From positions 164,300,001 to 164,364,000 of the forward strand of contig CM126208.1 in NCBI GenBank assembly GCA_052327205.1: a stretch of 64,000 bases of DNA. Direction: 5' to 3'. The notes under the pieces are model-generated. The model made no database searches. It saw only the letters and a list, made by a program, of their open reading frames with translations, and was not told the DNA's origin. The stretch comes from Somniosus microcephalus. Its lineage: Eukaryota. Shown here piece by piece: positions 1 through 64,000 of this stretch (positions are counted from its first letter, which is position 1; every line of letters starts with the position of its first letter). A program made the position numbers and the translations under genes.

Positions 1-1
1 G

Positions 2-1528
2 ATTTAATGAAGCTCCTATCCCCAACACTGTAACGCCTGCTTTTGGTAGCGATGGGCTTACAGTCGCGGGTGAGGTTAGCGAACAAGGAGGGGGGTGGAC
101 TTTAAGGGTGGAGAGGCTGCAAATGGTGCACGGCGGGCGATTTAAAAGCTGCTGGCTGCAGACTGTGAGTGGGGGGAGGGGTCCGTCATACGCTAATGTG
201 ACACTCTTAAGGTGGCACTGAAAATCCAACCCCAGTAGAACGGCAGCGCAGAGATGGGGCAGGACCAGAAGTTTAAAATTTTTGTATTCTGTGCCCCTTA
301 CTGAAAGGGTCACTACACAGTAGCCACCGACGTCCGCTGACTGGGCTTTGGAAGCCAAAGAGATCCGATGGCGCGTCGGCAGGACCGGGAGAGAGTAACT
401 GCGCACCGTGTCGGGGTGGATAAAGCTCTCCGTGCTCCCGCTGTCAAAAAGGCAGGTAGTGGCGCGGCCGTTTACCGTAATATCCATCATGGACCTGGAC
501 AGTTGATGAGGGAGAGATTGGTCCAGCGTCACGGAGGCCAGCGTATGGTCGAGCGAGTCGATGTGGTCGTCAGATGAGGCGGTGGTTGAGTCCGGCTCCC
601 CCGTGGTTGAAGTCGGAGGCGTCCAAGATGGCGGACAAAATGGCGGCGCCCCCGGTCCCGATCCCCACGCGGCTGGGGGAGCCCAAGATGGCGGACAAGA
701 TGGCTGCGCCCACGGTTCGCACGCAGCGCTGCTGGCGTTAGCGGTCTTCCCTTTGCAGGCGCTAACGTAGTGACCTTTCTTCCCGCAGCCGGAGCAGGTA
801 GCATTCTTCGCGGGGCAGCGTGCTCTAGGGTGTTTAGCTTGGCCACAAAAATAGCATTTTTGTGCCTTGGACATCGCTGCAGCAGTCGGAGGTGGCGGTC
901 CCATGGCCCAAGATTGCGGCGTCCACGGCGCGGGGCGACGAGGGGAGAAAGCGTCCATATTTCTGTGGGCCGCGTCGAGCGAGAGCGCGAGGGACACTGC
1001 CTTTGTCAGGTCTATTTCACCCTTCTCCAGCAGCCTCTGCCGGGAGTAGTCGGACCTTAGACCCGCAACGAAAGCGTCTCGTATCAGTCCCTCCGCATGT
1101 GCCGCGGCCGATACTTCCTTGCAGTCGCAGCCGCGTCCGAGTACCCGCAGTGCCCGTAGGAAGGCTTCCACCGATTCCCCGGGCTGCTGTCTGCGAGATC
1201 TTAAAAGGTGCCTGGCATAGACCGTGTTAACCGGGCGTGCATACTGCCCTTTCAGTAGGTCGATAGCCGCCGCGTAGGTCGTCGCATCTTGGATTAAAGT
1301 ATAGACTTGGTGGCTCAGCTTCGAGGCCAGGATTTTCAGTTTATTTTCATCAAGAGTCACGGTCGAGGCTTCCAGATACGCCTCAAAGCAACGCAGCCAT
1401 TGTGCGAATTTAGTCGACGAACCCGCTTCTTGGGGGTCTAGGTCCAGGCATGTTGGTCTGAGGGCTCGCAGCAGCGCCTGCTGCTCAGCGTTTTGCGCCA
1501 TCGGTTGATCAGCATCCGCAGCCAACAT
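2..1528 (-). CDS. Gag-protease(-pol) polyprotein, 5' portion, apparently open to the window edge
   Basis: Manual translation from ATG 1528: MLAADADQPMAQ...LRPTCLDLDPQEAGSSTKFAQWLRCFE; zinc knuckles CYFCGQAKHPRARC and CSGCGKKGHYVSAC; protease CLFDSGSTESFIHP, all in one frame. Absent from the ORF track, consistent with no stop before the edge. Confidence 0.85.
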   Translation of the reverse strand, partial: MLAADADQPMAQNAEQQALLRALRPTCLDLDPQEAGSSTKFAQWLRCFEAYLEASTVTLDENKLKILASKLSHQVYTLIQDATTYAAAIDLLKGQYARPVNTVYARHLLRSRRQQPGESVEAFLRALRVLGRGCDCKEVSAAAHAEGLIRDAFVAGLRSDYSRQRLLEKGEIDLTKAVSLALSLDAAHRNMDAFSPRRPAPWTPQSWAMGPPPPTAAAMSKAQKCYFCGQAKHPRARCPAKNATCSGCGKKGHYVSACKGKTANASSAACEPWAQPSCPPSWAPPAAWGSGPGAPPFCPPSWTPPTSTTGEPDSTTASSDDHIDSLDHTLASVTLDQSLPHQLSRSMMDITVNGRATTCLFDSGSTESFIHPDTVRSYSLPVLPTRHRISLASKAQSADVGGYCVVTLSVRGTEYKNFKLLVLPHLCAAVLLGLDFQCHLKSVTLAYDGPLPPLTVCSQQLLNRPPCTICSLSTLKVHPPPCSLTSPATVSPSLPKAGVTVLGIGASLN

Positions 1529-1547
1529 TTAACTTTGGTAATAAAAT

Positions 1548-1812
1548 TGATGCACTATCAATTGCTACAAAAGACTGGAGATTGAGAAAGTAATAAACAG
1601 GCTTTTATTACCAAAGAACAGAGCATGCCTCTTGTGGTTGCCTGGTATCCAAAAGGGCCGGAGGCTTCTGAGCAGCGACCTTTATACCCAGCCATGAGGG
1701 TGGAGCCAGGGGCGGAGTCAGCTGAGGCATGCACAGACAAGTACAACAATATGCAAGAGTGAACAACAGTACTAACAGTGAACAACAATACTAACAACAG
1801 TGGTTTACCACA
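1548..1812 (-). repeat. 5' LTR (265 bp)
   Basis: TG...CA termini; GC box (CTCCGCCCC), TATAAA and AATAAA on the minus strand; directly upstream of gag. Confidence 0.8.
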
Positions 1813-3095
1813 GATGGTTATTGCTTCAGTTGAAATATTCGCACCCTTATGTTGCCTATTAAAAAAAAACTATTTTTCTCATAAATTATCTTGCCTCCCC
1901 CCTCTGCTCCTGAAGGTGTTAACTCTTTGGTGGGATATTATTCCATGGTTTCCTCTGGCACCTCATCCAAGTGGCCATTATTTAACTGCAAAGGGAATTA
2001 CAGTCAAGCCTGTCCTGTCTTTACATGACCTTCACACCTATGCACTTCCCAGCAAAAGTCATGGATAATGATCAGGAGCTTGAACCGTGGCCAATTTTCC
2101 CCTCATTATCCCTAGGTACTAAGCTAATTGTGGTGCCTATGGCCGTCCCTTCTGGGATCATCTAACTGGGGATTGAACCTGGAATCTTACTGGTCTTATG
2201 ACTGGTCTTCAGCTACTCAATGTGTTACCTTTACACTACAATTTTGGCAGTGAGGCCACGTCTCTGTGGTGCTTCGCTGATACTACGAGGGCCATTTTAC
2301 GGGTTTGCATTCCAAGCTCAGACCTTCATCTGCTGGGAGCACATATTGGGAACAGACAGGCTCCAAAGTTCCGATACGCGCTTGTGCTGCTTGGCTAAAT
2401 ATCCTACACTCTATCTAGTCTCGCACAATATTTCTTATTTGAAAAAAAGCACTTTTAACAGCACCGTATTCCCTTAGTACCTCATTGGAGGGTCAGCCTA
2501 GATTATTATTTCTGACGCACGAGTGACTGTGCTACTAACTGAGCCAAGCTGACAGACTCGAAAGAGTGGAGAAAACTAGAAAAAACTTGTAGGTTCAAAT
2601 GCCTGTGGATTCAAAACATATATTTATTCGGTGACAATTCTGATACACATGCAACTCGGTGCTGATGCCTGAAGGTTTTTATTTTGTTGACAGCCCATGT
2701 TGCTAACAAAAATTAAAAAATTGGAAGTTGTGTCAGTTCTAAATAATCTTTAGTTGACCGGAAGCACTATTTCAAATTACTGCAATGTAAACATGATTTT
2801 ATATTTTGTGTGAGGAAAATAAACCTTTCCCTAGGATCTCTGTGAGCCTTTATTGTTTGGACTGGACAAATTTAGCCATCACAGATCCATTATATTTTAA
2901 TCATCTTAATTTTTTCTCCTTTGTACAAACTAAAGTGTAGATTTTATCTGATGTTAAATTTGTTTATGTTTAAAACAATTTTTGTGTGACAGTTCTCTTC
3001 TATACCAATATTTCTCACCTCCCCATGTCTTCTGCTGAGGGCTATAGTTAAAACATCTCTTGGGGCGTTGTTCATGGTGAGTTGGAGGTTAAACT

Positions 3096-5650
3096 GGGGG
3101 TGAAATTGGGCTTGGTCGCGCTCGTTTGTTGGGTGCTACAAGGTCCCTTAAGGTTCCAAAATGGCTGTGGCACGTGTGTACACTTCTGACGCAAAGTGCA
3201 CCAGACACCATATTGGTAAAAGAGTAAGCGCGTGCACCTAACTTCCATGGGAAGTATTCAGAGCAGGCAGATCATAACATCAATCAGCATGCAATGCTTA
3301 TTTGACACCAGCGCTGCCATTTTGGAGCTCCACGCTCCAGCCTGTGCCCTCTCTCAACCTCCCATAGCTGAACACGCATTCAACAGCATGAAGGACTCCC
3401 CATCAGCGCAATTTAAAGGGATCATCAACTACTTACAGGTTAGTTGCTGGATTATTTTTTTTGGCTGTTGTTGCAATTCTATGCGTTTTGGGTGCTTTTC
3501 CCAAAAGTTTCAAAGTTTCAATAATCTACAGAGAGTAAGCTTGCAAGGAACATAAAAGCGGACTGTAAAAGCTTCTACAAGTATGTAAAAAGAAAAAGAT
3601 TAGTGAAGACAAATGTAGGTCCCTTACTGTCAGAAACGGGACAATTTATAATGGGGAACAAGGAAATGGCAGAGCAATTAAACAAATACTTTGGTTTTCT
3701 CTTCACAGAAGAGGACACAAATAACTTCCCAGAAATGCGAGGGAACCAAGGGTCTAGTGAGAAGGAGGAATTAAAGGAAATTAGTATTAGTAAAAAAATA
3801 GAGCTGGAGAAATTAATGGGACTGAAAGCCAATAAATCCCCAGGGCCTGATAATCTGCATCCCAGAGTACTAAAAGAGGTAGCCATGGAAATAATGGATG
3901 CATTGATTGTCATCTTCCAAAATTCTATAGATTATGGAACAATTTCTGCAGATTGGAGGGTGTCAAATGTAACCCCACTATTTAAAAAAGGAAGAAGAGA
4001 GATAACAGGGAACTACAGACCAGTTAGCCTAACATCAGTAGTAGGGAAAATGCTAGGGTCTATTATAAAGGATGTGATACTAGGACACTTAGAAAATATC
4101 AACGGGATTAGACAAAGTCAACATGGATTTATGAAAGGGAAATCGTGTTTGACAAACTTACCGGAGTTTTTTGAGGATGTAACTGGTAGAATAGATAAGG
4201 GAGAACCAGTGGATGTGGCGTATTTTGATTTTCAGAAGGTCTTTGATAAAGTTCCACATAAGAGGTTAGTGTGCAAAATTAAAGCACATGGGATTGGGGG
4301 TAATATACTGGCATGGATTGAAAATTGGTTAACTGACAGGAAAGAGAGAGTAGGAATAAATGGATCTTTTTTGGGGTGGCAGGCGGTGACTAGTGGGGTA
4401 CCACAGGGATCAGTGCTTGGGCCCCAGCTATTCACAATATATATCAATGATTTGGATGAGGGAACCAAATGTAATATTTCCAAGTTTGCTGATGACACAA
4501 AACTAGGTGGGATTGTGAGTTGTGAGGAGGATGCAAAGAGGCTTCAAGGCGATTTAGACAAGTTGAGTGAGTGGGCAAATACATGGCAGGTGCAGTATAA
4601 TGTGGATAAATGTGAAGTTATCCACTTTGGTAGGAAAAACAGAAAGGCAGAGAATTATTTAAATGTGATAGATTGGGAAATGTTGATGTACAGAGGGACT
4701 TGGGTGTCCTTGTACACCAGTCACTGAAAGCAAACATGCAGGTACAGCAAGAGTTAGGAAGGCAAATGGTATGTTGGCCTTCATTGCAAGAGGATTTGAG
4801 TACAGGAGCAAGGGTGTCTTACTACAGTTATACAGGGCCTTGGTGAGACCACACCTAGAGTACTGTGTGCAGTTTTGGTCTCCTTACCTAAGAAAGGATA
4901 TGCTTGCCATAGAGGGAGTGCAGCGAAGGTTCACCAGACTGATTCCTGGGATGGCAGGACTGTCGTATGAGGAGAGAGTGGGTCGACTAGGCCTGTATTC
5001 ACTAGAGTTTAGAAGAATGAGAGGGGATCTCATTGAAACGTATAAAATTCTGACAGAGCTAAACAGGCTGGATGCAGGAAGTATGTTTCCCCTGGCTGTG
5101 GGGGTTCTAGAACAAGGGATCACAGTCTCAGGATAAGGGGTAGGACATTTAGGACTGAGATGAGGAGAAATGTCTTCACTCAGAGGGTGGTGAACTTGTG
5201 GCATTCTCTACCACAGAAGGCTGTGGAGGCCAAGTCACTGAATATATTTAAGAAGGAGATAGATAGATTTCTAGACATAAAAAGCATCAAGTGATATGGG
5301 GAGAGAGTGGGAATATGGTATTGAGATAGAGGATCAGCCATGATCATATTGAATGGTGGAGCAGGCTCGAAGGGCCGAATGGCCTACTCCTGCTCCTATT
5401 TATTTTCTATGTTTCTACAGGAAACAGTCTGGCCATTCCCCTGTACTATCTGAGTCTGAGTGCTGCAGTGGAAGAGCCAAAGTACTTAAAAGCTTGTGCT
5501 AAAAAGTGTTGCTTCCAGACATGGGTGGCCATAGTAGGGCTTCTTCTTGGCATTGAACATGATTAGGAGAATGAGCAGAGGCCACGCAGGGCAGGACAAG
5601 CTGCTAGAAGAGGGAGGAGAAGGAGGGGGAGAAGGGCTCTTAAGAGGAGT
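3096..5650 (+). mobile_element. Degenerate PIF/Harbinger left arm with transposase N-terminal remnant, interrupted by a CR1
   Basis: Starts GGGGGTGAAATT (same terminal pattern as other Harbinger ends here); 3100-3530 and 5420-5650 resemble 31265-31900, including the Arg-rich transposase start. Confidence 0.55.
3533..5417 (+). mobile_element. CR1-clade LINE, 5'-truncated (RT and C-terminal part of ORF2, frameshifted)
   Basis: ORFs 3603-4727 ([18 protein letters not shown]) and 4771-5136; typical 3' UTR ending TTCTATGTTTCTA; TCTACAG at both junctions. Confidence 0.95.
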
Positions 5651-5727
5651 GCTATGATGTCCTGGAAGCCCCTTTGCACACTGGTATCCAGAGCCAGTCT
5701 GAGCTTCTACTGTAGCACTCAGACTCA

Positions 5728-5945
5728 GACAGTGCTGGGCAATGGCCCTGGGCTTTGATAGTACTGGGCAATGGCCCTGGGCTCTGATAGTACTGGAGAA
5801 TGGCCCTGGGCTTTGATAGGACTGGGGAATGGCCCTGGGCTTTGATAGTACTGGTTAATGGCCCTGGGCTTTGATAGTACTGGGGAATGTCCCTGGGCTT
5901 TGATAGTACTGGGGAATGGCCCTGGGCTTTGATAGTACTGGGGAG
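5728..5945. repeat. 29-bp minisatellite, ~7.5 copies
   Basis: Unit GATAGTACTGGGGAATGGCCCTGGGCTTT starting at 5728, 5757, 5786, 5815, 5844, 5873, 5902, 5931. Confidence 0.95.
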
Positions 5946-6606
5946 TATGTCTTGGAGTTTGGCAGCACTCTGGTGGGGCTGCAAGGGTTTGGTAACATGG
6001 GAGCATGCTTTGGGCAGACTCTGGGTGAGTGGCAGGAGGTGAGATTGCACCGCCCAATGACTTTGCATAGAGGCCCAAGACATTTTAATTGTCAGGCCTT
6101 ATTTCAGTATACATGACAAAATGGAAGCCCTGAACCAGCACTTCATGGCAGCTCGCCATTTGGTGTTCATAGAATCATAAAATCATAGAGCGGTCGGAGA
6201 TAAAGATAGGCCCGAGAGCCCAGAGACCGGAGGGAGCGTGGGCATCAGGGAGTGGGGTGAAAAAACCTAAAGTTACGTTAGCACAAGGGAAGGAGCTGAT
6301 TGGTGAGTAGCTGGTGATTGTTTATTTTCATGTCCTGAGTTTATTTCTGTTAAGTTAGTTAATAGAGGCATTGCAGGGCACCTCAGTCCTGTGGAATGCA
6401 CATCCTGTGCCATGTGGGAACTCCAGGATGCTTCCCATGTCCTGGACAACTATACAGGAAGTGTCATCAGCTGGAGGAGCTCGAGCTCTGGGTTTCGGAG
6501 CTTGAGCAGCAGCTGGTGTCACCATGGTGCATCCGTAAGGCTGAGAGCTACGTGGATAGCACATTTCAGGAGGTGGTCACCCCACAGCTTAAGAGTGTGC
6601 AGCCAG

Positions 6607-8931
6607 TAGGGTTGCAAAGGGGTGGAAAGTTTCCAGTAAATTTCTGGTAAATTTCCGGAAATTTTCCACGGGAAGTTTAGCTTGGGAATTTTGCCCAAAA
6701 AAGCACATGCTAGCATAATATTGTTTTTTTTGTATTTCTTTCTTTTTTTTCCACAGGTCCTCTCTTAAAATTACTAACAGAGATGGAATCTTAATTACTA
6801 AGGAATTTCTTAATCAATATATGTTTATCTTCTTACTTGGCTTGTTTTAATAATTACAAGTTTTGTGTGTGACTGTGAACAAATGTGTCCTGATTGGTTG
6901 GATGAGTGGATGAGCGATTAGCTCCCTCTATTTGTAATATTTGCATATCGAATTGTGATTGGCCTGCAGGCATCTGTAAGACTGCTATAGTTTTTTTAAG
7001 ATCCAGGTTAGGGGTCCTGAGGGAAGTCATTTTGTTTTCTGCTGATGTTGTGATGATGCAGTAAGTAAATCAGACTTTATACGAAATAAACCAGTTACTT
7101 GTTGAACTCTGTTGTCCTTCAATTTAAAATATACAAAATAATACCCTATTGGTGATGTAGCGTCGTGTGTGTACAGGTCATGCTTCCATCACATGGAGCA
7201 TCAGCAAAAATGTACTCACCCTGTTGCAATCGTGCTGATCGACCGCAGTTCGACACAGAGATGAATGCCCTTTATTTCTCTGCATAGAACAATGCCACGT
7301 TTACCGTCGGATGTGTGGAAGCATTTTACCCCAGGCATTAAAGATGGAAAGACTGTGTACATGTGCAAACACTGTAGAAAGCCATATGTAAAGAATGCCA
7401 CAAAGATGCAGCAGCATTTATCCAACGATCTTGGATCACAATAGGTCTTTGCAGTAGTTACTGACAATGCTGCGAATATGAAGGCTGCTTGGGTTCAAGT
7501 GGAGGAGGCCTACCCTCATATTACGTCTATTGGGTGCGCAGCTCATGGGCTTAACCTGCTCCTCAAGGACATCATGGGTTTGAGAACCATGGAAGCACTG
7601 TACAAGAGAGCCAAGCAAGTTGTTAAGAATGTCAGGGGAAAACAGGTAGTTGCAGCAACCTACAACTCCAAGCAAATGACAAAGAACAAGAACACCACAC
7701 TGAAGCTGCCCAACAACACTAGATGGGGTGGTGTTGTCATAATGTACAACAGCCTTCTGGAGGGTAAGGAGTCGCTGCAAGAAATGGCAATATCCCAGTC
7801 TGGGGATATGGAAACCACCATCAAGAAAATACTGCTGGATGATGTGTTTTGGGAGAGAGTGGTTAGCAGCCTTAAACTACTCTCACCAGTAGCATCTGCA
7901 ATTGTTCAGATTGAAGGAGATGACGCTGTCTTGTCAGATGTTCTCAGGCTTTTTATTGATTTAAAAGAACAAATCAGCATTGCCCTTACCCACATCCCTG
8001 CTGCTCAAAGCAGAGAAGGCAATTGTTCAATTCATACAGACGCATCAAGAATTTTGTGTCAAGCCGATTCATGCTGCAGCATACATGCTGGACCCAAAGC
8101 ATGTCGGGAGACCAATACTTTCTGGAGAACAGATCAACAGCGCTTACAGTGTGATTTCTACCCTCTCACACCATCTCAATCTGGATGTGGGCAAAGTTCT
8201 GGGAAGTCTGGCAAAGTTCTCTACCAAGCAAGGTCTTTGGAATGGGGATGGGATATGGGAATCATGCAAGCGTATCAGTGCACATACCTGGTGGAAGGGA
8301 CTTTGTGCATCTGAGGCCCTGTCACCTATTGCATCGGTGATACTCCAAATCCCACCTTCATCAGCGGCCTCTGAACGAAACTGGTCACTTTTTGGGAATA
8401 CGCATACAAAGGTGCGCAACAGGCTGACTAACAAGAGAGTGGAGAAACTGGTGGCTATCTGGGCGAACCTACAACTTATTGAGCCAGATACAGAAGTGTC
8501 CACCACACAGCTAGACACTGACACAGAGGAGGAAATGGACACGTCAGAGCCAGAGTCAGAGAATCAGGAGGAGCAATGAGGAGTAGAAGACTCAGAAGAC
8601 TCATGAGTAGAAGACTCAAAGGGACAAAATAAGGACAAATTACAGGCTAAATAAGCTGACGCTCTTTTTATTTTATTTTAGATGGGTCTTTTTTGTGGGG
8701 GTTCAATAAAGTTCAAAATTATAACCTAAATAAAGTTTTGAAAGCCTGTTTTTATTTGTATGGAACAGTATGTCTATTTTGACGACAAAGACAATATAAG
8801 GGTCAGAGACAAAAACCATCAGTGTGCAAAAAAACTCAAAATTCCCATAAATTCCCCAAATTCCCATAAATTCCCGAAAATTCCCATGGAAAGTTTCCTC
8901 TTTTAAAAATTCCCAGAATTTTGCAACCCTA
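6607..8931 (+). mobile_element. hAT DNA transposon, internally deleted
   Basis: 12-bp TIRs TAGGGTTGCAAA / TTTGCAACCCTA; 8-bp TSD GCAGCCAG (6599-6606, 8932-8939); subterminal AAATTCCC repeats. Confidence 0.95.
7292..8579 (+). pseudogene. hAT transposase pseudogene (BED zinc finger, catalytic core, C-terminal dimerisation domain)
   Basis: MPRLPSDVWKHF...CKHC...MQQHL fused by deletion to VVTDNAANMKAAW, CAAHGLNLL, TRWG; in-frame TAG near 7442; frameshift near 7990; IPPSSAASERNWS. Confidence 0.9.
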
Positions 8932-10255
8932 GCAGCCAGAGAGGGAATGGGTGAGTGCCAGACAGACAAGAAAGACCAGGCAGGTAGTGCAGGAGTCCCC
9001 TGACTGCATCTCGCTCTCCAACCGGTATTCTGTTCTGAATACTGGTGAGGGCGATGGTTCCTCTGGGGAGTACAGCCAGAGCCAAGTCCACGGCACCATG
9101 GGTGGCTCAGCTGTACGGGGGTGGTGGAGGGAAGGGGAGGAAGATCGGGAAAGCAATAGTTATAGGGGATTCAATAGTTAGGGGAACAAGCAGGCGTTTC
9201 TGCGGCCACAGATGTGATTCCAGGATGGTCTGTTGCCTCCCTGGTGCCAGGGTCAAGGATGTCACTGAGCGAATATTCTGAGGGGGCTGGGTGAAAAACC
9301 AGAGGTCACGGTCCATATTGGTATCAACGACATAGGTAGAAAGAGGGTTGAGGTCCTGCAAGCAGATTTTAGGGAGCTAGGAAAGAGATTAATAAGCAGG
9401 ACCTCAAAGGTAGTAATCTCCGGATTGCTCCTGGTGCCATGAGGTAGTGAGTATAGAAATAGGAGGATAGAGCAGATGAATGCGTGGCTGGAGAGATGGT
9501 GCAGGAGGGAGAGCTTTAGATTCCTGAGACATTGGGACTGGTTCTGGGGGTGATGGGACCTGTACAGGCCAGACGGGTTGTACCAATATCCTCAAGGGCG
9601 GGTTTGCTAGTGCTGTTGGAGAGGGTTTAAACTAATTTGGCAGGGGGATAGGCACCAGGAGGAAGCATTAGAAAGGATAAATAAGGTGTACAAAGGATTA
9701 AGAGAGACGGATAGCATTAGAGTTAGAAATAGTACGGTATTAGGTGGGGTCAGACTGAGAGAGAATAGAAGAAGGCCTAAGATAGGTTTACAGTGCATGT
9801 ATGTAAATGCACAAAGTGTGGTAAATAAGATTGGTGAGCTGCAGGCGCAAATAGCCACATGGGAATATGATGTCATGGTGATAACGGAGATCTGGCTCAA
9901 AAAAGGGCAGGATTGGGTACTAAATATTCCTGGATATAAGGTGTTCAGGAAAGAGAGGGAAGAAGAGATAGGAGGTGGGATGGCAGTATTGATTAAGGAG
10001 AATGTTACAGTGCTGGGGAGAGAGGATTTCCTGGAGGGGTCTGTAGTGTATGTACCTTTAAGAGAGAACTACTTTTACAGCTCCTGTATACTGTAGTACC
10101 GGCAGTGACCACACCTGTATATAAGCCCTGAGCAGGGATCTGTACTGTTAGTTTTTTAGACTACCCTCATCCAGTAAACACCTGTTGATTGTTAATCTGC
10201 AGTCTCCGTCTATTTATTGAAGAACACCATACCTTAAGATTCATGGATTTAACAG

Positions 10256-10266
10256 TGGCGACGAGG
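10256..10266 (+). promoter_or_regulatory. Primer-binding site complementary to tRNA-Ser(GCU) 3' end
   Basis: TGGCGACGAGG one base after the 5' LTR; matches the ...CCTCGTCGCCA end of vertebrate tRNA-Ser(GCU); same motif at 23130-23140 (-). Confidence 0.75.
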
Positions 10267-10937
10267 TCGATTCGACCCTACCTGCAACTCTGCATTTCCT
10301 CCCAGGGATTCGCTCCTGGAGGACAGTGGAAGAAAGTCGAGGCCAGAAGCACGGGCGTCGACCACGAGCAACCGCCCAGTCATCCAGCAGAGAGTGAGCA
10401 TCGCAGGGGAGGCTGTTGAGAGCTGGGCTTGGTTCTCCAGCCACGATGATCCAGCAACAGCCTGGCAACAGGTACAGCGCAGACCCTTCCCGGACAGCGG
10501 CGGCTGGAGCCGACCGACGGCACAGAAAAGGCCAAGCAGCGTCGACGGGGTAAGAGAGAGGGTAAAGCACACAGGGCGCAGCCGGGGGTTGAAGACCGAG
10601 CGGCGTCGACGGAAAACAAAAAGAGAGAGAGGGTAAAGCACAGCCGGGGTTCAGGACCGAGCGTCGGCAATGAGAGAGGCGCACAGGAGAACGTGCAGAG
10701 CGCAGCCAGGGCTCAAGGGCTGAGCAGCGTCTGCGGGGGAAGAAAGGAAGCACGGGAGATGCCATTTGAGCCACAGAGAAGAAGGGAGGGCGCGGGAGAC
10801 GCCATTTTTGAAGCCGCAGTGGAGAAGAAGGGCGAGCGCGGGAAAAAAAGGAAGCGCGGGAGACGCCATTTTGAGCCAGCGGAGAAGAAGGGAGAGCGCG
10901 GGAGACGCCATTTTAGCCAGTCTAACCACACCCAGGG

Positions 10938-12359
10938 ATGCCGAAGAGTGGCAGTGTCACAGCGTTCGACAATGAAGTCGAAGATTGGGCGACATATGTG
11001 GAACGCATTGAGGTGTACTGCAAGGCGAATGAAGTGCCAGATGCCAGGAAAGCACTGGTTTTGTTGAATTCCATGGGTGCAAAAACGTATGGCTTACTGC
11101 GAAACCTAGTAACCCCAGAGAAGCCAGTGGATAAGGATTTCGAAAGCATAGTGGCAATCCTACAGGACCACTTAAACCCCACACCACTGCTGATAGCAGA
11201 AAGATTTAAGTTTCACAAAAGGAACCAGCATAAAGATGAGTATTTAACAGAACTGCGCAAGCTATCGAAACACTGCCAGTTTGGAATGGGACTAGCAGAT
11301 ACGTTAAGGGACAAGTTTGTGTGTGGGCTTCAAAGTGAAGGAACCCAGAAACGGCTTCTATCAGAAAAGGATCTTACGCTGGACAAGGCTTTCAGCATGG
11401 CAGTATCACATGAAGCAGCCACACGGGGCGCTGCAGAGATACAACGGAGACCGCAAGAATATGGCACCAATGAAATGTCATATGGAGCAGCGAAGTGTTA
11501 TCGCTGCGGCAGAACAACACACGACCAGAAGGATTGTTGGTTCAAGGACCAAGTGTGCAGACAGTGTGGAAAAGCAGGACACATAGCAAGAGTCTGCAGG
11601 TCGGGAAAGAAAACCAGCAGCCAGAAATCTCCACAGGAGAAGTACAAAAAGGTACATAAGGTGACGGAGAGTAGTTCAGACGAACAGAAAAGTGATACAA
11701 ACTCCGGAAGCAAGGAGCTGGGTTGTCTGAAACTACATAATGTAATCAAAATGGAGGATCACCAAACTATCTGGGTCACGCTCAAGATAGACGGAGTCCA
11801 AGTGAAAATGGAATTGGACACAGGATCAGCCCTAACAGTCATAAACCGAAGGGACTACAAGCGGCTATTCTCACATATACCCTTGAGAGATACAGAGATT
11901 GTCTTGAAGACGTACACGGGGCAAAAAGTCTACCCCAAAGGAAAAATAAGGGTGAACGTGATATACAACGGTAAGGAAACACCAAAAATGGACCTATATG
12001 TATTGCCAGATGGAGGACCACCACTACTAGGACGTGAATGGATCCGGAAGATACAGTTAGATTGGCATTCCATACAGGCACTGACGGTAGAGGCCAAAAA
12101 GGATGACGATGTCACACCTGGACGACTGTCAAAAATGTTAACTGATGCACAAGAAGTGTTCCAGGAGGGACTCGGAACACTAAAAGGCATAACAGCGACG
12201 ATCAAAATAGAGGAAAATGCAAGCCCAAAGTTTTTAAGGCCAGACCGGTGCCTTATGCGATCCGCCCAGCCGTCGAAGCAGAGCTGGAAGGTTTGGAACG
12301 TTCAGGAGTACTGTCCAAAGTGGACTGGAGCGAGTGGGCTACACCCATCATTCCTGTAG
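10938..12359 (+). CDS. Gag-protease ORF of element A
   Basis: Two CCHC knuckles (CYRCGRTTHDQKDC, CRQCGKAGHIARVC); aspartic protease MELDTGS...LLGR. Confidence 0.9.
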   Translation: MPKSGSVTAFDNEVEDWATYVERIEVYCKANEVPDARKALVLLNSMGAKTYGLLRNLVTPEKPVDKDFESIVAILQDHLNPTPLLIAERFKFHKRNQHKDEYLTELRKLSKHCQFGMGLADTLRDKFVCGLQSEGTQKRLLSEKDLTLDKAFSMAVSHEAATRGAAEIQRRPQEYGTNEMSYGAAKCYRCGRTTHDQKDCWFKDQVCRQCGKAGHIARVCRSGKKTSSQKSPQEKYKKVHKVTESSSDEQKSDTNSGSKELGCLKLHNVIKMEDHQTIWVTLKIDGVQVKMELDTGSALTVINRRDYKRLFSHIPLRDTEIVLKTYTGQKVYPKGKIRVNVIYNGKETPKMDLYVLPDGGPPLLGREWIRKIQLDWHSIQALTVEAKKDDDVTPGRLSKMLTDAQEVFQEGLGTLKGITATIKIEENASPKFLRPDRCLMRSAQPSKQSWKVWNVQEYCPKWTGASGLHPSFL

Positions 12360-14872
12360 TGAAGAGGTCGTTGAGTAATACGCCTGGGGAACCAAAGAAG
12401 GTTCGCATTTGTGGGGACTTTAAGGTGACAGTGAACCCAGTCCTTCACACGGTACAATATCCGCTTCCGCGGATTGAAGATATTTTCGCCTCGCTATCTG
12501 GAGGAAAACGCTTCACTAAGATTGATCTGGCCCAGGCGTACCTGCAAATGGAGGTAGAAGAAGCCTCAAAACAATACCTCACGATCAACACTCACAAAGG
12601 TCTCTACCAATACAATCGGCTGGTATTCGTGGTAGCATCAGCTCCGGCTATTTGGCAAAGGGCAATGGATCAAGCCCTGCAAGGGATTCCAGGGACCCAG
12701 TGTTATTTGGACGACATCCTGGTCACGGGCGAAAATGACAGTGATCACCTCGCCAACCTGGAGCAGGTGCTCACTACATTGAAGGAATATGGGCTACGAG
12801 CTAATTGCCACAAATGCAAGTTTTTCCAGAAGCAGATCTCGTATTGTGGCCACGTTATTGATGAAGAGGGGTTACATAAGTCCCCTGAAAAGATTGAGGC
12901 AGTAGTCAAGGCTCCAGCACCAGAAAATGTGTCACAACTGAGGTCGTTCCTCGGGCTGGTGAACTACTACCATAAGTTCTTACCAAATTTGTCTACAGTA
13001 TTACACCCACTGAACACCCTACTGCAAACGGGGGTACCATGGAAGTGGAATGACAAATGTAAACGAGCTTTCCAGAAGTGCAAAGAATTGATCACATCAA
13101 AAGAGGTGTTGGCTCATTTCAACCCAGCACTACCAATTCGGTTGGCGTGTGATGCATCACCCTATGGTATTGGAGCGGTGCTGTCGCACAAATTCCCAGA
13201 TGGGTTGGAGAGGCCAGTAGCCTTTGCGTCTCGGTCACGAACCTCAGCCGAGCACAACTACGCCCAGATTGACAGGGAGGCCCTCAGCCTAGTATGGGGA
13301 GTAAAAAAGTTCAACCACTATCTGCACGGGCAGAAGTTCACCTTGCTGACTGACCACCAACCACTTGTCTCCATCTTTAATCCAAAGAAGGGCGTTCCGG
13401 TGATGACTGCGCAACGGCTACAATGATGGTCCCTTTTTCTAGGGGCGAACCAATATGAAATAGAGTATAAGGGCACGAAACAGCATGGAAACGCTGATGG
13501 GCTATCACGCCTGCCACTGCCTACTGCGGAGGAAGTACCAGCAGTGGACCCAGTCGAAATATTTTATTCAACCATAATTGAACGCTTGCCAGTAACTAAC
13601 GCGGATATAGAGAAGGAGACCTGAAATGATCCGACACTGTCTCGGGTATATGATTTGACGGTGAGGGGATGGCCAACACATGGCGACTCACTGTTGCCAG
13701 CATTCTCATCTAGAAGGGAACAGCTGTCAGTATGCCAGGGGACATTGATGTGTGGCTCCTGAGTGGTGATTCCACCCAAGTTAAGGGAGAGAGTGCTCAA
13801 TGAGCTTCACGAAGGCCATCTGGGAGGGGTGAAAATGAAAAGCCTTGCTAGGACTTATGTGTGGTGGCCGGGGATCGTTCAACAAATCGAGGACCTAACA
13901 AAGAGCTGCTCAGGATGCCAGAAGGTCCAAAATGCACCACCACATGCCCCTCTACACCCATGGGAGTGGCCCTCCTCTCCATGGCAACGGGTGCATATTG
14001 ATTTTGCTGGTCCATTCATGGACTCAATGTTTTTAATAGCAGTGGATGCACACTCGAAATGGCCTGAGGTGATAAAAATGTCCTCCACCACTATGGAGAA
14101 AACGATTGCAGTCCTACGGACCATATTTGCCAGGAACGGCTTGCCAGAACAGATTTGCTCTGATAACGGACCACAGTTTGTGTCCGAAGAATTTCGGAAA
14201 TTTATGAGAAGGAATGGGGTAAGGCATTATACATGCGCCCCGTATCATCCAGCCACAAATGGATTGGCTGAGAGGTTCGTATAAACCTTTAAAAAGGCAG
14301 TAAGGGCCATGTGCGATGACGACATTCCACTGCAGCATAAGGTGGACAATTTCCTGTTAGCCTACAGAAATGCGACACATGCAGTGACCAACCAGACCCC
14401 GGCCATGATGTTCTTTAACCGAAGGTTGAGATCTCGTATGGATTTGCTCAGACCAAATGTACGAAGAAATGTTGAGAATAAGCAATTCCAGCACATCAAT
14501 GAGAAGCCGACAAGGAGCTTCAATGTAGGACAACCAGTCTTGGCCCGCGACTACCGAACAGAGAAATGGCAACCAGGAACGATATGCACACGACAGGTGC
14601 CACTAATGTACACAGTGGATGTTGGGGAGAACATTGTGAGACGCCATGTCGACCAGATCCTAGCGTCACAAGAACGAGTCAACCCCATGTCTCGCGTACC
14701 TGGTGATGAACCCGGCATACCGGTAGCATCTACCCCAGAAACAGTAGCATCGGAAGCTGATGAACTAACCAACGACAGGGGGCCAGAATTGCCTTCGCAC
14801 CAAGAGCAAGACACTCAGGAATGGCACTATCCAGAAAGAATCAGGAAGCCGCCCCAAAGACTGAATCTATAA
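12236..14872 (+). pseudogene. RT-RNase H-integrase of element A with several in-frame stops
   Basis: YLDD, LACDAS, HEGH/CSGC, HIDFAGPF, SDNG, NGLAERFV; stops near 13424, 13622, 13760, 14282. Confidence 0.92.
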
Positions 14873-17159
14873 ATGGACTATTTCCATTAATGTGCATGTT
14901 AAAAGTGTTAACTGTTAATTGAATGTTATGGTACTGTTAATCTAAAAGGGGAGGAATTGTAGTGTATGTACCTTTAAGAGAGAACTACTTTTACAGCTCC
15001 TGTATACTGTAGTACCGGCAGTGACCACACCTGTATATAAGCCCTGAGCAGGGATCTGTACTGTTGGTTTTTAGGCTACCCTCATCCAGTAAACACCTGT
15101 TGATTGTTAATCTGCAGTCTCCGTCTATTTATTGAAGAACACCATACCTTAAGATTCACGGATTTAACAGGGTCAAGGACAGAATCTATTTGGTTAGAGT
15201 TAAGAAACAATAGAGGTGCCATTACACTACTAGGTGTATTCTATACACCACCAATGACTTGGACTTGGGTGTACAGGGCACAATTAAAAAATTTGCAGAT
15301 GGCTCTAAACTTGGAAGTATAGTGAACAGTGAGGAGGATGGTGATAAACTTCAAGAGGACATAAACAGGCTGGTGGAATGAGTTGACACGTTGCAGATGA
15401 AATCTAATGCAGAAACATGCGAAGTGATACATTTTGGTAGGAAGAACGAGGAGAGGCAATATAATCTAAAGGGTACAATACTAAAGGGGGTGCATGAACA
15501 TAGCGACCTGGGGGTATATGGACACAAACCATTGAAGGTGGCAGGGCAGGTTGAGAAAGTGGTTAAAAAATCATACGGCATCCTGGGCTTCATAAATAGA
15601 GGCATAGAGTACAAAAGCAAGGAAGTTACGATGAATCTTTATAAAACACTGGTTTGGCCTCAACTGGAGTACTGTGTCCAATTCTGGGCACTGCAATTTA
15701 GGAAGGATGTGAAGGCCTTAGAGAGGGTGCAGAAGAGATTTACAGGAATGGTTCCACGGATGAGGGACTTTAGTTACATGGATAGACTGGAGAAGCTGGG
15801 GTTGTTCTCCTTAGAGCAGAGAAGATTGAGAGGAGATTTGATAGAGGTGTTCAGAATCATGAAGGGTCTAGTCAGAGTAGAGAGAAACTGTTCCCATTGG
15901 CAGAAGAGTCGAGAACCAGAGGACACAGATTTAAGGTGATTGGCAGACGAACCAAAGGCGACATGAGGCAAAACTTTCTTACGCAGCGAGTGGTTAGGAT
16001 CTGGAATGCACTGACTGAAAGGGTGGTGGAGGCAGATTCAATCGTGGCTTTTAAAAGGAAATTGGATAAGTACCTGAAGGAAAAAATTTGCAGGTCTACA
16101 GGGACAGGGCGTGGAGTGGGACTAGCTGAAGTGCTCTTGCAGAGAACCGGCACAGGCTTGATGGGCCAAATGGCCTCTTTCTGTGCTGTAACCATTCTAT
16201 GATTCTGTAGAAATTTATGCCACAGAAGGAGGCCATTTGGCCCATCGTGTCTGTGCCGGTCGAAAAAGAGCTATCCAGCCTAATCCTACTTCACAGCTCT
16301 TGGTCCGTGAGGGGTGTGTGGTTGGGTGGGGGTATGGGTGGGGGGGGGGCGGAGGGGCACCCGGGCTGCTGATGTGAAGTTTCCAAACAAAATGATGATA
16401 GATGAATCAGGAGTGGGAAAGGTGTGATAAGTTCAGCCCGGCGATATATAAAATATCAAATCCAAGCCAAGGCTTTTGGAAGAAGCTGAGGCCTTCAAAC
16501 AAAAAGTTTAATAAAGGTATTAAAAGATACAAAAAAACTAATTAATGGATACACTTCGATCATATTATTATGAAATATGTGTTTTGTGAATTTTATATAT
16601 TGCTTATTTTGGACACTAGGGCCTAGAAATTCGATTGCACCCATCAAAAATGGTGGATCAAAATTTTTTTGATAAAGCATATTAAGTAATTCTATTTATT
16701 CATCAATAGACAGTGGTGGTGAAAGTTGATATAGCAAAATTGAATCAGAACTGTTGACACACCAATTTACAATGGAGAAAAGGTGGCACTAAAGTGTGAG
16801 TAAAAATTACATACAACAGGTAATAAGGTTTGTGCACATGAAGTGTGCAACATTTACAACATTTTTAATAAGATATACAGACTTCAGCTGAAGTATTTAT
16901 TTGATTCACATTCAACGGATCCGCCATTTCCGCCACTTCCAGCGTGATCCCACCACCAAACACTTCTACCCCTCCCCTTTCAGCATTTCGAAGGGACCAT
17001 TACATCCACGAAACCCTAGTCCACTCCTTAATCAACCGCAACACCCTCTCCCCTTCCCACAGCACCTTCCCATGCAAGTGCCGAAGTATGGATAATTTAA
17101 TATATTTATGCCTGCCCTTTTACCTCCTCCCTTCCCACCATCCAGGGCCCCTAACACTC

Positions 17160-17402
17160 ACAGAATCACAGAAATCACAGAAACCCCACAGTGCAGATAG
17201 AGGCCATTTCGGCCCATCGAGCCTGCACCGACACATATCCCACCCAATCCCCGTAACCCCTACACCAACACATATTCCACCCTATCCCCGTAACCCCACG
17301 TATTTAATCCCCCTAACACTAAGGGTCAATTTATCATAGCCAATCAACCTAACCCGCACATCTTTGGACTGTGGGAGGAAACCGGAGCACCTGGAGGAAA
17401 CC
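17160..17402 (-). mobile_element. V-SINE (HE1-like) fragment with CR1-type tail
   Basis: Reverse strand reads GGTTTCCTCCAGGTGCTCCGGTTTCCTCCCACAGTCCAAAG (V-domain core); TTCTGTGA-type tail repeats. Confidence 0.7.
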
Positions 17403-18527
17403 CAGGTGAAACAGAGATTTAATTGTACTTCTTTCAATTTAGTATACTGTACTCGCTGTTCACGATGCAGTCTCCTCGACATTCGGGAGACCAAATGCAG
17501 ATTGGATGACCACTTTGCGGAACACCTCCATTCAGTCTGCAAGCATGACCCTGAGCTTCCGGCCGCTTATCACTTTAATTCTCTGCTCCCGTTTTTTTCA
17601 GACACGGCTGTTGGTAATGATACTGCTATTGCCATTTACACCTCCTCTAGACCCATCTTTTTTTTCTTTATTTGTCCCATTACCATCTCCTTTTGCCTTG
17701 CACCAACATCCCTGTTGTCATTTAATCTCTCCTGCCTTCCACCCTATCACAGACCTTCCCTTTTGTTCTTTCCTCCCCTGCCCCCTTTACATGCCCCTGC
17801 ACTTACTTAAAACCTGTTGGGGGCTAAATTTGGTTGATTTGCACCTCCTATTAGCGCCCTAAGAGGGCACTAACGGGGCGCAAATCAACTAACGCCTGGG
17901 CTCGGCGCCGCTAACGCCGCCCGCGAAATTCAGCAGGAGGTTAGCGGTGGCGCTGCGCTGCCGGCAATGATGTCATCATTGTGTGCAGTGCCCCGCTCGT
18001 ACCCCGGCTGTAATATTGGGTGGCGCCTCCCGACTTACCGCCGGACGCTATGTCCGCCGGGGTCAGGGGGACGACCTGCGGCGGGGGCGGCGCTAGTCAA
18101 AGGGGAGGTGGCTGGCAGCCATTTTTGTTGCTGGCTGCCAGCCAGCACCTGCCCCCGTTGCTGTCCCCGGCCCCGTGAAGCCCCCCGCGGGGTGCTGGCT
18201 GCTCCCCATGAGCCCAGCACTCCTCTTTGTTACGTCCGTGTATAATCAGACACAGACTGCGGAGAACGGTACAAACGGTGTTTACTCAACGTGGCTCAGA
18301 ATGCAACTGAACTGTACAGATTACTACTCAACGTTATATACAGGTGTGGTCACTGCCGGTACTACAGTATACATGAGCTGTAAAAAGTAGTTCCCCCCTT
18401 AAAGGTACATACATTACAATTCCTCCCCTTTTAGATTAACAGTACCATAACACTCATTTAACAATTAAATATCAAACTAATTACAATTAACACTTTTAAC
18501 ATGCAACATTGGCTGAAAATAGTCTAT

Positions 18528-21170
18528 TTATAAATTCAGTCTTTGGGGAGGCTTCCTGATCCTTTCTGGATAGCGCCTTTCCCGAGTGTCTTGCTCTTGG
18601 TGCGGAGGCGATTCTGGCCCCCTGTCGTCGGTTGGTTCATCAGCTTCCGATGCTACTGTTTCTGGGGTAGATGCTACCTGTACGTCGGGTTCATCACCAG
18701 GTACGTATGGGCGAGGCATGGGGTTGACTTGTTCCTGTGACTCTAGGATCTGGTCAGCATGGCGTCTCACGATGCTCTCCCCAACGTCCACTGTGTACAT
18801 TAGTGGGCCCTGCTGTGTGCATATCGTTCCTGGCTGCCATTTTTCTGTTCGGTAGTCGCGGGCCAAGACTGGTTGCCCTACATTGAAGCTCCTTGTTGGC
18901 TTCTCATGGATGTGCTGGAATTGCCTACTCTCAACATCTCTTCGTACGTTTGGTCTGAGCAAATCCAGGCGAGATCTTAACCTTCGGTTAAAGGACATCA
19001 TGGCTGGGGGCTGGTTGGTGACTGCATGTGTCGCATTCCGATAGGCGAACAGGAAATTGTCCACCTTGTGCTGCAGCGGAATGTTGTCATTGTACATAGT
19101 CTTTATTGCCTTCTTAAAGGTTTGTACGAACCTCTCAGCCAACCATTTGTGGCTGGATGATACGGGGCGGATGTGTAATGCCTTACCCCATTCTTTTTCA
19201 AGAACCTCCGGAACCCTTCGGACACAAACTGTGGTCCGTTGTCGGAGCAAATCTGTTCTGGCAAGCCATTCCTGGCAAAAATGGTCCGTAGGACTGCAAT
19301 AGTTTTCTCCGTGGTGGTGGAGGACATTTTGATGACCTCAGGCCATTTCGAGTGCGCATCCACGGCTATTAAAAACATTGAGTCCATGAATGGACCAGCA
19401 AAATCAATATGCACCCGTTGCCATGGAGATGAGGGCCGCTCCCATGGGTGTAGAGGGGCCTGTGGTGGTGCATTTTGGACTTTCTGGCATCCTGAGCAGC
19501 TCTTGGTCAGGTCCTCGATTTGTTTATCGATTCCCGGCCACCACACATAAGCCCTGGCTAGGCTTTTCATTTTTACCCCTCCCAGATGACCCTCATGAAG
19601 CTCATTGAGCACTCTATCCCTTAACTTGGGTGGAATTACCACTCGGGATCCACACATCAAGGTCCCCCGGCACACTGACAGCTGTTCTCTTCTTGTCGAG
19701 AATGCTGGCAACAGTGAGTCACCATGTGCTGGCGATCCCTTCACCGTCAAATCATATACCCGAGGCAGTGTCGGGTCATTTCGGGTTTCCTTTTCGATAC
19801 AAGCGTTAGTTACCGGTAGGTATTCAACTATAGTCGAATGGAATATTTCGACAGGATCCACTGCTGGTGCTTCCTCCGCAGTAGGCAGTGGCAGGCGTGA
19901 TAGCCCATCAGCATTTCCATGCTGTTTCGTGCCCTTATATTCAATCTCATAGTGGTGCGCCCCCAGAAAAAGTGACCATCTTTGTAGTCGTTGCGCAGTC
20001 ATCACCGGAACGCCCTTCTTCGGATTAAAAATGGAGACAAGAGGCTGGTGATCAGTCAGCAAGGTGAATTTCTGCCCGTGCAGATAGTGATTGAACTTTT
20101 TCACTCCCCCCACTAGGCTGAGGGCCTCCCTGTCAATCTGGGCGTAGTTACGCTCGGCTGAGGTTAGTGATCGTGATGCAAAGGCTATTGGCCTCTCTGA
20201 GCCGTCCGAGAATTTGTGCGACAGCACCACTCCAATGCCGTAGGGTGACGCATCACATGCCAACCGAATTGGTAATGCTGGGTTGTAATGGGCCAATACC
20301 TCTTTCGATGTGATTAGTGTTTTGCTCTTCTGGAAAGCTCGTCTACATTCGTCACTCCACTTCCATGGCACCCCTGTTTGCAGTAGGGTGTTCAGTGGGT
20401 GTAGTATTGTAGACAAATTTGGCAAAAACTTATGGTAGTAGTTTACCAGCTCGAGGAACGACCTCAGTTGTGACACATTTTCCGGTGCTGGAGCCTTGAC
20501 TACTGCCTCAATCTTCTCAGGGGAATTATGTAACCCCTCTTTATCGATAACGTGGCCACAATATGAGATCTGTTTTCTAAAAAACTCACATTTGGGGCGG
20601 TTAGCTCAGAGCCCATATTCCTGCAATCTAGTGAGCACCTGCTCCAGGTTGGCAAGTTGATCACTGTCATTTTCGCCCGTGACCAGGATGTCGTCCAAAT
20701 AACACTGGGTCCCTGGGATCCCTTGCAGGACTTGTTCCATTGCCCTCTGCCAAATAGCCGGAGCTGATGCTACCCCGAATACCAGCTGGTTGTATTGGTA
20801 GAGACCTTTATGGGTGTTGATTGTGAGGTATTTTTTTGATGCTTCTTCTACCTCCATTTGCAGATACGCCTGGGCCAGATCAATCTTAGTGAAGCGTTTC
20901 CCTCCAGATAGCGAGGCGAAAATATCTTCAATCCGCGGAAGTGGATATTGTACGGTGTGAAGTACCGGGTTCACTGTTACCTTAAAGTCCCCACAGATGC
21001 GAACCTTCCTTGGTTCCCCAGGCGTGCTGCTCAACGACTTTTTCATCACAGGGACGATGGGTGTAGCCCACTCGCTCCAGTCTACCTTGGACAGTACACC
21101 TGAACGTTCCAGACTCTCCAGCTCTGCTTCAACGGCTGGGCGGATCGCATAAGGTACTGGTCTGGCCTTA
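18528..21170 (-). pseudogene. RT-RNase H-integrase of element B, disrupted
   Basis: YLDD in 20606-21049; stop at 20606; RNase H/integrase in 19103-20476; 1-bp deletion near 19145 relative to element A. Confidence 0.92.
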
Positions 21171-22479
21171 AAAATTTTGGACTTGCGTTTTCTTCAATTT
21201 TAATCGTCGCTGTCATGCCTTTTAGTGTTCCCAGTCCTTGCTGGAACACTTCTTTCGCGTCAGTTAGGATCTTTGACAGTCGCCCAGGTGTGACGTCGTC
21301 ATCCTTTTTGTCAGCCACAGTCAGTGCCTGTATGGAATGCCAATCCAGTTGTATTTTCCGGATCCATTCACGTCCCAGTAATGGTGGTCCTCCATCTTGC
21401 AATACATACAGGTCTAGTTTTGGTGTTTCCTTACCGTTATATATAACGGTCACCCTTATTTTTCCTTTTGGGTAGACTTTTTGCCCCGTGTACGTCTTCA
21501 AAATAATTTGTGTGTCTCTCAAGGGTATGTGTGAGAATAGCCGCTCGTAGTCCCGTCGGTTTATGGCTGTTAAAGCTGATCCTGTGTCCAATTCCATCTT
21601 TACCTGGACTCCTGCTATCTTGAGAGTGACCCAAATGGTTCGGTGATCCTCTGTTGTGATCACATTATGTAGTTTCAGACAACTCAGTTCCCTGCTTTCG
21701 GAGTCGTTATCACTCTTTTGTTCGTCTGAACTATTCTCCGTTATCTTATGTACCTTCTTGTACTTTCCTTTGGTCAGTTTCTTATTGCTGGTTTTCTTTC
21801 CCGACCTGCAGACTCGTGCTATGTGGCCTACTTTTCCACACTGTCTGCACACTTTGTCTTTGAACCAGCAATCATTATGGTCGTGTGTTGTTCTGCCGCA
21901 GCGATAGCACTTCTCTGTTCCATATGACATTTCGTTTGTGCCATATTCTTGCGGTCTCTGTTGTATCTCTGCAGTGCCCCGTGCTTCTGCTTCATATGAT
22001 ACCGCAATGCTGAAAGCCTTTTCCAGCGTAAGGTCCTTTTCAGATAAAAGCCGTTTCTGGGTTCCTTCACTTTGAAGCCCACACACAAACTTGTCCCTTA
22101 AAGTATCTGCTAGTCCCGTTCCAAACTGGCAGTGTTTCGATAGCTTGCGCAGTTCCGTTAAATACTCAGCATTACTTTCATCTTTATGCTGGTTCCTTTT
22201 GTGAAACTTAAATCTTTCTGCTATCAGCAGCAGTGTGGGGTTTAAGTGGTCCTGTAGGATTGACACTATGTTTTCAAAATCCTTTTCTACTGGCTTCTCT
22301 GGGGTTACTAGGTTTCGTAGTAAGCCATACGTTTTTGCACCCATTGAATTCAACAATACCAGCGCTTTCTTGTCATCTGGCACTTCATTCGCCTTGCAGT
22401 ATACTTCTATGCGTTCGACATATGTCATCCAATCTTCGACTTCCTTGTCGAATGCTGTGATACTGCCACTCTTCGGCAT
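21082..22479 (-). CDS. Gag-protease ORF of element B
   Basis: Closely similar to 10938-12359; two CCHC knuckles; LDTGS protease. Confidence 0.9.
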   Translation of the reverse strand: MPKSGSITAFDKEVEDWMTYVERIEVYCKANEVPDDKKALVLLNSMGAKTYGLLRNLVTPEKPVEKDFENIVSILQDHLNPTLLLIAERFKFHKRNQHKDESNAEYLTELRKLSKHCQFGTGLADTLRDKFVCGLQSEGTQKRLLSEKDLTLEKAFSIAVSYEAEARGTAEIQQRPQEYGTNEMSYGTEKCYRCGRTTHDHNDCWFKDKVCRQCGKVGHIARVCRSGKKTSNKKLTKGKYKKVHKITENSSDEQKSDNDSESRELSCLKLHNVITTEDHRTIWVTLKIAGVQVKMELDTGSALTAINRRDYERLFSHIPLRDTQIILKTYTGQKVYPKGKIRVTVIYNGKETPKLDLYVLQDGGPPLLGREWIRKIQLDWHSIQALTVADKKDDDVTPGRLSKILTDAKEVFQQGLGTLKGMTATIKIEENASPKFLRPDQYLMRSAQPLKQSWRVWNVQVYCPR

Positions 22480-24011
22480 TTTTGGGTGTGGTTAGACTGG
22501 CTTAAAATGGCGTCTCTCGCGCTTTCCTTTCTTCCCCGCTGCGGCTTAAAATGGCGTCTCCCGCGCTGCCACCAACGCCGCTCTCGACGGTCCTCGTCGC
22601 AAATGGCGACGCCCTGTGGGTTTCGTGTACTGCTCCTGCGCTGCTGCCAATGCCGCTCTCTGCGGTCCTTGTGGCAATGGCAGCGCCTCGCGTTTTCCTG
22701 CGCGCCTCTCTCCCCCGTTTGATGCTGCTTGGCCCTTGAACACCGGCTGCGCTCTGCTCTCTCTCGTCTCTCTCACCCGTTGACGCCGCTCGGTCCTGAA
22801 CACCAGCTGCGCCCTGCGCGCTCTGCCCTCTCTCTCTTCCCCGTCGACGCTGCTCGGCCTTTTTCTGTGCTGCTCGGTCGGGCTCTAGCCCGCTGCTGTC
22901 CGGGAAGGGTCTGCGCAGTGCCTGTTGCCAGCCCGTTTCGCTGGACCACCGTGACTGGAAAGCCAAGCCTGGCTCTCGACAGCCTCCCCTGCGATGCTCA
23001 AATCTCCGCTGGATGACTGGGCGGTTGCCCGTAGTCGACGCCCGTGCTTCTGGACTTGACCTTCTTCCACTGTTCTCCAGGAGCGAATCCCCGGGAGGTG
23101 ATGCAGAGTTGCAGGTAGGTTCGAACCTTCCTCGTCGCCAATGTTACGTCCGTGTATAATCAGACACAGACTGCGGAGAACGGTACAAACGGTGTTTACT
23201 CAACGTGGCTCAGACTGCAACTGAACTGTACAGATTACTACTCAACGTTATATACAGGTGTGGTCACTGCTGGTACTACAGTATACATGAGCTGTAAAAA
23301 GTAGTTCCCCCCCTTAAAGGTACATACATTACACTCTTGAGTGCCGGGTTCATTTGCCGGCACTCCCGATCCCTGGTGGCCCAGCTGGGCGCCAGGATGT
23401 GCTGCGCCAGGCCCCTCCCCTTTAATAAGGGGAGGAAGGCCTGCAGTACTGCGGTGCGACGTGTGGCACTGTGGCACGTAGCACCACGATATTGGCTCGC
23501 AGCACCCAAAGAGGGACGCGGGGCACTTCCAGTAGTGCCCCTCCTCCCTCTCGGGTTGCTACCTGGGAAAATCGGCTGCGGGGGCGCTAACTTTTTAGGG
23601 GCACTAAAATTAGTGCCCCGGCGAAGCTAGCACCCCAAAGGGGGCGCTACCAATTTTTACCCCGTTATATCTCTAACTTTTTCCCATTCTGATGAAAGGT
23701 CATTGACCTGAAGTGTTAACTCTGTTTCTCTCACCACAGATACTGTCTGACCTGCTGAGCATTTCCAGCATTTTCAGTTTTTATTTCAGATTTCCAGCAT
23801 CCGCAGTATTTTGCTTTTATGTATTTGATAAAACGCAAAGCTTTCTTGCTCCTGTGTAATTTAAATCCTTGCTTAACTAGCTCACTCAGGTTTTCTATAT
23901 AGGTCTATTATAGCCAAATTCTCAACTACCATTGCAAGCTCTTTGAATATGTGAAGGCCTAGAAGCAAGTTGCCCAGTGATTATTTTGGCCCACCTGTTG
24001 GGTAGGTCTAA

Positions 24012-24374
24012 GGGCGTGATTTTATTGCAGCTACCAGCGTCTGATAGGGTGGGAGACGAGTGTATGTTTTGCTCGTTATTTTGAGAGTGTATTGAATAAA
24101 GAGTAATTGTGAATAATAGGTGAAGGCAGGTGTCCAGGTTTCTGCGCATTAGGCCGGATTCAAAGAAAATCCCAGTGTGGGAAGTTTGTCCCCTCGGCCC
24201 ACCACCTCTCAAGTCAGGGGCTATGTTTGGGGTGGTCGGAGATTCTGACCCAAAAAGACCCCAACGGAAACTCACGGCCAGGGCTGGGATTAAATGTATC
24301 CAAGTTCCCCCTCACTGCACTCCTAGCTGACTTACACTGGAAGTGCACAGCTGGGCTGTTGCAAATTTAGGGCC
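24012..24374. mobile_element. Short degenerate Harbinger-type MITE
   Basis: Ends GGGCGTGATTTT / AAATTTAGGGCC resemble the other Harbinger termini; GC-rich interior in AT-rich context. Confidence 0.45.
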
Positions 24375-24474
24375 ATAGAATGAGCCCTAATTTTATGTGA
24401 TGTACACAGCAGCTATTACAACTAATGCTTTGTGGAACATGGTCAAATCCAGGCAGCAATACAGAGCACAGTAG

Positions 24475-24760
24475 AACCATAGAATGATACAGCACAGAAG
24501 GAGGCCATTTGGCCCATCGTGCCAATTAATCCCACTCCCCTGCTCTTTCCCCATAGCCCTGTAAAGTTTTTCCTTTCAAGTATTCATTCAATTCTCTTTT
24601 GAAAGTTAGTATTGAATCTGCTTCCATCACCCTTTCAGGCAGAGCATTCCAGATCATAACAACTCGCTGTGTAAAAAAATGCTTCCTCATGTTGCCTCTG
24701 GGTCTTTTGCCAATCATCTTAAATCTGTGTCCTCTGGTTACCAACCCTTCTGCTACTGGA
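24475..24760 (-). mobile_element. CR1 3' fragment
   Basis: TRGHRFKMIG...FFTQRVV..WNALP; CATAGAA-type tail. Confidence 0.9.
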
Positions 24761-26540
24761 AGCAGTAGTTAGAAGTTATTTTGTATAAGTAATAACTGAT
24801 GTAGGAAGCGTAGCATGTTCATTATTTTATATTATTGCATGAAGACAAGTTGTATTGATTGAATTAAGTGCATTGGATCATAACTGTTGCTCTGTCTGCT
24901 CACTTGCTGTGAAATAAAGCAACTTAAGGATTCATATCTGGCCTCTGCTCACTAAATGTTTGTTCGGTCTACCTTTGGGGTGACTGAAGGTGCATGCCTG
25001 TGAAAGATACAAATATCCCGTTCAGATCAAAAGTGGATGCTATTGTTGCACCCCTGTGTTACACTATCATAAAAATATTGGCCCATATGGGCACACCCCT
25101 AAATGTAAGATGCTCAGACTGTTTACGGGAGTGACAAGCATCACCGTACCCAAGAGAATACCTAAGGTAAGATGTTAAATTTGTAACACAGGCATCAAGT
25201 TTTATCTTCACCATGTCTGTCAAATTCTCTGCTCTCTACAAGATCTCTGGTTCAATGGTACCCCTCCCATTGTCCTCAAACTGTATGCCCCTAGGTTTAC
25301 CACTGCCTGTGCATATCTTACTTCAAATCCACCTATGAGTTCGCTTGGGAATTTTGTCATGCTCACCCTATCCCAGGAAAGGTGATTCCTCTTACTCTTC
25401 CCATTAGCACCTTATTGCCCTTACATGTGGACTATCTAAAATTATGGAAGCTACTATTAATTCATTTAATTATCCACCACCTTGATAGTTCTGGCAACAT
25501 AGTATGGAGCTTGAGATTTTCAGCCAGCTTTACTATCTGATGTCTGAGCATGCTCTGTAGAATAACTATCAATAAGTAAAGAAATTCAAACCAATTGGGA
25601 GACAATTGTGAGCAAAATATTTAATTTCCTATTCCTTCAATTATTTTAAATCAAAATAAATTCAACTGATTTACATGGATGTCCTTTGTAAGATCATTTC
25701 TTGGCCAGCCAGAAAATGAGATCATTTTGTATAAATTATAAGGTTTCACATGTAAAATCCCTGAGTAATTTTCATGTCATGCATTTTGTAAATAAATAAT
25801 ACAATGCAGAGATGTGAGAGAAAAAAATCAACCAGAATTCCTTTCACACGAGTGATACCACACATCTCCTGGCAATAGGGCATGTTGATAATCAGTCACA
25901 GAACTGCTTGGAAAGAAACCCCTACCAATCTTGCTTTAAGACAGCAGTGCCTGTCATTACAGGTCAGGCAAGCAGAAAAACCCAAGGGAGACGAGTTAAT
26001 TGAACTCTGAGCTCAGTAGTCACTGGATGGATAAAAAGCCATGTTTCTTCATGCTGGAGTTAGCTCTGTGTTTTTATACTGGGCGCTCGCATGCTGTGGC
26101 TTGCCATGTAGCAATTAAAAGGATTGTTGCTTCATCAGCCATCAGGTCATTAGAGATTAAAAGGATCTCCTGCTGACAGAAGGAAGAGCTTGCCCATTTA
26201 TTGATGGATAATGATGCATTTGCACATTGTTGTGCCTTTAATCACCCATTTAACAACACTGCATAGTAAACAAAAATAAATGATGTGTTGGTAATTGTGA
26301 CAAAAGTGCTGACTATTAATGACATGACTTTATTTTAAAAACTCTAGAAAATAAAGGATGCTTTGGAGCAGAAGAATGTGAGTTCACATGCTTGAACTAC
26401 CATGTAATGTGTTCCCAGTCTCAAGTATGCTGTCATGGGGAAGTGCCTCAGGCCTCTGCTTACAGAGCAGCTGAGAGTAGGGTGTCTATATGTCTTTTGT
26501 TTCAGAAGGAATGGAGGGAAACAATAATATACTACAAAGA

Positions 26541-28099
26541 ATGATAAGTCACCAGGACCAAATGGCATGCATCCTAGGATGCTGAGGGAGGTTAAGGAGA
26601 AAATTGCGGAGGTACTGGCCATAATCTTCCAATCCTCCTTAGATACGGGGGTGGTGCCAGAGGACTGGAAATTTGCAAATGTTACACCCTTGTTCAAAAA
26701 AGGGTGTAAAGATAAACCCAGCAACTACAGGCCAGTCAGTTTAACCTCGGTAGTGGGGAAGCATTTGGAAACGATAATCAGGGACAAAGTTAACAGTCAC
26801 TTGGATAAGTGTGGATTAATTAAGGAAAGCCAGCACGGATTTGTTAAAGGCAAATTGTGTTTAACTAACTTGATTGAGTTTTTGATGAGGTAACAGAGGG
26901 GGTTGATGAGGGCAATACGGTTCACATGGTGTCTTTGGACTTCCAAAAGGCGTTTGATAAAGTGCCACATAATAAGGCTTACCAGTAAAGTTGAAGCCCA
27001 TGGAATAAAAGGGACAGTGGCAGCATGGATACGAAATTGACTAAGTGACAGGAAACAGAGAGTAGTGGTGAATGTTTTTTCGGACTGGTGTTCCCTAGGG
27101 GTTGGTACTAGAACCACTGCTTTTTTTGATATATTTGAATGACTTGGACTTGGGAGTACAGGGCACAATTTAAAAATTTGCAGATGACACTAAACTTGGA
27201 AGCATAGTGAACAGTGAGGAGGATAGTGATAGACTTCAAGAGGACATCGACAGACTGGAGGAATGGGCGGACACGTGGCAGATGAAATTTAATGCAGAAA
27301 CATGCAAAGTGATACATTTTGGTAGGAAGAATGAGGAGAGGCAATATAAACTAAATGGAACAATCCTAAAGTGGGTGCATGAACAGAGAGACCTGGGGGT
27401 ATATGTGCACAAATCATTAAAGGTGGCAGGGCAGGTTGAGAAAGCGGTTAAAAAAGCATACGGGATCCTGGGCTTCATAAATAGAGGCATAAAGTACAAA
27501 AGCAAGGATGTTATGATGAACATTTATAAAGCACTGGTTTGGCCTCAACTGGAGTATTGTGTCCATTTCTGGGCATCGCACTTTAGGAAGGATGTGAAGG
27601 CCTTAGAGAGGGTGCAGAAAAGATTTACGAGAATGATTCCAGGGATGAGGGACTTCAGTTGCATGGATAGACTGGAGAAGCTGGGGTCATTCTCCTTAGA
27701 GCAGAGAAGGTTGAGAGGAGATTTGATAGAGGTGTTCAAAATCATGAGGAGCCTGGACAAAGTAGATAGAGAGAAACTCTTCCCATTGGCGGAAGGGTCG
27801 AGAACCAAAGGACACAGATTCAAGGTGATTGGCAAAAGAACCAAAGTCGACATGAGGAAAAACTTTCTTACGCAGCAAGTGGTTATGATCTGGAATGCAC
27901 TGCCTGAAAGAATCTGCCTCCACCACCCTATCATAGCTTTCAAAAGGGAATTGGATAAGTACCTGAGGGGAAAAAATTTGCAGAGCTACGGGGATAGAGC
28001 GTGGAGTGGGACTAGCTGAAGTGCTCTTGCAGAGAGCCAGTACGGGCTCGACGGGCCGAATGGCCTCCTTCTGTGCTGTAATCATTCTATGATTCTATG
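26541..28099 (+). mobile_element. CR1 LINE, 5'-truncated, frameshifted RT
   Basis: ORFs 26567-26893 and 27207-28019 are CR1 ORF2 segments; tail ATTCTATGATTCTATG. Confidence 0.93.
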
Positions 28100-28309
28100 A
28101 AAATAATATTGCTTCCAAATAAATCTTTACTTATTTGATTCAGAAGAAAAATTGATAATTAGTTCATCTCTACAATGTTATGACAAATGTGCTTAAAGCT
28201 GCATCTATAGCATTTGGCAATCTAAACTCAGCTGAATATAGTGACCCATCTTTGCTGCTAACTCACAACAGTTTGTAAAGCACAAAACCAAAAATATAGA
28301 TTGCAAACT

Positions 28310-28530
28310 AAGGTTCTAGAGACTGAGAGTTTGTTTCCCCTGGCTGGAGTGTCTAGAACTAGGGGACATATTCTCAGGCTATGGGGTAGGCCATTTAAGA
28401 CCGAGATGAGGAGGAATTTCTTCACTCAGAGGATTTTGTATCTTTGGAATTCTCTGCCCCAGAGAGTTGTGAATGCTGAGTCTTTGAGTATATTCAATGC
28501 TGAGAGAGATAGATTTTTGGACTCTAGGGG
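28310..28530 (+). mobile_element. CR1 ORF2 C-terminal fragment fused to an inverted CR1
   Basis: LFPLAGVSRTRGH...FFTQR..LWNSLPQ, abruptly joined to a minus-strand RT near 28532. Confidence 0.8.
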
Positions 28531-29262
28531 AATCCTTGCATCCTCCTCACAACTTACATTCCCACCCAGCTTTGTATCATCAGCAAACTTGGTTATATTA
28601 CATTCGGTCCCCTCATCCAAATCATTGATATAGATTGTGAATAGCGGAGGCCCAAGTACTGATCCTTGTGGTACCCCACTAGTTACAGCCTGCCAACCTG
28701 AAAATGACCCGTTTATTCCTACTCTCTGTTTTCTGTCCGTTAACCAATCCTCAATCCATTCGAGTATATTACCCCCAATCCCATGAGCCCTAATTTTGTT
28801 TAATAACCTCTTGTGTGGCACCTTATCGAATACCTTCTGAAAATCCAAATACATTACTTCCTCTGGTTCCCCCTTTATCTATTCTGCTAGTTACAATCTC
28901 AAAAATCTCTAACAGACTCGTCAAACACGATTTCCCTTTCATAAACCCGTGTTGATTCTGCCCAATCCTATTATTATTTTCTAAGTGCCCTGTTACCATG
29001 TCCTTAATAATAGATTCTAGCATTTTCCCGACTACTGATGTCAGGCTAACTGGACTGTAGTTCCCTGTTTTCTCTCTCCCTCCTTTCTTAAATAGTGGGG
29101 TTACATTTGCTACCTTCCAATCCGTTCTAGAATCTATGGAATTTTGGAAGGTGACAACCAATGCATCCACTATCTCTATAGCCACCTCTTTCAAAACCCT
29201 AGGATATAGGCAATCAGGTCCAGGGGATTTATCGGCTTTCAGTCCCATTAATTTCTCCAGTA

Positions 29263-29882
29263 CAGGTAGACTATCCTTTATCCGAAAACCTCGGGACCAG
29301 CCGTGTTTTGGTTTTCGGAAAATTTTGGATTTCGGAAGGTGGGTCGGTGGGGGTCCGTGGGGGGGTCGGCGGGGGTCCGCGGGGGGGTCGGCGGGGGTCG
29401 GGGTTGGCGGGGGTCCGCGGGGGGGTCGGCGGGGGTCGGGGTCGGGGTCGGCGGGGGGGTCGGCGGGGGGGTCGGCGGGGGTCCGCGGGGGGGTCCGTGG
29501 GGGGTCGTGCGCATGACTTACGGTGACCCTCTGCTCAGCGTAAGTCGGCAGGGGTCCACGGGGGGGTCGGCGGGGGTCCGCGGGGGGGGTCGGCGGGGGT
29601 CCGCGGGGGGGTCCGCGGGGGGGTCCGCGGGGGGTCGTGCGCACGACTTACGCTGACCCTCTGCTCAGCGTAAGTCGGCGGGGGGGTCGGTGGGGTTGGC
29701 GGGGGTCGGGGTCGGCGGGGGTCCGCGGGGGGTCATGCGCACGTCTTACGCTGACCCTCTGCTCAGCGTAAGTTGTGCGCCACTCTGGTCATGTCATGCG
29801 CACGACTTACGCTGACCGAAAAAACCTTCGGTTTTTAAAGGGTTTCGGTTTTCGGAAGTTCGGATAAAGGGTAGTCTACCTG
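29263..29882. mobile_element. Tc1/mariner-pogo-type MITE with G-rich repeat interior
   Basis: 24-bp TIRs CAGGTAGACTA(T/C)CCTTTATCCGAA with 1 mismatch; TA duplicated at 29261-62 and 29883-84; CR1 host continuous across it. Confidence 0.9.
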
Positions 29883-29995
29883 TACTACTTTTTTACTAAT
29901 ACTAATTTTTTCATTTCCTCATTCTCGCTAGACACTTGTTTACCCACTATTTCCAGGAAGCTTTTTGTGTCTTCTTCTGTGAAGACAGACACTTA

Positions 29996-30664
29996 GGGCG
30001 TGGTCTTGCCAGCCCTGGGGAGGCGGGTATGGAGGCGGGACTGCTGGGAAAATGGCAGAATCTGGGGGCGGGTGCCCATCCCGTCCCCAACCCGCCTCCG
30101 TGCCATCTTGCCAGGAGGCAGGTAGTCGACCCAGATAGTTAACAGGCAGATAAGAGGATTATCCCCATTTTACCCACACAAGTGAGGGCATCCCGAAGGC
30201 TCCGAACCCCACCATGATCACCGAGCAGTGGGTCTGCGGGGGTCAGAGGGGTGCAAAAGTGCGCTGTGAAGTTAAGTGATGGGTGCAAGTGTGGAGAGGT
30301 GAGTATGTGAGGTAAGTGGAAAGTGTTAGTAAAAGTTTACTTACCTTTGTTTCTTCCTGCAGGCTTCAAGAGTTGAGGATGCAGAGAGTCTTGCACCTCC
30401 GCAGCAGAGATGACAGATGGCTGCTGCATTCTCCAATGCAGCAACCATCTAATTTCTGCTAAATAAAGAGGTTTGATGAAGTCTTGAATTCAAGAACTCA
30501 TCAAACTACAGAGAATGTCAGTGTTTAACAGCTTCACTGGGCGGGCTTCACAAGGTCAATCAAGGGAAAATAGCGTGGGTTGGCCAGAAGTTGATGGAGG
30601 CGAGACTGAAACCGACAAGTGGGAGTCCCGCCTCCAAAAGCTCCCCATTGGCAAAATCCAGCCC
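29996..30664. mobile_element. Harbinger-type MITE inside CR1
   Basis: Ends GGGCGTGGTCTTGCC / GGCAAAATCCAGCCC; CR1 host GACAGACAC|AAAGTATT resumes after it. Confidence 0.7.
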
Positions 30665-31109
30665 AAAGTATTTTTAAATTTCTCTGCCATTTCCTTATTT
30701 TCCATTATAATTTCTCTTGACTCAGCCTGTAAGGGACCCCAATTTACTTTCGTTAATCTTTTCCTTTTTACATACCTATAGAAGCTTTTACGGTCTGTTT
30801 TTATGTCTCTCGCTAGTTTACTCTCATATTCTATTTTCCCTTTCTTCATCAATTTCTTGGTCCTCCTTTGCTGAATTCTAAAATCCTCCCAATCCTCAGG
30901 TTTACTACTCTTTTTGGCAGCATTATAAGCCTCTTCCTTGCTGGCTGTGTTTGGATAGATAGGAATGGAACTATGCAGTGGCAGTATCATGGAGTTGATG
31001 GAGAGGCATTGCAGTAAGATGGCGTGCTATCAAATGTTGAGGAGAGATCAAGAGGATGAGGTGAGTTAAAGGACCATGGTCATATCGACAATCATGATGC
31101 TGGCTAGGG

Positions 31110-31220
31110 TCCTACATTACAACAGTGACTACACTTCAAAAGTAGTTCATTAGCTGTAAAGCGCTTTGGGACGTCCTGACGTCATGAAAGGCGCTATATA
31201 AATGCAAGTCTTTCTTTCTT
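31110..31220 (+). mobile_element. SINE 3' end (Deu-SINE/L2-tail type)
   Basis: CCTACATTACAACAGTGACTACACTTCAAA...AAAGCGCTTTGGGACG...GGCGCTATATAAATGCAAG; related minus-strand pieces at ~2460-2555 and 52979-53120. Confidence 0.65.
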
Positions 31221-31264
31221 AAGGTAATTTCGGTGCTGCTCGAAGGGTAGAAGTCAGACTGAAG

Positions 31265-34200
31265 GGCCTAGAAATTCGGTGCGTAGCGCCTGTTGTTTGG
31301 GCACTATGGATGCCGAATTAGGACCAAATTGGCATCTGAACAGGGCGTGCACACTTCTGTTGTGGGCCACGCTCGATGCCATCTTGGTGAGGGCGGTAGG
31401 GTGGCCATTAGGAGCGTGTGCTAGAAGTACGGTAAGTAGACAGATTGTGACGTCAATCAACGTGCAACGCTGATTTGATGCCAGCGCCGCCATTTTCGTC
31501 ATCATCGCTGGAGCTAATGCTCTGTGTTACTCTCGCAGTAGCAAGGACCGCCCCCCCCCCCCCAACTGTGCTATTTAAAGGGACCATCACCAACTTTCAG
31601 GTAACTTGCTTTTTGATTTCTAGTGGCTCTGAGTAAGTTTGTGAAAGTGTTTGGAGCTTTCTAGAGTTATTTAAAGTTGGTGAGGTGACAGGGAATGGTG
31701 CTGCACGTGGAGAAGGCCTTGCTTCTGACTTCAAGGGTTCTGGTCAGACCATTTGTTCCCAGTCATTGGTGCTCTAGTTGTCATCCACCTTGGCCTGCAG
31801 CATGACAAGGAGATGGAGCAGTGGCAGCAAAGAAGAGGACCAACTGCTCGCAGCGGGAGGAGGAGGACGGGGAGAAGGGCTCCCAGCAGGAGGCCTTACC
31901 CACCTAGGGACTTCCGAGTGCAATTTTCTTACCTCAACCTGAGCCAGGAGCAGTGTGTGAAGTGTCTGTGCTTTATGAAGGAGGCGCTCACAGGACTCTG
32001 CAACCTCTTACAATCAGACCTGCCAGTGGCTGTGAAGGAGACTGTGGCCCTGAATTCCTCGCATCAGAATCCTTCCAGGCTGGAGCAGGCAATATCTGTA
32101 ACATTTCACAGTTTACCGTCCACTGCTGCATAAGAGAGGTGACAGATGCTCTTTATGCCAGGAGAGGGGACTTCATTGTCTTCTCTCTGATCAGAGTGAA
32201 GCAGATGGAGTGTGCACGTGGCTTTGCCAGGATAGCAGACTTCCCCATGGTGCAGGGCGCCATCGATTGCATGCATGTGGCTTTGCGGGCACCGTAATGC
32301 TTAGATGAAACGCAACTGCAAACTCGCTGAATGTGCAGTTGGTGTGTGACCATGATGGTGAATGTCCAGTATGCTGGCAGCAGTCATGATGCTTTCATTC
32401 TGTGCCAGTCCGCAGCTCCCTCAGTTTTTGAGCCACCAAGACAAACCAGAGGGTGGCTACTGGGCGACAAGGCTATCCCTTGACCACCTGGCTCAAGACT
32501 CCGCTCTGCAACCCAACCACACATGGCTAGAATGTGTCCAGCGAGAGCCATGATGCCACATAATACATCATAGAGCAGACTATTGATGCCCTTAAACAAT
32601 GGTTCTGCTGCCTGGACCACTCTGGAGAAGTCTTACAGTACTCAACTGAAGCATAACTTCCCCTCCCTTTGTATTGCAGCCTCCTTGAGATCAAGGCCAA
32701 CGCTCATTAGCCTTTTTGATTTGATTTTTGTATCTGTTCACTAGCTTTTAATGATTTGTGTACTTGGACTCCCAATCTCTTCGCTCCCCTACAGCTCTTA
32801 GCTTCTTACCATTTTGAAAATACTCCGATTTATTTTTTCTGCTGTCACCCTGAGAGAGGACAGCAGGTTTGTCCTCCACGGAGCCAATGCCACGCCCCTG
32901 GGGAGGAGCCTCAGCAGTCCTAGTAATCTGCTGGCGTGCTGTGACACCCTGCAAGCCCTTGTCAACACTGGTAAACCCAACCATGATGGCAGCAGTCTGT
33001 GCTTGTATGGCAGCAAGCTGGGCTTGCATGACTTCAGTCTGAGCTTCAATTGCAGCACTCAGACATTGAGTGGCTTCTTCTTGTGTTGCAATGAAAGCTG
33101 AAACATTGGCCATCAGACGCCGCATCATGGTTGGGTCCACAAGTGCACTAATATATCTGTCCACCCTTTCCACACTGGAAAGGATGGGCTCCAAGCTCTG
33201 CACAAAGCCCTGTGCAAGGTTGGAGTTGGACTCCTCCATGCTCCTTGACATTGCATTTAAGATTTCTGGCAGGACTGCCAATGCACCCATCAGCTTTGTT
33301 CTGTAGGCTGCCTCATCGAATTCCTCACTTGAGTCCTGTGCAGCAGAACTCATGTTTTTTTAATTCGCTCCTGGGATGTGGGTGTCGCTGGCAAGTGCAA
33401 CATTTATTGTCCATCCCTAATTGCCCTTGTGAAGGTGGTGGTGAGCGGCCTTCTTGAACCGCTGCCGTCCGTGAGGTGAAGGTACTTCCATCGTGCTGTT
33501 AGGGAGGGAGTTCCTCCAGGGAGCTGGCACCTCTGCTACCCCTTCCCCCTGCCCTGCCTGTAGGCCACTTGTGCTGGATGTCTCACCACATGCAGATCCC
33601 GCATCTAACCTATCCTCTAAAGTACGCAGAGTGTCAGTATCTAAGCTGGTGGCTGGGAGTGTGAAATCAAGTGATGGTGCTGTGTCTGTAACCTGGCCGG
33701 GCACTGGTGGATAAATGCTGGCCTTGCCAGTGACGCCCACATCCCATCTGCAGCTTGTAAATGAGAAGAATTTGTGAGATGAGGGGGAAGTGGAACATAA
33801 CAGGAGGCAGCCCCTGCTGCCTACTGCTATGTGCCACCATCTCCTGGAAAAAAGAGGGAAGTGTGTCAGTGAGTGCCGTACAATCTGTTTGGGTGACATT
33901 CCTGTCATGGTTGAGTAGCTGACAGTGTATGCAATCTGTGAGATGTGGGTGTGAGGCTTGCAGTAATGGTAAGTGTGTGAGGGTGAGGTGAAGCTATGAA
34001 TGTGAGGTATGAGTTGTGATTGATGGAGATTATTGGTAGATGAGTGATGGGTGTGTGGTGCATTGAGCGGTGTGTGAGTCTAGTGGTTCTGTTGTAAGGA
34101 TATGGCATTGGAAGATTAATTCACTAACCTTGACCACTCGTGTGAGGTCATTAAACTTTTTGCAGCACTGCATCTAGGTCCACAGGGCTACACTGCTTGC

Positions 34201-34660
34201 ACTGACCATGATGACTATGTGCTCCCATTGCTTTTTCCGATTTTGCCTGGAGGGCCTCCTGCAGATACACAACCTCTCTCCTGCTGTCTAACTCCTGCAC
34301 CAAGGCCTCCAGTGCTGCATCCGAGAACCTTGGAGCACACTTTCTCCCCTGTTGTTCCATCAGTACTTCATCCTGCTCACACTCTGTTCCCGAGCCAGTT
34401 GAATCACCTGCTGCAGTCAGAATATACCTCCCCTTTAAGAGGTGCAGGCTAGCTTTAATTGGTGCTAGCCAAGCACGAACTTGGGCCCCCTGCTGAGCGT
34501 GCAGCCACTCAGCAGCGTGTTCAGCACTGGGCTGCTCACCACAGTCATTATAATTAGCAGGCAGCACGAAGTTGGCGTGCTGCCTGCATCACTTTGAACG
34601 AGCATGGGTTGATCACACATCACGATTGCCACACCCGTTTTTGGGGACAATCCAATTTCT
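31265..34660 (+). mobile_element. Degenerate two-gene PIF/Harbinger transposon (transposase +, Myb/SANT -)
   Basis: Left end GGCCTAGAAATTC identical to 59604; RRPYPP, FSYLNLS, ISQFTVHCCIREVT, FPMVQGAIDC (31770-32640); Myb-like APRFSDAALEALVQE on the minus strand (~34150-34360); small CR1 and SINE pieces inside. Confidence 0.85.
31770..32645 (+). pseudogene. Harbinger (HARBI1-like) transposase pseudogene
   Basis: Frameshifted pieces colinear with 62316-63443, including GAIDC, GDK and CLDHSG. Confidence 0.85.
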
Positions 34661-35228
34661 ATGTGGGGAATCGCAGCTGTGAACCAACGTCCTAATTTCC
34701 TGTGGCTCATGTATTAGGTAGGGTTAGACCAGAAGAATATAGGGGGCAAAATTGGGTGCCTTTGCGCCTCTCGTTAGCGCCCCGGGGGGCACTGATGGGG
34801 TGTAAATGGCTTTGCGACCAGGTACAGCGCTGACATCGACTCCCGCCATATTTGGCGTGAGTTTTGTGGCAGCGTTACGGCATTGCACCCCAATCTCCTT
34901 CGCCCGGAGACCGTGATGTCATCGCCATGCACATCACCCCGGTAATGCCTTGGACCCAAAATTGACTTCCGCCCACTGACAGCTGCAGGAGGCATGCATC
35001 GGGTGGCCGGCTGATTTGAGGGTGATGATTAAAGGTGAGGTGGCCGAGGTAAGTAAAAAAAAACTTACCTTGTTGCAGTTTTTTTCGCGGGTTACTGCCC
35101 GCAATTGATCAGCCTGGCACTCTGCTTGAGTGCCGGGCTGATCGCGTGGGATCGCGGCTGCCTTGGTTGTCCAGGTAGGTACTTTTAAATTGCAGAGCCT
35201 GCAGCGATGGCCCTTCCCTTTAAGGGAG

Positions 35229-38200
35229 TGTAATGAAATCTGTTTGCCTTGGTCCTGTATTCATTTTGCACTCGTGTATATTACCCTCCCCGACTGTGTA
35301 TAGTTTCACTTCCTCTTTCCCGACTAACCTGGGAGGTTCCAGGTCTTGGCTCTTGGCTCCGCCCCTGACTTCTCTTACATAAAGATCCCAGGATCTGTAT
35401 GACTCATTCCTGTGACCCAGTCGGCGTGTTGAGATGTTAGCTCTGATCTTAGTGATTAAAAGCCAACTTGTTTAAGTCTACAACTTCTAGTTTTGTGGTT
35501 ATTGAAGGCCCATCAATTTTAATCACTAAAGAATACTAGGATGGATCGACTCCTAAAACCAGAGCGTCTGGACTTGGATCCACATTCTGCTGAAGCATCA
35601 AACCAATTTGGACACTGGCTCAAATGCTTCGAACTCTTCGCGGGGGCCTCATCCGCTAGCGAGGTAGATAAACTGAGTCTACTGACTACTCGCGTAAGTC
35701 ATCGGATTTATTCGTTCATCCGGGACGCCACCTCTTACACGGAGGCCATCACTATCCTGAAGGCCCAATACCAGAGGCCGGTAAACGAAGTGTACGCCAG
35801 ACATCTGCTGGCTACACGCAGGCAGCGACCAGAGGAATCAATGGACGATTTCTTACAGGGCCTAAAGGACCTGGTCCGGGACTGTAACTGCAAGGCCGTG
35901 ACGGCCAACGCGTACTCTGACGAATTGGTCCGCGATTCCTTCATCACGTGCCTCAAATCGAATTATATCCGGCAGAGACTGCTGGAGAAGGAGGTCCTGG
36001 ACTTAAAAAAGGCAGTGGCCACTGCGCGATCGCTGGACGTGGCCCAGAAAAACTCTGATTTTATTCTTCCGGCCATGCGGCCCTCACCGCCTCGTGCGCG
36101 CCGAGGGGGCCGCCATCTTGGAATCAGCCATCTTCCCCATCCAGGTCTCAGACCAGCTCTACGCCGCCGGAGTCCCCACACAGAAGTTCACCCAGGAGTC
36201 CTGCTACAGCGGCAATGTCTCGAGGCCCGAAATGCTACTTCTGCGGCCAGGCCAAGCACCCCAGACAACGATGCCCAGCGAAGGATGCTACATGCTTCAA
36301 ATGTAAGAAAAAGGGGCATTTTAGCAAAGTCTGCAGGGGGAATCCGATTTCCAACTCCGTCACCGCCTCGTGCATGCCGTGCGGGCCGCCATCTTGGGAT
36401 CCACCATCTTTTCCCGACTCAACGGCCGCCCAGGGCCCAACAGTGGCTTCGATCACGGTGGATCAATCCAGGCCACACCCGTTGACAAAATCCATGATGG
36501 ACATACAGGTAAACGGGAATTTAACGAAATGTTTAATTGACTGTGGGAGTACCGAGAGTTTTATCCACCCTAGCCTGGTACGGCGGCACTCATTAACGGT
36601 AACCCCCACACGGAGCAGAATTGCTATGGCTGCTAAGCCCCACACTTCGGACATTTTGGGCTACTGTGTGGTAACACTGACTGTAAAAGGCACGGACTAC
36701 AAGGATTTTAAACTCCTTGTGATGCCAGAACTCTGTGTTAATGTAATCTTGGGCCTGGACTTCCAGTGCCACCACGAAAGTGTCACGCTAGCATATGGCG
36801 GGTCCCAGCCGCCACTCACAGTCTGTGGCCTATCAACCTTAAAAATCAGCCCACCCTCTTTATTCGCTAATCTCGCTCTGAACTGTAGGCCCATAGCGAC
36901 CAAAAGTAGACGGTACAGTCTGGAAGACAGACACTTTATCAAGGCGGAAGTGGACAGACTCCTGCGGGAAGGCATTATTGAATGCAGTACCAGCCCGTGG
37001 CGTGCCCAAGTAGTCATAGTTAAAAATAGCGAGAAGAAATGGATGGTAATTGACTACAGCCAGACTGTTAATATTTATACCTAGCTGGACGCCTACCCTT
37101 TACCCCGCATATCAGAAATGGTCAACCAGATTGCGCAATACCGAGTCTTCTCGACTATCGACCTCAAATCCGCGTATCACCAGCTCCCCATTAGAACGGA
37201 GGACCGCCCATACACCGCCTTCGAGGCGAACGGGCACCTCTACCATTTTCTCAGAGTGCCCTTCGGGGTAACAAATGGGGTCTCGGTCTTCCAACGTGAG
37301 ATGGACCGCATGGTTGACGAGAATAAACTACAAGCTACCTACCCCTATCTGGACAATGTCACTATCTGCGGGCACAACCAGCAAGACCACGATCTAAATC
37401 TTGCGAGATTTTTAAAAACTGCCCTAAAGCTGAATCTAACCTACAACGAAGACAAATGTGTCTTCAACACAACCCGTCTCTGTATCCTCGGCTGTGTGGT
37501 GGAAGATGGGGTAATTGGACCGGACCCTGACCGATTACGCCCCCTAAAGGAACTGCCCCTGCCACACAATCCCAAAGCTTTAAAAAGGTGCCTGGGATTT
37601 TTTTCGTATTATGCCCAATGGGTGCCCAATTACTCTGATAAGGCCCGACCCCTCATTAAATCGACGTCCTTCCCACTATCAGCTGAAGCTCGGGAGGCTT
37701 TCACCAGTATTAAACAGGACATTGAAAGGGCTGCAGTGTGTGCAGTGGACGAATGCATTCCCTTTCAAGTCGAAAGCGATGCGTCAGACTTTGCCTTAGC
37801 TGCGACCCTCAATCAGGCTGGGAGACCTGTGGCCTTCTTCTCCCGAACCCTTCAGGGACCTGAAATCAGGCACTCTTCTGTCGAGAAGGAGGCACAGGCT
37901 ATAGTGGAGGCAGTGCGGCACTGGAGACACTACCTAGCCGGCAAACGTTTCACCCTGCTCACCGACCAGCGGTCGGTGGCTTTCATGTTTAATAACAAAC
38001 AAAGGGGGAAAATCAAGAATGACAAAATACTCAGGTGGAGGATCGAACTATCCATGTTCAACTATGATATTATGTACAGGCCGGGAGCCCTTAATGAACC
38101 CCCAGACGCCCTATCGCGGGGAATGTGTGCCAGCATTCATACGGACAAATTACAGGGTCTCCACAACGACCTCTGTCACCCAGGGGTCACCCGACTATAC

Positions 38201-39578
38201 CATTTTATAAAGTCCCGCAATCTGCCCCACTCCATCGAGGAGGTCAGGACAATGACCAGAGCCTGCCGCATCTGTGCGGAATGCAAGCCTCGTTTCTACA
38301 GGTCTGACCGTGCACACCTTATCAAAGCCACACGGCCATTCGAGCGTCTAAGTCTGGACTTCAAGGGACCCCTTCCCTCTGCCGACCGTAACGTATACTT
38401 CCTCAATATCATTGATGAATATTCCCGCTTCCCCTTCGCCATTCCCTGCCCAGACATGACCAGTGCCACGGTCATCAAGTGTCTCTGTAATCTATTCTGC
38501 ATGTTTGGCATGCCGAACTACATACACAGCGATAGGGGGACGTCATTCATGAGTGACGAGCTGCACCAGTTCTTGCTCTCGAAGGGGATAGCCACTAGCA
38601 GAACCACTAGCTACAACCCCCGGGGTAATGGGCAAGTGGAAAGGGAGAATGCTACTGTTTGGAAGGCTGTCACGTTAGCCTTAAAGTCAAAAGGCCTTCC
38701 GACCTCCCGCTGGCAGGAAGTCCTCCCAGATGTGCTCCACTCCATAAGGTCTCTGTTATGTACTGCCACTAACGCCACCCCTCACGAAAAGATGTTCATT
38801 TTCCCCCGGAAATCCACCTCGGGCATATCTCTACCCGCGTGGCTGACGTTTCCGGGGACAGTACTATTGCGGAAGCACGTGAGAGGCCATAAAACGGACC
38901 CCCTTGTGGAAAAGGTACAGCTCCTCCATGCAAACCCTCAGTACGCCTATATCGAATACTCTGACGGGCGAGAGGGCACTGTTTCCATAAAAGACCTCGC
39001 TCCCTCGGGGAGCGGAGAGAACGATGGGAGACTACCCGATGAAGACCTACACTACAAAGAGACAGGACGCCCAGAGGTATCAATACCCAACTTTAACCTG
39101 GAGGACACTGCAGATAACCTGGAAGACACTGCGGAGGCCCGGACAGCGGAGGAACCAGAATCCATTCCCCTAGAGGCACCCCAACCGGCTTTGCGCCGAT
39201 CACTGAGAACTGCAAAACCTCCTGACAGACTCACTTATACCAACTTTTAAGAAACATCACCCCGATGGACGAAATCTATAGAAGGGGTGAATGTAATGAA
39301 ATCTGTTTGCCTTGGTCCTGTATTCATTTTGCACTCGTGTATATTACCCTCCCCGACTGTGTATAGTTTCACTTCCTCTTTCCCGACTAACCTGGGAGGT
39401 TCCAGGTCTTGGCTCTTGGCTCCGCCCCTGACTTCTCTTACATAAAGATCCCAGGATCTGTATGACTCATTCCTGTGAACCAGTTGGCGTGTTGTGATGT
39501 TAGCTCTGATCTTAGTGATTAAAAGCCAACTTGTTTAAGTCTATAACTTCTAGTTTTGTGGTTATTGAAGGCCCATCA
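35229..39578 (+). mobile_element. Full-length Gypsy LTR retrotransposon C (no tRNA PBS)
   Basis: 287-bp LTRs 35229-35515 and 39292-39578 (4 substitutions seen); TSD GGGAG; empty site TTTAAGGGAGGGAAGG in sister array units; PPT AGAAGGGGTGAA. Confidence 0.97.
35541..39250 (+). pseudogene. gag-pol of element C with one frameshift (~36060) and one stop (37082-37084)
   Basis: Gag, two CCHC knuckles, protease LIDCGS, RT YLDN, RNase H ESDAS, integrase HxxxCH/CxxC, LDFKG, SDRG, VER. Confidence 0.92.
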
Positions 39579-40094
39579 GGGAGGGAAGGAGCCTTTGAAC
39601 GCGGCAGTGCTGCACGGCCCAGTGTGCAGTGCTGCTGAAGTCTCCGCCCCGCCTGCTGCCGATTGTGCTCCACGAAGGAAGTGGAATGTCAGTATCTGAG
39701 CTGGTGGCTGGGAGTGTGAAATCAAGTGATGGTGCTGTGTCTGTAACCTGGCCGGGCACTGGTAGATAAATGCTGGCCTTGCCAGCAACGCCCACATCCC
39801 ATCTGCAGCTTGTAAATCAGAAGAGTTTGTGAAATGAGGGGGAAGTGGAACATAACAGAAGGCAGCCCCTGCTGCCTATTGTTATGTGCCACCTTCTCCT
39901 GGAAAAAAGAGGGAAGTGTGTCAGTGAGTGTCGTACAATCTGTTTAGGTGGTATTCCTGTCATGGTGGAATTGCTGACAGTGTGTCCAATCTGTGAGATG
40001 TGGGTGTGAGGCTTGCAGCAGTGGTAAGTGTGTGAGGGTGAGTTGAAGCTATGAATGTGAGGTATGAGTTGTGATTGATGGAGATTATTGGTAG

Positions 40095-41515
40095 GAAACT
40101 ATAGACCAGTTAGCCTAACATCTGTGGTTGGCAAAATGTTGGAGTCCATTATTAAGGAAACAGTAACAGAGCATTTGGATAAACATAATTTAATAGGACA
40201 GAGTCAGCATGGTTTTACGAAGGGGAAGTCATGTTTGACAAATTTGCTCGAATTCTTTGAGGATGTAACATACAAGGTGGATAAAGGGGAACCAGTGGAT
40301 GTAGTGTATTTGGACTTCCAAAAGGCATTTGACAAGGTTCCACACAAAAGATTGCTGATCAAGATAAAAAATCACGGGATTGGGGGTAATATACTGGCAT
40401 GGGTGGAAGATTGGCTATCTAACAGAAAACAAAGAGTTGGGATAAATGGTTTGTTCTCGGGCTGGCAATCAGTAACTAGTGGTGTTCCGCAGAGGTCAGT
40501 GCTGGGACCCTAACTCTTTACAATCTATATTAATGATTTGGAGGAAGGGACCGAGCGCAACATATCCAAGTTTGCCGATGATACAAAGATGGGAGGGAAA
40601 GCAGTGAGTGAGGAGGACATAAAAAACCTGCAAAAGGACATAGACAGGCTGGGTGAGTGGGCAGAGATTTGGCAGATGCAATATAATGTTGGAAAGTGTG
40701 AGGTTATGCACTTTGGCAGAAAAAAATCAAAGAGCAAGTTATTATCTAAATGGAGAGAAACTGCAAAGTGCTACAGTACAAAGGGATCTGGGGGTCCTGG
40801 TGCATGAAACACAAAAAGTTAGTATGCAGGTGCAGTAGGTGATCAGGAAGGCCAATGGAATCTTGGCTTTTATTGCAAGGGGGATGGAGTATAAAAACAG
40901 GGAAGTCTTGCTGCAGTTATACAGGGTATTGGTGAGACCACACCTGGAATACTGCGTGCAGTTTTGTTTTCCATATTTAAGAAAAGATATACTTGCTCTC
41001 GAGGCGGTTCAGAGAAGGTTCACTCGGTTGATTCCAGAGATGAGGGGGTTGACGTATGAGGAAAGGTTGAGTAGGTTGGGACTCTACTCATTGAAGTCCA
41101 GAAGAATGAGAGGCGATCTTATCAAAACATATAAGATTGTGAGGGGGCTTGATCGGGTGGATGCGGTGAGGATGTTTCCACTGATGGGTGAGACTAGAAC
41201 TAGGGGGCATAATCTTAGAATAAGGGGCTGCCCTTTCAAAACTGAGATGAGGAGAAACTTCTTCACTCAGAGGGTAGTAAATCTATGGAATTTGCTACCC
41301 CAGAGAGCTGTGGAAGCTGCAACATTAAATAAATTTAAAATGGAGATAGACATTTTCCTAGCAGATAAGGGAATTAGGGGTTACGGGGAGAGGGCAGGGA
41401 AGTGGATGTGAGTCTAGATTCAGATCAGCCATGATCCTATTGAATGGCGGAGCAGGCCCGAGGGGCCGTATGGCCTACTCCTGCTCCTATTTCTTATGTT
41501 CTTATGTTCTTATGT
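40095..41515 (+). mobile_element. CR1 LINE, 5'-truncated, inserted in array unit 2
   Basis: NYRPVSLTS, KFADD, RPHLEYC; (TTCTTATG)n tail; host TTATTGGTAGG|TGAGTG. Confidence 0.95.
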
Positions 41516-42876
41516 TAGGTGAGTGATGGGGGGTGTGGTGCATTGAGCAGTGTATGAGTCTAGTGGTTCCGTAGTAAGGATATGGCATTGGAAGATTAAT
41601 TCACTAACCTTGACCACTCGTGTGAGATCATTAAACTTTTTGCAGCACTGCATCTAGGTCCACGGGGCTACACTGCTGGCATTGACCATGGTGACTATGT
41701 GCTCTCATTGCTTTTTCCAATTTTGCCTGGAGGGCCTCCTGCAGATACACAACCTCTCTCCTCCTGTCTAACTCCTGCACCAAGGCCTCCAGTGCTGCAT
41801 CCGAGAACCTTGGAGCACACTTTCTCCCCTGTTGTTCCATCGGTACTTCTTCCTGCTCACACTCTGTTCCCCAGCCAGTTGAATCACCTGCTGCAGTCAG
41901 AATATACCTCCCCTTTAAGAGGTGGAGGCTAGCTTTAATTGGTGCTAGCCAAGCACGAACTTGAGCACTCTGCTGAGCGTGCAGCCACTCAGCAGCGTGT
42001 TCAGCACTGGGCTGCTCACCACAATCATTATAATTAACAGGCAGCACGAAGTTGGCGTGCTGCCTGCATCACTTTGAACGAGCATGGGTTGATCACACAT
42101 CACGATCCCCACACTCATTTTCGGGGGCAATCCAATTTCTATGTGGGGAATCACAGCTGTGAACCAACGTCCTAATTTCCTGTGGCTCATGTATTAGGTA
42201 GGGTTAGACCAGAAGAATATAGGGGCCGAAATTGGGTGCCTTTGCACCTCTCGTTAGCGCCCCCGGGGGGCACTGATGGGGCGTAAATGGCTTTGCGACC
42301 AGGTACAGCGTTGACATCGACTCCCGCCATATTCGGCGTGAGTTTTGTGGCAGCGTTACGGCGTTGCACCCCAATCTCCTTTGCCCGGAGACCATGATGT
42401 CATTGGAGTGCGCATCGCCCCGGTAATGCCTTGGACCCGAAATTGACTTCCACCCACTGACAACTGCAGGAGGCATGCATCGGGTGGCCGGCTGCTTCGG
42501 GGGCGATGATTAAAGGTGAGGTGGCCGAGGTAAGTAAAAAAAAACTTACCTTTCTTGTTGCAGTTTTTTTCGCGGGTTACTGCCCGCTATTGATCAGCCT
42601 GACACTCTGCTTGAGTGCCGGGCTGATCGCACGGGATCGCGGCTGCCTTGGTTGTCCAGGTAGGTACTTTTAAATTGCAGAGCCTGCAGCGATGGCCCTT
42701 CCCTTTAAGGGAGGGAAGGAACCTTTGAACGCGGCAGTGCTGCACGGCCTAGTGGGCAGGGCTGCTGAAATCTCCGCCCCGCCTGCTGCCGATTACGCTC
42801 AAAGAAGGAAGTGGAATGTCAGTATCTGAGCTGGTGGCTGGGAGTGTGAAATCAAGTGATGGTGCTGTGTTTGTAA

Positions 42877-43237
42877 TAACAACAGAAAATGCTGGAAAAA
42901 CTCAGCAGATCAGGCAACATCCGTGGAGAGGAATTTGAGTTGATGTTTCGGGTCGAAACCCTTCTTCAAAACTGGAAAGAAAAGAAAATAGATCGAAGGC
43001 AAGGCTGCGATCGAACAAAAGAGACAATAAAAGTTATTCGAAGCCAGACGAGATGCTAATAGGCCCGTGGAGACAAAAGGCAACTGAGATTAGTTGTGAA
43101 GTGTACTGGCAGGTAAGAGACAGCTGCCAGGTACGTCAACTCAAATTTCTCTCCACGGATGTTGCCTGACCTGCTGAGTTTTTCCAGCATTTTCTGTTGT
43201 TATTTCGGATTTCCAGCATCTGCAGTATTTTGCTATT
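42877..43237. mobile_element. Penelope-type pLTR insertion with inverted 5' arm, in array unit 3
   Basis: ~70-bp inverted arms (42875-42945 / 43135-43204) similar to 23715-23820; 15-bp TSD GTGCTGTGT(T/C)TGTAA at 42862-42876 and 43238-43252. Confidence 0.8.
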
Positions 43238-46007
43238 GTGCTGTGTCTGTAACCTGGCCAGGCACTGGTAGATAAATGCTGGCCTTGCCAGCGACGCCCA
43301 CATCCCATCTGCAGCTTGTAAATCAGAAGAGTTTGTGAAATGAGGGGGAAGTGGAACATAACAGAAGGCAGCCCCTGCTGCCTATTGCTTTGTGCCACCT
43401 TCTCCTGGAAAAAAGAGGGAAGTGTGTCAGTGAGTGTCGTACAATCTGTTTAGGTGGTATTCCTGTCATGGTGGAATTGCTGACAGTGTGTCCAATCTGT
43501 GAGATGTGGGTGTGAGGCTTGCAGCAGTGGTAAGTGTGTGAGGGTGAGTTGAAGCTATGAATGTGAGGAATGAGTTGTGATTGATGGAGATTATTGGTAG
43601 GTGAGTGATGGGGTGTGTGGTGCATTGAGCAGTGTGTGAGTCTAGTGGTTCCGTTGTAAGGATATGGCATTGGAAGCTTAATTCACTAACCTTGACCACT
43701 CGTGTGAGGTCATTAAACTGTTTGCAGCACTGCATCTAGGTCCACGGGGCTACACTGCTGGCATTGACCATGATGACTATGTGCTCCCATTGCTTTTTCC
43801 GATTTTGCCTGGAAGGCCTCCTGCAGATACACAACCTCTCTCCTCCTGTTTAACTCCTGCACCAAGGCCTCCAGTGCTGCATCCGAGAACCTTGGAGCAC
43901 ACTTTCTCCCCTGTTGTTCCATCAGTACTTCATCCTGCTCACACTCTGTTCCCCAGCCAGTTGAATCACCTGCTGCAGTCAGAATATACCTCCCCTTTAA
44001 GAGGTGCAGGCTAGCTTTAATTGGTGCTAGCCAAGCATGAACTTGGGCCCCCTGCTGAGCGTGCAGCCACTCAGCAGCGTGTTCAGCACTGGGCTGCTCA
44101 CCGCAATCATTATAATTAACAGGCAGCACGAAGTTGGCGTGCTGCCTGCATCACTTTGAACGGGCATGGGTTGATCACACATCGCGATTCCCACACCCGT
44201 TTTCGGGGGCAAATCAATTTCTATGTGGGGAATCGCAGCTGTGAACCAACGTCCTAATTTCCTGTGGCTCATGTATTAGGTAGGGTTAGACCAGAAGAAT
44301 ATAGGGGGCGACAATGGGTGCCTTTGCGCCTCTCGTTAGCGCCCCCGGGGGGCACTGATGGGGCGTAAATGGCTTTGCGACCAGGTGCAGCGCTGACATC
44401 AACTCCCGCCATATTTGGCGTGAGTTTTGTGGCAGCGTTACGGCATTGCACCCCAATCTCCTTCGCCCGGAGACCGTGATGTCATCGGCGTGCGCATCGC
44501 CCCGGTAATGCCTGGGCCCGAAATTGACTTCCGCCCACTGACAGCTGCAGGAGGCATGCATCGGGTGGCCGGTTGCTTCGGGGGTGATGATTAATGGTGA
44601 GGTGGCCGACGTAAGTTAATAAAAACTTACCTTTCTTGTTGCGGTTTTTTTCACGGGTTACTGCCCGCAATCGATCAGCCTGGCACTCTGCTTGAGTGCC
44701 GGGCTGATCGCGCGGGATCGCCGCTGCCTTGGTGGTCTGGGTAGGTACTTTTAAATTGCAGAGCCTGCAGCGATGGCCCTTCCCTATAAGGGAGGGAAGG
44801 AGCCTTTGAACGCGGCAGTGCTGCACGGCCCAGTGCGCAGTGCTGCTGAAGTCTCCGCCCCGCCTGCTGCCGATTACGCTCAAAGAAGGAAGTGGAATGT
44901 CAGTATCTGAGCTGGTGGCTGGGAGTGTGAAATCAAGTGATGGTGCTGTGTCTGTAACCTGGCCAGGCACTGGTAGATAAATGCTGGCCTTGCCAGCGAC
45001 ACCCACATCCCATCTGCAGCTTGTAAATCAGAAGAGTTTGTGAAATGAGGGGGAAGTGGAACTTAACAGAAGGCAGCCCCTGCTGCCTATTGTTATGTGC
45101 CACCTTCTCCTGGAAAAAAGAGGGAAGTGTGTCAGTGAGTGTCGTACAATCTGTTTAGGTGGTATTCCTGTCATGGTGGAATTGCTGACAGTGTGTCCAA
45201 TCTGTGAGATGTGGGTGTGAGGCTTGCAGCAGTGGTAAGAGTGTGAGGGTGAGTTGAAGCTATGAATGTGAGGTATGAGTTGTGATTGATGGAGATTATT
45301 GGTAGGTGAGTGATGGGTGTGTGGTGCATTGAGCAGTGTGTGAGTCTAGTGGTTCCGTTGTAAGGATATGGCATTGGAAGCTTAATTCACTAACCTTGAC
45401 CACTCGTGTGAGGTCATTAAACTGTTTGCAGCACTGCATCTAGGTCCACGGGGCTACACTGCTGGCATTGACCATGATGACTATGTGCTCCCATTGCTTT
45501 TTCCGATTTTGCCTGGAAGGCCTCCTGCAGATACACAACCTCTCTCCTCCTGTTTAACTCCTGCACCAAGGCCTCCAGTGCTGCATCCGAGAACCTTGGA
45601 GCACACTTGCTCCCCTGTTGTTCCATCAGTACTTCTTCCTGCTCACACTCTGTTCCCCAGCCAGTTGAATCACCTGCTGCAGTCAGAATAAACCTCCCCT
45701 TTAAGAGGTGCAGGCTAGCTTTAATTGGTGCTAGCCAAGCACGAACTTGGGCCCCCTGCTGAGCGTGCAGCCACTCAGCAGTGTGTTCAGCACTGGGCTG
45801 CTCACCACAATCATTATAATTAACAGGCAGCACGAAGTTGGCGTGCTGCCTGCATCACTTTGAACGAGCATGGGTTGATCACACATCACGATCCCCACAC
45901 CCGTTTTCGGGGGCAATCCAATTTCTATGTGGGGAATCACAGCTGTGAACCAACGTCCTAATTTCCTGTGGCTCATGTATTAGGTAGGGTTAGACCAGAA
46001 GAATATA

Positions 46008-46710
46008 GGGGGCGAAATTGGGTGCCTTTGCGTCTCTCGTTAGCGCCCCCGGGGGGCACTGATGGGGCGTAAATGGTTTTGCGACCAGGTACAGCGCTGA
46101 CATCAACTCCCGCCATATTCGTCGTGAGTTTTGTGGCAGCGTTACGGCATTGCACCCCAATCTCCTTCGCCCGGAGACCGTGATGTCATCGCCATGCACA
46201 TCACCCCGGTAATGCCTTGGACCCAAAATTGACTTCCGCCCACTGACAGCTGCAGGAGGCATGCATCGGGTGGCTGGTTGCTTCGGGGGTGATGATTAAA
46301 GGTGAGGTGGCCGACGTAATTTAAAAAAAACTTACCTTTCTTGTTGTATTTCTTTCACAGGTTCCTGCCCGCAATCGATCAGCCTGTCACTCTGCTTGAG
46401 TGCCGGGCTGATCGCGTGGGATCGCGACTGCCTTGGTGGTCCAGGTAGGTACTTTTTAAATTGCAGAGCCTGCAGCGATGGCCCTTCCCTTTAAGGGAGG
46501 GAAGGAGCCTTTGAACGCGGCAGTGCTGCATGGCCCAGTGTGCAGCGCTGCTGAAATCTCTGCCCCGCCTGCTGCCGATTGCGCTCCACTTCCTTCTTTT
46601 TGCGCAAACGGTGAATTTTTCAAAAGTTTGAAATTGTTAGTGCCTGGTGCTAAATTTTCAAACTTTTAAAAATTAGCGCCCCAAATGGGGCGATAGTGAA
46701 TTTTTCCTCC
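46008..46710. mobile_element. Complete Harbinger-type MITE (703 bp), related to 17819-23663
   Basis: Ends GGGGGCGAAATT / AATTTTTCCTCC; shared internal motifs GCACTC..GAGTGCCGGG and CCCTTTAAGGGAGG; left parts repeated at 34742, ~42222 and ~44303. Confidence 0.75.
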
Positions 46711-47024
46711 ACAATGTCCAAACCTCGATTTTTAGGATGGGCTGAGGCTTTCTAGTTAAACTTTAATGAAGGATTTAAAGACATAAAAGACAATTTCATG
46801 GATAAAATAAATTGCATTATTATGAAAACCGCAATCGTTTAAATTTTTTAATTTTCTTAAAACCCTAAATTGTGAAAATATAGAGTCATATGTTGGGAAA
46901 TAATTAGCCATCGATTACTTGGAAATTGTCTGGCCAATATACTTAATAAACTGAATATCTGTATGCAATGCCTCTTCTGGTTGCTGCTTCTGATAATTAA
47001 GGGCTGCAACAGTATCTTTCTCAC

Positions 47025-50000
47025 TAGTGCTCTGGGGGAGGGTTTAAACTAAAATGGCAGGGGTTTGGGAACCTGAGCAGGGGGACAGAGGAAAGGGAAA
47101 CAAGGATAAAAGCAAAAGATAGGAAGGAGAAAAACAAAAGTGGCAGTCAGAGAAATCAATGGCTTAAATCAAACATGGCCACAGTAAATAATAATTCTAA
47201 TAGGTCTAAGAGCATTAAAAAAACAAGTCTGAAGGCTTTGTGTCTTAATGCGAGGAGCATTCGTAATAAGGTGGATGAATTAGCTGCACAAATAGAGGTA
47301 AACAAATATGATTTGATTGGGATTCCGGAAACATGGCTGCAGGGTGGCCAAGGCTGGGAACTCAACATCCAGGGGTATTCAATATTCAGGAAAGATAGGC
47401 AAAAAGGAAAGGGAGGTGGGGTAGCATGGCTGGTTAAAGAAGGGATTAACAAAATTGTAAGGAAGGATATTAGCTCTGATGATGTGGAATCTGTATGGGT
47501 AGAACTAAGAAATACCAAGGGGCAGAAAACGTTAGTGGGAGTGGTATATAGACCTCCAAACAGTAATGTGGAGGTTGGGGATGGCATTAAAAGGGAAATT
47601 AGAGAAGCGTGCAATAAGGGCACAGCAGTCATCATGGGTGACTTTAATATAGATTGGGCTAACCAAATTAGTAATAATACTGTGGAGGAGGAATTCCTGG
47701 AGTGCTTAAGGGATGGTTTCCTGGACCAATATGTCGAGGAACCAACCAAAGATCAGGCCATCTTAGACTGGGTATTATGTAACGAGAAAGGATTAATTAG
47801 TAATCTTGTTGTATGAGGCCCCTTGGGTCAGAGCGATCATAATATGATCGAATTCTTCATTAAGATGGAGAATGAAGTAGTCGACTCAGCGACTAGGGTC
47901 CTAAATTTAAATAAAGGAAACTACGAAGGTCTGAGGCGCGGGTTGGGTAGGATTGATTGGGGAATGTCACTCAAAGGGTTGACGGTGGATAGGCAATGGC
48001 AAACATTCAAAGACCGCATGGATGAACTACAGAATTTGTTCATCCCATTTTGGCATAAAAATAAAACAAAAAAGGTGACTCAACTGTGGCTAACAAGGGA
48101 ATTTAGGGATAGCATAAGATCCAAGGAGAGGACATATAAATTGGCCAGAAAAAGCAGTAGACCTGAGGATTGGGAGCAGTTTAGGATTCAACAAAGGAGG
48201 ACAAGGGATTAATTAAGAAAGGGAAAATAGAATGAGAGTAAGCTTTCAGGGAACATAAAAACTGACTGTAAAAGCTTTTATAGATATGTGAAGAGAAAAA
48301 GATTGGTGAAGTCAAGCGTAGGTCCCTTGCAGTCAGAATCAGGGGAAATTATATAAAAAATATAAAAAATAAAATTATAAAACAAAGAAATGGCAGACCA
48401 ATTAAATATGTATTTTGGTTCTGTCTTCACAAAGGAGGACACAAATAACCTCCCAGAGATGTCAGGGAACATAGGGTCTGATGAAAGGGAGGAACTGAAA
48501 GAAATCAGTATTTGTAGGGAAATGGTGTTAGGGAAATTGATGGGATTAAAGGCCGATAAATCCCCAGGGCCTGATAATCTACATCCTAGGGTACTTAAGG
48601 AAGTGGCCCTAGAAATAGTTGATGCTTTGCTGATCATCTTCCAGCATTCGATGGAATCTGGAACAGTACCCATGGATTGGAGGGTAGCTAATGTTACCCC
48701 ACTATTCAAAAAAGGTGGTAGAGAGAAAATGAGGAATTACAGACTGGTAAGCCTGACATCGGTAGTGGGGAAAATGCTAGAGTCCATTATAAAAGATGTA
48801 ATAGCAGAGCACTTGGAAAACAGTGACAGGATCGGATAAAGTCACCATGGATTTACAAAAGGTAAATCGTGCTTGACTAATCTACTGGAATTTTTTGAGG
48901 ATGTAACTGGTAAAATAGATAAGGGAGAACCAGTGGATGTGGTGTATTTGGACTTTCAGAAGGCTTTCGATAAGGTCCCGCATAAGAGATTAGCGTGTAA
49001 AGGTAAGGCACATGGGATTGGGGGCAAGGTATTGACTTGGATAGAGAACTGGTTGGCAGACAGAAAGCAAAGAGTTGGAATAAACGGGTCTTTTTCCGAG
49101 TGGCAGGCAGTGATTAGTGGGGTACCGCAGGGATCGGTCCTTGGACCCCAGCTATTCACAATATATATTAATGATCTGGACGAGGGAACTAGATGTAATA
49201 TCTCCAAGTTTGCAGACGACACAAAGCTGGGTGGGCGTGTGTGCTGTGAGGAGGATGCCGAGTAACTCCAGGATGATTTGGACAGGTTGGGTGATTGGGC
49301 AAAAGCATGACAGATGCAGTATAACATGGATAAATGTGAGGTTATCCACTTTGGTGGCAAAAACAGGAAGGCAGATTATTATCTGAATGGCAATAGATTG
49401 AGAGAAGGGGAAGTGCAACGAGACCTGGGTGTCCTTGTGCACCAGTCGCTGAAGGTAAGCATGCAGGTGCAGCAGGCGGTTAAGAAGGCAAATGGCATGT
49501 TGGACTTCGTAGCGAGAGGGTTTGAGTACAGGAACAAGGATGTCTTGCTGCAGTTATACAGGGCCTTGGTGAGACCACACCTTGAGTATTGTGTGCAGTT
49601 TTGGTCGCCTTATCTGAGGAAGGGTGTTCTTGCCATGGAAGGAGTTCAGTGAAGATTCACCAGGCTGATACCTGGGATGGCAGGAATGACGTATGGGGAG
49701 AAATTGGGTCGATTGGGCTTGTACTCGCTGGAGTTTAGAAGAATGAGAGGGGATCTCATTGAAACTTATAAAATTCTGACAGGACTGGACAGACTAGATG
49801 CAGGAAGGATGTTCCCGATGGTCGGGGAGTCCAGAACAAGGGGTCACAGTCTAAGGATAAGGGGTAGGCCATTTAGGACAGAAATGAGGAGGAATTTCTT
49901 CACCCAGAGAGTGCTGAACCTGTGGAATTCTCTACCGCAGAAGGCAGTAGAGGCCAATACATAAATATATTCAAGAAGAAGTTGGATATATTTCTTAAGG

Positions 50001-50150
50001 CTAAAGGGATCAAGGGGTATGGGGAGAAAGCAGGGACCGGGTACTGAATTTGGATGATCAACCATGATCGCATTGAATGGCAGAGCAGGCTCGAGGGGCC
50101 GAATGGCCTACTCCTGCTCCTATCTTCTATGTTTCTATGTTTCTATGTTT
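47025..50150 (+). mobile_element. CR1 LINE with nearly complete but disrupted ORF2 (APE endonuclease + RT)
   Basis: LCLNARSIRNK, MGDFN, SDHN, KFADD; several stops; (TTCTATGT)n tail; TTTCTCAC at both junctions (47017-47024, 50148-50155). Confidence 0.95.
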
Positions 50151-51109
50151 CTCACATAATATTTTAGAAATGTCTCATGTCATTAAACTAATGCCTTTAT
50201 TTAACAAGCTCTTTTTAATGTTCCTTTCGATAGGGTGCTAATTAAAATAAGCTGAACAGCTCTGTGGGAGAGCAGGGGAGGGGAGGTATCTAAACTAAGA
50301 AATGAAATTTGGAATCTGTTCTAGCATGAAGAACAACACACAACATGCCTGTTATATCTGAAATGTCATTTTGTGAACGCTTTGAAGTTACATTGCTTTG
50401 ATAGTAGCATGGCAAAGAATTCTGTAAGGGGTGAAACCTATAAATAGATTGGAGTACAAACACTAGCCTTATCATCAGCTTTTAAGATCCAACGAATTAT
50501 GCTTGGAATTAAATGGCTGAACAATCATGCTAGCAACATTGCAACCATAATTTTTGGTATTACATTATTGCTGGAATATTATTAGCTTGTTATAATTTAT
50601 TTCTCTTTTCTAATCTTCTCTCTTTAGGTATTTGTTGAGTAACTAGGTGACCTGTTCCCAGGTCACTGTCAAATACCTCTTGAGCTGATTTCTGGTTGCC
50701 CTAGGGTTTCCCCACTCCCCAAAGTGACTCATCTTCAGATTTTCCCTATGGAGGAGTACTTGATCACTGCTTTGTGTTGTTTCTTAATGATATGGCTGAG
50801 ATTGGCAACTTTCCATGTGGGGAATCACATCTGTGAACCAACATCCTACCTCATGTGGCTCGTGTGTTCGGTAGTGTCAGACCACAAGAACAGAATAATG
50901 CAGGCGACTGCAAGATACCTCCGCAGTAGCCATGATGCCCTCTTGCCCCAATTCTCTGTGCAAGGACTATTTTTAAGAAGCAGGTAGATGGAACAGATGG
51001 CCGCTGGGAGATCTAAGTTATATGTTGGAATCCTGGCTACTAGCACCAGTCAGGAACTGCCCCCCCTCCCACCCCACCCCCACACTGAGACCAAAGGAAA
51101 ATACGACGG

Positions 51110-51330
51110 GGCTTGTGGTTGCACCTGAATTCTGGGGAAACATCCGATTCACATGTTGAGAGTCTACTGTCTGGACAGATCAGGTGAGGCCCTCCTGTAC
51201 AGCCCTGAGAAAGCCCTCAAGGTCATCCGTATCTGCTGTGTGTTGCAGCTTTGGTAGAGGAGGAGAAAGAAGAAAAGGAAGAGGAAGAGAAATGACTGAG
51301 GCTAGGAGGTATTAGTGCTTGATGTGATAA
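51110..51330 (+). pseudogene. Old Harbinger transposase C-terminal remnant
   Basis: Reads CLDRSGEALLYSPEK...ICCVL followed by a Glu-rich tract, as in 62316-63443. Confidence 0.55.
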
Positions 51331-52709
51331 AAGTAGCACTTGAGCCCCTCCATTAATGGTCTTCATAGAAATGATTTTTTCATACAAATTTATGGCACAG
51401 AAGGAGGCCATTCGGTCCATCATGTCTTGTAGTCCTCTTCATCGTGTCTTGTAGTCCTCTTCATCCTACACTAGCCCCTATTCCAACATGTTGCGCCTAA
51501 TCCCCCAGCTTGACTTCCATCCTTACATGTTTGTCCTCAATATTAACATTCATAAGTTCTTTCTGACACAAAAATCTTCACAACACATTCCAAATAAGGT
51601 GGACCCAGTTTATTTCCTTGCTGTAGAAGTATGTCCCTTCTTCAGTTGTTTGCTGCCTCTTCTGTAATCCTCTAAAGCAGCCAGCTGGGAGGTGCAGATG
51701 GGTTATCTTTCTGAGAGGTTAAGTCCTCATCTGTCTCTCTTCCTACCATGTCCCAGCTACTAGATGCCCCTTGCAGATGACTGGAGATCTGTGTGACTAT
51801 TGACTGCCACTAAGGAGCATGAAGCCTGCCATCAAAGTCCACTCAATCCAATCCTTTAGCCTCTCATAGCCAGAATCGTTTAGCTCCTCTAAGCTGGAGC
51901 CCAAATTTTTGATAGCGGCAGAAGCAACATTGGTGAGCAAAACTGCAAATGCTCTCTGTCCTCTGGGGCTCCCCTTCAGATTGCGCTGGAGTTGCCTTTT
52001 GATCCGCCGTGCGCTACAGGCTCCTGAAACCCTTTCACATAACTACATAGATGTCAGGCCAGCATTGTTACATATTCTCTGCCATTCCATGAAGGGAGCT
52101 CTTCTCAAAGGACCATATGAAGGGTTTCTGTTGATTAATCAGTTCTGCTCAGTGTACAGCCATGGAAAGTACGAATTAGTGGGTTCCACAGCTGCCTGTC
52201 TGTCGCTAACCCTCCACTTCTCTTTCACTTGTCAGTTGCCACCTCTACTTTCACCTCCTCACTGGTACACTGTGTTTAACCAGCTGCTCCCTCCAGACTC
52301 CTTCTATTTGATTCCTCTGATGTGGAGATACATGTACTCGTGCTTGTGGGGACTGGAGGACTTGATGGGAGCTGATATGATGGGGCTGCTGCCTGTTCCT
52401 TCCTGGTGGCAGCAGCACCTTCTCAGGACCCCCCTAAAGGTGTCAGCTTTGCTCAGTGCCCATATTTTTTTTTACCACCACCAGGGGAATTATTCTCTTT
52501 AAAATGATTAGTGAAGATATACATCTGGGAAGGGGAAGCGCTTGAACCTGGAATTCAAAAATTAATGACAAACGTTGACAGATGGCCTCATCTTAACAAG
52601 ACTCAAACATTATTGTTGGTTCTTTCCATTTAAATTTTCATAGGAGAGTACAGATCAGGGGAGAGAATAAAGAGTCCAAATGGAAATAAAGCATCTCGGC
52701 GTCAAAGAA

Positions 52710-52815
52710 GAATTCTGATGAAGGATCCGCACTTGAAACATTAACTCATCCGTTCTTTGCTCAGGTGCTGACTGACCTGCTGAGTGTTTCCAACGTTTTC
52801 TGCTTTTGTTTTGTC
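52710..52815 (+). mobile_element. Penelope pLTR-like fragment
   Basis: TTCTGATGAAGG...GAAACATTAACTC...TGACCTGCTGAG similar to 23687-23800. Confidence 0.6.
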
Positions 52816-52978
52816 TCAGCCTCAAATCTGCTTTCACTAAACTGCACTATTTTAGTGAAAGCTGGTCTTTAAGTTAATGACAATCCCTTTATGAAATATG
52901 CTAAAATTGGTGGGCTGCTGAGTTCAAAACTGTGGCATGCGCAGGGATGCTGCTGAACAAAAAATGATGGAAGAAAGT

Positions 52979-53120
52979 ATTTGCATTTATATAGTATTTT
53001 TCACAACCTCAGGACTGCAATGGAGTGTCGGCCTAGTCTTTGTGCTGAAATTGCTGGAATGAGACCTGAACCCACAACCTTCTGACCCAGAGGCAAGAGT
53101 TCTACCAACTGACCACGGCT
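52979..53120 (-). mobile_element. tRNA-derived SINE, internally deleted
   Basis: Minus strand has A/B-box-like head (GTCAGTTGGTAG...GGTTCAGGTC) and the TATATAAATGCAA tail seen near 31200. Confidence 0.55.
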
Positions 53121-53619
53121 TTGGATAATCGCAATTGATGAACATGGACTCATAATACAAAATTGCTGATAATTCAGCATAAATTGGAACTACCTGTATT
53201 TCCTTCAATTCTGTTTCTTGTTTTTGATAATGCCATAGAGAATGGAGAAAGTAAAGATGAGAGAGAGCAGAAAGGAATAAGAGTATGAGGCAATGAAGCA
53301 AAAAAATAGACAATTTAGAGCTATGGACAGAGAGAAAGACTGGCAATAAAGAGAAAAATAAGATAAAAAAGGTCTAAGGAAATATTCAATATAGTAAAAT
53401 AAAATGTATACAAAACAGAAAAGCAGAGAATTATGGAACATGAGGGATAGTTACAGAAAGAAAGAGGCATTATATTTTTTTAAACTGATTGCCCATCTCC
53501 GTGGCTCAATGGGAGATGAACTAGTTGGGATTAAAAAATTAATTGAGCTCCAAAGGAAGATTAGTGTGTGAAATAAAAAATTCACACTCCTGAGTGCCAT
53601 ACCAAAGTTAGGGTTTACT

Positions 53620-53975
53620 CTGGCTGCCACCTTCTATAAACTACAGCTCATCCAAAACGTTGTTGTGTATGTCTTACCCTTCGCTCAGCACACCTGTCCT
53701 CTCTCACATACAGTGGCTCTTGGCTCCCCAATGCCTCTAATTTAAATTTCTCACCTTTGTGCTTAAATCCCTCCCTGGCCTTGCTCCTTCCTTTCTATGT
53801 AACCTCCTCCAGTCCTATAATCCCTGACATACTCTCCATCCCTCTGAATTTAGCCTCTTGTGTGTCCTCTCCTCTCTTTGGATTATCATTGGTGCCCATA
53901 TCTTCAGCTGCCTAGGTCCCATGCTCTGGAACTCCTTCCCTAAACCCCTCTGCCTCGCCACATCTTTCTCCACCA
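53620..53975 (+). mobile_element. L2-clade LINE 3' remnant
   Basis: Degenerate KLQLIQN...WL...FKFL...LPGLAP...LLQ pattern of L2 ORF2 C-termini. Confidence 0.6.
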
Positions 53976-55599
53976 AAGTTATAGTGGCAGAGTGAGAAAA
54001 GCCCCAATGAAATTCTCGGAGATTACCTCTTACATGTCATAAACATCCCTACTGTTATAAAATTGTGAATCTTACAATTTACCATTAGCAACGGCATAGT
54101 AGATCTGCTAGTCATATTAAAATAAAGTTCTTGCATATTTTCTGCAAGAGCACACTGTGACAAAAATGAAGTACTTTTGTCTTTGTTATTGATTTGTTTA
54201 TCTATTGGACTCTTTATTGTTAGCCACAGTACACACACAGGGTTATGGTAAATTATGGCTATGTTTCTGCAAGCTATAGAGAATATACAATACAGTCTGG
54301 CTAATATTCACACCTGAGGGCAACTACATGCATAGTTCAGGTGGACTCAGTATGCATGATTTCATTGCTCACATTGTACCTAGACGGGGATTTGTCTAAC
54401 AGATCATTTGAAGTGTTTGGTGTTAAATTAATCCAACCTATTTAATTCTAAATACCCTATATGATTGATGTCCTGGGGTAGTGGTTTTGATTGACAGTTG
54501 TATCCGAGTCGGGTCTGTCTAAAGGTCAGGACAATGATTTTTTGTAGTCCCTTTGACGAACAACTCAATGACCAGGAGCTTCCAATTGTGGGCTTATATC
54601 TGACAGGCTGCATTCAGCTCACAACAATCAGCAACTCTGTCTTAAGATTTTGCCATGTAAGAAGTGAGTTATTTTATTTCAAAGATCCATTTTATGAGTG
54701 GTAGAGCAGGAGAAATATCTTTGTTGTTTTGACATTTTTTAAGTGAATAGCAAAGGTTGAAATTACTGTTAAATACATTTCTCTGCTGGTAGATAGCCTG
54801 GGCTACAGTCTGATAGAATGTATATTCATCCACCTACTGAAGTCAAGGAGATCTCGTGTTTTCAGATTAGATGTTTTCCAGTAAGTTGGAGTATAGTGCC
54901 AAAAGTTATCTGTTCAAACCTTAGGTTTCACTACATTTACCTGGACAGGAAAAAGCATATTCCGATTTTCTTGCTAGATCTGCTTACAGGTGATTTTGAA
55001 CCCAAGGAGAATATCTAGCATGAAAATCAAAAAAATTATGTTTTTAATATTAATATTCATTATTATGTTAAAATAAAGCTCTTCCACATTTACCACAACA
55101 GCAGTTTAGGTTATGGAAAAGGCCAGATGGAAGATCTCAGACCACACTAATGAAGTGGGGATTTGGCGAAAGGAATCCCTGCTTGATTTCCTGGCTCTCA
55201 GATGCACATTCCATACAGATAACGCCAAGCCTATCAGTCAAAAGTATACCCCAATAGTTTAATCCATGGCCATTTCGCAATGATCAGTTTAGCAATCATG
55301 TGCCTTTAATTTGTTACTAAATGAAGAGACGTTGAAAAATATACTTCAGTGGGGCAGGCAACAATTGGAGCAAAGCCATAAAGGTTTTGTTATGTGACCT
55401 CTGACTTACACAGGATGTGACCCTGAATATGACATGCTATGAATTCATTGCTTGTGCATTGTAAATTGATGACCCATTTTGGAAAGAGAATCAGTCTCAG
55501 TGAGTGCACTGATGACAGTTAAGGCCAATGTGAGAGATCAAGCTCTCTTGCATGTTTCACAGACCAAAACAGCTTGTCTGAGGTCAACAGGCTGCTGCT

Positions 55600-56400
55600 G
55601 TTCACATTTTTGTCATTGCTGCTGCTTATCAAGACTTTGATATATTAGTACTCATACTGGCTGACACCGCCATGTGTCACTGCTCGCCAGCCATCAACAT
55701 TGATATTATATAGCTCGAGGTGGTGGTTGAGCATGTTTATGTATTTCATTCGATGCCCACCAGGCTTCTGTTAGCCATGTTCCAGCTGTGAAACAGGACC
55801 AACTTTGACATTCTGGAGCTTTCCATATGGCTGACATGTCTTGACCAGCTCTTATCAGCATGGCCTCAACAGCATTGGTCTCGGTGCACTCAAGGATCTC
55901 GCAGTTGACAATATTGTCCTGCCACTTGATGTGCATGATGAACCTCAGGAGTTTGAGGTAGAATTTGTCAAACTGCCAAATATGATGACAGTATACTGTC
56001 CACTATCCACAATCTTGCAGAAGGATGATGATGTCAACAGCACTGTACACTTTCACCTTTGTTGTGAGGATGATCCCATACTGCTTTCAGTTTTTCAAAT
56101 GCAGACCTGGCTTTTCTGATACAACAGAACACATTAGTGCATCATCTGACAACATGCTACCCATATGAGTGAACCAGTTGACAACACTTAGTTCAGTATT
56201 ACCAGTGGCGATAGTTGGTATGATGCAGTGCTGTCCTGGGGTTTGCTGATACATAACCTCTGCATTCTCCAGGCTTACAATAAAGCCATAGTTATTCGCT
56301 GTTGGAAACCAGTTGGCAATGAGCTGCTGATCCGATATATGCCCTAGAGAAAAATCATCTGCAAAAAAACTTATACATTGGTATAGAATAAATGCATACA
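55600..56400 (-). mobile_element. RTE-clade LINE remnant
   Basis: FADD...YGF.VSL...EVMYQ..PG (56087-56431) and IKWQDNIVNCEIL...EAMLIRA (55706-55936). Confidence 0.7.
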
Positions 56401-57419
56401 ATGGATGGCTTTCTTTTCCATAACATTTCACATCAGAAGGTGGTGATTTGGCAATGCTAGTCTGACAGCAAGTTTCAATTTGAATCCAATTTATTGCACA
56501 TTTATTCTGAATTCTGAACTTTCACTGTTTAATTGCAAAAATTATCTTAAAACTGTTGTTTCCTGAAAACTGAACTGAATTAACACTTTTAAAAGTTGCA
56601 ACTTTTACCTTGTTTACTGAACAAAATTTACATTGGAGATGTAAATAAATTAAGACAAATCTATTGATAATTTTGTGCAGCAAACTAGAGAAGTGCTGGG
56701 TTGAAGTTTCTGTGAACACTATTTTTAGCAAACTGATTAAAGCCTTCATGTCGAGTTCCTGTGTGCACTAAGTTAACAAAGTTGTGAACTCCGCCACAGA
56801 GGAATTTCGACTCCCAAGCCTCCAAAATAGCCTGAACCAAATTTAATGGGAGGTGTGCGAAGAGACCAGTTCGTTGCCAAGTGGAGAAAACAGCTCCGGT
56901 AGCACTTTTCTCAGAAGCTGAAAAGGTTGACATCGGACGATTCTACTGCTAAATAGTGACGGTAGAGTTCGATGCTGATATTGAGTGGGCTTCTGCCGAA
57001 GTTGTGACGGCGGAGCGGGAGCAGCTTCAACGAAGTTGCCGATCCCAAAGAAATGGCAAACTGTCACCAGCGGGCATAGTGCGATCATTTTGATGAATGA
57101 TTTAAGCACCGTCCAGCTAGTAGTTGGTTATTTTGAGACATCACTTGGATCTGGGCACAGGCCAGAAAACCAGGAGCTGACAGAAGATGTGCTCCGATCT
57201 GGTTGCACAATTAGGCACTGAGATCAACTAGCTCTTTGCTCCTGCTAACTAAGATGGAATAGGAAAAGCAATGGCAACTCTCCAAAAGTATCTAGTCGGA
57301 AGGAAGCTGTTTTCAAAAATGCAAATCAAGTCCTGGAATATTTCTGAAAGATGTTTGGTTATCGGCTTAATTTTGCTATGTTGCTATGTTGTTATGCTAA
57401 CATTGCTATGTTAGCAAAA

Positions 57420-57635
57420 TTGGGACTCCACTTCCCCATGTCTTAAAATTAGAGCCAAACCATTCAGAAGCGAAATTAGGAAGCACTTTTTCACACAAAG
57501 GGTAGTAAAATCTGGAATTCACACCCTTAAAAAGTTGTGGATTCTAGGACAATTGAAGCATTCAAGACTGAGAAGAAGAGATTTTTGTTATAAGGGTATA
57601 AAGGGATATGGAGCAAAGGTGGGAACATGGAGTTG
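57420..57635 (+). mobile_element. CR1 3' fragment
   Basis: KPFRSEIRKHFFTQRVVKSG-like reading, tail-to-tail with the next CR1. Confidence 0.65.
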
Positions 57636-58076
57636 AACATAAGCACATAAGAAATAGGACCAGGAGTCGGCCATTCGGCCCCTCGAGCCTGCTCCCCCAT
57701 TCAATAAGATCATGGCTGATCTTCAACCACAACTCCACCTTCCAGCACTATCCCCATATCCCTAGAGTCCAAAAGTCTATCGCTCTCTGTCTTGAATATA
57801 CTCAAAGACTGAGCCTCCACAGCCCTCTGTGGCAGAGAATTCCAAAGGTTCACAACTCTCTGAGTGAAGACATTCCTCCCCATCTCAGTCTTAAATGGCT
57901 GACCCCTTATCCTGAGACTATGCCCCCTAGTTCTAGATGCTCCAGCCAAGGGAAACAGCCTCTCAGCATCTACCCTGTCAATCCCCCTCAGAATCTTGTA
58001 TGTTTCAATGAGATCATCTCTCATTCTTCTAAATTTTAGAGAGTATAGGCCCAAATTACTCAATCTCTCCTCATAG

Positions 58077-59300
58077 AACATAGAAACATAGAAGATAGGA
58101 GCAGGAGTAGGCCATTCGGCCCTTCGAGCCTGCTCCGCCATTCAATGAGATCATGGCTGATCATCCAAATTCAGTACCCTGTCCCTGCCTTCTCCCAATA
58201 TCCCTTGATCCCTTTAGCCTCAAGAAATATATCCAACTCTTTCTTGAATATATTTAATGAACTGGCCTCCACCGCCCTCTGTGGCAGAGAATTCCACAGG
58301 TTCACCACTCTCTGGGTGAAGAAATTCCTCCTAATTTCAGTCCTAAATGGCTTACCCCTTATCCTTAGGCTATGACCCCTGGTTCTGGACTCCCCGGCCA
58401 TCAGAAACATCCTTTCTGCATCTAGTCTGTCCAGACCTGACAGAATTTTATAGGTTTCGATGAGATCCCCTCTCAATCTTCTAAACTCCAGTGAGTATAA
58501 GCCCAATCGACACAATCTCTCCTCGTACGTCATTCCTGCCATCCCAGGTATCAGCCTGGTGAATCTTCGCTGCACTCCCTCCATGGCAAGAACGTCCTTC
58601 CTCAGGTAAGGTGACCAAAACTGCACACAATACTCAAGGTGCGGTCTCACCAAGGCCCTGTACAACTGCAGCAAGACATCCTTGTTCTTGTACTCGAACC
58701 CTCTTGCTACGAAGGCCAACATGCCATTTGCCTTCTTAACCGCCTGCTGCACCTGCATGCTTACCTTCAGCGACTGGTGCACAATAACACCCAGGTCTCT
58801 TTGCACTTCCCCTTCTCCCAATCTATTGCCATTCAAATAATAATCTGCCTTCCTGTTTTTGCCACCAAAGTGGATAACCTCACATTTATCCACATTATAG
58901 TGCATATGCCATGTTTCTGCCCAATCACCCAACCTGTCCAAATCGTACTGGAGTTTCACGACATCCTCCTCACAGCTTACCCTCCCACCCAGCTTTGTGT
59001 TGTCTGCAAATTTGGAGATATTACATCCAATTCCCTCGTCCAGATCATTAATATATATTGTGAACAGCTGGGGTCCTAGGACCGACCCTTGCAGTACCCC
59101 ACTAGTCACTGCCTGCCACTCGGAAAACGACCCGTTTATTCCAACTCTTTGCTTTCTGTCCGCCAACCAGTTCTCTATCCAAGTCAATACCTTGCCCCCA
59201 ATCCCATGTGCCTTAATTTTGCATGCTAATCTCTTATGTGGGACCTTATCGAAAGCCTTCTGAAAGTCCAAATACACCACATCCACTGGTTCTCCCTTAT
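58077..59300 (-). mobile_element. CR1 LINE, 5'-truncated, RT end in one open frame
   Basis: ORF 58171-59286 (371 aa), close to the copy at 48930-50150; (CATAGAAA)n tail on the plus strand. Confidence 0.95.
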
Positions 59301-59952
59301 CACCCTCTCACCCAGGAATCAATCTAGTGAACCTTCGTTACACCCCCTCTAAGGCAAGTATATCCTTCCTCAAGTACAGAGACGAAAATTGTACACAATA
59401 CTCCAGGTGTGGTCTCACCAAAGACCTGTACAATTGCAGCAAGACTTCCGTACTCCAAACCACTTGCAATAAAGGCCAACATACCATTTGCCTTCCTAAT
59501 TGCTTGCTGTACCTGCATGTTAACTTCCTGTATTTCATGTACAAGACATCCAAATCTCTCTGAACACTAACATTTAATAGTTTCTCACCATTTAAAAGAT
59601 AATGGCCTAGAAATTCAGTATAGCCACGTTTGGGGCGCTACAGCCAGGCGGCCGCTAAAGTTTGCGCCCGGCGCAACTTAGCGCCACCTTCGCCGATATT
59701 CAGTGGCATCGCCCCAAGAGGTTGCTGCTGCGCTAAAACAGGCGATGCACGACTATCATTAGGCGCTAAGCCGGCGGTCCGGGGTGATACCCCCGAGGGC
59801 GGGCGCAGCGCAGGTGCGGTGAGTTGCTGATTGAAGGCAGACACTCTGGCGCCGGTCAGCTCGTAAAGGGGGAGGGTGGATTTGTTTGGCTGCCATGCCC
59901 TGCACACTGCAGCCCTGAAGCAAGGCCTGACCACTGCTGCTTGATCTGTACA

Positions 59953-61974
59953 ATGCCCAGGACAATGGAGAAGGCCAGGGAGAGAGCGCAGCGCTTCAGC
60001 GAGGGTGACCTGAGGGTGCTGGTTGGCGCAGTGGAGCGCAGGCGCCATGTTCTGTTCCCTGAAGGTGGCAGGATGCCGCTGCCCAGCGCCTATCGGAAAG
60101 CCTGGAGGGAGGTGTCAAACAGGGTGACCTCCAACAGCGTGGTTGCCAGGACTCCTGTACAATGCCGAAAAAAGTTCAACGACCTCACTCGGGTTGTCAG
60201 GGTGAGTACCCTTTCCAGTGTCCTCCTCATCCCTGCATGTGCACCTCAGTTTATGGGCAAAGGGACCTGAAAGCCCTAATGCCCAGCCCTCATCCAGCAG
60301 CTATGGGACTGTCATGAAAATCACTTGCACATTCAGGACTTTACACACTGTCAGGGCTATTCCACCATGAGAGGCAGTGCAGACAAGATCAGGGCTTCAC
60401 ACTGTCAGGGCTAGTCCACCATGGGAGGCAGTGCAGACAAGATCAGGGCTTCACACTGTCAGGGCTAGTCCACCATAGGAGGCAGTGCAGACAAGATCAG
60501 GGCTTCACACTGTCAGGGCTAGTCCACCATGGGAGGCAGTGCAGACAAGATCAGGGCTTCACACTGTACTTAGAGGCCGTCCTTTCTCTTGCAGGGCAAG
60601 GTGGCGCACAACCGAAGGCAGCAGCGTGAGACCGGGGGAGGCCATCCTGACCTCAAACAGCTCTCCGACCTGGAGCAGCGTGTGGAGCGCATTATGTCAG
60701 GCCGGCTGATTGGCCCCATTGCCAGTGGAGATGCCGACCCTGTTGTGGGCCCCAATGGTAAGGGCATCACCTTTTTGACCTCTCTCTTTCCACTTGCGCC
60801 TCAGAACAGCATCCTTTGCCACTGTCGGACCAATGCAGTGCATAGCAGCACTCATGCCTCCCTCGCTACCGCCCTGTCCTCACTCTAAAGCAACTCTTGT
60901 GCCTCCCTGCTTTCAGATGCTGAATCACCAGGTGAGGAGGCGGGCCCTCAAGCTGGCACTGTGAGTGAATCAGAGGGTGAGGAGGAGGAAGAGGAAGCCG
61001 GACCATCAGTGCCACCCTCAGCCGAGGCAGCCCATGGCGATGATGGGGACACGTCTTCCCTGGAGGGGAGCAGGGGGGAAGGGTCGGAGGAGAGTGAAGC
61101 TCCGGGGCTCAGCGGGCTGCAGCAACGCGGGAGGGGTGGGGAAGCTCGGCGGCCTTCTCCCTGGAGGGTGAGTGCGGCCTCCAGTCCTGCTACGGTGAGC
61201 ACAGAGGAGGTGTGGCTCCTTGCGGAAATGGCCGCCCAGGCTGAGCGCAGGCACACTGAGCTCATGGCTGCAGTGGCAAGGATGCCTGACTCCATAGAGT
61301 CACTGTCAAGGAGTGTGCAGGAATTCGGGGCAGCACAGGCCAGGAGTCTGCAACAATTCAGTGCAGCACAGGCCAGGAGTCTGCAACAATTCAGTGCAGC
61401 ACAGGCCAGGAGTCTGCAGGACTTCGCGGCAGCACAGGCGGCTTCTAGCCAAGTGCTCAGTCGTGCCGTGCATTCACTGGCTGGTGTCATGCGGACACAG
61501 ACCAGGGCCACACGGGCAGTAACTGCTGCCACCCTCGCTGGATCGGCCAGGCATCGCCAGGGCACTCGCCGCGCCGCAGCAGCCCAGCAGTCTGTGCTTC
61601 AGCAGATTGCTGCGCATGCTGCAGTGCTGGCCCGTGCGAGTGCCAATGTATCAGGCGACCAGGGAGTACCTGTGATCTGTCAGGTTGGCAGCATTCCTGC
61701 AACCGAAACTGTCACTCCTCCATTGCAGCTGCCACCAGCCGCTGGACAGACTGCTGCTGCCCAAGCAGAGTTGGAGCAGTCAGCAGCCGGCCCCTCCAGG
61801 ACCAGAGCTGGTCCAGGCCGACCCCCAAGGGCATCTGCCGTCTCGCCATCTGACCCTCAGCAGCCTTCCCCCAGGCTTGCTGCAGCCACTGGGGTCCCAT
61901 TGAGGAGGAGCTGCAGGGCGGGCAGGGGCCAGTCACGGATGCGAAACGCATCACCCTCGCGGGGGAAAAAGTAG
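59953..61974 (+). CDS. Harbinger Myb/SANT-like DNA-binding protein; exons 59953-60201, 60595-60757, 60917-61974 (489 aa)
   Basis: RERAQRFSEGDLRVLV...KAWREV...RTPVQCRKKFNDL; GT-AG introns (AGG|GTGAGT, TTGCAG|GGC, G|GTAAG, TTTCAG|AT) with matching phases 0 and 1; no stop until TAG 61972-61974. Confidence 0.88.
60344..60567. repeat. 54-bp tandem repeat, ~4 copies, in Myb intron 1
   Basis: CACACTGTCAGGGCTAGTCCACCATGGGAGGCAGTGCAGACAAGATCAGGGCTT at 60344, 60398, 60452, 60506. Confidence 0.92.
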
Positions 61975-62004
61975 AAGGTGTGGCCAAATGTTTTGTTTCA
62001 CTTG

Positions 62005-62135
62005 TAAAGGCCGATACTGGTGTCTTTGTTTTACTTGTAAAGGCCGAGACTGGTCTATTTGTTTTTTTGGAAAGGCCGAGACTGTTCTATTTGTTTTTTT
62101 GGAAAGGCCGAGACTGGTCTATTTGTTTTTTTTGG
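62005..62135. repeat. ~31-34-bp tandem repeat, 4 copies, between the convergent stop codons
   Basis: AAAGGCCGAGACTGGTCTATTTGTTTTTT-like units. Confidence 0.85.
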
Positions 62136-62315
62136 GGGGGGCTTCTCTCCATTAGTTTGTTATGTGGGAAGGGCACAGAGTTATCAAAGTAATACATTTT
62201 CTGAAATCGCACTGTCCATGCTTTCTTTTGGAAGTCCTGGTTGCCCTGCTCGGCAGAGGGCTTGTGGAGCGGTGACATTCATCTTGTGCCCACAAGCCAT
62301 TCCCTGAGAGGGGGC

Positions 62316-63443
62316 CTAGAACCGACGTGCAATAAGCCGCCGATGGGTGGCCCTTGCACTTTCTGCCTCCCTCCTGTGCTGGTCCTCCTCCTCCTCCTCC
62401 TCCTCCTCCTCTGGTGGTCCTCCAATGTCTGGTGGCAGTGGCTGAGTCCTGCGGATAGCCAGGTTGTGCAGCATGCAGCACACGACAACGAAATGGGAGA
62501 CTCGCTCAGGCGAGTACTGTAGGGCTCCTCCGGAATGATCCAGACAGCGGAACCGTTGCTTCAGGATGCCGATTGTTTGCTCAATGATGTTCCTGGTTGC
62601 TTGATGGCTGTCATTGTATCCCTCTTCAGCAGGGGTGCGGGGCGGACGGAGTGGGGTCATCAGCCAGGTGCACAAAGGATAGCCTTTGTCCCCGAGAAGC
62701 CATCCTTGTGGGTGAGGCTGGGCCTGGAACATGTCTGCCACAAAAGTCTGGCGCAGGATGAAGGCATCGTGGCTGCTGCCTGGAAAGCGGGCATTGACAG
62801 CTAGGATGAGCTGCCTGTGGTCACACACAAACTGCACGTTGAGCGAATGGTAGCCCTTCCGGTTGCGGTAATCCTCGGCATTCTCTAGAGGTGCCCGCAA
62901 AGCCACATGCGTGCAGTCAATGGCGCCCTGCACCATGGGGAAGCCCGCTAATGCTGCAAAGCCCATTGCACGCTGTTGCTGCTTGTCAACGGTCATGGAG
63001 AAGGAGATGAACTGACGTCTCCTTCTGAAAAGGGCATTGGTCACCTGGCGGATGCAGCAATGTACCGCAAACTGGGAGATGTTGGAAATGTCCCCAGTAG
63101 CGGATTGGAAGGAGCCGGTGGCATAGAAGTTGAGAGACACCGTCACCTTCACTGCCACCGACAGAGACGTCCTGCTCCTCAGCTGTGGCTGCAGATCTCC
63201 GCGAAGCAGGTGGCAGATCTCAGTGACCACCGCCCTTCTGAATCGCAGCCTCCGAACACACTGCTCGTCAGACATGTTCAGAAATGAGAACTGCTGGCGG
63301 TATACCCTGGGTGGGTAAGGCCTCCTTTGCCGACGCCTGTTGCCCCTTCTCCATCTGGCCATGACTGGCACTCTCTCACGGCGTCTCTGAGCCCTTTGAA
63401 TGCAATGGAGAAGCCCAACGTTTCCACCCATTGCAGCCCCCAT
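62316..63443 (-). CDS. PIF/Harbinger DDE transposase (HARBI1-like), 375 aa, intact
   Basis: GAIDCTHV, NRKGYHSLNVQ, PGSSHDAFIL, LGDKGYP, RNIIEQTIG: catalytic D-D-E present; single ORF. Confidence 0.95.
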   Translation of the reverse strand: MGAAMGGNVGLLHCIQRAQRRRERVPVMARWRRGNRRRQRRPYPPRVYRQQFSFLNMSDEQCVRRLRFRRAVVTEICHLLRGDLQPQLRSRTSLSVAVKVTVSLNFYATGSFQSATGDISNISQFAVHCCIRQVTNALFRRRRQFISFSMTVDKQQQRAMGFAALAGFPMVQGAIDCTHVALRAPLENAEDYRNRKGYHSLNVQFVCDHRQLILAVNARFPGSSHDAFILRQTFVADMFQAQPHPQGWLLGDKGYPLCTWLMTPLRPPRTPAEEGYNDSHQATRNIIEQTIGILKQRFRCLDHSGGALQYSPERVSHFVVVCCMLHNLAIRRTQPLPPDIGGPPEEEEEEEEEDQHRREAESARATHRRLIARRF

Positions 63444-64000
63444 TATATGTTTCCAATCAATGCTATGGCTCTGAAGTTAAAGACAAGTGCAAAGCTGTGG
63501 CCTGAAGCCACAAGTACCTGTGCGAGTGTTGAGCCAAACCAGAAAGCTCTCTACCTTTGTCTCTCTCCAAAGATCCGTCTCTCACAAAGAAGGAGTGTTG
63601 CAAAATGGCTGCCATTTCTACTGCAGGAGGAGTGCCCTTTAATTAGCGCCCCCCGCAGCGACTGGGAACCGTTCCCCTCTACCAGTCGCTAGGGGCGCCA
63701 GGCGCACAATAGGCCGGCGCCACTGAATTTCCGGTTTGGGGCGCACAAAGGGCGTTGCACCATGAAATGACGTCAGGATCTGCGCGTGCAGCTGAGCGCG
63801 CGCAAAGGCTTGGCGCCGCCACTAAATCTTAACTGAAGTTGGCGAGAGGCGCAGATCGCGCTGCGCCCGGGCGCTAGCCGCTTAGCACCCCACATCTCCT
63901 CCTCCTAAGGCGCTAGCGGCTGGCGCAAACAACTGAATTTCTAGGCCATTCTGTTTCTGTATTCTTTGAATTACATAGAATTACATAGAATATACAGCAC

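Follow-up and report, generated by a model that had tools for sequence, protein, structure and literature searches.

Reverse transcription primed by an element's own RNA, rather than by a tRNA, is established for the yeast retrotransposon Tf1 and has been predicted for its chromovirus kin and for two plant lineages, going by the relevant sections of the papers cited here. The Tf1 primer consists of the 11 bases with which the element's own RNA begins, released by an RNase H cut, and the Tf1 leader is described as a 'pretzel' of three duplexes (PMC7175516, PMC4600332, PMC10085805, PMC5341516). In Tf1, Tf2, Tj1 and the Tf1/sushi group there is no tRNA site, and the site after the 5' LTR complements the element's own LTR RNA, as in the clade described below. 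Self-priming has also been predicted for the plant elements Tcn1 (Gypsy) and TAR (copia) from complementarity between site and 5' LTR (PMC6317226); the first is a chromovirus and the second belongs to copia, and both predictions, as given in those sections, come from complementarity only. What happens to the primer afterwards differs between systems. Retroviruses (HIV, MLV and mouse ETn/MusD) copy the primer into the plus-strand site, which is inherited 50:50, so that primer-site variants become scattered over the tree, and Ty1 and Ty3 reportedly do not copy it into the site, which is strictly inherited (PMC7472051).

The window analyzed here, a stretch of 64,000 nucleotides, contains the 5' end (window positions 1-1812) of a 4481-bp (~4.5 kb) element spanning 164297332-164301812 (G000:C7), which we call family A. 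Its features are as follows.

2..1528, minus strand: gag-protease portion of a single gag-pol ORF
1533..1546, minus strand: primer-binding-site position, 14/14 complementary to the LTR arm, not starting with TGG
1547, minus strand: single-nucleotide spacer A after the LTR CA
1548..1812, minus strand: 5' LTR, 265 bp, TG...CA, identical in sequence to its 3' counterpart, which lies left of the window
1600..1602, minus strand: GCC directly 3' of the arm, predicted cleavage junction
1603..1616, minus strand: LTR arm, predicted self-primer, whose 3' end overlaps the LTR's only AATAAA (1609-1604)
1681..1686, minus strand: TATAAA, candidate TATA box by sequence, about 70 nt upstream of the LTR arm
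1813..1817, minus strand: target-site duplication CCATC, 5 bp

The element has the paired TG...CA LTRs, target duplication, polypurine tract and PR-RT-RNase H-IN set of Ty3/Gypsy elements. The LTR boundaries given in a preliminary description of this DNA depended on the 3' LTR outside the window, which was retrieved; the two 265-bp LTRs are 100% identical, the 3' copy ends at the same CA, and the CCATC duplication is present. Six further copies have the same TG...CA ends, with 5-bp duplications, and a purine run precedes the 3' LTR in all seven. Whether pol is intact had been left to be checked: the window copy carries a frameshift in gag-pol close to the window's left edge, whereas five of the seven copies examined carry one ORF of 1296 aa. 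The best copies in the 6.4-Gb genome (40 scored of 1537 candidates) are 99-100% identical, indicating that the family is very young. One LTR-end pattern of the clade had 12,593 matches in this genome, a few of which are 3' LTRs.

A domain scan gave the order protease, RT, RNase H, integrase for the clade's proteins, with the Ty3 RT as the nearest solved structure (E 2.5e-48) and no chromodomain at the integrase C-terminus in 14/14 proteins scanned (E 0.01). Tf1/sushi elements are chromoviruses; given the missing chromodomain the clade was provisionally kept apart from them, a separation based on domain content. The metazoan non-chromovirus Gypsy elements Mag, CsRN1, Cigr-1 and MolGy1-16 share the single gag-pol ORF and the PR-RT-RH-IN order, as well as a zinc-knuckle Gag and short LTRs, a likeness of architecture. 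The nearest named proteins are from rays and sharks (RT identity 84-85%), which points to a cartilaginous fish as host, and named relatives also occur in nematodes, a fluke, a sea cucumber, cnidarians, crustaceans and an insect. A scan of viral contigs gave no relatives, and an Rfam search gave two sub-threshold chance matches only. In the literature searched, no description of self-priming in this clade was found, and a prior description is possible. The words 'PBS', 'primer' and 'tRNA' do not occur in the main text of PMC6238403, motif searches of five of its supplement files and of supplement files to PMC8556966 found nothing, and the available portions of PMC3601003 and PMC13524379 make no mention of self-priming for this clade.

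On the minus strand the LTR ends with GTGCATCA at 1548 and is followed by a single A at 1547. The next segment, TTTTATTACCAAAG at 1546-1533, is the exact complement of CTTTGGTAATAAAA, which occupies 1616-1603 and stops 55 nt short of the end of the LTR. The LTR end, one-A spacer and perfect 14-nt complement of the preliminary description were thus all read in the sequence, as was its AATAAA within the arm, at 1609-1604. By composition, the chance of this 14-mer match in the 265-nt LTR is about 8e-7. Folding of the leaders, also proposed earlier, bore this out in part: the family A leader folded better than shuffled sequence at 101 nt (z = -2.9; 2/200 shuffles as good) and not at 141 nt (z = -0.44), and the two folds of the element C leader described below gave z = -1.27 and +0.13. 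With such mixed z-scores, folding energy alone is weak support for the duplex. Across six leader lengths, the 14 duplex pairs had predicted pair probabilities of 0.84-1.0.

A second element in the window, element C, has its own duplex.

35229..39578, plus strand: element C, sister family, with target duplication GGGAG and a broken gag-pol
35229-35515 and 39292-39578, plus strand: element C LTRs
35449..35461, plus strand: element C LTR arm, TTAGTGATTAAAA
35517..35529, plus strand: element C primer-site position, TTTTAATCACTAA

The element C duplex is paired at 13/13 positions and lies 54 nt from the LTR end, so that the near-equal spacing (55 vs 54 nt) and the full pairing reported earlier for the two elements both hold. 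The preliminary description had read them as two families with covarying duplexes. The letters do differ with pairing kept, but element C is not distant: at 85-86% RT identity to A its sequence makes it a sister family, and two such families alone are thin evidence for covariation. Two more families, D and E, lie within 200 kb of the family A element. Family D (RT 90% vs A; L031:1454-1690, minus strand) is found left of the window, about 2.6 kb past the 3' end of element A, with a 14-bp duplex of its own, and its LTR opens with the same 18 nt as the family A LTR. Family E (L040:5100-5420; RT 58%) has a 10-bp duplex and a longer leader before gag.

The breadth of the pairing was assessed in metagenomes, where a scan with a 55-protein alignment returned 68 loci. 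Of these, 39 gave no match to the Gag N-terminus and in 3 the upstream DNA was too short, leaving 26. Together with A, C, D and E these were put to a blind test, which picked out whichever perfect inverted repeat was longest within 320 nt upstream of gag. The duplex was the longest inverted repeat in 26 of the 30 loci, at 10-17 bp, against shuffle means of 6.6-8.3 bp, with one shuffle reaching 13. The four misses were damaged or mismatched copies: one degenerate (L096), one with a mismatch (L108), one with the arm deleted (L109), and one with a mismatch from which a 9-bp part was recovered (L117). In a separate LTR-pair search, the pairs returned for L094 and L077 were false; the direct-repeat pair at L094:3786-8200 surrounds an inverted clade relative, looks nested or rearranged, and was left out of the counts.

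Nineteen family representatives (RT 44-100% to A) were then aligned, with same-family copies, L096, L108 and L109 excluded. The arm register in this alignment was picked by best pairing, the blind search serving as the unbiased test, and pairs were counted across families by script. Positions +2 to +14 after the LTR CA are paired in 18-19 of the 19 families, +15 to +17 in 10-12, and positions beyond in 3-6. The first pair always falls 2 nt past the LTR CA, the spacer nucleotide is A in 18/19, and position +11 is a G-C pair in all 19, with RCC directly after the arm in 17/19, where it often opens a second short helix. Loop length ranges from 21 to 68 nt across families while the register to the LTR end stays constant. 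Each family's own arm pairs at 9.84 of 10 core positions versus 5.90 for other families' arms, only 11 of 342 cross-family combinations reaching 9/10. No family has a TGG-initial primer site (0/19). In seven distant Gypsy copies nearby (RT 27-30%), CA-N-TGGCGACGA was found at the presumed LTR ends in 7/7, and we take this TGG-type motif to be a tRNA primer site. Two copies (L062 and L063) that are 98% identical over 4.2 kb (76 of 4202 columns differ) show one matched change, in which both LTR arms and the primer site are altered together. The compensatory change of the preliminary description is therefore real and extends well beyond two families, to 19 representatives with differing letters.

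From this sequence comparison we consider it quite probable that the segment after the LTR binds a primer derived from the element's own RNA and not a tRNA, a predicted case of tRNA-independent self-priming outside the Tf1/sushi chromoviruses. On what is known of LTR elements, the paired segment occupies the place at which a primer has to bind, and extension from the last A of the arm would run directly into the end of the LTR. In the proposed mechanism, a 13-16-nt LTR arm pairs with the primer-site position in fixed register to the LTR CA; the RNA would be cut between AAA and RCC, probably through the element's RNase H in the manner of Tf1, and the resulting 3'-OH would start minus-strand DNA. 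When the plus strand is made later on, the primer would be copied into its own binding site, so that arm and site would stay matched without further selection on either. Another RNA can probably supply the primer as well, be it a sister RNA packaged alongside or a short transcript of the LTR. Pairing breaks off sharply at +14 to +17, which suggests that the primer has this length. In families A, C and D a TATAAA is found about 70 nt upstream of the arm, which would place the transcription start about 40 nt before the arm and suggests an internal primer.

Several probable differences from Tf1 follow from this comparison. The arm here is 13-16 nt long and overlaps the poly(A) signal. It may be internal to the transcript, with the start suggested by the TATA box about 40 nt before it, whereas Tf1 takes the initial 11 nt as its primer. 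In most families a single additional helix (RCC...GGY) is predicted, which does not clearly amount to the 'pretzel' of Tf1. Primer exchange between subfamilies, considered below, is not mentioned in the available sections on Tf1. Two RNA runs (X7, X8) had reads on the LTR, drawn from mixed families, with no start, poly(A) or cleavage site discernible. Over the LTR (1548-1812) these reads favoured one orientation several-fold, opposite to the bias over gag, and stopped at the LTR ends; they probably represent antisense or read-through transcription across LTR copies.

Copy-back of the primer into the site was examined in two subfamilies, T and G, which are 97% identical to each other (RT 90-92% to family A) and can be told apart at arm letter -13 and at site letter 13. 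Counted over the whole genome, the combinations of arm letter/site letter were T/A 1871, G/C 1689, T/C 212 and G/A 22, so that 212 of 2083 T-arm copies carry the sister's primer-site letter. Only seven T-arm copies had G or T at site letter 13, five of them from another family, and any change at the neighbouring letter was seen in 11 T-arm copies; the stray letter is thus the complement of the G arm in 212 cases vs 2 with other letters. Eighty whole copies were fetched, of which 79 were matched and 69 were full length. Of the T/C copies, 11/12 partial and 13/16 full-length ones have a T body to either side of the site, also at the diagnostic positions that lie about 50 nt upstream and about 120 nt downstream. 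At the other diagnostic sites of T-bodied copies, foreign states filled 7 of 1156 cells (0.6%) vs about 10% at site 13. The simplest reading of these sequences would be that the site letter was overwritten during replication from a G-type arm, the template staying T-type, that is, by trans priming with copy-back.

The excess of T/C copies comes from a single site and a single pair of subfamilies, and an error hot spot specific to that site is a possible source of it; other AACAAA contexts were sought in the element for comparison and none was found. The reverse class, a G body with the T-type site letter, makes up about 0.8% of G copies. This exceeds what other letters reach at the site (0), but it does not exceed the foreign states that G copies show at other diagnostic sites (19/986). 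Among 19 full-length G/A copies examined, 12 had G in both LTRs and 7 lacked it or were unreadable; six of the 19 have a T body and carry G in the arm of the 5' LTR alone. Two T-bodied copies (L285, L288) have a 5' LTR with two G-type letters 7 nt apart covering the arm and T-type letters on both sides. A third, mosaic lineage between T and G has A at the site in seven copies and C in three, interleaved in the tree, among hand-picked rather than random copies; this lineage has itself amplified (L259, L274, L246, L281, L321-L326, L328). Family D showed no cross-family overwriting above background (15 matches, no double change), nor did family A at the one position tested (7 matches), and the evidence for copy-back comes from relatives, not from family A. 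The strict inheritance reported for Ty1 and Ty3 would count against copy-back, and the retroviral precedent uses a host tRNA, where here the primer would be element RNA. If copy-back is real, part of the covariation across families would be templated copying rather than independent compensatory mutation. The fuller account, in which a widespread animal Gypsy clade replaced the tRNA by an LTR RNA cut at the poly(A) signal, with the primer passing in trans between sisters and being written into the site, is one that we hold tentatively, as plausible.

Among the other explanations, the one that survives best is self-priming strictly in cis, with the T/C copies being what remains of a founder that carried the mismatch, its descendants having been corrected again and again to match their own arm. 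It likewise requires copy-back, and we regard it as rather unlikely. T/C and T/A copies are mixed in all sublineages with no T/C lineage (permutation p 0.23), and by LTR divergence (T/A 0.64%, T/C 0.67%) the two are of the same age; a founder in cis predicts both the scatter and the equal ages as well as trans priming does. Some G-bodied copies (L244, L257) also combine a C site with T arms in both LTRs, and the G/A class is not clearly above background. However, families A and D and the TTTGC-arm families have the T/A state, so that C at the site looks derived, and the stray letter exactly complements the arm of a co-existing sister (212 vs 2). The 36 fixed differences between T and G would moreover represent a long time for a mismatch that is halved in each cycle.

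That the duplex serves only to hide the 5' LTR poly(A) signal against premature polyadenylation, with priming achieved otherwise, we judge improbable. The arm overlaps AATAAA or ATTAAA in 12 of the 19 families, with a one-letter variant in most others, and the hexamer is predicted by folding to be fully paired in the 5' LTR context; hiding the signal may therefore be a second role of the duplex. Yet seven of the 19 arms have no canonical hexamer, an AATAAA lies free in the loop of L064, and the 3' LTR fold also pairs 4/6 hexamer bases. A register that stays fixed while the loop length is free suits priming, and concealing a signal does not call for it. Concealment also leaves unexplained the +2 register, the missing TGG site and the primer sites shifted from their own arm toward the sister's.

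We consider it very improbable that the match lacks a function in RNA and is kept up at the DNA level, whether through template switching at a quasi-palindrome, through ectopic gene conversion or through a hot spot of polymerase error. Short foreign patches do occur, as in the six T-bodied G/A copies noted above, and the folding energy of whole leaders is unexceptional, but palindrome correction would improve self-pairing, yet the T/C copies lose a pair. Nor would it account for foreign states at 0.6% elsewhere vs about 10% at the site, or for a register and a G-C pair at +11 that are fixed over 19 families. A host RNA (a tRNA half or other small RNA) acting as primer, with the LTR match secondary or serving RNA dimer formation or packaging, is just as improbable, since the site differs in every family and tracks the element's own arm and none of the sites begins with TGG, even though half-tRNA priming is described for some copia lineages in the relevant part of PMC6317226. 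The functional RNA duplex put forward in the preliminary description is thus supported, and the fixed register and primer-site overwriting point more specifically to a primer for reverse transcription.

The remainder of the window is rich in other repeats. Inverted copies of a different Gypsy element, about 90% identical, occupy 10239-14886 and 18514-23157, with a TGG-type site and a long repetitive leader. Four copies of a unit of about 1.7-2 kb, mostly 91-100% identical in their best-matching parts, lie at 33620-46662, with element C inserted among them; one ORF scanned in this unit had no Pfam match. A 386-codon frame at 62316-63476 (minus strand) has a DDE_Tnp_4 transposase domain (E 4e-38), which we take to be Harbinger-type, and adjoins a 361-codon frame without a Pfam match at 60889-61974. 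Decayed non-LTR-type reverse transcriptase copies were seen at 3525-5325, 27174-29123, 40093-41419, 48381-50141 and 57760-59307, and a DUF659 match at 7445-8314, presumably typical of hAT-like transposon remnants. Tandem arrays of G-rich 10-12-nt units, 29-nt units and 54-nt units are found at 29324-29726, 5699-5973 and 60344-60613, respectively.

Taken as self-priming, these observations point to a separate and very abundant clade of animal elements that is free of dependence on host tRNA and that, if tRNA-independent, would also escape silencing by tRNA fragments. Annotation pipelines that demand a tRNA site would undercount it. The T/G pair offers a readout, from sequence only, of which molecule primed each insertion, and makes cis vs trans priming and copy-back testable in a Gypsy element. 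If the proposal is true, an element of 14 nt unites 3'-end formation, priming and automatic co-evolution, and the genome retains a countable record of primer exchange.

Follow-up and report, generated by a model that had tools for sequence, protein, structure and literature searches.

A non-chromoviral Ty3/Gypsy retrotransposon of a shark genome that probably primes reverse transcription from its own RNA

Self-priming in known retrotransposons

Self-priming of reverse transcription has been described for the Tf1/sushi group and for Tcn1, and it was proposed for the plant Copia elements Houba and Osr-1 (PMC6317226). Tf1/sushi members are chromoviruses in which the 5' end of the element RNA is the primer and the RNA adopts a pretzel fold (PMC10085805; PMC4600332). 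For Tf1, it was reported that the self-primer is cut by reverse transcriptase (RT) (PMC5341516) and that the cDNA retains a copied primer binding site (PBS) (PMC11042837).

The element described here resembles Tf1 and Tf2 of Schizosaccharomyces pombe, Tj1 and the Tf1/sushi elements, Tcn1 included, which are Ty3/Gypsy elements with a PBS complementary to their own long terminal repeat (LTR); its PBS likewise complements its own LTR and not the 3' end of a tRNA. The predicted cutting of the primer from the element's own RNA and the keeping of a primer copy on the cDNA ends are further points of likeness to Tf1/sushi. The element works like Tf1, yet it lies outside the Tf1/sushi group: its clade is without a chromodomain, is separate on the tree and has a spacer of 1 nt. 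Moreover, the segment that pairs would start ~43-60 nt into the predicted RNA and in most cases closes with a poly(A) signal, and the paired part of the predicted self-primer, as placed by the ends of junction arms and by TATA spacing, would not be the RNA 5' end. The TAR lineage (Houba and Osr-1, plant Ty1/Copia) is similar in that self-priming was predicted from LTR/PBS complementarity (PMC6317226). It differs in its Copia domain order and its plant hosts, and it is unrelated.

Mag and K02A2.6-like Gypsy elements share short LTRs, a 5-bp duplication and the lack of a chromodomain with the present element, and the Mag lineage has a double CCHC knuckle in Gag, as this element does. They differ in that K02A2.6-like proteins form a separate supported branch with two TGG-PBS elements of the same window, in a tree that is unrooted and holds no named Mag reference. 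Saci2/lennie and CsRn1 of flatworms are also non-chromoviral animal Gypsy elements, and Saci2 has a single gag-pol frame; its PBS sequences are given in Figure S6 of PMC12471100. However, the Gag motif of Saci-2 is CCCH and its duplications measure 4 bp, in contrast to the double CCHC and 5 bp found here, lennie has a tRNA-Leu PBS, and CsRn1 combines a CHCC Gag motif with a tRNA-Trp PBS, whereas the present element has no TGG. Saci2/lennie was ruled out as the identity of the clade by Gag motif, duplication length and PBS.

Surveys of molluscs and annelids name many clades, and the PBS goes unmentioned in the accessible main text; likewise, the accessible portions of PMC6934838, PMC3601003 and PMC10886601 hold nothing on the present clade. 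The literature covered, with subscription papers and Repbase notes mostly outside its scope, gave no report of self-priming in this clade. The clade may already carry the name Cigr-1 or MolGy/PolGy; none of four peptides searched had a match in the accessible supplements of PMC6238403.

The element and its copies

The window, that is, the whole stretch of DNA analysed, comprises 64,000 nucleotides of the genome of Somniosus microcephalus. The element spans 35229-39578 (Table 1), and its LTRs show 4 differences over 287 bp. It is a young Ty3/Gypsy element, with LTRs, a polypurine tract, a target duplication and the order PR-RT-RH-IN. In a Pfam search, the domains followed the Gypsy order, with protease, RT, RNase H and integrase; no chromodomain was among them, which bore out the remark of the earlier note that none is evident after the integrase.

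Table 1. Features of the element, in positions of the window
Feature	Position	Strand	Remark
Target-site duplication GGGAG, left	35224..35228	+	same 5 bp at 39579-39583
5' LTR, 287 bp, TG...CA	35229..35515	+
Predicted promoter: GC box (35356-35364) and TATA-like box (35376-35384)	35356..35384	+
Initiator-like motif, predicted transcription start ~35406	35404..35410	+	3/6 family-A short arms end at LTR 174-179
Predicted self-primer, ~56 nt, from RNA 5' end to cut	35406..35461	+	inferred from arm ends and cut-site junctions
13-nt PBS partner including ATTAAA (35455-35460); predicted cut 35461/35462	35449..35461	+
GT-rich tract of U5 that may act as downstream poly(A) element	35490..35500	+	from sequence; function inferred
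1-nt spacer A (35516) and 13-nt self-complementary PBS (35517-35529)	35516..35529	+
gag, first part; frame change inside gag in the window copy	35541..36485	+
double CCHC knuckle of gag, protease and first part of RT; closes at in-frame stop	36059..37084	+
RT, RNase H, integrase; without chromodomain	37085..39250	+
Polypurine tract	39280..39291	+
3' LTR, 287 bp	39292..39578	+
Target-site duplication GGGAG, right	39579..39583	+

The window copy is broken by the frame change within gag and by the in-frame stop at 37082-37084. Elsewhere in the 6.4-Gb genome, copies with an intact frame have a single open frame of 1242 codons, and the 150 matches listed genome-wide are 97-100% identical across the first 170 Gag residues. 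Single variant copies have been amplified locally, at G000:C28 12.1-13.8 Mb (10 matches, of which the 3 that were read share one internal deletion) and at G000:C40 21-53 Mb (16 matches).

A dispersed repeat of at least 1.5 kb occurs in four copies, one of which encloses the element (33600-35228 and 39579-46700). Also present in the window are two related Gypsy elements whose LTRs are 98% identical and whose PBS is of the TGG type (10042-15170 on the plus strand and ~18228-23333 on the minus strand), a hAT transposase remnant (7445-8579), a DDE_Tnp_4 transposase (62316-63476) and LINE RT fragments (3525-4727 and 58171-59307).

Pairing of the PBS with the LTR

The earlier note had claimed that the 5' LTR is followed by no TGG tRNA-type PBS and that the PBS position perfectly complements the poly(A)-signal region of the same LTR. 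Both observations hold. After a single A comes a 13-nt sequence (35517-35529) that is the exact reverse complement, in 13/13 nt, of 35449-35461; this partner contains the ATTAAA hexamer and ends 54 nt before the LTR end. None of 500 dinucleotide shuffles of the window LTR reached 13 nt (mean 4.7, maximum 10), and the two other Gypsy elements of the window, which served as a control, showed self-complementarity of just 4 nt. Among 22 copies of the window family with a 5' LTR, the match was perfect in 17 and carried one substitution in 5; in 30 further loci of the 150 listed, it measured 13 nt in 26 and 10 and 12 nt in two, the remaining two being rearranged (the window copy is counted in both sets). 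An excess of G at PBS+14 in intact copies (6 G vs 4 C) was judged not meaningful. When 35406-35545 was folded, the helix formed, with a stability no better than that of shuffles (z 0.1).

Mature tRNAs end in CCA and need TGG, which counts against a host tRNA as the primer. The longest match of the PBS to host tRNAs was 6 nt, among the 4 distinct tRNAs of 2 types that were found, and there was no Rfam match. A tandem array of tRNA genes with a period of ~1.6 kb lies at G000:C24 42.9-43.2 Mb.

Covariation across the clade

The LTRs of 19 clade elements were delimited, namely 7 families of the shark genome and 12 metagenome elements. A perfect match of 12-17 nt between PBS and own LTR, placed 1 nt past the LTR, was found in 17/19 (0-1 of 500 shuffles each), and the other two (L102 and L134) have one mismatch in 16. 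Of the 20 clade rows, one (L082) was left out, since the two repeats that had been paired there represent an inverted LTR from a different family. Cognate PBS/LTR pairs matched over 12.6 nt on average, compared with 5.4 nt for 342 non-cognate pairs; the PBS core differs in nearly every family and tracks its own LTR. Compensated changes were seen even within families (L065 vs L069; L172, L189 and L193 vs L171). A blind scan of the region before gag gave a match of at least 10 nt in 23/25 usable metagenome loci, the sample consisting of 80 loci of which 28 had a gag start and 3 of these lacked upstream DNA. The test of LTR/PBS covariation among collected family members that the earlier note had proposed thus found the complementarity conserved, and its proposal of self-priming is backed by this covariation. 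It was concluded that the window element very probably primes reverse transcription from its own RNA.

With positions numbered back from the helix 3' end, G at -10, a terminal AAA and RC after it are shared by all 18 tabulated elements, and all 18 have A/T at -11, which together with the G resembles an initiator. AATAAA or ATTAAA lies within the partner in 12/18 elements, and in 2 of the other 6 a hexamer lies downstream of the cut. With regard to the pretzel fold, a duplex between the PBS and downstream sequence was no better than in shuffles (mean z 0.16, 18 elements); in the same comparison, the stem starting at the cut measured 4.1 bp vs 2.9.

Placement among Gypsy elements

Relatives with 43-77% identity in pol form a distinct group, the named members of which come from a ray, hagfish, crustaceans and insects as well as a sea spider, a snail, flukes and a nematode; no relatives were found in viral contigs. 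Among 50 relatives with more than 40% identity over RT-RH-IN or RH-IN (P0001-P0047, P0049, P0051 and P0054), none had PF00385. In RT-RH trees, the clade came out as a single supported branch, with the sushi-like and the K02A2.6-like proteins placed elsewhere. The RT-RH tree was an LG+G4 quick tree of 30 rows, with no root inferred and no named reference elements; 12 rows make up the clade group, two of them (P0131 and P0049) as protein sequences only. Forcing the clade together with two sushi-like proteins was rejected (AU p=0.0014). The phylogenetic comparison with sushi-like elements suggested in the earlier note therefore sets the clade apart, the two stand-ins having been picked by Pfam domains (DUF4939) and not being named references.

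Junction fossils of reverse transcription

If LTR RNA serves as primer, plus-strand synthesis should now and then read on beyond the PBS, into upstream-LTR complement. Loci with such a junction, in which the LTR end and PBS pass into the complement of the upstream LTR, were found 16 times in the window family (A), 3 times in family B, 68 and a further 14 times in D/E, and in 13 of 22 matches from G (2) and a further family, H (11); the reversed-pattern control of each junction search gave 0. These fossils of reverse transcription are the new element of the present analysis. Most junction arms extend to LTR position 1. Perfect target duplications flank 27/41 full palindromes (A 1/1, D 26/40), so the palindromes existed as linear DNA before integration.

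Two loci (L216 and L393) have ordinary 5' ends with 24 or ~39 nt of upstream-LTR complement inserted after the PBS, followed by normal sequence. In L228 and L256, arms whose end coincides with the predicted start of the RNA run into sequence resembling a SINE/LINE tail, which suggests a jump to a foreign RNA.

The start of the RNA

A TATA-like box lies 73-75 nt upstream of the -11 base in the window family, B, F and G, and 92 nt upstream in D and E; in the sister families B, F and G, the box is TATAAA at the spacing of the window element. Arms that stop short end 25 to 35 nt past the box in 12/25 cases, across families with different box-to-partner distances. This interval was fixed after the first sets, and the later arms were held out: 7/14 of these fall within it (p ~2e-5), distributed as D 1/5 and 0/1, G 1/1 and H 5/7, and the held-out result depends on families H (5/7) and G (1/1). 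In H alone, 5/7 ends lie within 4 nt (0/50,000 simulations); the box of H is non-canonical and was placed by GC-box distance after the ends had been seen, and it precedes a hairpin just upstream that could stall RT. In the window family, the ends of 3/6 arms fall at LTR 174-179, where there is an initiator-like motif with its A at 35406. The sole short arm of family B falls outside the interval. An arm end corresponds to an RNA 5' end, but a second RNA instead of the primer could be its source. In two raw RNA-seq runs of a near relative, the element is covered by a mixture of many copies, and no start, poly(A) tail or site, or cut emerged; no RNA data sets containing the window stretch are listed, and no poly(A)-tailed retrocopy of the element was found.

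The start site well upstream of the partner that the earlier note had put forward thus agrees with the clustering of arm ends ~30 nt past the TATA box, and the window-element RNA likely starts near 35406. Transcription could instead start at the partner itself, with the first 11-13 nt as a short primer like that of Tf1. The invariant G at -10 with its initiator-like A/T at -11 fits such a start, as does the fact that pairing mostly ends at 13 nt. Three more family-A arms, found with another search pattern and outside the 25, stop 1-3 nt past the PBS, as a short primer would predict; with them the count becomes 12/28. A TATA-like box is absent in 10/11 metagenome elements, so their primers may be short, and a short primer may apply to the invertebrate members. 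Against it stand the TATA boxes 73-92 nt upstream in 6/7 shark-genome families tested, the clustered arm ends and the primer copy of ~72 nt in L251 and L256 (see below). The short primer is therefore unlikely, and the long primer is highly likely in the family of the window element.

The site of the cut

Sixty of 118 junction loci (two duplicate pairs included) are cut short on the U5 side. Of these, 4 start exactly at cut+1 and 10 lie within -4..+3 (p 0.0002-0.002, depending on the null). Other ends cluster at +28 (5 loci, apparently inversions at a stem within the loop) and inside the partner (10 loci). The cut after the A run that the earlier note had supposed is matched by the junctions at cut+1, the four exact cases all coming from the sister family D; in the window family, the cut would by homology lie at 35461/35462. 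L251 and L256 contain an LTR copy from 28 or 29 nt past the box to the A run, then the spacer and U5 complement that stops at cut+1; on either side lies other sequence. These two loci are the predicted primer and strong-stop product from end to end.

A second arrangement is priming in trans, in which short transcripts terminated at an LTR poly(A) site would be shortened as far as the A run and would then pair with the PBS on an uncut genomic RNA. It accounts equally for the covariation and the long primer, makes an endonuclease unnecessary and is in keeping with the presence of solo LTRs. An uncut template, however, should give strong-stop DNA reaching to the start site, yet four junctions stop exactly at cut+1, and RC after the cut is conserved in 18/18 elements; priming in trans is therefore quite unlikely.

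The junction loci might also be host DNA rearrangements between the 13-bp inverted repeats and hence uninformative on priming. Simple loop inversions do occur (L234 and L381), and a later insertion can mimic a cut-site end, as in L042, which was rejected as a look-alike that is actually a 4.2-kb insertion. This explanation is highly improbable given the target duplications at both TG...CA ends of 27/41 full palindromes, the clustering of ends at positions set by promoter and cut, and the failure of the absent LTR portions to resume within 10 kb at the loci tested; the covariation, besides, is independent of the junction loci. The weakest alternative, that the helix only regulates polyadenylation or translation and the real primer is a host tRNA half or small RNA, can point to the overlap of the partner with the poly(A) hexamer in 12/18 elements, to half-tRNA primers in Copia lineages (in the accessible part of PMC6317226) and to a tRNA comparison spanning just 4 distinct tRNAs, but it is scarcely credible against a PBS core that differs by family and tracks its own LTR, the lack of an Rfam match, and fossils in which LTR sequence, and not a host RNA, is what adjoins the minus-strand DNA.

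Proposed mechanism

The preferred reading is self-priming by a long primer cut from the front of the element's own RNA. Transcription would begin at ~35406, and 35449-35461 would fold onto the PBS across a 55-nt loop. The RNA would then be cut between 35461 and 35462, at the AAA^RC present in 18/18 elements; by analogy with Tf1, the cutter is somewhat more probably the element's own RNase H than another activity. RT would copy A35516 and U5 back to 35462 and then jump to the 3' R. The primer would later be copied by the plus strand, and the PBS would thus be rewritten from the LTR in each cycle, which would keep PBS and LTR in step. Of all this, the pairing, its covariation and the integrated junctions matching primer plus minus-strand DNA are what was observed. 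Taken whole, a 13-nt self-pairing PBS with a capped primer of ~56 nt from the RNA front is the likely mechanism.

Since the PBS follows only the 5' LTR, the helix can form only there and could plausibly mask the poly(A) signal of that LTR; the chances that the helix hides the signal at the 5' LTR are evenly balanced. Masking as first worded cannot apply to the whole clade, since the partner contains the hexamer in just 12/18 elements and 2 of the other 6 have it downstream of the cut. It is possible, and proposed tentatively, that the clade represents a second independent origin of self-priming in Ty3/Gypsy, spread over many animal phyla, with a capped primer of 50-75 nt that ends in the poly(A) signal and one helix that both makes the primer and blocks polyadenylation at the 5' LTR only. 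Self-priming with a different geometry in a large non-chromoviral animal clade bears on whether tRNA-priming or self-priming came first and on how often primers were switched, and it suggests a simple reason why identical LTRs act differently at the two ends. It would also mean that failed products of reverse transcription that became fixed in a genome reveal the start and cut sites of a retroelement RNA.

For annotation, tools that seek a tRNA PBS will mis-call the clade. A family B tandem with a period of 4110 bp and single shared LTRs (L303, G000:C1:101243000-101252999) resembles the integrase-independent tandems described for Tf1. G000 also contains palindromes of ~410-520 bp, made up of LTR, PBS and inverted U3 and flanked by target duplications (L219, L239, L243, L344 and L372), a class that could be mistaken for MITEs and would yield hairpin RNA if transcribed.
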